Shown piece after piece: positions 1-27,747 of a stretch of DNA of 27,747 nucleotides (position 1 is the stretch's first letter; the number at the start of each line of letters is the position of its first letter). The notes under the pieces were generated by a model. It was not told where the DNA came from. It was given only the letters and a program-made list of their open reading frames with translations, and did no database searches. The DNA lies in IMG/VR virus record IMGVR_UViG_3300037751_000738, positions 1 to 27,747 of that record; one strand, 5' to 3'. A program made the position numbers and the translations under genes. Source of the stretch: a virus (Duplodnaviria; Caudoviricetes).

Positions 1-16
1 CCGTCTCTGGGCACCA
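1..16 (+). tRNA. 3' end of a host tRNA, probably tRNA-Leu (truncated by window start)
   Basis: CCGTCTCTGGGCACCA fits T-stem 3' strand, acceptor strand TCTGGGC, discriminator A and CCA; an intrinsic terminator follows. Confidence 0.6.
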
Positions 17-25
17 TAAAGAAAC

Positions 26-62
26 AAGGGGTTACGGCTTTTGCCGCGACCCCTTTTTCTTT
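26..62 (+). terminator. Rho-independent terminator downstream of the tRNA
   Basis: AAGGGGTTACGGC-TTTT-GCCGCGACCCCTT stem followed by a T-rich tract. Confidence 0.75.
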
Positions 63-116
63 GTCGTCCCTGCCACCCTTGCATCCCTCCCTTCGGTCTG
101 CTTTACTTGAAAATAA

Positions 117-167
117 TGTAACGCGCCGCGCCACTTGGCACCGGCTGACGGTTGGTTTGGCATCGAC
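117..167 (-). repeat. Probable prophage right end with two transposase-binding-like repeats
   Basis: TGT at 117 (ACA-3' on the phage strand); CTTGGCACCGGC (134-145) and TTTGGCATCGAC (156-167) match 9/12 at a 22-bp period; lies directly after the last phage gene. Confidence 0.55.
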
Positions 168-1952
168 CTAGTCCTCCTGTCGTCCAATTTCAAACCAAAT
201 TCCGTCGGAACCCTTTTTTAGAATTAGTTTCTTTGTGGTGGCATTGAGTAGATAGGTCGTTGTTGTCCCGGCCGTCAAACGAATGTTGCCCGTACCATCC
301 GCATTATTCACCACACTAAACGATCGAAATGAATATTGAGGCGTCAGTTCTATGACCATCCCGTTTTTGCCACCGGTAATGTTTTTTACGACGTAAGCCC
401 CGTTCGAGCCATTCGCCAAAACAAGCATCTGGTGGAGAAAGTCTTTACCCCCATCAGTAATAGTCAAGAGTCCGGTTGTTGTGTCAGGAAAATTGAACCC
501 TGTCGGGATGGTACTCTCATACCTCCGATCAAAAGAGATCACCGTTCCGCCCCTCGTGGTCGTAATCGAACCAAGACCGTTTCTCCCCTCAAGTATTAAG
601 CCCCTTGATGCCGGTGCGTTTGGCCCAAAACTAGCTTGAGTAGAGTCGGCAGGCGGCGAAAAGGTAATATTGCCGCCGACAGCCTCGACGTTTTTCAACG
701 TAATTGACATATTTTTGTAACAGGTAATGAATTCATTGCTTGATCCGCGGTTGGTGTGAAAATAACCACCCATAATTTGGAGGTGTGCGGATCTATACCA
801 CTCCGTAGTAGATGCTGTATATTCGGTTTCTATGATTTTGTTTATCTGTTCAGCATAACACCCAATCATTGTTATTGGATGAGTCATAGACCTATCACCA
901 GTAATGTAAATAGCGGATGCGTCGGCTAAACTCGCCGAGGCATTAAAACCGCAATTATATAAATCTGCGTGCCCACCATCAAACCAAACGCCTTTCTCCA
1001 GGATAGAATATCCAAATTGACAAAAACTAAAAACAATATTGACATTTTGTGAGCCGGTAGCCACCCCGGCTATTCTTGCCCCCACTACTGTATCAAAAAA
1101 ACAATTTTCAAACTTAACTTCGGAAACGTTGTAGTTATTCGAATAATCAAGACTGCCCAACAAAACACCATAATAGCTTTTATCGAAACGACAATTAACA
1201 AAACTAACAGGGCCATTTGAAGTGTAAACATCTTTAGAAAATTCAAAACTCGCGGTGGCTTGGTTGGTTGTAATATCACTTGAAATAAAAGACAAATTTT
1301 CAATTACAGCTTGCTTGAAATAATCGGTTTTAACTATCGGGCTGAGATTCCCACCATACCAAACCAACCGAGCACCGCTTGATCCCCAGGCAAATCCGCT
1401 CTCCCCGGTGAGCCGGATGCCTCGTTTGTTAATCAGGTTAATTGTTGATGTAATTCGGTATTCACCAGAAGCAAAAAATAGCGCATCCCCATCCTGCATG
1501 GAGTCCACGGCGGCCTGGATGCGAGACGTGTAGTCAATACCGGTATCAGGGATTGCTCCGAAATCAATAACATGCATCATTCGATGGCTGGGGATCACCC
1601 ACGCGCCCGACCCATCTCCACCAGTCGGCACGATGACCGACCCGCCATCATCCGGCTCCACCCCGGTTACAGCCGTGTAATAGCCAACGGCCTTGCCATC
1701 CACCCACCGCCGCACCGGTCCCCCACCACCATCCCCCGCAGCATAGTAGCCGAGCACCTGCACCGCCGACCGTCCCGGCGAACCGGTGATCAGCCGCAGA
1801 TCGGCGATGGTGTCGACTTTGTGGATGATGTTGTTGGCCTGGACGTCCTGGGCGATGATGCGGCCGACGGGGAGGTAACCGGGGGCGGCGGGGGCGAGGG
1901 CGGGGAGGAGGAGGGTTAAAAAGATGAGGGGGTATAACAGGCGTTTAAACAT
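168..1952 (-). CDS. Tailspike / polysaccharide depolymerase-like protein (pectate-lyase-type beta-helix) with signal-peptide-like N-terminus
   Basis: 594 aa; VDTIADLR...VLGYYAAGDGGGG tailspike N-domain; VIDFGAIPDTGIDYTSRIQAAVD...FFASGEYRI beta-helix cap; AAGGAG RBS; follows the fibre genes. Confidence 0.75.
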   Translation of the reverse strand: MFKRLLYPLIFLTLLLPALAPAAPGYLPVGRIIAQDVQANNIIHKVDTIADLRLITGSPGRSAVQVLGYYAAGDGGGGPVRRWVDGKAVGYYTAVTGVEPDDGGSVIVPTGGDGSGAWVIPSHRMMHVIDFGAIPDTGIDYTSRIQAAVDSMQDGDALFFASGEYRITSTINLINKRGIRLTGESGFAWGSSGARLVWYGGNLSPIVKTDYFKQAVIENLSFISSDITTNQATASFEFSKDVYTSNGPVSFVNCRFDKSYYGVLLGSLDYSNNYNVSEVKFENCFFDTVVGARIAGVATGSQNVNIVFSFCQFGYSILEKGVWFDGGHADLYNCGFNASASLADASAIYITGDRSMTHPITMIGCYAEQINKIIETEYTASTTEWYRSAHLQIMGGYFHTNRGSSNEFITCYKNMSITLKNVEAVGGNITFSPPADSTQASFGPNAPASRGLILEGRNGLGSITTTRGGTVISFDRRYESTIPTGFNFPDTTTGLLTITDGGKDFLHQMLVLANGSNGAYVVKNITGGKNGMVIELTPQYSFRSFSVVNNADGTGNIRLTAGTTTTYLLNATTKKLILKKGSDGIWFEIGRQED

Positions 1953-1974
1953 AATTCGAACTCCTTGAAATGGG

Positions 1975-2913
1975 TCAGCGGATGCGGTACCAGGTGAGAT
2001 TACCGTCGGAGATAAACGCCATAACTTCGCCGGGCATGGTGGTGTCGTAGCTGGCCGCCTCGCCTTCGATGTTCTGGGTGGGCTGGGGGAGGCAGAGGAC
2101 GGCGTTGGCGGTGGCGTCGATCTTTTTTATGATCAGGTCGCGGTTGTTCCCGGCGGTGGTGCGGAACTGGATCTCGACGGGGCCTCCCGAGGCGTCGACC
2201 AGGAGGACGGCGTCGAAGGGTTGCACCAGGCAGGGAGAGTCGAGGACCGAGATGGTGCGCACCGAGCCGCCGCCGAGGGGCGGGAGGCGGCCGTCGCTGT
2301 CGTATTGGGCCAGGGCGTCGGCGAGCGGGACGGGGCTGGCGACAAACTCGCCGATGCCGCCGGTGATGCCGCTGGGGCCCTGCAGACCTTGGGTGCCTTC
2401 GGGGCCGGGGATTGTCGACGCTGCGCCCTCGTCGCCCTGGATCCCCTGAGCGCCCTGAATCCCCTGCTCGCCCTGAATCCCCTGAATCCCCTGACTGCCC
2501 TGAGGCCCCGGATCGCCCTGAATCCCCTGCGGGCCGATGGCCTGCAGATCGCTGGCGATCCAGGCCCCGAGGCCGGTGGCGCCTTCTTTGCGATAGATGC
2601 CGCGATTGGCCTCGAGGGCGTCGTTGGTGACCATGGCCAGGGTCGTGTCGGGGGGGATCAGATCGGCGTCCATGGCGGCTTTGGTGGCGTACCCCTTGAG
2701 ACCGGCGGCGACGCCGTAATATTCGAACGCCTGCCAGAGCTGGTCGTAGTCGCCCTTGGCGAGGACGATCCCGGCGCGCTCGATGAGGCGCACCAGGGTT
2801 TCCTGGATGTCGTTGAGCCAGTCGCTGGTGACCGTGGTGGCGCGAACGCCGCCGGCGGGATCGCCGGGGGAGAAGAGGCCGCCGACATTGCCCGGGCCGT
2901 CGATTCTGTGCAT
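1975..2913 (-). CDS. Tail fibre protein 2 (Mu gp49-like N-terminus) with collagen-like Gly-X-Y repeats
   Basis: MHRID...[24 protein letters not shown] baseplate-attachment motif; [18 protein letters not shown]... repeats; GGAG RBS. Confidence 0.75.
2366..2540 (-). repeat. Collagen-like Gly-X-Y coding repeats (approximate limits)
   Basis: Recurring 9-bp units such as CCCTGAATC on the + strand encode GIQ/GEQ/GAQ triplets. Confidence 0.8.
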
Positions 2914-2924
2914 GGGAGGTCTCC

Positions 2925-3701
2925 TTAGCCGAGGTAGATGCCGGAAAAAATGGTGATGGTGGTCGCGACAGGGACGAACTTGTAGTAGCGGCCTGCGACG
3001 ACGAAGACTGGGATGGAGCCGGTGCCGGGGTGCAGGTTGTGAAAGAAGCCGATCACGCGGGAATTAAGCCCGTCGGCGGCGTCGGCGAGATGGACGGCCA
3101 GATAGAGATAGTTGCCGCCGGTGGAAAAGCAGACGGTGCCAAGCGTCGTTTTTTCGGCGAGGATCCAGACGTTGGCCGCCGGCAGCGGATTGGCAAAAAA
3201 TTCGGTCCGGCCCAACTGCCCCTCCACCCAGCCCTTGTTGGCGGCGTCGGCGTTGGCGACAGGGTTGGCCACGGCGAAGAGCTGGGCGGCATCACCGTTC
3301 TTGGCGGCCTTGGTGGCCAGCTGGTCGACGCGCACGGCCTCGTCGGCGGCAACCCCGGCGGCGATTTTGAATTTCTGCGTCGCAAGACCGGCCAGGGCGG
3401 CGAAGCGGCCGTCGCCCTGATCGCGGGTGACGGCCTCGTCGCCAGCCTGGGCGGCGGCGGCTTTGAAGCGCTGGCCTGCGCTGCCGCCGATGTCGGCGAA
3501 GAGGAGGCGCAGGGCGGCGAGGACCTGGGTTTGCGTCGCCTGCGCCGGGGCGATGCCTGCGGCGGCGAGGATGGCGATGAGCTCTTCCTGGACGTCGTTG
3601 AACCAGGCGGCGCTGACGACGGTGGCCGGGATCGATCCGGAGGGGTCACCCTCGGTAAAGAGCCCTCCGGGGGCGGCGGTGGAGGTGTTGATACGGTACA
3701 T
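2925..3701 (-). CDS. Tail fibre protein 1 (Mu gp49-like N-terminus)
   Basis: Start re-assigned to MYRINT (3701), 2 nt after the gp48 stop; [24 protein letters not shown] motif; three internal F-x-x-A...A-[VA] repeats. Confidence 0.8.
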
Positions 3702-3703
3702 AG

Positions 3704-4306
3704 TTAAACTCCCGTCTCGTAGAAAATGAGGGTGTGGCTGGGGCGCATTTTGTTCAGCACGCAGACCAGCAGATTGTAGCCCCAGTCGCGCAGCGGCTCT
3801 CCGGCCGCCGAGCGTCCGGCGCGGAAGGGGCGGGTGGAGAAGTCGAGGCCGTCGGCGCGCACCTCCCAGACGTAGCGCCAGAGGGCGGCGTCGTCGCAGC
3901 TTGTGTCTTCGGCGCAGGATGAGTCGCACTCGAAAGGCCCGAATTCGATGATCTGCACGCCGGTATAGCCGAGGGTTTCGGCCAGGCGGTGATAGAAATG
4001 GGGGCTCTGATCGGAGCGGTTGACCAGGCGGCCGACGACGGCGGCGCGGCGCTCTTCGAGGGTGGCCGGGGTGCCGCGACAGGGGTCGGGGAGGCCGACG
4101 ACGCGCTCCCAGTCGGCGAGCAGCTCGGAGGCGGTGCGGGGGTCGGCCTCGGTCAGCAGATCGGCGGCGCGGCGGTCGACCCGGGCGAACTCCTCGGCCA
4201 GTCCGTGCAGCAGCGCCGTGAGGCCGGTGTCATCCTCGCGGGGCCAAGCCGGGCCCCGGGGGAGGAGCGCCTGCAGATGTCTGAGGTAGTCGACGGCGCT
4301 CATCAT
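3704..4306 (-). CDS. Baseplate wedge protein, Mu gp48 / YmfQ (DUF2313) family
   Basis: LQALLPRGPAWP, EADPRTASELLADWERVVGLPD, RPSHT motifs; position after gp47. Confidence 0.88.
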   Translation of the reverse strand: MMSAVDYLRHLQALLPRGPAWPREDDTGLTALLHGLAEEFARVDRRAADLLTEADPRTASELLADWERVVGLPDPCRGTPATLEERRAAVVGRLVNRSDQSPHFYHRLAETLGYTGVQIIEFGPFECDSSCAEDTSCDDAALWRYVWEVRADGLDFSTRPFRAGRSAAGEPLRDWGYNLLVCVLNKMRPSHTLIFYETGV

Positions 4307-5400
4307 GCCCAGGTCACCACGCCCATGACGGCGATCTCGCCGGTGAGGTGCAGCACGTCGGCCGCAGGAAGAGTGAGGACGTGGTCGGTTTCGCCGCTGG
4401 CGGCGGAGATGGCGGCGTTGAGATGGGTATGGGCGATGCGACCGCCGGGGGCCGCCTCGAGGCGCAGCAGATCGGCGAGCTCGGCCTCGACCTGCGCCCG
4501 CACCTCGGCCGTGTCCGGAGTGACCGACAGGGTGAAATCGAGGGGGACGGCGACGGGGGCAAAAACCGTGACGGCGGCGGTGATCGGACGGCCGACAATC
4601 TCCCCCGAGGCGGGGTCGACGTGGCGCTCGATGTAGTCGGCGACCGTAATCACGTCGGCGGGGAGCGGTATGCCGTCGGCGTAGGTATCGTCCATCATGA
4701 TGGCCACTCCGACGGTGCCGAGGCCGAGATGATTGGCATAGGGCCAGGCCCGGGTCACTCCGGCGACCTCGAGCGCCCAGGCCTCGTAGTCGCTGTCGGC
4801 CCCGCCCATGGGCGGGCGGCGGATGCGGTCGAGGAGCCGGGCGCGCAGATCCTCGTCGAGCTCGACGTCGACGCCTCCGGAGAGCCCGGTAACGGCGGTG
4901 GCCTGCCCGTTGACCCCGGCGAGGGGATTGACCAGGGACAGGGCGCTGCCGGCGGCGGTATTGCCGAGAGATCCATAAAGATCGCCAACAGATTGCAGGA
5001 CTGCTGTGACTGCCACGGTCGCCACCCCGGCGACAATGCCTCCGTCGGCATCAGTGGTGAACTCCGTTCCGTCGGAGCGCTGCAACAGTGTGCCGGCCGG
5101 GATCGTCACGCCGTTTGTTCCGGTGAAGGTAACATTGCCTTTTGCTGCAACGGACGGCTTGCGGGACGGACCCCAGATCGAGGCCCAGCGCTCCAGGTAT
5201 TCGGCATCGGCGGTGTCGGGCATCAGCTGCCGGGCCAGGTCGTCGAGATGGCCGTGGAGACCGTGGGCGGCGCCGCCGAGGGAGCGGCCGAGAATATTGA
5301 GGACGTTGCGGCGCAGCTTGGCATCGGCCCCCTCGAGGCGGCTTTCGATGTCGCCGTTGATCCGGGCGAGGATCTCGGCGAGTGTCGGGCGTTTAAACAT
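4303..5400 (-). CDS. Baseplate J-like protein, Mu gp47
   Basis: FKRPTL, PDTADAEYLERWASIWG, PPMGGADSDYEAWALEVAGVTRAW. Confidence 0.9.
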   Translation of the reverse strand: MFKRPTLAEILARINGDIESRLEGADAKLRRNVLNILGRSLGGAAHGLHGHLDDLARQLMPDTADAEYLERWASIWGPSRKPSVAAKGNVTFTGTNGVTIPAGTLLQRSDGTEFTTDADGGIVAGVATVAVTAVLQSVGDLYGSLGNTAAGSALSLVNPLAGVNGQATAVTGLSGGVDVELDEDLRARLLDRIRRPPMGGADSDYEAWALEVAGVTRAWPYANHLGLGTVGVAIMMDDTYADGIPLPADVITVADYIERHVDPASGEIVGRPITAAVTVFAPVAVPLDFTLSVTPDTAEVRAQVEAELADLLRLEAAPGGRIAHTHLNAAISAASGETDHVLTLPAADVLHLTGEIAVMGVVTWA

Positions 5401-5839
5401 TCAGGGCCTCCCAGAGGTTGTCGTATTTGGCCTCGACGGTCGTGCCGTCGGGGCGGGTGATGCCGATGGAGAGGGCGAGCACCCCCGGCGCGGTCCAAGC
5501 GGCGGCAGCGGTGACGGCCTTGGCAATGCCGTCGGTCACCAGCCAGGAGAGCGCCTGCCGGGCGTAGGTTTCGGCGTCGCGGGCGACGCTGGCCGTCTGC
5601 TTGGAGCGGCCGAGCAGCCAGAGCTTGCTGCCGACGCGGTCGCCTGCGGCCTCGGCGTAGGCGTCGCCCCACCAGCCGCGCCGGTCGACGGTGCCTTCGG
5701 GTATCTCGGCGGCGTCGACGTGGGCATCGGTGAAAAGCGAGACGGCCACGGCGGCGGCGAGGCCGTTGTCCTTGGCGAGGTCGCCGCCTGCTAAAAAGAG
5801 ATCGAAGAAACGGCCGTTAAATGCGAGTTGAACGTCCAT
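5393..5839 (-). CDS. Baseplate protein, Mu gp46 family
   Basis: AVAVSLFTD, RRGWWGD, GSKLWLL, YARQALSWLVTDG. Confidence 0.9.
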   Translation of the reverse strand: MDVQLAFNGRFFDLFLAGGDLAKDNGLAAAVAVSLFTDAHVDAAEIPEGTVDRRGWWGDAYAEAAGDRVGSKLWLLGRSKQTASVARDAETYARQALSWLVTDGIAKAVTAAAAWTAPGVLALSIGITRPDGTTVEAKYDNLWEALNV

Positions 5840-6441
5840 TACAGGGCCTTTGTCACGGTGGTGGCACAGGCGGCCAGTTCGAGGGGCAGGGCCGGGGCGC
5901 CGGTGACGCCCGGGCCCGCGGTGACTCCGGAGTGCGTGTGGGCATCGAAGAGGATCTTGAACCGCTCGTCGATGAGGGCCCGCACCGAAGCCGCGTCGCC
6001 GCCGAGGTTGATCTCGGGCGCGGTCAGGGTGGCGGCCACGGCCACGTCGAGGGCCAGAGTGTCGACGCCGAGGAGGTGCAGCAGCCGGTCGCGCTTGAAG
6101 TGGAGTTGCTGCCCCTGGTCGTCATAGAGCACGACCTCGCCTTCGACCAGTCCGGCGGGGCGGTAGCGGCGGTCGGCGACCTTGACGACGGCGCTGTGCT
6201 CGCTGGATCCGCCGAGGGCCAGCACCAGGGCTTCGGCGCCGGACAGGGGGTAGGAGGTGAGGCCGTAATCCTCCCAGCGCTCGACGTGATCGCGGACCTC
6301 GCCGCTAAAAATCGACAGTTGCAGCTCCTGCATCTTCGGGTCGTCGTAGACCAGCCGGACGACGGCGCGGCGGGCGGCGAGGCGCACCCGGCGGGCGAGG
6401 GGGGCGGTGAGCTTGGCGATGACGCGGGCGATATTGTTCAT
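5839..6441 (-). CDS. Baseplate spike, Mu gp45 (gpQ) family
   Basis: Start MNNIAR overlaps the gp44 stop (ATGA); YGLTSYP, DRRYRP, GEVVLYDDQG and C-terminal HTH metal-binding motif. Confidence 0.88.
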   Translation of the reverse strand: MNNIARVIAKLTAPLARRVRLAARRAVVRLVYDDPKMQELQLSIFSGEVRDHVERWEDYGLTSYPLSGAEALVLALGGSSEHSAVVKVADRRYRPAGLVEGEVVLYDDQGQQLHFKRDRLLHLLGVDTLALDVAVAATLTAPEINLGGDAASVRALIDERFKILFDAHTHSGVTAGPGVTGAPALPLELAACATTVTKAL

Positions 6442-7481
6442 GAGGTAAAGTCCCCGTCGCTTGCGGGTTCGGGTACCGGCAGAAGGGCAAAGGCCTCCGG
6501 GCGGCAGAGCTCGAGCTCGGAGGTGGTCCCCTGCTCGCCGACCTGATAGGTCACCGCGACGATGAGCATCTCGCGGTCGAGGCGCAGGTAGGGGATGCGC
6601 GCCGGGACGAGGCGGTTGGGGAGCCAGAGGCCGTTCGCATGGCTCCACCCCTGGACGGTGGCCACCGGGCGGGCGCTGCGGCCCATGCGCACGGCGGCTT
6701 CCCAGAGGGCCCGCTCACGCAGGGCGGCGCTGTTGCCGGGGCTCTCGGCGATGAGAATCAGCGGCCGGTAGCGATTAACGCCCTTGTCCTGGGCCTCTCC
6801 GGAGGGACTGGCGGCCTGGTCGGCGGTGGTGAAGTCGCTGCCGACATCCGCCCCCCGGCAGAGATAGCGGCTGTAGCGATCGCGCAGGGAAAAGGTGGCC
6901 GAGCCGCGCAGCACGTTTTCGCCCTGGACCAGGGCGGTGGCGATGCGCTCCTTGCCGGCGCGGGTGATGACGAGGCCGCCCCGGCCGTCGGAGACGAGGA
7001 GGACGCCGCGCATGCGCCCCGCCCGCTCAAGGGCCTCGTAGACCGTTTCGCCTTCCTGGAGGGCGGCGGTGGTGAAAGGGGCACCGACGGGCGTTTCGGC
7101 CGTCACAGGAATGCCGAAGGGCTTGCAGAGGGCTGCGGCCACCTGCAGCAGGGTGCGCCCCTGCCACTGTCCGCTGCCGGCGATGGCGCTGCAGTCGACG
7201 AGATCGCCGGTGGCGTCGCGGCCGACGATGACGACGCCGTGCTGGGCCGCATCGAATGAAGGGAGAATGTCGTCGACAAAGCCGGTCAGGACCGTCTGCC
7301 CGGCGACGGCGACCGTGCAGGCGTCGCCGTGGCGGATCGGCCAGGGCTCCATGCGATCGCTCCAGCGCTCGGTGACTTCAAGCTCAAAGGTGCCGGCAAC
7401 CTGTTCGAGGCCGCGGCGGATGGTCGCTTTTTTCCAGCCGCCGTAGATTTTACCGCCGACCGTAAGTGTGATCTCAGCCAT
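6438..7481 (-). CDS. Baseplate hub, Mu gp44 (gpP) family
   Basis: YGGWKKATIRRGLEQVAGTFEL, GRDATGDLVDCSA, GLWLPN motifs. Confidence 0.9.
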   Translation of the reverse strand: MAEITLTVGGKIYGGWKKATIRRGLEQVAGTFELEVTERWSDRMEPWPIRHGDACTVAVAGQTVLTGFVDDILPSFDAAQHGVVIVGRDATGDLVDCSAIAGSGQWQGRTLLQVAAALCKPFGIPVTAETPVGAPFTTAALQEGETVYEALERAGRMRGVLLVSDGRGGLVITRAGKERIATALVQGENVLRGSATFSLRDRYSRYLCRGADVGSDFTTADQAASPSGEAQDKGVNRYRPLILIAESPGNSAALRERALWEAAVRMGRSARPVATVQGWSHANGLWLPNRLVPARIPYLRLDREMLIVAVTYQVGEQGTTSELELCRPEAFALLPVPEPASDGDFTS

Positions 7482-8670
7482 GCGTCAGCACCTCCAAAGC
7501 CCGGCCGCCGGGGACAAAGCCGGGGTGGCGAACGCCGTTTCTGGCGACGATCTCGTCGGCCCGGGCGGGGTCGTCATAGAGCTGCTGGGCGAGCACCAAG
7601 GCGGGGACGGTCTGGGTCGGGGTGTGGACGGTGAGCCGGGCGAGATCGGCGCCGCGGTCGGTGAGGTCGCGCACCAGGGCGCCGCGCAGGGCGACGAGGG
7701 CCTGATAGCTGTCGTCGGCAGCGGTCGCCATTTCGAGGTCGAGCTGGTCGGAGAGCTCGGTGCGCAACGTCGTCGCCTCGTCGGCGGAGTCGAAGTCGAT
7801 TTCGGCGGCGGCCCGGCAGGCCTCGACGATGGCGGCGCGCTGCACCAGGGCCGAGAGCGCCGCCTGATTGGCGACCTGCCGCGCCCGGTTGGGGGTGGTC
7901 TCGGTGACGGTCGGCTCGTTGCGCAGCACGTCCCAGAGCTGGCGGTAGGCGGCCAGGGCCCGCCGGGGACGGTCGGGGAGGAGGGCGAGATCGGCGATCA
8001 GGCCGTAGAGCTCGACGGCGAGATCGGCGGGGGTGCGGATCAGGCTCTCGACGGTGGCCGAGAGGGTCTGCAGCGCGGCGACGTAGGCGGTGACCACCTG
8101 CGGAACCCCGGGGATGGCGCGGCGCAGGGCGTCGAGCTTGGCCAGCGTTTTCTTGAGAAGCCGTTCGGCGTCGCTGCGCAGATACTCGGGGGCGCCGGGG
8201 GCGTCGAAGTCGGCGGCAAACTCGCTGCGCAGGACCTCGGCGGCCAGATCGGCCCGGGTGGCGACGGTGGCGGCGGTGGCGATGACGGCGGTGGGGTAAA
8301 GTGCTTCGCCGCTCTCGACAAACGTGAGGGAAAAACGGGCCATCCCCCCTTCGCGGCTGCTTTCCCGGGGGCCGCGGGACTCGATGAGGGTGACGGTCAT
8401 CTCGCCGAGGTACGGATGCACCAGGCGCCCGGGGCCGGACTGCTCGATGGCGCCGATCAGGGCGTCGCGGCCGGTCATGTAGCCGGCGCCGAGGATAAAG
8501 GCCTCGAGCGTGAACTTGCGGGCCTTGCGCCCCAGATCTTCGGCAAACGGCTTGTCGCGCTGCGGGTACTCGTGCAGCGCCACGCGGCGGCCAAGCTCGG
8601 CGTCGGCGGCGGCGCAGGCAAAGGGGATGCCGCGGAAGGTGGCTTGGCGTAATTGCTCTTTCCAGCTCAT
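7474..8670 (-). CDS. Mu gpN (gp43) DNA circularization / tail protein
   Basis: WKEQLRQATFRGIPF, HEYPQRDKPFAEDLGR, GRLVHPYLG, RNGVRHPGFVP. Confidence 0.92.
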   Translation of the reverse strand: MSWKEQLRQATFRGIPFACAAADAELGRRVALHEYPQRDKPFAEDLGRKARKFTLEAFILGAGYMTGRDALIGAIEQSGPGRLVHPYLGEMTVTLIESRGPRESSREGGMARFSLTFVESGEALYPTAVIATAATVATRADLAAEVLRSEFAADFDAPGAPEYLRSDAERLLKKTLAKLDALRRAIPGVPQVVTAYVAALQTLSATVESLIRTPADLAVELYGLIADLALLPDRPRRALAAYRQLWDVLRNEPTVTETTPNRARQVANQAALSALVQRAAIVEACRAAAEIDFDSADEATTLRTELSDQLDLEMATAADDSYQALVALRGALVRDLTDRGADLARLTVHTPTQTVPALVLAQQLYDDPARADEIVARNGVRHPGFVPGGRALEVLTHG

Positions 8671-8671
8671 A

Positions 8672-10405
8672 TTAATGACTCGCCATCATGCGTCCGGAGT
8701 CGACATCGATGTCGAACCCGGACGAAGTTTTTATTCCGGTCACTTTTGAGCGACCTTCGTCGTCAATGGTGATTTTAAGCTCACCACCGAAGCGGCTGTT
8801 CATCTCCGCTTTTATCAGTTGGGCCTGATAGGACCCTGCGCCGCCACCCATGACCGTGTGCCGGTCCAGCATTTCGCGAAGCGCTTCGGGGCTGGCACTG
8901 CGCACCTCGCTTTCGGCCAGGGCTTTCCCGGCCTGAATGGAGAGGGCGGCGACGGCCCCGGCGCCGACGGCAGGGAGCATCGCCAGCCCGCCGGCTGCGG
9001 CCAGACCGCCGCCCGCCGATCCGGCGGCCGTTCCCGCGCCGACCTTCCCCGCTCCGGACCAGATCGAGCTCGGGCCGTTGACGACGTAGACGGGGATCGC
9101 TCCGCCTGCGCCCATGGCTCCGGCGGCACCGGCGAGGCCGCCGCCCTTGCCGCGCAACAGACGGCTGCCGAGTTTGAAAACGCCGAGCTTGTTGGCCACC
9201 ACCAGCCCGCCGCCGACAAGGGCGATGTTCTTGCCCATCTGCAGCCAGTTCTCAACCGTCCCCGGTTTGAGCCCATCGAGATATTCGGTGAGCTTCTTGA
9301 TCGGCTCGGTGAGCTGTTTGTCGGCGAATTGTTTCCAGACGGTGAGGAGGTTGGTCAAGGCGGAGTTGAACCCCTTGGCGGCGCGGATCGAGTCTTTGGT
9401 CAGCGTTGTCCCGTCGGCTTGCACGTCAAGAAACCGCTGCAGGCTCTCGACTTTGCCGGTGCGCTGAAATTCGCTGATGGCCGAGTTAAAGGCGCGCATC
9501 GCCTCGGCGTCGAAAATTTTGGAGAGGGCCATTTTGCTGCCGCCCGACTTCTTGACAATCTCCTCCATGATCTCGGGCAGCGAGCGCATGACGGTGGTCG
9601 ATCCCGGCTCGAAGATCTGGATGCCGCCTTTTTGCAGGAGCTTGACCTTGTCGGCATCGCCGAGGGTGCTCAGCAGCGCCTCGAAGGCGGTGGCGGCCTG
9701 CTCGCTCGACCCGGTGCCCTGGCGGATGACCTGGAGCGCGGCGCCCATTTCTCGAAGGGCCCCAACGCCGGTTCGCCCCATGGAGGTGTAGGCGGTGACG
9801 ACGCGGGGGCCGAGCGCGGCGAGGTTTTCGAGGGTGAAGGCGCCTTCCTTGCCCTGGACCGTGAGGATGTCGAGCGCTTCGAAAGCTTCCTTTGCCCCCA
9901 TCCCCATTTTCTGAAACTCGGCGAGAATGCCGCCGATGGCGGCGCCGTCGGCGCCGGTGGCCTGCAGAGCCAGGCCGATGTTGCGGATGTTGTTTTTGGC
10001 GAAGTCGAGGTCGCCGGTTTTTTCGACGATCTCTTCGATGGCGGCCGTGATCTGCCCTGGGTCGATGCGGATCTCCGGCGCCTTGGCGGCGTCGTAGATC
10101 TGCTTTTTGAGGGCGTCGATTTCTTCGGCGCCCTTGTTTGCCTGGATGCCGAGGCGGATGAAACGCTCCTCGAGATCGCCGACCATCTTCACCGCGCCAA
10201 GTCCGGCCGCACCGGTGAAGAGGGCCGTGTATCGATTGCCGAGGCGGTCGAGCCCGCGAGACACTGCGCCCATGCCACGGCCGAGCAGCTGCATGCTCGC
10301 CGACCCCTGCCGCCCGAGGGTCTGCAGGCTGCCGGAGAACTGGCGCGACCGGCTCTGCAGGTTGCCGGAGAGGTCGAGGATGATGGAGGTTTTCAGGTCG
10401 CCCAT
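8672..10405 (-). CDS. Tail tape measure protein
   Basis: 577 aa, Ala/Gly-rich and helical; LDLSGNL start; GAIPVYVVN motif; lies between the chaperone and gpN. Confidence 0.87.
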   Translation of the reverse strand: MGDLKTSIILDLSGNLQSRSRQFSGSLQTLGRQGSASMQLLGRGMGAVSRGLDRLGNRYTALFTGAAGLGAVKMVGDLEERFIRLGIQANKGAEEIDALKKQIYDAAKAPEIRIDPGQITAAIEEIVEKTGDLDFAKNNIRNIGLALQATGADGAAIGGILAEFQKMGMGAKEAFEALDILTVQGKEGAFTLENLAALGPRVVTAYTSMGRTGVGALREMGAALQVIRQGTGSSEQAATAFEALLSTLGDADKVKLLQKGGIQIFEPGSTTVMRSLPEIMEEIVKKSGGSKMALSKIFDAEAMRAFNSAISEFQRTGKVESLQRFLDVQADGTTLTKDSIRAAKGFNSALTNLLTVWKQFADKQLTEPIKKLTEYLDGLKPGTVENWLQMGKNIALVGGGLVVANKLGVFKLGSRLLRGKGGGLAGAAGAMGAGGAIPVYVVNGPSSIWSGAGKVGAGTAAGSAGGGLAAAGGLAMLPAVGAGAVAALSIQAGKALAESEVRSASPEALREMLDRHTVMGGGAGSYQAQLIKAEMNSRFGGELKITIDDEGRSKVTGIKTSSGFDIDVDSGRMMASH

Positions 10406-10558
10406 TTAACTCTCTTTTTGGCAAAAGGCTTTCATCGTCGGGACGAAGGTGCTCAGGGTCAGACCGAGCAGCTCGGTGCGGGTAAAGCCGGTGCGGGCGC
10501 CCAGGAGGAGCAGGCCGGGGGCGACCAGGTCGCGGGCTGCCCGCTTAATCTCGCCCCC
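10406..10558 (-). CDS. Frameshift-accessed C-terminal extension of the tail assembly chaperone (G-T type product)
   Basis: The -2 frame from GGGGGCGA reads GEIKRAARDLVAPGLLLLGARTGFTRTELLGLTLSTFVPTMKAFCQKES* and stops immediately before the tape-measure ATG. Confidence 0.75.
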   Translation of the reverse strand, partial: GGEIKRAARDLVAPGLLLLGARTGFTRTELLGLTLSTFVPTMKAFCQKES

Positions 10559-10889
10559 GCTCGGCGAACTCCCGCAGCGAGGCGTTTTCGAGGGTCATGG
10601 CTTTTTCTTGCAGCAGCGAGAGGTCGGTGGCGGTGAGCTTTTTGAGCTCGGCCATGAGCAGCGGCCCCTTATACTCGCCGATCCGGACGATCTGGCGGCG
10701 CAGCGTGTTGAGGCCGACGAGGGTCGGCGAGGTGACGAGCTGATAGCCTTCGGGCGTGGGGACGAGCTTTTCGCTCTCGTCCGTGGCGTCGATGAGATCG
10801 CCGCCGGTGGCCTCGCGGATTTCGGCCAGGGTGTGATAGGTCTCGCCGATCTGCAGTCCGGGGTTGAGGGTAACGGTTGTCGTTGCCAT
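10545..10889 (-). CDS. Tail assembly chaperone, Mu gp41 family
   Basis: 114 aa; IREATGGDLIDA, LRRQIVRIG, LKKLTATDL; ends RGRD; AGGAG RBS. Confidence 0.87.
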   Translation of the reverse strand: MATTTVTLNPGLQIGETYHTLAEIREATGGDLIDATDESEKLVPTPEGYQLVTSPTLVGLNTLRRQIVRIGEYKGPLLMAELKKLTATDLSLLQEKAMTLENASLREFAERGRD

Positions 10890-10906
10890 GCGTGTCTCCT
10901 GAAGGT

Positions 10907-10929
10907 GGGGCGGGCCAGCGGCCCGCCCC
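10907..10929. other. GC-rich hairpin between the tube and chaperone genes
   Basis: GGGGCGGGCC-AGC-GGCCCGCCCC perfect 10-bp stem with no clear U tract. Confidence 0.55.
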
Positions 10930-10938
10930 GACTGCGGT

Positions 10939-11301
10939 TTAAATCATCTCTTCGGCGGGCGGGCCTTCGAAGGTCAGGGGCACCTTGCCGCCGTCGCTGG
11001 CGGTCATCGACGGGGTATTGGTCAGCCAGGCGCCCTGGACGACGTAGAGCTGGCCGGTGTCGCACTCGAAGGAAATGGTGACGTTGTCCCAGTCGCGCAT
11101 GGAGGCGAGGCGGGTCTCCTTGCCGACGGAGATTTCGCATTCGACGGCGCTCGGTTTGGGGGTGGAGAAATACCCCTGAACCGAGTTGGCCCCAACGACG
11201 GTGGTGCGCTCGTCGCCGCCGATGTCGAGTTTGGCCCCGGGCAGGGTTTCGAGGATCTGCCCGTCGGCCTTGATGATCGCTTTGCCAAGTTTCTTGGCCA
11301 T
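10939..11301 (-). CDS. Tail tube protein, Mu gpM family
   Basis: 120 aa after the sheath; AKLDIGGDERTTVVG, TISFECDTG; GGAGG RBS. Confidence 0.87.
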   Translation of the reverse strand: MAKKLGKAIIKADGQILETLPGAKLDIGGDERTTVVGANSVQGYFSTPKPSAVECEISVGKETRLASMRDWDNVTISFECDTGQLYVVQGAWLTNTPSMTASDGGKVPLTFEGPPAEEMI

Positions 11302-11329
11302 GATTAAACCTCCATAAAAGGGGCGTTAC

Positions 11330-12799
11330 TTAGAGAATGAACTGCACCTGGGCGGCGAAAATCCGCAGCTGATTGACCAGGTCGGGGGGCACGAGGATGT
11401 TGACCCGGTTGCGGTCGACGGCGTCGCGCTCGACGGTCAGCTCGGCCTTGTACTGGTCGAGATTTTCGACGAGGCCTGCCTGCGCCCACTCCTTGGCCAG
11501 GGCGACGAGCTCGGCGCGGAGGGTCTTCGGGGTGACGATCGCCTGCCCGGGGCCGTAGCTGGTGCCGTCGTCGGCCAGCTTGTGCCGGGGGAACTTGGTG
11601 GTGATCCGCGCCCGCAGGGAGTAACGCAGGTAGCTGAGGGTCGCCGGGGTGGTGACGTCGAGGTAGGCCGTATCGGCGACGCCGAAGGCGTTGGTCTGGT
11701 AGCTGGTGATCGCCCGCTCGATGCGCATCACCCCGCCGTTGTCGACGGAATAGGTGGCGACACCGTCATAGAGCAGCAGGTTGCGTTCCTCCTGGGTCCA
11801 GCGGGCATCGACGGCCGGGGGGAGGGCGCCGATCAAGGGGAGGGTCTGCAGCGGCCGCGCCGGGTCGATGGCGAGGGCGGCCGCTGCCTGTCCCGCGTAG
11901 ATGGCGGCCAGCAGGTAGGGCGGCGTCGGAGCGATGCCCGTCCCCAGGTGGCTGACGTGGGGGGAGTTGCGGGTGCCGCCGAACGTGCTGGTCGCGCCGT
12001 GGGTGCCGCGAAAGGCGGCGTAGGCGATGCCGTCGATCTGGCGAACTCCGCCGAACCGGTCGGCGAGCTCGGCCTCGAGGAGGGTGAGGTTGGCCGCGTC
12101 GGTGTAGGGCATGACGATCGTCTGATACCAGTCGTCGCCGAGGGCGGCGATGGCGTCGGTCAGGTCGGGGTTGGCGGTCCCGCCGGCCAGGGCGACAACG
12201 GCGGCGGTGAGCCCGGCGGGGAGCGTCTCGCCCTGATAGTAGTTGACGCGAACATCGATGCCGTTGCCGGCTTCGCCTTTGTTGCGGGCGGTGAGGTCGA
12301 CTTGCTCGGGGGTGACGCCATTGACGGCGGCGGTCACCGGCAGCGAGGTGTCGGCGTTGATCGCGGCGGCCAGGGCGGTGGCCAGGCTGCCGGGAGTGGC
12401 ACCGACGGCGACGGCGATCCGCACCCGGGTGCCGCCGATGTAGAGGTTGAGAGTGCCGGCCACGGTCGGCAGTCCGCCCAGCAGAATGGAACCGGCAGCG
12501 GCGACGGCGGCGACGTCATCGGAGAGCGGCAAGGCCCAGCTCTCGGTGTAGCGATTGTTGGCCTTGAGGGCTTTGACCATGGCGGCGAGCATCGATCCGC
12601 GCCCGAAGAGGGCCTCGGCCTGGTCAGCGCTGGTCACCTGGACCGGGACGAGGGGAGCGGCGCTGCCTGCGGCGAGCGTCTGCCCGAGGACGAGGATGCG
12701 GGAGGGAACGGCCGGGGAACCGACGACGGCGCGGGTCGAGTTGAACTCGACGTAGGCCAGCGGTACCCGCACGGTGCTGGGGATGGTATCGAAATCCAT
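11330..12799 (-). CDS. Tail sheath protein, Mu gpL family
   Basis: FDTIPSTVRVPLAYVEF, FGRGSML, DPARPLQTL, ERNLLLYDG, FPRHKLADDG, PDLVNQLRIFA. Confidence 0.95.
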   Translation of the reverse strand: MDFDTIPSTVRVPLAYVEFNSTRAVVGSPAVPSRILVLGQTLAAGSAAPLVPVQVTSADQAEALFGRGSMLAAMVKALKANNRYTESWALPLSDDVAAVAAAGSILLGGLPTVAGTLNLYIGGTRVRIAVAVGATPGSLATALAAAINADTSLPVTAAVNGVTPEQVDLTARNKGEAGNGIDVRVNYYQGETLPAGLTAAVVALAGGTANPDLTDAIAALGDDWYQTIVMPYTDAANLTLLEAELADRFGGVRQIDGIAYAAFRGTHGATSTFGGTRNSPHVSHLGTGIAPTPPYLLAAIYAGQAAAALAIDPARPLQTLPLIGALPPAVDARWTQEERNLLLYDGVATYSVDNGGVMRIERAITSYQTNAFGVADTAYLDVTTPATLSYLRYSLRARITTKFPRHKLADDGTSYGPGQAIVTPKTLRAELVALAKEWAQAGLVENLDQYKAELTVERDAVDRNRVNILVPPDLVNQLRIFAAQVQFIL

Positions 12800-12802
12800 G
12801 GT

Positions 12803-12982
12803 TTACTTGCCTCCCTTGGTTTTGGGCGCGGACGCCAGGACGACGTCGCCTTCTTTAAGGCGTCGCGTCCAGTAGGGGGTGAGAGTGACGACCTTCCCTT
12901 CGGGTGGAAGCACCTGACCTTTGTTGGCGGCGTCGCGGATCGTCAGGCCGGGCGCGGGTTTGAGAAACAATTCTTTTTGCAT
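12803..12982 (-). CDS. Mu gp38-like small protein (DUF2635)
   Basis: MQKELFLKPAPGLTIRD...LPPEG...YWTRRLKEGDV; AAGGAG RBS. Confidence 0.85.
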   Translation of the reverse strand: MQKELFLKPAPGLTIRDAANKGQVLPPEGKVVTLTPYWTRRLKEGDVVLASAPKTKGGK

Positions 12983-13007
12983 GGGTCGGATCTCCTTTGG
13001 CTGCTGT

Positions 13008-13553
13008 TTATTGCGGCAGAGCGATGTTGTCGGTGGCGTCGGCAACGCCGTCAGTCGGGGCCAGATCGTAATCGACGTGGGCGGTGAGGAAGTCGTCGAG
13101 GGTGGCGAGGTCGACGGCGCCGAGGGTCACTTCGTGGCGCCAGGTGAGGGCCCAGAGGGCAATGCCGTTGCGGTCGATCTCGCGGGAAAAGAGGTTGTCG
13201 GCCCGGACGGATCGGGCGCCGTCGACGGAGGCCAGATCCCAGTCCTCGGCGGCGATCAGCACCGCCAGCGAGCCGACCAGGGCGAGGGCGACGGCGTCGC
13301 GGGCCTGGCCGCCGGGGAGATCGCCTGCGACGACATAGGCGGCCCAGGTGGTGACGGCCTCGACTCCGGCGGAGACGGGGCGGATCTCGGAGATGCCGAG
13401 GCAGGCGACACGCACCGAGGGGGATCGGGCGGCCAGGGCCTTGAGCTCGGCCAGCGAAAAACGGCCGCCGTGCGGTTTGACTTCCTTGACGGACGCCCCG
13501 AGGGCGGCGCCGATCTGCGTGGTGATCGCCGTGCGCAGCGTGGTCAGGATCAT
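13008..13553 (-). CDS. Mu gp37-like tail completion/terminator protein (DUF1834-like)
   Basis: HGGRFSLAEL, ADNLFS, GIALWALTW, LDDFLT; position before gp38 and the sheath. Confidence 0.75.
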   Translation of the reverse strand: MILTTLRTAITTQIGAALGASVKEVKPHGGRFSLAELKALAARSPSVRVACLGISEIRPVSAGVEAVTTWAAYVVAGDLPGGQARDAVALALVGSLAVLIAAEDWDLASVDGARSVRADNLFSREIDRNGIALWALTWRHEVTLGAVDLATLDDFLTAHVDYDLAPTDGVADATDNIALPQ

Positions 13554-13993
13554 CGCAGCACCTCGGCGAGAAAGTCGTCCACCACCTGCTCGAGCTCGTC
13601 CTCGTCGTCGGTTGAGAGTCCGAGATAGGGGCGGGCGGGGATGTTGCGGCGTTCGTCTCCGGCCTGGTGGGTGGCGGCATAGACGAGGTTGCTGCCGATC
13701 TCGACGGCGCCGCCGGAGGAAGCGACTGTGTAGTCGATGGAGTCGAGGAGGTCGCGCTCCCCTTCGAGGAGGCTGTGGTTGCCGTGGCGGCTTAGGGCGT
13801 AGCGCTCGGACCAGTTCGGCCAGGCGACGCCGTCGGGGCCGGTCTTCTCGTCGTAGATACGGCGGCGGGTCTGGTTCTCTACGGCGAAGCCGACGGCATC
13901 GAGGAGCGCCCGGCGGTCAAGGGCGGCGATCTCGTCTATGCGTTTTTCGAGGCGCCCGATGGCGCGCAGGTCGAACTGCAGGGCGACGCTCAT
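13550..13993 (-). CDS. Virion morphogenesis protein (Mu gpG / P2 S family)
   Basis: Start MSVALQ overlaps the gp36 stop; GPDGVAW, GSNLVYAATHQAG, IPARPYLGLS. Confidence 0.88.
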   Translation of the reverse strand: MSVALQFDLRAIGRLEKRIDEIAALDRRALLDAVGFAVENQTRRRIYDEKTGPDGVAWPNWSERYALSRHGNHSLLEGERDLLDSIDYTVASSGGAVEIGSNLVYAATHQAGDERRNIPARPYLGLSTDDEDELEQVVDDFLAEVLR

Positions 13994-14409
13994 CGCAGAC
14001 CCTTCAGGGTGTCGCGGGTAAAGAGGCGCTCGCCGCCAGAGAAGCTGGCGCCGCTGCCCCCCTGGGGAGCGGAGGGGTCGGAGGCGAAGAGCTGGATCTT
14101 CCCTTCGGCGACCTTGATCAAAAAGGCGATGGCATCCTTGTAGCGGGTGCGTTTTTCTTCGGTGACGAGGCTGCCGACGCTCCCCTTGTAGAGGGCGATG
14201 TCGACGGCCATGAAGGTGAGGATCTTGGGGGTGACGGCCAGGGGGAGGGTGTAGCGCCCGGCGAGATAGCCGTCGATTTCCTCGGAGGCATCGGAGAGCG
14301 CCTTGTCGGCGACGCCGACGTCGGCGGTGCCGCTGCCGTCGCGGTCGAAGGCGAGGAGGAACTCGTCCGAGCTGTAGCGGTCGATGATGTCCTGGCTGAT
14401 GGCGTACAT
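13990..14409 (-). CDS. Head-tail connector, Mu gp36 (DUF1320)
   Basis: MYA start; ALSDASEEIDGYLAGRYTLPL, DIALY, RYKDAIAFL..VAEGK. Confidence 0.9.
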   Translation of the reverse strand: MYAISQDIIDRYSSDEFLLAFDRDGSGTADVGVADKALSDASEEIDGYLAGRYTLPLAVTPKILTFMAVDIALYKGSVGSLVTEEKRTRYKDAIAFLIKVAEGKIQLFASDPSAPQGGSGASFSGGERLFTRDTLKGLR

Positions 14410-14453
14410 GGAACACCCCCGGTGCAAGTCAAAAAAGCCGGTGAACTCGGCGA

Positions 14454-14511
14454 GCAACGGGGCCAGAATACCGGAGGGCGCGGGGATTTGTCAGATGAAG
14501 CAGCTCACAAT
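14454..14511 (-). promoter_or_regulatory. Mor/C-type activator-dependent late promoter (copy 1), upstream of the neck/tail genes
   Basis: Imperfect dyad TGAGCTGCTTCA (14496-14507) centred near -43.5 relative to -10 TATTCT (14465-14470); same spacing as copy 2. Confidence 0.65.
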
Positions 14512-14549
14512 AAAAAAAGCCCTAACCGCATAAACGGCAAGGGCTTTTT
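14512..14549 (-). terminator. Intrinsic terminator, possibly bidirectional (copy 1)
   Basis: AAAAAGCCCTTGCCGT-TTAT-GCGGTTAGGGCTTTTTTT. Confidence 0.75.
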
Positions 14550-14595
14550 CTCTTTTATGAAATCCTTTACTCAATAGCAAAGGGGGGCGCGATTG

Positions 14596-14943
14596 TCAAT
14601 CCTTTTGCTCGCTGGCCGCCGCCTGCCCGAGCTCTTCGGAGCGACGGGTCAGGGCTTCGAGAACGGTCTTGCGCTCTTCGCCGTCGAAAAACGCCGCGAG
14701 CTCGCTGAGGTTTTTGACCGCCTCGATGAGCTTGATCGTCTCGGTGGCGTTGGGGCGTTTTGTTTTCGGCTCTTCGTCTTCGGCCTCGAGCACTTCGACC
14801 GTCAGGCGGGTCTCGGCTTCGAGCGCTTTGAGCTGCGCCCGGGTGAAGGTCTCCAGGGGGTAATCGGTGGGCGTTTTGCTGTGCGGCACCCCGGCGCGGC
14901 GAAAGCCTTCGACCCTGGAGGTGATGCGGACAATTTTACTCAT
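14596..14943 (-). CDS. HI1506-like protein (Mu gp35 position)
   Basis: VRITSRVEGFRRAGVPHS...FTRAQLKALEAETRLTVE; follows the capsid gene. Confidence 0.8.
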   Translation of the reverse strand: MSKIVRITSRVEGFRRAGVPHSKTPTDYPLETFTRAQLKALEAETRLTVEVLEAEDEEPKTKRPNATETIKLIEAVKNLSELAAFFDGEERKTVLEALTRRSEELGQAAASEQKD

Positions 14944-14958
14944 GGTCTCTCCCGTGTC

Positions 14959-14990
14959 AAAAGTTCCCCCCGCCGGTCAGGGCGGGGGGA
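14959..14990 (-). terminator. Hairpin / weak terminator after the major capsid gene
   Basis: TCCCCCCGCC-CTGACC-GGCGGGGGGA followed by ACTTTT. Confidence 0.55.
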
Positions 14991-14995
14991 GAGGT

Positions 14996-16057
14996 TTACG
15001 CGCCGAGGCCGGTGGAGCCGAAGGCGGTTTGCCAGAAGCCGTAACCGGCGGCGCCGCGGGCTTCAACGCCGAAGTTGAACTCGCCGCGCATGAAGACGCC
15101 GTCGGCGTTCATGTCGGTCTGAGAAACGAAGACCGGCGCCTTGCGCTCCTGGAAGATGAAGGGGCGCACCGGCTTGGTGGTGTCGAGGAGGAACCAGGCG
15201 GTGTCCGAGGTGAGGCGACCGTCGACCTCCAGTTCGGCGGTCCCCTTGTAGGGGTTGGGCTTGCCGTCCTCGAGCTTGTCGTTGGTCAGCAGCGCCCGGC
15301 CGACGTTTTCGAGGGCCGGGGGAACGAGCAGGACGTTGGGGACGATGTTGAGGGGGCGCCCCTCGCCGTCCTTGAACTTGCGCATGGCGGTACGCGCCGC
15401 GCCGTAGCTGGCGTCGGCCAGCGCCTGGGTGGCGATGGAGAGGGGGGCCACCCCGAGGTTGCTGACGCTGACCGGATCGCCGGTGGCCGGGTTGATGACC
15501 GGGTGGTCGGTGTCGAAGAAGAACTGGCCGTCGAAGCACTCGGTGGCAAAGGCGCCGTTGACCTTGTCGAGCACCATCTCGTCGGGCCACTGCTTGGCGC
15601 TGAAGCCGGCGTTCTGCGCCTGGGGCGCGTAGATCCCGAGGTTGTCGTCCTCGATGTGGTTGCGCTTGACGCCGACGGTGGCCTCGAAGTCCTCATTGAT
15701 CAGGACGTACTTGCCCGCCTTGATGTTGCGCACCTCTTTATCCCCGAGCCAGCGGCGCATTTTCGGGAAATTCTCGAGCCAGGCGTAATCGTTCTGGGTG
15801 CTGGTCGAGGGGACCTTCATGGCGATTTTTTCCCAGACGCCCGGGGCGGCCTCGAAAGCCTTGTTGAAGGTGGTCTTGAGGTTGATGAAAATGTTGGTGA
15901 GGGTTCCGGCGTTGATGAGGATCGCCATGGAGGCGCCGCCGCCGCCGAGGAGGGCGTGCCAGGTGAAGGGGGCGGCCTGCGCCGGATCGGCGAAGGCGAC
16001 GGCGGTGATCGCCAGGGCCAGCATCAGCAGGCCGAAGAACAGAAGGGACTTTTTCAT
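14996..16057 (-). CDS. Major capsid protein, Mu gpT family, with a 43-aa hydrophobic N-terminal extension
   Basis: YAWLENFP, NEDFEATVGVKRNHIEDDNLGIYAP, CFDGQFFFDTDHP, WFLLDTTKPVRPFIFQERK, AGYGFWQ; AAAGGAG upstream of 16057; alternative start 15928 lacks an SD. Confidence 0.93.
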   Translation of the reverse strand: MKKSLLFFGLLMLALAITAVAFADPAQAAPFTWHALLGGGGASMAILINAGTLTNIFINLKTTFNKAFEAAPGVWEKIAMKVPSTSTQNDYAWLENFPKMRRWLGDKEVRNIKAGKYVLINEDFEATVGVKRNHIEDDNLGIYAPQAQNAGFSAKQWPDEMVLDKVNGAFATECFDGQFFFDTDHPVINPATGDPVSVSNLGVAPLSIATQALADASYGAARTAMRKFKDGEGRPLNIVPNVLLVPPALENVGRALLTNDKLEDGKPNPYKGTAELEVDGRLTSDTAWFLLDTTKPVRPFIFQERKAPVFVSQTDMNADGVFMRGEFNFGVEARGAAGYGFWQTAFGSTGLGA

Positions 16058-16093
16058 GACGGGTTATGCTCCTTTAAAAGGGGTTGAAATACC

Positions 16094-16504
16094 TCAGCCG
16101 ATAAAGACCAGAACGCCGTCGCTGGCGACGTCGAGCACGATCCCGGCGACCGACTGGGTGTTGCCTCCGGCGTTGGTGCCGCTGACGGTCTCGTCGTCGG
16201 TGATGTAACAGACCTTGCCGAGGCTGGCCTGGGTGACGGCGTCGCCGGCGGCGTTCTTGAAGCGGAAGGCTTCTCCGCGCCGGACGTTGATGCTCTTGGC
16301 GCCGTCGGCACCGCTGGTGTTGTCGACGGCCTCTTCGGCGCGGCCGAGGGCGGTGAGGGTGGTGGCGGTGCTGCCGGGGGCGGCGTAGCCGGTGGCGTTG
16401 GCGACGACCAGGGCGCCGGCATAGATCACCGCGGCGGCGGCGACGGGGACGACGATGAGCTTGCCGTCTTTTCTCGGGGTGTTGCGGTCAGCGATCAGGG
16501 CCAT
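16094..16504 (-). CDS. Probable capsid decoration/cement protein
   Basis: 136 aa between protease and capsid; ADRNTP, IYAGALV, VDNTSGADG, CYITDDETV; AGGAGG RBS. Confidence 0.65.
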   Translation of the reverse strand: MALIADRNTPRKDGKLIVVPVAAAAVIYAGALVVANATGYAAPGSTATTLTALGRAEEAVDNTSGADGAKSINVRRGEAFRFKNAAGDAVTQASLGKVCYITDDETVSGTNAGGNTQSVAGIVLDVASDGVLVFIG

Positions 16505-16540
16505 GGGGTGTTACCTCCTAACAGGGGTGGGGGCGGGGCT

Positions 16541-17035
16541 TCAGGCCGCGCCGTATTTTTTCAGGTCGTCGGCGCTGTTGCCGAACATCTCGGCAATTTT
16601 CTTCTCTTCGGCGTTGAGGGCGGTCTCTCCTGCGGCGGGGCTCTTGCCGTCGAGGTCGGAGCCCTTGCCGACGACGGGGGCCGCTTCGACGAATTTCCTG
16701 AAGGCGTCGAGCCCGCCGTCCTGGCGGCACATGCCGACATAGTAGTCCTTGGTGCCCGGCGTGACCTTGCCGGCGACGACGGCGGCGTCGACGGTGGCGT
16801 TGATCGCCAGTTCGAGATCGGCCTTTTTCACTTCGGCCAGGGCCGTCTCGGAGGTGGCGGCGCGGTTGAGGGCGGCGTCGTAGTCGGCCCGGGGGACGAA
16901 CCGGTCGAGGCTCGGGGTGTCGGCGCGGTTGAGGGCGGTGGAGAGATCGCCCTGCAGTTGGACGATGGCGTTGAGGGCGGTTGCCTCGTCGGCGGTCTCG
17001 GGGAGTCCGAGTTTAGCCAGCAGTTTCTTGAGCAT
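16541..17035 (-). CDS. Scaffolding protein (Mu gpZ-like) from an in-frame internal start in the protease gene
   Basis: GAGGAGG-8nt-ATG before MLKKLLAKLGLP (residue 189), at the protease/coiled-coil boundary as in Mu I/Z. Confidence 0.7.
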   Translation of the reverse strand: MLKKLLAKLGLPETADEATALNAIVQLQGDLSTALNRADTPSLDRFVPRADYDAALNRAATSETALAEVKKADLELAINATVDAAVVAGKVTPGTKDYYVGMCRQDGGLDAFRKFVEAAPVVGKGSDLDGKSPAAGETALNAEEKKIAEMFGNSADDLKKYGAA

Positions 17036-17599
17036 GGGTGGGGCCTCCTCTACTTGGGGTTGTTGGCGATTCAGAGCCGCCAGTTTGAAGTTGGGTTTAT
17101 TGACCAGGCCGACGGACGCGATATTCAGAATGCGGTTGCTGCTTTTTTCGAAGATCAGCGCCGGGGAGAGATAACGGTATTCCCTGTTTTCTACGGAGGC
17201 GCGGCCCCGGGGCGTCCAGTCGAACCGGCCCCAGATCGCCCCTTCGCGCAACTGCAGTTCCTTGATCCACCCGGCCGCCGGCGCCGGTTCGCCCTGGGGC
17301 GCCTTGAGGTGCGTGGCATGCTCCCAGTCGAGCGGGATGTCGGCGGCGTCCTGGGCGAAGAAATTAAGGATCCCCTCGGGCCGGTCGTTGATCCAGGAGC
17401 GGCCGTCGCGGCCGGTGACTCTGTCTCCGGAAGGAATCAGGGGGAGCCACTCGGGGACGCTGCCGTCGCCCGGCATCTCAAAATTAAGGGCGACAAGCTC
17501 GCACCCCTCGGGGAGGGTGGAGGCGTTGAGCGCGAGAAGAATGTCCCGGTCAAATGTGCCGCCGCCGATCAGGGCGATGCGGGCTTTGCGTTTTGGCAT
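16541..17599 (-). CDS. Prohead protease / scaffold, Mu gpI family
   Basis: GRDGRSW, PLDWEHAT, APAAGWI, WTPRG, EYRYLSP, GLVNKPN. Confidence 0.92.
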   Translation of the reverse strand: MPKRKARIALIGGGTFDRDILLALNASTLPEGCELVALNFEMPGDGSVPEWLPLIPSGDRVTGRDGRSWINDRPEGILNFFAQDAADIPLDWEHATHLKAPQGEPAPAAGWIKELQLREGAIWGRFDWTPRGRASVENREYRYLSPALIFEKSSNRILNIASVGLVNKPNFKLAALNRQQPQVEEAPPMLKKLLAKLGLPETADEATALNAIVQLQGDLSTALNRADTPSLDRFVPRADYDAALNRAATSETALAEVKKADLELAINATVDAAVVAGKVTPGTKDYYVGMCRQDGGLDAFRKFVEAAPVVGKGSDLDGKSPAAGETALNAEEKKIAEMFGNSADDLKKYGAA

Positions 17600-17713
17600 G
17601 GCGGACCTCTCTCAAAACCATCATTAAACCATCGTTAAATTCGCTCACAATCAACGCGCCCGACTTTTGCCGGGGTTGGTGCGGCCGAAGCGCTCGCGGG
17701 CCGTTTACGGCGA

Positions 17714-18532
17714 TTATTTGCCGGGGTTCTGGCTGCGGTATGTCTCCAGATCGCGGCGGGCCGTTTCGGCAACCTGCGGGTCGGCGGTTTTGAGCTTGCC
17801 GTCGAGCAGGCTTTGCAGGTTCTGCTGCCGGGTCTGCCCCGGGTTGGTGTCCCAGCCGGGGTCGATTCCCTCGGGGACGAGGGTCGTCTTGCCGGTGCGC
17901 TCGTTGACCCAGGTCTTGCGGCGCACCAGGGGGTTGCCGCTCTGCTCCCACCCCTTCTTGGCCATCTCGGCCCTGGAGATCGAGCGCACCCCGCATTTGC
18001 ATCCCCAGCCGTTGGGCGGCAGATGCGTGGACCACCAGGGGTGATCGACGGGGAGAATGGTGCCGTCCCACTGCTGGTGCAGCTCGCGATGCTGCTCGCT
18101 GGGGCCGAGGCCGTATTTTAGATAGGGGAACACGGCCTTGTTGCGCTGCGCCCGGTCCCACTGCCCGGCGGCGCGGGCGGTGCGCAGGTTGGCGTTGTAG
18201 ATGGTGCGCAGGCGGCGCGGGCTGCCGAGCTGTACGTCGAGCACTTCCCCAGTGGTTTTGTCGACCCACTCCTGTTTGCCCCACCAGCCGAGGCGCTGCA
18301 GCGTGGGGGTGAGATCCTTGCGGAAGTCGCGCAGGGTGCGCCCGTCGAGAATGGCCCGGTCGAGCTCAAGCCGGATCGCTTCGAGGACATCGAGCTGCAT
18401 CGCCTTGGCGACGGTAAAGGCGCTGGCATGCTCCTGGCGCCAGACGTCGCGCCAGTCGAAGGAGACCTTGAGCCCCTTGTTGGCAAAGAAGGCGAGGACG
18501 TCGGCGGGGACCGGGCCGGGGAAGCGGATCAC
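17714..18532 (-). CDS. Minor head protein, Mu gpF (gp30) family
   Basis: SFDWRDVW, AFTVAK, LQRLGWWG, RRLRTIYNAN, PPNGWGCKC, GIDPGWDTNPG. Confidence 0.92.
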   Translation of the reverse strand: MIRFPGPVPADVLAFFANKGLKVSFDWRDVWRQEHASAFTVAKAMQLDVLEAIRLELDRAILDGRTLRDFRKDLTPTLQRLGWWGKQEWVDKTTGEVLDVQLGSPRRLRTIYNANLRTARAAGQWDRAQRNKAVFPYLKYGLGPSEQHRELHQQWDGTILPVDHPWWSTHLPPNGWGCKCGVRSISRAEMAKKGWEQSGNPLVRRKTWVNERTGKTTLVPEGIDPGWDTNPGQTRQQNLQSLLDGKLKTADPQVAETARRDLETYRSQNPGK

Positions 18533-20115
18533 GGCGCGGCCTCCTGACTGTCGCCGAGGGCGCGGGCCTTGAGCATGGCCCCGGCGAGGGCGTCGATCAA
18601 CAGGGACGGGTCCTGGGTGTCAAGGAGTTCGGCGAGGCGCTCGCGCAGCTCGGCGAGGGTCTGCCCCTTGGCCAGGGCGTCGTCGATCAGCGCGGCAAGG
18701 GGATCGACGACCGGCGCCATGAGCAGCTGCCAGTCGGCGAGTTCTTCGGCGACCTGGTCGTCGATGGCATCGCTGGCCTCTTCGCCCTGACGGTTATGGG
18801 CGACCCCGCAGGAGGGGCAGCCGGCGGCGTGGTTCAGGGCCGCCGGGGACGGAGGAGCCGGGAGCATCGGAGCGCCGAGCAGGTCTTCGGGCTTGACGTT
18901 GGGTCCGGGATCGGGGAGGCCGAGCTTGTCGCGGACGACGCTGGCCTCGACCCGCAGGCCGAGGGGGACGAGCTTTTCGAGGGCGCTGGAGAGGGCGGCG
19001 ACGTCCTCGGGGACATCGGCGCGCAGCTGCAGCGAGGGGTAATTTTCCTGCGGGCCGTAGTTGAGATCGATGTAGGCCCGTACCAGGTCGCGGCCGAGGG
19101 TCTCTTCCATCTGCTCGGCGTCGTCGTCGCGAATGTCCCGCCGCACTTCGGCCTGGGCCTCCTCGTTGCCGAGCTTGCCCGGGGTCCCCTGGGTGGTGGC
19201 GGTCTGGCCGAGGATCCCCCGGGAGACCTGGGCGTCGAGGTAGTCAGCCAGAAGCTGAAAGAAATCGGCGGAGGCGCCCTTGCCGGCTTCGACGAGTTCG
19301 ATCTCCATGCTCTTGGGAAAAATGGCGGCGGCATCGATGCCGAGGTTGGCGACGGCCATGCGCAGGACGGCCTTGTCGCCTTCGCTGGCGGTGGAGTCGT
19401 ACTTGCCGAGGCGCAGCGGCATGCCGAAGACCTCGGCGAAGGCCAGCCAGTCCTTGATCGCGTACCCCTTGCACATGTAGGCCCAGGCGGCCAGCCGGGC
19501 GAGCCCGCCGCGGATGGGGAGGCCGGTCTTGATGCGGGGGACGTGCACGATGAAGTTGAAGGGTTCGAGGGGGATCCCCTCGATCATGTCGGCCTCGTCG
19601 CGCAGGCGGATCTCGCTGCGGCTGACCTGGTCGAAGCAGAAAAAGCGGGGATCGCGCCAGGTGTAGCCCCGGGGGATCCAGCGCGCGCCGGTGCGGTCCC
19701 AGCGGATTTCACAGACGCTGTACCCTTTGCCGAGGGCGTCGAGCAGATCCTTGATCAGGGCGCGGAAGCCGGGCTTGCGCACGAGGTCGCGCACGGCATC
19801 GGCCAGCTCGACGTCGCGGGCGCTGTCGCTGTAGGCCTCGACGGAAATCGGCAGGCGCGAGACGGCGAGCTTGCGCTTGCTGAGCTCGCAGGAATAATGC
19901 AGGTCGCGCTCTTCCATCTCTTCGGAGAGTGTCAGCTGGGCGTTGTGGTCGCCGTCGGCGGCCTGCTGCAGGATGGAGGCGAGGCGCACGGGGGTGAGGC
20001 CGCCGGCGACGGTTTCGTTCCAGAGGGTGCGGACACCTGTGAGGGACGGCGCGGCATGCTCGCGGACGAGCTGCTGGGTGCGAACGGGGCGACCGTAGGC
20101 GTCGACGAGTGCCAT
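18529..20115 (-). CDS. Portal protein, Mu gp29 (DUF935)
   Basis: EEMEERDLH, LLDALGKGYSVCEI, FAEVFGMPLRLGKY, ILGQT. Confidence 0.93.
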   Translation of the reverse strand: MALVDAYGRPVRTQQLVREHAAPSLTGVRTLWNETVAGGLTPVRLASILQQAADGDHNAQLTLSEEMEERDLHYSCELSKRKLAVSRLPISVEAYSDSARDVELADAVRDLVRKPGFRALIKDLLDALGKGYSVCEIRWDRTGARWIPRGYTWRDPRFFCFDQVSRSEIRLRDEADMIEGIPLEPFNFIVHVPRIKTGLPIRGGLARLAAWAYMCKGYAIKDWLAFAEVFGMPLRLGKYDSTASEGDKAVLRMAVANLGIDAAAIFPKSMEIELVEAGKGASADFFQLLADYLDAQVSRGILGQTATTQGTPGKLGNEEAQAEVRRDIRDDDAEQMEETLGRDLVRAYIDLNYGPQENYPSLQLRADVPEDVAALSSALEKLVPLGLRVEASVVRDKLGLPDPGPNVKPEDLLGAPMLPAPPSPAALNHAAGCPSCGVAHNRQGEEASDAIDDQVAEELADWQLLMAPVVDPLAALIDDALAKGQTLAELRERLAELLDTQDPSLLIDALAGAMLKARALGDSQEAAP

Positions 20116-21557
20116 TACCAGAGTCCTTTCGAGGCGCCGAAACCGGCGGTGACTTTAACGGGGCGGTCGTTGCGGCCGTCGGCCGTGCGGCCGACGCCTT
20201 CGTAGGCGTATTCGGCGACCTCTCCGGAGGCGGCATGGATGGCCAGGGCCAACGCCCAGAAGCGGTCGGCGTGGCCGTTTTCGCTGCGCTCGGCGGTGAA
20301 GCGAATGTTACCGGCCGCCGTGGTTTCCTTGGTGACGGCCCGCAGATCGGCGCGGATCTCGGGCTTGTAGGGGATCCGCAGCTGCTTGTCTTCCATGCGG
20401 CCGCGCACCGGATACGCCAGCGTTTCCTTGACACGCGGGGTGAAGGTGACGCATTCGACGCGGTACTCGCCGAACTTGCGCACCGCGTCGTCGCCCCAGC
20501 CGATGCCGAGGCCGGTGTAGTCAAGGCAGGTGCGCCCCATGTTGGCCATGATCGGCCAGAGAATCTTTTCCTGGTCGGGCTTGGTCATGTTCTTGAGCTC
20601 GACGATCTGCCGGGTGTAGAGGGTGTCGCCGAGGCGCTCGAGCACCCAGAGGACGGTGAGGTCCTTCTTGCGGCCGATGTCGAGCCCGGCGAAAAAGCGG
20701 CCGGAGTTTTTCACCTGGCTGGCGTCGATCTCCCAGTTGTCGCCGGGGCCGTACTCGCAGCCGGCGATGAGATCGTATTCGAGGAACGCCGAGGCATCGT
20801 CGGCGGGCTCGCACATATACTCCTGCTGAAACGATTCCTGATCGGCGCAGCCGCTCTTGATAAAGTCGTAATATTCGGGCTCGGTCATCCCCTTGACTTC
20901 GTGCTCGCCGGGGAGGCTCTGCTGCAGCTTATAGAGAAAGCCCTGGTCGAGGGCGTCCTGCAGCGTGACGCGGTGCAGGCTGATTCCCTTGGGGTTCTTG
21001 TGCTCGCGCACCTCGCGGATCAGGGCGTTAAAAAAGTTGCCGCTGCCGCGATGGGTGGAGATGACTTCCATGTTGCCGCCCCAGGTGATGCCGGGGTAGG
21101 CGATGCTCCAGAGCTTGCGCGGGTCGGGGTGCAGCGCGAACTCGTCGAGGATACGCCCGCCGCGCTTGCCCGCCTGGGCGTCGGGATTGGAGCTCATGGA
21201 GTGGATGCGCCGCCCGTTGGCAAAGTGGAGCACGTAGGCGCTGATCTTGCGCTCGGCGTCGATGACGGTTTCGCCGAGATCCTCGGCGGCCAACTGCAAC
21301 AGCTTTGCGAACATCTTGCAATCTTCGATCACCAGGCGCGCCTGGAGATCGTCGCGGCTGGAGATCCACTGGTCGTGCTTGGCCCCGGCTTCGGCGGTGC
21401 GCTCGTCGGCGGCGTAGGCGGTGCTCCAGGAGAGGCCGATCTGCCGCGCTTTTTCCATCAGCTTCAGGCGCGACCGGTCCTTGATCCAGCGCTCCTGGTA
21501 GGGGAGGAAGAGGCCGTCCGGGTTGACCGGGCGTATGCGCGCGGCGCCGTTTTTCAT
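20115..21557 (-). CDS. Terminase large subunit, Mu gp28 family
   Basis: FLPYQ, Walker A KARQIGLSW, Walker B ILDEFA, GLDIGRKKD nuclease motif, HADRFWALALA. Confidence 0.95.
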   Translation of the reverse strand: MKNGAARIRPVNPDGLFLPYQERWIKDRSRLKLMEKARQIGLSWSTAYAADERTAEAGAKHDQWISSRDDLQARLVIEDCKMFAKLLQLAAEDLGETVIDAERKISAYVLHFANGRRIHSMSSNPDAQAGKRGGRILDEFALHPDPRKLWSIAYPGITWGGNMEVISTHRGSGNFFNALIREVREHKNPKGISLHRVTLQDALDQGFLYKLQQSLPGEHEVKGMTEPEYYDFIKSGCADQESFQQEYMCEPADDASAFLEYDLIAGCEYGPGDNWEIDASQVKNSGRFFAGLDIGRKKDLTVLWVLERLGDTLYTRQIVELKNMTKPDQEKILWPIMANMGRTCLDYTGLGIGWGDDAVRKFGEYRVECVTFTPRVKETLAYPVRGRMEDKQLRIPYKPEIRADLRAVTKETTAAGNIRFTAERSENGHADRFWALALAIHAASGEVAEYAYEGVGRTADGRNDRPVKVTAGFGASKGLW

Positions 21558-22153
21558 GCCGACATTCTCAGGACGTCGCGGCGGATCCGCGCGATGGTCT
21601 CGGGGCTGACGCCTTCTTCGCGGGCGGTCTCGCCGACGGCGGCGGCGGCGTCTTCAAGGGTGCGCTTGCGAATCTCGGTTTCGCGTTTAACGTTGATCGA
21701 CGCCCCCTGCTCCAGGCGCTGCACCGCCAAGGCCAGAGCCTTGACCTGGTCGATGGTGGCGGACATCTTCTCCGGGTCTTCCAGGTCGGCATCCTGGAGC
21801 TTCAACGAGAGGTCGAAAGCCATGGAGCGCAGCATCTCGTTGATCAGCAGTCCGACCTGTCCCTGGGGCGCGGCGCCGACTTTGGAGATAAAGATCTCGG
21901 CCACCTCACGGGACTGGCGCAGCTTGGCGCCGACCGACTCCATCTGCAGAGCGTAGCGGTTGACGGCGCTTTTGCTGAGACGCTCGGGAGCATCGTCGGG
22001 CGCGGTGCCGGTCTCGTGCATCGCGGCGAGGAGGGCGTTGATACGCTCCACCGCCTGCAGCTGAGTGACGCGGCGATCGTTGAGCAACTCCTGGAGCTGC
22101 TGCCGGATCGGATCGGGGAGCAGGTCGATGCTCGACTGCTGACGCTTGCCCAT
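21554..22153 (-). CDS. Terminase small subunit, Mu gp27 (DUF3486)
   Basis: MGKRQQSSIDLLP, LSKSAVNRY, GVSPETIARIR; overlaps the terL start. Confidence 0.88.
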   Translation of the reverse strand: MGKRQQSSIDLLPDPIRQQLQELLNDRRVTQLQAVERINALLAAMHETGTAPDDAPERLSKSAVNRYALQMESVGAKLRQSREVAEIFISKVGAAPQGQVGLLINEMLRSMAFDLSLKLQDADLEDPEKMSATIDQVKALALAVQRLEQGASINVKRETEIRKRTLEDAAAAVGETAREEGVSPETIARIRRDVLRMSA

Positions 22154-22257
22154 CAGATGTTCCCCCACATTTCGGCGATCCCTTCGGCGAGACGATCACA
22201 AAACCAGAGAGCCAGGTAGAGGACCGGGACGATCAGCAGTATGGCCAGCGGCAGCAT
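22153..22257 (-). CDS. Small 34-aa single-pass membrane protein (not in the ORF track)
   Basis: Manual translation MLPLAILLIVPVLYLALWFCDRLAEGIAEMWGNI*; GAGGT upstream; TGATG overlap with terS; fills the intergenic gap. Confidence 0.55.
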   Translation of the reverse strand: MLPLAILLIVPVLYLALWFCDRLAEGIAEMWGNI

Positions 22258-22261
22258 GAAA

Positions 22262-22561
22262 TTACCTCGGCCCGGGGCGTTTGACCCCGTCGACGCGCGC
22301 CGCCCCGCTGGCCACGTCGGCCCCGCGGGAGGTGAGCCGGACGATCAGCACGGAGGTGACCGCCTCGACCGTGACCAGTCCCTGCTCTTCGAGCCAGCGC
22401 ACCTCGGTCTTGACCTTGTCGCGGCTGACCGTATGCCCGAACCCTGACAGGGCTTCGCGCAGAATCGAATCGTTGGTCGAATAGCCGGGATCCTCGCTGA
22501 GGAGTCGCAGCACGACCAGGCGCAGATCGGAGGTTTTCAGGTCGGCGTAGTGGTGGCTCAT
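22262..22561 (-). CDS. Mu gp26-like winged-helix protein
   Basis: RLVVLRLL, N.SIL, VSRDKV...WLEEQGLV, LTSRGADVASG, GVKRP. Confidence 0.85.
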   Translation of the reverse strand: MSHHYADLKTSDLRLVVLRLLSEDPGYSTNDSILREALSGFGHTVSRDKVKTEVRWLEEQGLVTVEAVTSVLIVRLTSRGADVASGAARVDGVKRPGPR

Positions 22562-22974
22562 CGTTTGGCTCCCTGGTTGATCAAAAATTCGTTGATCAGA
22601 TCGGCGACTCTATTCAAGCCCTCCAGTCGCCCCTCGAGGCGACCGATCTGCTGGGTCAATCCGGTAATGTCGTGGCTCAGAGCCGCCATCTCCTGACGGC
22701 TCGGCATGTTGCGCACCTCGGTGCCGAGACGGTTGAGGGCCATCTCCAGCTCGCCGGTCTTTTTCTTGTGCTCGGCGCAGGAGTTGTCGCGCTTGTCTTC
22801 CCCCACCTGGTGGACGGACTTGGACATCCGCGTGGCCACCTGGTCTTCCAGCGCCTTGAACCGTTTGGCGTTGACCTTTGCCCGGTTGCTCCACCAGACG
22901 TAGACGCCGACCGCGACGGTCCCGACCAGTTGCAGCGCGTCAAACCAGAACCGCCAGGCGGTGTAATCGATCAT
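22558..22974 (-). CDS. Mu gp25-like protein (DUF2730-like; N-terminal TM plus coiled coil)
   Basis: Hydrophobic N-terminal segment, MPSRQE, LEGRLEG...LINEFL; position before gp26. Confidence 0.75.
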   Translation of the reverse strand: MIDYTAWRFWFDALQLVGTVAVGVYVWWSNRAKVNAKRFKALEDQVATRMSKSVHQVGEDKRDNSCAEHKKKTGELEMALNRLGTEVRNMPSRQEMAALSHDITGLTQQIGRLEGRLEGLNRVADLINEFLINQGAKR

Positions 22975-23195
22975 CCTTTGGAACCCCTCTTCATGGCTTG
23001 CTCATGCTCGGTTTGGCATTCGATACACCGGGTGCAGCCGGGGGAGGCGAGCCGGCGTTTCTCGGGGATCGCCCCTTCGCATTCCTGACAGTTGGCCAGA
23101 CTCTCGGCTGAGACCCTGCGGCGGAGGTGCGCCTCGAGGATGTCGCGTTGGAGCTGATCGTTGATCTCCTGGGCGCGGTCGAGATCGTCGGGCAT
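22971..23195 (-). CDS. TraR/DksA-type C4 zinc-finger protein
   Basis: MPDDLDRAQE...CQECEGAIPEKRRLASPGCTRCIECQ. Confidence 0.88.
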   Translation of the reverse strand: MPDDLDRAQEINDQLQRDILEAHLRRRVSAESLANCQECEGAIPEKRRLASPGCTRCIECQTEHEQAMKRGSKG

Positions 23196-23392
23196 CAGCT
23201 GGCGGTTTCCGGGTCGGCCGTGCTCAAAAACTTCAGGTCGGGCCAGCTGGCGCCCTTGCTCTTTTCGAGGGCGGCGACCAGGTCTTCGCGCGTGAGGTCG
23301 GCGGTGTTGATCTCGATCAGGCGGCCCCCGAGGTCGATGATCAGTCTCGATGCGACGGGCGCCAGGGCGATGACGATTTCGGCGGTGGTCAT
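23195..23392 (-). CDS. Hypothetical 65-aa protein in the lysis cluster
   Basis: MTTAEIVIALAPV...; ATGA and TGATG overlaps with both neighbours. Confidence 0.65.
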   Translation of the reverse strand: MTTAEIVIALAPVASRLIIDLGGRLIEINTADLTREDLVAALEKSKGASWPDLKFLSTADPETAS

Positions 23393-23997
23393 TGGATGGG
23401 CTCCGGGGTAAGGCCGAAGGCGCTGGCGACAGCGCGGAAGTCGGCGGCAAAAGTGGCGAAGCGATCGGCGGCGGCGCGAAAATTGGCCCAGGCGGGAGAG
23501 CCGGATCCTTCCTCGCCGGAGACGATGGCGACAACAAGGAGATCGGCGGCGGTGTCGTAGGCGGCGGCGGCCTTGTCGTAGAGGTCGGAAGCCAGATCGC
23601 ATCGCACCTGCGTCAGAGTGCCGGCGGTGCAGAGATCGTCGGCGGCGGAGGCGAGGCTGACGACGGTGGCCTGGGTGGAGAGCAGCGCCCGGGCGGAGAC
23701 GGTGGCGTGGCTCTCTTTTTTGAGGGCGCAGCCGGAGAAAATGAGTGGCGTCAGCATGAGGGCCAGCAGCGTGGCGACCAGGGCGACGGGGAGGGCGTTG
23801 ACGCGGACGTAGCCGCCCTGGCTCTTCCAGACGACGGGCTCTTTGGTGACCAGGCGCAGGAGGATGTTGACGACGCCGAGGATCGCCATCTGGGCGTCGA
23901 GGTCGATGACGAACCCGGTCTGGCCCTGCACCACCATGGCGATCACGGCGATGACGTTGAGCCAGAGGGTTTTACTGAGGAGCGGCGATTTACCCAT
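23389..23997 (-). CDS. Membrane protein: holin-like N-terminus fused to a lipoprotein-like (spanin?) domain
   Basis: GGAGG RBS before MGKSPLLSKTLWLN; two hydrophobic segments; third hydrophobic segment ends in lipobox-like FSGC (Cys90). Confidence 0.65.
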   Translation of the reverse strand: MGKSPLLSKTLWLNVIAVIAMVVQGQTGFVIDLDAQMAILGVVNILLRLVTKEPVVWKSQGGYVRVNALPVALVATLLALMLTPLIFSGCALKKESHATVSARALLSTQATVVSLASAADDLCTAGTLTQVRCDLASDLYDKAAAAYDTAADLLVVAIVSGEEGSGSPAWANFRAAADRFATFAADFRAVASAFGLTPEPIQ

Positions 23998-24057
23998 TCG
24001 TGCCTCCATGGTTGGCCCGGATCTGGTCGATACGGGCGTGGGATTTTTCCCAGCAGG

Positions 24058-24603
24058 TCATGCCGCGAGCCTTTCGAGCCACCCGGGAATATAGAGCGGG
24101 TTGAGGCAGGCATAATAGTTGTAGGCCTCGCCCTTGAGGGCCATGAGCAGCGCCCGCTTGTAGGGACAGTCCCGCAGGACGGCGAGGGTAATCGGCCCGA
24201 TTGCGCCGTCGACCCGCAGAACCTCGCCGTCGAGCAGCCGGGCGATAGCCTGCCGCCAGGGGGCGCGGCGATGCTGGGGGACCGTGCCGGTGCAGACGAT
24301 ATTGATAGCCCGCTGGAGCATCTTGCCGGCGGCGACGGGGCCGCAGTTGACCCCCAAATCGAAGAGGCGCGCGGCGATGTCCGGGGAAACCTGGGCGACC
24401 TGGTCAAATCCGGGGCGCTGCCAGTAGCGGGCGCGATAGATTTCTCTGGCGGCCACCAGGGTGAGATGGGCGATATCGACATCCGGGTTGGCGCGCTTGC
24501 TGATCCCGTACTTCGTTTCCCCGCCCGGGTCGGCGGGATCGTCGACGTAGCCGCCTTCGAACTGGAGGGTGTGGGTCAGGGCTTGTTCGAAGATACCGGC
24601 CAT
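24058..24603 (-). CDS. Endolysin, glycoside hydrolase family 108
   Basis: EGGYVDDPADPGGETKYGIS catalytic motif; FDLGVNCG, VDGAIGPITL, GWLER. Confidence 0.92.
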   Translation of the reverse strand: MAGIFEQALTHTLQFEGGYVDDPADPGGETKYGISKRANPDVDIAHLTLVAAREIYRARYWQRPGFDQVAQVSPDIAARLFDLGVNCGPVAAGKMLQRAINIVCTGTVPQHRRAPWRQAIARLLDGEVLRVDGAIGPITLAVLRDCPYKRALLMALKGEAYNYYACLNPLYIPGWLERLAA

Positions 24604-24624
24604 AAGACCTCGCAGAGTAAGGGT

Positions 24625-24647
24625 GCCCCGGGCACAATGCCCGGGGC
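24625..24647. other. Perfect hairpin in the endolysin 5' leader
   Basis: GCCCCGGGCA-CAA-TGCCCGGGGC. Confidence 0.55.
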
Positions 24648-24667
24648 GAGACAGGAGGGAAGCGATG

Positions 24668-24725
24668 GCAACGGGGTCAGAATAGCGAAGGGGGCGGGGG
24701 ATGGTCAGATGAAGCAGCTCACAAT
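24668..24725 (-). promoter_or_regulatory. Mor/C-type activator-dependent late promoter (copy 2, Plys-like)
   Basis: Dyad at 24710-24721 and -10 TATTCT at 24679-24684, same spacing as copy 1; lies between mor and the endolysin. Confidence 0.65.
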
Positions 24726-24762
24726 AAAAAAAGCCCTAACCGTGGGAACGGCAAGGGCTTTT
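24726..24762 (-). terminator. Intrinsic terminator after mor (copy 2)
   Basis: AAAAGCCCTTGCCGT-TCCC-ACGGTTAGGGCTTTTTTT. Confidence 0.78.
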
Positions 24763-24802
24763 GTGAAATCCTTTACTGAATAGCAGAGGAGCGGGGGGCT
24801 TG

Positions 24803-25168
24803 TCAAGGATCGTCTCCGGCGGCGAAGTCGAAGCCGGGCTGACGGCGCTGGAATTCGTCTTCGCGCACCTTGGCGACGATGCCGTAGATCTGGCGCTCAG
24901 TGAGGGCGTAGGCCTTGGCGAGCGCATAGGTATTGGCGCCGGTGTATTTGCCGTAGATCTCGCGGTCGCGCTTGTCGATCAGCATCCGGATCCCCTTGGG
25001 CATGTAGAGCTGTTCGCCGCCGTAGCGGCTGCGCACGGTCTCGGCGGCGATCAATCCGATCTCGCGGGCGCGGGGGAGGGAAATCTCTGCGTCGATCAGG
25101 GAGGTGGCGACGACCTCGGCGATGTCGCGCAGCATCTGGACGCCCCGGTGGTCGGTGTCGTTGGCCAT
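24803..25168 (-). CDS. mor: Mor/C-family transcription activator
   Basis: YGGEQLYMPKG, RDREIY, LAKAYALTERQIYGIV HTH; immediately upstream of the lysis genes. Confidence 0.88.
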   Translation of the reverse strand: MANDTDHRGVQMLRDIAEVVATSLIDAEISLPRAREIGLIAAETVRSRYGGEQLYMPKGIRMLIDKRDREIYGKYTGANTYALAKAYALTERQIYGIVAKVREDEFQRRQPGFDFAAGDDP

Positions 25169-26047
25169 TTAGCTTCTCCCTTCGTTGAGTTTGCGGGACT
25201 GCTCCTGCAGTTGCTGGCGGCGGTCTTCTTCGTTGACGGTTGCACCGCCGGGGATGCCCATGCCGTTGCCGATCACCGCGGCCATGTCGGCAAAAAACCT
25301 CTTGCCCTCGGCGACCTGGTTGGCGCTGGGCGGCGGGGCATCGAGCTTTTCGCGGCGGATCCGCGCGGGCATCTGGGCAAACATGGCCTTGGGCTCGGGC
25401 CACTTTTGCGCGGTCTTCAGCAGCCCGCTAAACCCTTGTTTAACGCGCGTTGCATCGAGGGTTTCGGAGTTGCAACCGGTGGCCAGAACGTGGTGCCAGA
25501 CGTCGGCGGTGAGGGTGATGGTGTCGGCCCCGGGGGCGCCGTCATAACCTCCGGCCAGGAGCGCGGAGAGACCGTCGGCGATGAGGGCGCGCAGCCAGTC
25601 GGTCTGCCCCCAGTCGGCCAGCGCGGCAATCCCCTGGGCGCGCTTGCCTTTGGCGACAACCAGGGCGGGCGACGCATGCGTCGCCCCTACGTTGGCGGGG
25701 GCGGCGGGCAGGGTCGATTCGAGCACGCGCTTGAGATAGTTGTGATTGGAGAGCGGCTTGCTCTGCCCCTGGTCGCGCTTGGAGCGCAGGGCCTCGACGG
25801 TTTCGCCGAGGGCGACGGCCAGGGCGCGGGGATCGGCGCCGAGGTCGAGGACTTCGCGGGCCAGCCGGACGGCGCGGTCGAAGGAAAGCGCCCGGGCTTT
25901 GCTGCGGAACAAACCGAGATAGGCCAGCAGCGGCCGGGAGAGCGGCCCGGCCTGAGTGAAGACGGCGAGCAGTTCGCCGGCGGCGTCGCCTTCGAGGGCG
26001 GCATCGAGGGGGAACTTGGCGTGGCAGCAGGGGCAGGTCAAATTCAT
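25169..26047 (-). CDS. Conserved Mu-like phage protein of unknown function with N-terminal CPCC motif
   Basis: MNLTCPCCHA, YLGLFR, PLSNHNYLKRVL; ATG overlaps the intI stop; stop abuts the mor start. Confidence 0.75.
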   Translation of the reverse strand: MNLTCPCCHAKFPLDAALEGDAAGELLAVFTQAGPLSRPLLAYLGLFRSKARALSFDRAVRLAREVLDLGADPRALAVALGETVEALRSKRDQGQSKPLSNHNYLKRVLESTLPAAPANVGATHASPALVVAKGKRAQGIAALADWGQTDWLRALIADGLSALLAGGYDGAPGADTITLTADVWHHVLATGCNSETLDATRVKQGFSGLLKTAQKWPEPKAMFAQMPARIRREKLDAPPPSANQVAEGKRFFADMAAVIGNGMGIPGGATVNEEDRRQQLQEQSRKLNEGRS

Positions 26048-27021
26048 GTGGCGGCAATTCTCCGGGTATCAAGGGGGCTGGCGACGGTGACCCGGGCCAG
26101 CAGGTGAAGATAGACCATGGTGGTGCGCACGTCCTTGTGCCCCATCAGCTCTTGCAGCCGCTTGAGTGCGACTTCGTGGGAGCCCTCGGCGTTTTCGAGC
26201 CAGTGGGTGGCAAAGGAGTGGCGGAAGGTGTGACAGCCTGCGGGGCGCGGCACACGGGCGGCGCGGATGCCGCGGCGAATGCGCTTCTGGACGGCGGTGT
26301 CGTGGATGTGGTGGAGGCGGCCGCGCCACTTGGGATCACGGGCGGCGGCGCTGGCAGGGAAGAGCCAGAACCACGACCAGGACAAGGGGGCGTCGGGGTA
26401 TTTGCGCTCGAGCGCGCCGGGCAACGAGACAGCCACCCCGTTACCGGCGTGGCGTTCATAGTCGAGGCGGATCTTGCGGAGGTGCTTTTCGAGCGGCGGC
26501 ACCAGCATCTCGGGGAGCGGCAGCATCCGGTCCTTGTCGCCTTTTCCGGAGCGCACCATAAGGGTGCGACGCTCGACGGAAAGGTCTTTGACGCGCAACT
26601 GGCAGACTTCGAAGAGGCGCAAGCCGCAGCCGTACATCAGTGCGCCCCAGAGCCAGGCCTCGCCGTCGAGATGATCGAGCACCGCCCAGGCTTCCTCGCG
26701 GGAGAAGACTTCGGGGAGACGCTGCGGCCGGTTGGAGCGCAGAAAGGAGAGGTCTGCGACCTCGACCCGCAAGGTGTTTTTGTAGAGGAAGATGAGTGCG
26801 CAAAGCGCCTGCTTCTGCGTGCTGGCGGCAACCGACTCCCGGCTGGCCAGCATGGTGAGAAATTTGCCGATGCGCTGCTCGCGGGAATCGGTCGGCGAGC
26901 AGCGAGGCAGGAAGTCGATAAAACGCTCCACCCAGTAGAGGTACACCTTCGCCGTCTTCGGGCTGCGGCGCTTGAGTGTCAAAACGTCGCGCATCGCCTG
27001 CAAAGTCTGGGTTTTATTCAT
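26044..27021 (-). CDS. intI: Integron integrase (IntI-type tyrosine recombinase)
   Basis: VAASTQKQAL, YGCGLR, GKGDKDR, IntI-specific insert SLPGALERKYP...WSWFWLFP, HTFRHSFATH, GHKDVRTTMVY, C-terminal SPLD; AAAGGAGG RBS. Confidence 0.93.
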   Translation of the reverse strand: MNKTQTLQAMRDVLTLKRRSPKTAKVYLYWVERFIDFLPRCSPTDSREQRIGKFLTMLASRESVAASTQKQALCALIFLYKNTLRVEVADLSFLRSNRPQRLPEVFSREEAWAVLDHLDGEAWLWGALMYGCGLRLFEVCQLRVKDLSVERRTLMVRSGKGDKDRMLPLPEMLVPPLEKHLRKIRLDYERHAGNGVAVSLPGALERKYPDAPLSWSWFWLFPASAAARDPKWRGRLHHIHDTAVQKRIRRGIRAARVPRPAGCHTFRHSFATHWLENAEGSHEVALKRLQELMGHKDVRTTMVYLHLLARVTVASPLDTRRIAAT

Positions 27022-27045
27022 GGTGGTCCTCCTTTCCTGGGTGGA

Positions 27046-27087
27046 GTTAAACAGCCATTGTGGCGGGGTAAGCTATGTTATAGCTGC
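27046..27087 (+). other. Putative attI site; crossover G|TT at 27077/27078
   Basis: GTTATAGCTGC (27077-27087) matches the reverse complement of GCAGCCATAAC at the first attC R'' 10/11; additional GTTAAAC at 27046; directly upstream of intI. Confidence 0.65.
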
Positions 27088-27354
27088 TACTCTTCGCCGT
27101 TGCCCATGCAGTGAATTTCGTACCCGAACGCCTGACACAAAGCGTGTTTTCTGGCGATTGCCCGTGCATCACTTTCGGTGATATAGAGTGCCACCTCTCC
27201 ATTGCTATCAACCATCGGCATCACCATTTTTCCATCCTGCGAATAAATCATGACGAAGTGTTTTCCACATGCAGACATTTCTACCTCCTTGGCCGCAGCC
27301 ATAACCATCGGTTCAAGCGGACGGTGAACCCGTCCGCCGCTTACCCTCAAGCCG
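27078..27354 (+). mobile_element. Integron gene cassette 1
   Basis: Bounded by the attI GTT and the attC1 R' G|TT; holds a single ORF. Confidence 0.75.
27087..27278 (-). CDS. Cassette 1 hypothetical protein (63 aa)
   Basis: AAGGAGG-5nt-ATG (MSACGKHF...); stop adjoins the attI core; lower GC than the phage backbone. Confidence 0.7.
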   Translation of the reverse strand: MSACGKHFVMIYSQDGKMVMPMVDSNGEVALYITESDARAIARKHALCQAFGYEIHCMGNGEE

Positions 27355-27360
27355 TTATCT
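27299..27360 (+). other. attC site 1
   Basis: R'' CCATAAC, 5-nt spacer, L'' GTTCAAGC, central stem GGACGG/CCGTCC, L' GCTTACC, R' GTTATCT; architecture like the aadA-type attC. Confidence 0.85.
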
Positions 27361-27642
27361 GCTCACAGCTTCTTGAAAAGCGTCAGCCGCAGCATTCATT
27401 TCCTCATCCGTCCCGGTCTTTATCATGTCTGCAAATTTCGAGTGCCAGAATGAAGGCTGCCAGCATTTCATTTCCTTTTTAAACGGGAATGATTTTAGAT
27501 ATTGGTATTGTTCAAACCTGTCACAGCACGGCCAGGATACTACGAACTCGGGAAAGTTCCCGTCATCGTTCGAACCGATCAACTCGCAAGTCGAACAGTT
27601 CGCTTTTTCGATGCCAGTTTTTTCTTTAATTCCTTCGTGCAT
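27355..27642 (-). CDS. Cassette 2 hypothetical Cys-rich protein (95 aa)
   Basis: GGAGG-6nt-ATG (MHEGIKEK...); CSTC...CC...C; TAA lies within the attC1 R' core; low GC. Confidence 0.72.
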   Translation of the reverse strand: MHEGIKEKTGIEKANCSTCELIGSNDDGNFPEFVVSWPCCDRFEQYQYLKSFPFKKEMKCWQPSFWHSKFADMIKTGTDEEMNAAADAFQEAVSR

Positions 27643-27655
27643 ATTCAACCTCCGC

Positions 27656-27747
27656 AGATAACAAGGCGCTTCAAGGGACGCCTTCGGCGTCCGGGGTTCT
27701 CGATAAATTCGGTGATACTCAAGGGCCGGTGCGGCGCCCCTGAGCTT
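27656..27747 (+). other. attC site 2 (R' lies just beyond the window)
   Basis: R'' AGATAAC, spacer AAGGC, then GCTTCAAGGGACGCC pairs with GGCGCCCCTGAGC leaving two unpaired bases and one mismatch. Confidence 0.75.

Follow-up and report, generated by a model that had tools for sequence, protein, structure and literature searches.

Integrons are treated as bacterial devices, and the phage cases in print are captured fragments. The DNA analysed here (the window, a whole viral contig of 27,747 nucleotides) raises the question of whether a phage can possess an integron of its own, as an earlier note made from the sequence alone had proposed. A Mu-like phage provides a clean case for this question, since it moves by a DDE transposase and a tyrosine recombinase is therefore not needed for its integration. 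Our analyses indicate that the window very probably carries a complete integron whose inverted cassettes lie in line with intI and mor, that its integrase is likely to insert and excise them through attI and attC, and that the early transcript of the phage would express them. We regard this integron as real, adapted to the phage and probably active.

The Mu-like Phage and the Position of the Integron

The window consists of a single Mu-like phage read on the minus strand (PHROGs and Pfam). Genes for Mu-like lysis, packaging, head and contractile-tail functions occupy positions 168..24603 (minus strand; PHROGs), and this late gene content (viz. tail, head, portal, terminases, and endolysin) is followed by a mor-family transcription activator (24803..25168, minus strand; Pfam PF08765 (Mor), E 1e-25; phrog_532) and by orf292, a 292-aa phage gene (25169..26047, minus strand; phrog_2161 and phrog_8159) whose homologues usually come after gemA in the loci of Mu-like relatives. 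The Mu-type late genes together with the Mor-family activator place the phage among the Mu-like transposable phages. Its closest late-gene relative, L169 (terS 83%, terL 73%, portal 70%), encodes a Mu transposase and has the genes MuA, MuB, gam, gemA, orf292, and mor, without intI. The contig stops at 27747, within an attC site (attC2) and short of the phage early genes; a break inside this repeated site is the likely reason for its end, and the relatives suggest that the Mu left end of the phage would lie beyond it.

The early operon of Mu has variable small genes between MuB/gam and mor. A promoter scan of 24300-27747 gave no sigma-70 match, the terminators found in the same region were at chance level and none was significant, and Rfam had no matches within the window. 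The lack of a promoter match and of a significant terminator points to an early transcript that would cover the cassettes, intI and mor, and by read-through from the early promoter IntI would be made on induction. The phage host likely belongs to the Thermodesulfobacteriota (Geobacter/Pelobacter type). The N-terminus of the IntI from a related Mu-like locus, L119, matches a protein named Geobacter sp., and further integrases of the same clade are found in Pelobacter, Desulfurivibrionaceae, and Trichlorobacter assemblies.

The Integrase and Its attI Site

The gene intI (26044..27021, minus strand) encodes an integron integrase of 325 aa, recognized by its match to TIGR02249, its alignment to the structure 2a3v, its catalytic residues and its place in a phylogenetic tree. 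It scores 311.2 bits against TIGR02249, the curated integron integrase model (cut-off 265), and 220 against the narrower NF011946 equivalog, below the cut-off of 435. The best solved relative is VchIntIA (2a3v, E 1.6e-59), to which residues 5-317 are aligned with the IntI insertion included, and the catalytic residues R135, K160, H264, R267, H295, and Y304 show no variation across 32 aligned relatives. Six of the eight extrahelical-base contact residues listed for VchIntIA (PMC3053210) are identical in the 2a3v alignment (viz. P230, H237, H238, K207, Y208, and W217), and the other two are changed (Q145 to K and W157 to R). Members of this IntI clade have a 5-residue insertion before the catalytic His (insertion length 19 vs 14). 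In all five comparisons the pN of intI (0.17-0.32) is well below its pS (0.61-0.86), which we take as signs of purifying selection, and GC3 is 0.83 for intI, 0.84-0.92 for backbone genes, and 0.51 and 0.56 for the cassettes.

The stop codon of intI overlaps the ATG of orf292 (ATGA, 26044-26047), and orf292 is in turn joined stop/start to mor. On its upstream side intI is preceded by a Shine-Dalgarno-like sequence (27027..27036, minus strand) directly after attI. The attI site (27046..27083, plus strand), identified from a conserved alignment and a regular expression, comprises an imperfect inverted repeat, an L-like box and the core G/TT at 27077/27078, the G at 27077 being 56 bp from the intI ATG. 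In an alignment of 20 attI sites, the 4 core columns and 8 further columns are invariant, and conservation among relatives extends as far as the G/TT core with variable sequence beyond it. The regular expression matched in 23 of 34 clade loci and failed in the other 11, with similar motifs visible in most.

The attC Sites and the Inverted Cassettes

Sites of the attC type were sought with a home-built covariance model trained exclusively on 20 canonical examples from bacterial and class 1 integrons (20 of the 27 sites in the control alignment). The single significant match among its four in the window is attC1 (27299..27360, top strand plus; 26.2 bits, E 4.7e-4), the other three having E values of at least 1.5. 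This site has an extrahelical G on the bottom strand and a long L'-R' spacer of 8 nt, because of which a strict regular-expression scan missed it. The second site, attC2 (27656..27747, plus strand), is present without its last 4 spacer bases and R', and the model does not detect it in the window because of this truncation; a complete copy in L205, 96.7% identical over 90 nt, scores 31.2 bits and places the contig end 4 bases short of the attC2 core. Judged by fold energies and pairs, both sites may be weak substrates: the recombinogenic fold of attC1 has 9 of 10 box pairs at 5.5 kcal/mol above the MFE (0.0 for two bacterial controls), its unconstrained folding gave no attC-shaped MFE, and the attC2-like site has only 4 of 10 box pairs, in an imposed register. 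Covariation on alignment A4 (95.6% paired, 0/500 shuffles) is only supportive and leans towards the model to which it was fitted.

These sites delimit two cassettes. Cassette 1 (27078..27354, plus strand) measures 277 bp, a length that takes in attC1 as far as the crossover G, and is known from copies in four other contigs, L205-L208. Cassette 2 (27355..27747, plus strand) is cut by the contig end, with a projected end at about 27752; it is marked out by the R''/core match and by separate contigs in three runs which begin at its border, at 27352-27354. For cassette 2, the 9-bp R'' at 27654-27662 reads as the inverse of the core at 27354-27362, and the starting core of each cassette is the inverse of its own R'' box at 9 of 10 bases. 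A chain walk called a first cassette in 20 clade loci, several of its calls being doubtful; for 14 of these loci the R'' of the first attC agrees with the attI core at 9-10 of 10 bases, and only calls with R-box matches of this quality were used. The polarity of attC relative to intI is canonical (pointing away) for 37 of 38 covariance-model hits in 49 loci, duplicates included.

The features that the earlier note had read from the letters alone (viz. an integrase with the IntI-specific insertion and intact R-K-H-R-H-Y residues, an attI-like core 56 bp upstream, two attC sites delimiting single-gene cassettes, and an ATGA overlap with a next gene abutting mor) are borne out by the TIGR02249 score and the 2a3v alignment, by the 20 aligned attI sites, by the Pfam match of Mor and by the covariance model, two of these, the IntI model and an attC model, being checks that the note had itself proposed; attC1 passes the bacterial model directly and attC2 through the L205 copy. 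The note made no mention of the orientation of the cassette genes, which are inverted relative to attC.

Both cassette ORFs are located on the strand opposite the attC top strand, co-directional with intI and the phage operon, and each is preceded by a Shine-Dalgarno sequence that lies on the bottom strand directly behind R'', with a stop codon in or just before the next core. The ORF of cassette 1 (27087..27278, minus strand, 63 aa) begins with a strong Shine-Dalgarno sequence and start just after R'', and that of cassette 2 (27355..27642, minus strand, 95 aa, Cys-rich) has its stop codon inside the attC1 core. The canonical layout, in which cassette genes lie on the attC top strand and are served by a Pc promoter, is thus not the layout of this integron, and the inversion would let the phage operon express the cassette genes. 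An inverted Shine-Dalgarno sequence and start behind R'' is found at 25 of 33 phage-type sites, with 8 having none detectable, vs 2 of 75 bacterial controls, and a top-strand ORF of at least 80 aa ending at attC at 8 of 33 vs 58 of 75. The phage-type set consists of the 33 of 40 attC hits with at least 20 bits plus attC1, from which total of 34 one was dropped for its short flank, and the control set of 75 of 81 bacterial hits, six weak, partial or duplicate ones being left out and training sites included. The cassette 1 protein matched no family in Pfam or PADLOC and remained below 0.9 in the Atlas, its longer 87-aa frame had no NCBIfam or PHROGs match, and the cassette 2 protein had no family match and no confident Atlas match; the latter has a 59% homologue in L204, located there without an attC match. 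In relatives the cargo includes DNA methyltransferases, a Lar-like protein and MazG, which suggests counter-defence and host-conflict genes.

Likely Cassette Traffic between Phages

Cassette 1 recurs in the four other viral contigs at 99.6-100% identity, viz. 99.6% in L205, where 281 nt align, and 100% in the partial copies of L206, L207, and L208. The identity begins at the G at 27077 and ends just past the core, at 27354-27357, which are the predicted crossovers. The cassette keeps its attC upstream of its ATG in L205 and L208, and a different site follows its stop in L205, L206, and L207 and in the public runs X1, X7, and X8. Cassettes also change their position in the array: on the 97% identical platforms of L206 and L207, cassette 1 is third from attI in the former and first in the latter. 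Judging from 30-letter loose ends in public runs, the sequence preceding cassette 1 in X1, X7, and X8 is a different attC-like half, cassette 2 is preceded by a different attC-like half in X7 and by an attI-like site in X1, and in X1 attC1 continues into another sequence.

Identity to other contigs breaks at 27077-27082. In run X12, contigs about 90% like the window span terS to intI, and one of them, which differs from the window at 9 positions over 26900-27082, departs from it at attI (27082); this phage, about 90-95% identical, has attI in common with the window and a different first cassette. Similarly, L124 and L125 have attI and intI in common (95.8% over 930 nt) and differ in their first cassettes. 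The comparison of cassette content across relatives that the earlier note had suggested therefore yields near-identical platforms with different first cassettes and exact crossover borders, and it indicates that cassettes are mobile as units with borders at the cores. The window's cassettes recur in viral contigs with terminase genes, and the near-identical copies in other viral genomes make it likely that phages trade small accessory genes in this way. Precise excision of a window cassette was not seen in the contigs of the public runs; a joint of 27349 to 27658 was considered as an excision and rejected, because 527 other letters lie between, which marks a replacement. Contigs crossing the right end of the window match the attC only, with 5-7 differences, and do not extend the phage.

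We infer that the IntI of the window recombines these sites itself. An array rearranged in trans by the IntI of a host or co-resident phage, with the window IntI as a passenger or only weakly active, appears improbable to us, although several observations are in its favor. L206 and L207 carry a lambda-type terminase and a different IntI, 43% identical to that of the window, and as the copies of cassette 1 lie beside this different IntI or beside none seen, its moves are not assignable to the window IntI. The Mu-like loci L171, L189, L240, and L255 have attC matches upstream of their late genes without intI, inverted cassettes being carried by L171 and L189, and intI is broken in L150, which indicates that cassettes persist without an integrase in cis; phage attC sites have also been recombined by IntI1 (Qi et al., 2023; PMC9892861). 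However, the catalytic and most of the extrahelical-base residues of the window IntI are intact, its gene has pN well below pS, a clade-specific attI is kept next to it, and first cassettes differ between near-identical platforms, all of which argue for an integrase that would act in its own array.

The Phage-Associated Clade of Integrases and Its Carriers

In a tree of 133 rows, constructed by a quick method with a midpoint root, 36 integrases with the five-residue insertion form one branch (SH-aLRT 100), a clustering that is partly by construction because the group was defined by the insertion motif, and chromosomal integrases, including those of Thermodesulfobacteriota, fall outside of it. 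Terminase, portal or capsid genes are present among the ORFs tested for 23 of the 36 members; the other 13 loci have no virion gene among the ORFs tested, being short, or holding only replication, integration or accessory genes, or having no match. Four members are Mu-like (viz. the window, L119, L006, and L008), each in a different subclade, which suggests repeated acquisition. Upstream of their arrays, L006 and L119 encode a transposase, a MuB-type ATPase and gam, and the order in L119 is repressor, transposase, MuB, gemA, gam, attC, inverted cassette, attI, intI, and orf292 homologue, with the same intI-orf292 junction as in the window. Among relatives, intI was found in 0 of 35 with orf292 and 0 of 79 with the terminase (40 of the latter with at least 5.5 kb upstream), flanks not always reaching the site, and these counts mark the module as accessory.

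These results bear on a second alternative, in which the window would be a truncated Mu-like prophage joined to a chromosomal integron, with host DNA past 27747. The contig does end before the phage early genes, and in the published phage cases parts of chromosomal integrons have been captured (Qi et al., 2023; PMC9892861). This alternative is nevertheless very unlikely, as chromosomal integrases lie outside the 36-member clade, bacterial cassettes are not inverted (2/75), the window's cassettes recur in terminase-bearing viral contigs, and L119 combines the identical intI-orf292 junction with an upstream repressor, MuA, MuB, gemA, and gam. The earlier inference that the phage has domesticated an integron can be retained in part. 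The integrase clade, the loci L119 and L006 and the exact exchange borders support an integron resident in phages upstream of mor, but not a domestication by the window phage alone: it is a mosaic module found in many phages, most of them not Mu-like, and none of the Mu-like relatives tested has it.

Comparison with Known Systems

The phage integron resembles bacterial integrons (IntI1/attI1; Vibrio VchIntIA/VCR) in the IntI insertion and catalytic residues, in attI beside the 5' end of intI, in attC sites with R and L boxes and a bottom-strand extrahelical G that point away from intI, and in single-gene cassettes with matched R boxes. Unlike them, its cassette genes occupy the opposite strand and run in the direction of intI, a Pc is neither needed nor seen, intI has only attI and a Shine-Dalgarno sequence upstream and overlaps the next phage gene, the integrase has the 5-residue insertion before the catalytic His, and the newest cassette would sit farthest from the promoter. 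In bacterial integrons the opposite cassette orientation has been described as non-expressed and avoided (Nivina et al., 2016; PMC5027507).

The same layout could be read as normal gene-then-site cassettes that enter from the far end, if IntI used the opposite attC strand and the site beside intI were a degenerate attC. The complementarity of R boxes is symmetric and cannot separate the two readings, and the stop codons in or near the downstream core resemble those of normal cassettes; however, with respect to attI the extrahelical G occupies its canonical strand, conservation beside intI ends at G/TT, and cassette 1 keeps its attC upstream of its ATG while the site past its stop changes in every other copy reaching it. 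Since the cassette 1 gene moves with the attC upstream of its ATG, we reject this opposite-strand reading as scarcely credible. An integrase or resolvase of the phage's own, with the conserved site as attP or res, would also place a tyrosine recombinase beside a conserved inverted repeat, but its probability is negligible, because L119 and L006 also encode a Mu-type transposase, L005, L007, L025, L034, and L129 encode separate phage integrases, and the DNA past the core forms a variable cassette with an attC at its end, the R'' of which matches that core in most of the loci with called first cassettes.

The preferred reading, a phage-adapted integron with inverted cassettes, suggests the following mechanism. 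The folded attC bottom strand would recombine with attI at G/TT by the standard chemistry, new cassettes would enter adjacent to intI, and the mobile unit would be attC followed by a Shine-Dalgarno sequence and a gene in the direction of transcription. With Pc absent, an early promoter far upstream would read the oldest cassette, the newest cassette, attI, intI, orf292, and mor, and replicative transposition on induction would supply single-stranded DNA.

In the 'reverse' integrons of Treponema and the Spirochaetota, it is intI that is the reversed part, and the cassettes keep the gene-attC layout. They resemble the phage integron in having intI and cassette genes in the same direction (PMC9668308), but in the phage the genes are reversed inside the cassettes, upstream of intI. 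Closer in carrier are the phage integrons and CALINs of Qi et al. (2023; PMC9892861), where IntI, attI, attC and cassettes, with methyltransferase cargo, likewise occur in phage genomes. That survey found 3 complete integrons and 1 In0 in 10,705 phage genomes, and these cases are pieces of Vibrio/Shewanella chromosomal or class 1 integrons, none being described as Mu-like in the parts of the paper drawn upon here (PMC9892861); one of the phages, M16-3, is P2-related (PMC8541194). Neither a phage-specific IntI clade nor a systematic inversion appears in those parts of Qi et al. (2023; PMC9892861), the supplements of which may show inverted ORFs in some CALINs. In the literature searched, with most subscription journals outside it, we found no phage-specific IntI clade, no inverted phage cassettes and no integron in a Mu-like phage.

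We lean, somewhat beyond even chances, towards a wider proposal in which phages maintain an integron economy: their own IntI lineages and a shared pool of backward cassettes would move accessory genes among unrelated phages, the Mu-like ones included, with lytic induction as the trigger. The inversion would keep this pool recombination-compatible with bacterial integrons yet silent there, bacterial cassettes being silent in phages, and this mutual silence would result in two gene pools with one chemistry. Cassette traffic can be followed through the identical copies found in different phage types, and the inverted layout is relevant to the formation of cassettes and to what sets their orientation.

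The mosaicism of phage early regions is usually ascribed to illegitimate or homologous recombination, and a phage-adapted integron would offer a site-specific mechanism for part of it. The location agrees with the semi-essential early region of Mu and Mu-like phages, where variable small genes occur, as L119, L169, and L171 show; unlike the usual region of this kind, part of the variation here is bounded by attI and attC and accompanied by its own recombinase.

Cassettes and attC sites in phages

attC sites without intI are present in Mu-like phages at L171:7430-8730, L189:6256-6308, L240:6063-6147 and L255:3217-3280. In the first of these loci, two strong matches to the covariance model built from 20 canonical bacterial attC sites, together with a third attC recognised by eye, are located between the early genes and gemA, accompanied by inverted genes (viz. 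MazG and phrog_12600). Another Mu-like contig (L150:55-623) shares the attI of the window; its intI ceases to match after 83 codons, and other DNA and then a homologue of orf292, the phage gene after intI, follow. At least 10 attC matches with small inverted genes are found upstream of terminase in a viral contig (L205:1-4600), in which intI had no match anywhere.

At L204:4093-4404, a homologue (59%) of the cassette 2 protein is the product of a regular phage gene for which the model gave no attC match, which hints at the recruitment of cassette genes from phage early genes. In sequencing runs X1 and X7, cassette 1 differs from the window beyond position 27330; the terminal region of the attC that accompanies this gene therefore exists in two versions.

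Other IntI lineages and recombinases

A second phage IntI lineage (L206:839-1813 and L207:136-1110), which does not contain the 5-residue insertion before the catalytic His, is associated with another attI, but its cassettes are of the same backward type. A third IntI-like, phage-associated branch (L017, L020 and L108 [KX853513]) includes a member from Virus Rctr41k annotated as xerD, and a covariance-model search upstream of this branch retrieved no attC match. In L125:518-1202, a second copy (38 nt, 97%) of the attI of the insertion-bearing clade precedes a tyrosine recombinase of 209 aa where the array ends on its distal side.

Among the controls, one attC, in a deltaproteobacterial assembly (L085:8506-8554), appears inverted and may represent an unrecognised prophage. 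In the window, a stretch of low GC content (0.39-0.49; positions 1-2913), beneath a tail-like ORF of 594 aa, adjoins a tail gene with collagen repeats and is probably a swapped receptor-binding module.

Follow-up and report, generated by a model that had tools for sequence, protein, structure and literature searches.

A probable integron lineage resident in phages, with mirror-image cassettes transcribed from phage operons

The window, by which we mean the whole stretch of DNA analysed here (27,747 bp), is the entire viral record IMGVR_UViG_3300037751_000738. PHROGs matches identify genes for tail, head, packaging and lysis, together with one for a Mor/C-like activator, all on the minus strand, and we take the phage to be Mu-like from its gene order and from the Mu-type head, tail and Mor/C activator genes among these matches. 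An integron module occupies the high-numbered end of the contig.

1975..24603, minus strand: endolysin, packaging, head and contractile-tail genes in Mu-like order (PHROGs)
24803..25168, minus strand: Mor/C-like late transcriptional activator (phrog_532, E 5e-26), directly after the phage gene 25169..26047
25169..26047, minus strand: phage gene coupled to the intI stop (phrog_2161; 4-nt overlap with intI)
26044..27021, minus strand: intI, integron integrase, 325 aa (TIGR02249, 311 bits against a cut-off of 265)
27027..27033, minus strand: Shine-Dalgarno (SD) sequence of intI, AGGAGGA, read from the sequence, 44 nt from the attI core
27046..27083, plus strand: attI, core GTT at 27077-27079, with an upstream TTA..GCCA..TGG..TAA motif common to the clade
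27078..27354, plus strand: cassette 1, 277 bp including attC1; core/inverse core match 10/11 nt; GC 0.52
27087..27278, minus strand: cassette 1 gene (ORF1), 63 aa; SD AAGGAGG at 27284-27290, 5 nt before the ATG
27299..27360, plus strand as top strand: attC1, predicted crossover between 27354 and 27355
27299-27305, plus strand: attC1 R'' CCATAAC, then a 5-nt spacer
27311-27318, plus strand: attC1 L'' GTTCAAGC, extra C at 27314, second unpaired A at 27321
27339-27345, plus strand: attC1 L' GCTTACC, then an 8-nt spacer
27354-27360, plus strand: attC1 R' GTTATCT
27355..27747, plus strand: cassette 2, cut by the contig end a few bases before R'; core/inverse core match 9/9; GC 0.48
27355..27642, minus strand: cassette 2 gene (ORF2), 95 aa with four invariant Cys; SD GGAGG at 27649-27653, 6 nt before the ATG
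27656..27747, plus strand as top strand: attC2, partial; R'' 27656-27662, L'' 27668-27675, L' 27739-27745, R' beyond the contig end

The contig stops within attC2 and so does not reach the distal end of the array. The GC content of the backbone is 0.67, against the values listed for the two cassettes. Another low-GC stretch (0.47-0.51) lies at 168-1952, after the collagen-like tail fibre genes, where a 594-aa minus-strand gene encodes a product with weak tail or spike matches only.

Tyrosine recombinases share the catalytic set R-K-H-R-H-Y, and R135, K160, H264, R267, H295 and Y304 of the window IntI are invariant among 19 aligned IntI. The protein aligns over its full length with VchIntIA (PDB 2A3V; E 1.6e-59), whose contacts with the extrahelical bases are given in the available text of PMC3053210 as P232, H240, H241, K209, Y210, W219, W157 and Q145. 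In the alignment, their counterparts are P230, H237, H238, K207, Y208 and W217, and the remaining two positions are occupied by R157 and K145, the same as in IntI1. A clade-specific insertion of five residues follows the ATHW motif. The intI stop and the phage gene that comes next share 4 nt (ATGA), and the intact intI lies 55 nt from the attI core; a CALIN label for the array was ruled out by this intact intI adjoining attI. The attI motif with its GTT core is kept in 40 loci (20 aligned). Upstream of the core, the attI of the clade contains an imperfect inverted repeat (TTA..GCCA / TGGC..TAA; 27046-27072 in the window). Judged from its sequence, the window carries a true integron platform, with IntI, attI and attC sites of canonical asymmetry bounding cassettes.

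The strand of the attC sites is central to what follows. The sequence-only reading had placed the attC anatomy (R'', a 5-nt spacer, L'' with an extra base, L' and R') on the plus strand, in the canonical orientation relative to intI, and both points held when the sequence was reread: the extra base at position 4 of the attC1 L'' and the second unpaired A seven bases on indicate plus as the top strand, opposite to intI on minus, and the site adjoining intI is the conserved attI rather than an attC, which points the same way. A strand classifier for which 77 canonical attC sites served as the training set (75/77 correct when one locus at a time was left out) scored attC1 at +14.8 with plus as top and -11.5 with minus as top, and gave the left arm of attC2 a score of 11.5 as top strand. 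A profile of 24 canonical sites matched attC1 on plus with an E value of 4.3e-5, the best of five matches in the window. Neither the classifier nor the profile assigned the top strand to minus, the outcome that had been named as refuting the reading. Since the free-energy minimum for attC1 is an alternative hairpin and not the recombinogenic fold, the strand was called from pairing register, classifier and junctions.

The junctions come from public contigs of four sediment or soil runs, which, among the matches listed (the best 32 of 285 pieces), contain the window cassettes with 0-2 differences beside other neighbors; three of the runs share year and habitat and may belong to one campaign, and one may be the source sample of the window. 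Among these matches, contigs of cassette 1 start exactly at 27077 and switch neighbor at 27354-27357; one covers 27077-27357 and then diverges, another has 126 foreign bases before 27077, and a further one has 119 foreign bases before 27354. Such swapping of neighbors implies that attC1 travels with cassette 1 and that the switch occurs at the plus-strand GTT. The predicted attC top strand in the window is plus.

Both cassette genes had been described as lying on the minus strand behind strong SD sequences (AAGGAGG and GGAGG) and as stopping at or beside the GTT core, which coordinates and homologs bear out: the ORF1 stop is 8-10 nt from the attI core, and the TAA of ORF2 overlaps the R' core of attC1. 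Neither of the two frames continues through the crossover. Neither window gene has the Pc-type layout, in which genes lie on the top strand upstream of their own attC. ORF1 has three homologs (78-83% identity, all 63 aa) and ORF2 has 29 outside its own cluster (49-77% identity); for the products of both, no match was found in Pfam, PHROGs or NCBIfam, and Atlas matches stayed below 0.9. Conservation of a plus-strand frame, which would have spoken against the reading, did not appear, since the 78-aa ORF at 27425-27661 has no family match and the longest open frame antisense to ORF2 homologs varies from 47 to 96 codons in no constant state (7 DNA homologs, 5 distinct). In 7/12 viral loci examined, relatives of ORF2 are ordinary operon genes without flanking attC; thus phage genes became cassettes, or the reverse.

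By searching viral, genome and metagenome contigs and 201 host-class genomes, we identified 47 distinct IntI in which a loop is 14 residues long, against nine in others. In a quick tree of 82 rows, from which five truncated proteins were left out, a branch with SH-aLRT 99 has the 42 included clade IntI on one side, and 33 host IntI lie apart from them. Clade loci were picked for their IntI similarity and their motif, and loci that are related do not count as independent. Many matches from the motif scans were non-clade recombinases and fragments (18/31 genome matches) and were discarded. L051, from a Bacteroidetes bin (33% identity, long branch), is in the tree and outside the cassette counts, and showed no phage hallmark among the three genes scanned. 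L043, L044 and L067 have no attI call, and L038, L115 and L136 have too little upstream DNA. The named genome records of the clade are mostly Geobacteraceae, Desulfobulbales-type and 'Deltaproteobacteria' bins, from which we infer a host of the window phage in this range. Among the 14 genome loci scanned, 13 place the clade IntI inside prophage-like DNA, with terminase, portal or capsid genes in ten and phage-type primases in three. The module occurs after Mu A/B genes (L006), before terminase (L004 and L062) or between terminase and portal (L011 and L050), co-directional with its neighbors in these differing phage types. No clade member was detected among 50,697 GenBank phage records, in which nine IntI matches were all below 40%. 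In the Mu-like early region of L006, a 5-nt unit is repeated in tandem about 12 times (5660-5730).

Two phage arrangements outside the clade were also observed. The Mu-like prophage L219 (G126:C32:3000-14000) encodes an IntI with a 9-residue loop on a long branch, together with an inverted array at about 5850-8700, possibly of independent origin. A second phage IntI group (SH-aLRT 99) has canonical cassettes downstream of a co-oriented intI (L020 11000-14700, L017 11000-14000 and L143 5700-10100), another way to align cassettes with phage transcription; the record of L143 (Virus Rctr41k, KX853513) labels its IntI only as xerD.

Most integron cassette ORFs lie on the attC top strand and are driven by Pc near attI. 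Arrays were walked from attI without using ORFs, which were fitted afterwards; the walker is heuristic and some cassettes are mis-bounded. Among 72 clade cassettes walked, 66 were kept and six dropped (longer than 1500 bp or core match below 8). The genes lie on the bottom strand in 56/66 and on the top strand in one, which lacks an SD, with no call in nine, and the core TAA serves as stop in 32 cassettes. The same code applied to host chromosomal arrays (49 cassettes, 16 loci) returned 31 top, 4 bottom (all in L207) and 14 no call, and for the integrons of Shewanella M16-3 and Vibrio p16 phages 13 top, 0 bottom and 6 no call of 19 cassettes. Both comparisons that had been proposed, attC strand against ORF strand along arrays and clade against host chromosomal integrons, support the reading (56/66 inverted in the clade vs 4/49 in hosts). 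The sites themselves look ordinary: the classifier agrees for 51/59 clade attC, with 8/59 scoring weakly the other way, the bottom strand folds lower in 35/41 sites, and top strands show negative GC skew in 32/41. Negative top-strand GC skew and lower bottom-strand folding have been reported for mobile integrons in the available text of PMC5027507. In the first cassettes of L004, L007 and L114, the gene starts inside a long attC loop, 78-92 nt before R'', the mirror image of canonical genes whose ends lie within attC.

An accidental host integron fragment in a phage, with genes that are rare inverted host cassettes, is a highly improbable source of this pattern. Captures have been described for Vibrio and Shewanella phages in the accessible text of PMC9892861, IntI is present in 107/201 host-class genomes, a number of phage attC are close in sequence to one family of host attC, and the host array L207 has up to four bottom-strand calls. 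However, the clade IntI stand apart from host IntI, the captured controls are canonical (13 to 0), phage genes lie on both flanks, relatives of the cassette 2 gene are ordinary phage genes, and no clade cassette protein matched the 63 host integron loci (partial arrays). Host arrays also yielded observations of their own. About 3760 nt upstream of intI in L207 (G125), a clearly inverted cassette (54 aa, SD) sits inside a canonical host array; its attC type is like that of phage L003/L114, and it may be a captured phage-type cassette. A host integron group (L209 5176-5236; L222 5134-5194) has short attC with an 8-nt L'-R' spacer, much like phage-clade attC (L014 334-385), together with canonical genes and intI frames that stay open far upstream (about 450-500 codons).

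Differences between related arrays appear to be footprints of an active system. Apart from one 703-bp unit, the phage contigs L013 and L014 match at 100% identity over 5,478 and 337 bp. The unit starts at GTTA, carries an inverted methyltransferase gene and ends with its own attC; as the one precise gain or loss seen, it is situated some 2.1 kb from attI (at 2135-2151 nt upstream of intI), implying that arrays also change distally. The unit stands behind a short GTTA-N-GTTA site, not a full attC, which would be a secondary or remnant site. L076 and L091 have IntI (97.6%), attI and distal gene in common, and their arrays differ. L142 contains the same 708-bp cassette twice, and exact duplicates within one array were observed at L142 7857-8468 and its copy and at L016 7373-8384. 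Clade arrays are short, with 1-6 mapped cassettes, and vary from one close relative to the next; few cassettes are common to different arrays.

These units bear on another reading, in which the strand was miscalled, or IntI acts on the opposite strand, and the cassettes would be canonical with intI inverted. Inverted-integrase integrons do exist (PMC4889954, available text), the clade IntI carry the five-residue insertion, and the eight dissenting sites noted above score the other way; yet attC1 moves with cassette 1, neighbors change at the plus-strand GTT, the 703-bp unit is bounded by GTTA at its start and by its own attC at its end, attI rather than attC adjoins intI, and the residues contacting extrahelical bases are kept, leaving such an error scarcely credible.

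By its family matches, the identified cargo is phage-type. Pfam matches were obtained for 13/73 cassette proteins (eight DNA methyltransferases, a PAPS reductase domain, Lar restriction alleviation, YopX, crAss001_48 and DUF7694), and PHROGs adds five methyltransferases, bringing these to 13/73 cassette proteins in total. The suggestion that the cassettes form a phage-adapted class gains support from the orientation contrast with hosts, from the phage-DNA setting of the clade and from this cargo.

With regard to transcription, a same-strand gene follows intI in 36/43 loci (within 10 nt in 21), and a same-strand ORF ends near the last mapped core in 27/33, with its TAA in the core in 14. Of these 27 distal ORFs, at least 7 are probably cassettes missed in the mapping, given their inverse core or weak attC; the distal genes of L006, L044, L056, L076/L091 and L219 have no inverse core and look resident, that of L219 being a Mor/C-like activator whose stop codon is the last core. 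The distance from attI core to intI start is 44-101 nt (median 60), and the layout as a whole offers promoters little space. Upstream genes that frequently stop in the last core and an intI that frequently overlaps the next gene make read-through expression likely, and the proposal that cassettes are expressed by phage transcription arriving from the distal end is supported by this predicted gene layout. Mu A/B genes are seen in the analogous loci L006 and L219; since the distal array end is missing from the window contig, which ends within the array, we infer from these relatives a similar driving operon for the window.

Alternatively, cassettes might be self-expressing, with their own promoter in the attC or leader and orientation secondary. 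A few cassettes with their own promoters are reported in the available text of PMC4889954, and the clade attC lies 5' of its gene and travels with it; genes start a median of 28 nt inside R'', the median leader is 80 nt, and four cassettes have leaders of 124-158 nt (more than 120 nt beyond R''), roomy enough for promoters. A sigma-70-like site was found in 0/59 cassette leaders vs 1.2 in shuffles, in a weak scan that gave no excess in host controls either. A consensus scan, likewise with no excess in host controls, detected no Pc promoter into the array in the window, and Pc-like sites occur in 10/40 clade loci vs 5.8 in shuffles (host controls 8/34 vs 7.6 expected); because host controls show no excess, the promoter scan has no power. 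The attC sequences are also diverse, like host attC lying 3' of genes, and self-expression leaves the 56-to-1 polarity and the coupling of intI to flanking genes unexplained, which makes it an unlikely account.

It is also conceivable that inversion was selected mainly for recombination rate: with genes running the way of phage replication, the lagging-strand template would hold the recombinogenic bottom strand, which folds and recombines more there, expression being a by-product. A bottom strand on the lagging template raises excision, as reported in the available text of PMC5371416, which would fit arrays that are short and variable between close relatives; moreover, L020 and L143 reach co-orientation with canonical cassettes by an upstream intI, so co-expression alone does not force inversion. 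This effect is nevertheless compatible with phage-operon read-through and not exclusive of it, and as the main cause we consider it rather improbable.

Taken together, the data most probably reflect an integron lineage resident in phages, whose mirror-image cassettes are transcribed from phage operons. With cassette genes on the attC bottom strand, one phage transcript would run from upstream phage genes through array, attI and intI and replace Pc, and the inversion probably serves to let this transcript express the cassettes; a single message would thus hold phage gene, attC, cassette gene, attI, intI and phage gene. By sequence comparison, the recombination side is canonical, with IntI residues kept, normal attC asymmetry and swaps at the R' GTT. 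The expression side is mirrored, each attC serving as the 5' leader of its own gene, followed by an SD about 28 nt inside R'', and the stop often being the TAA of the next core. Because cassette insertion takes place at attI (PMC5371416, available text), a new cassette would become the last among cassettes on the message, before intI and further phage genes. Production of IntI would follow the activity of the phage operon, so shuffling may proceed alongside phage growth. Its cargo comes from the accessory genes of phages, and DNA methyltransferases, probably acting against host restriction, are frequent among them.

A broader scenario is tentative, and we hold it to be possible but somewhat short of an even chance: phages of Geobacter-type bacteria may have an integron economy of their own, in which a phage-only IntI lineage, attached to any phage operon, reshuffles a stock of mirror-image cassettes made from phage genes (methyltransferases and other counter-defence genes). 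Such cassettes would be silent in host integrons, expressed by phage transcripts only and most recombinogenic in replication, as an answer to host integrons with defence cassettes, and host-like attC sites would allow exchange between the two pools.

According to the available text of PMC5027507, strand selectivity aligns promoterless cassette genes with Pc; in the clade, an unchanged recombination polarity would serve oppositely written genes across a whole phage-borne lineage, making phages owners, not just carriers, of integrons. The clade would offer a natural test of cassette making, in which ordinary phage genes gained attC at the 5' end, and it suggests that phages infecting sediment bacteria have a modular set of counter-defence genes. 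Software built on gene-then-attC order would mis-assign its cassettes.

Neither inverted genes as a rule nor a phage-resident IntI clade was found in the searched, mainly non-subscription literature, within the text available (PMC9892861, PMC5027507, PMC5371416, PMC3053210, PMC4889954, PMC8876359, PMC11551772 and PMC8352920). The phage integrons and CALINs of Qi et al. 2023 (PMC9892861) are likewise in phage genomes with methyltransferase cargo; unlike the clade, their complete integrons are host or class 1 fragments as far as the available text goes, and those re-analysed here (Shewanella M16-3 and Vibrio p16) are the canonical controls described above. The available main text of that paper describes neither such a clade nor inverted genes, and its annotation file may bear on strand. 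In inverted-integrase integrons (Treponema group), as presented in the accessible text of PMC4889954, intI and cassette genes are co-directional as in our clade, but intI is oriented as attC, whereas the clade keeps intI and attC canonical and flips gene relative to attC. The window has intI on minus and the attC top strand on plus, and the phage loci L020 and L143 follow the inverted-integrase pattern.

Compared with canonical integrons (class 1; VchIntIA; Geobacter class), the clade has the same IntI family, attI at the intI 5' end, the same attC R''-L''-L'-R' with two unpaired bases, crossover at the R' GTT, and the same top strand opposite to intI with a more stable bottom strand. It differs in having genes on the bottom strand with attC 5' of the gene and co-directional with intI, so placed that they are beyond the reach of any Pc within or close to intI, and in the coupling of intI to phage genes, the five-residue insertion, short arrays and phage-type cargo. 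Mu-like phages carry a semi-essential accessory region with small variable accessory genes in a one-direction operon. The setting of the clade resembles this region, as in L006 and L219, whose arrays come after the Mu A/B genes; in contrast to it, the variable genes of the clade are att-bounded units with a dedicated recombinase.
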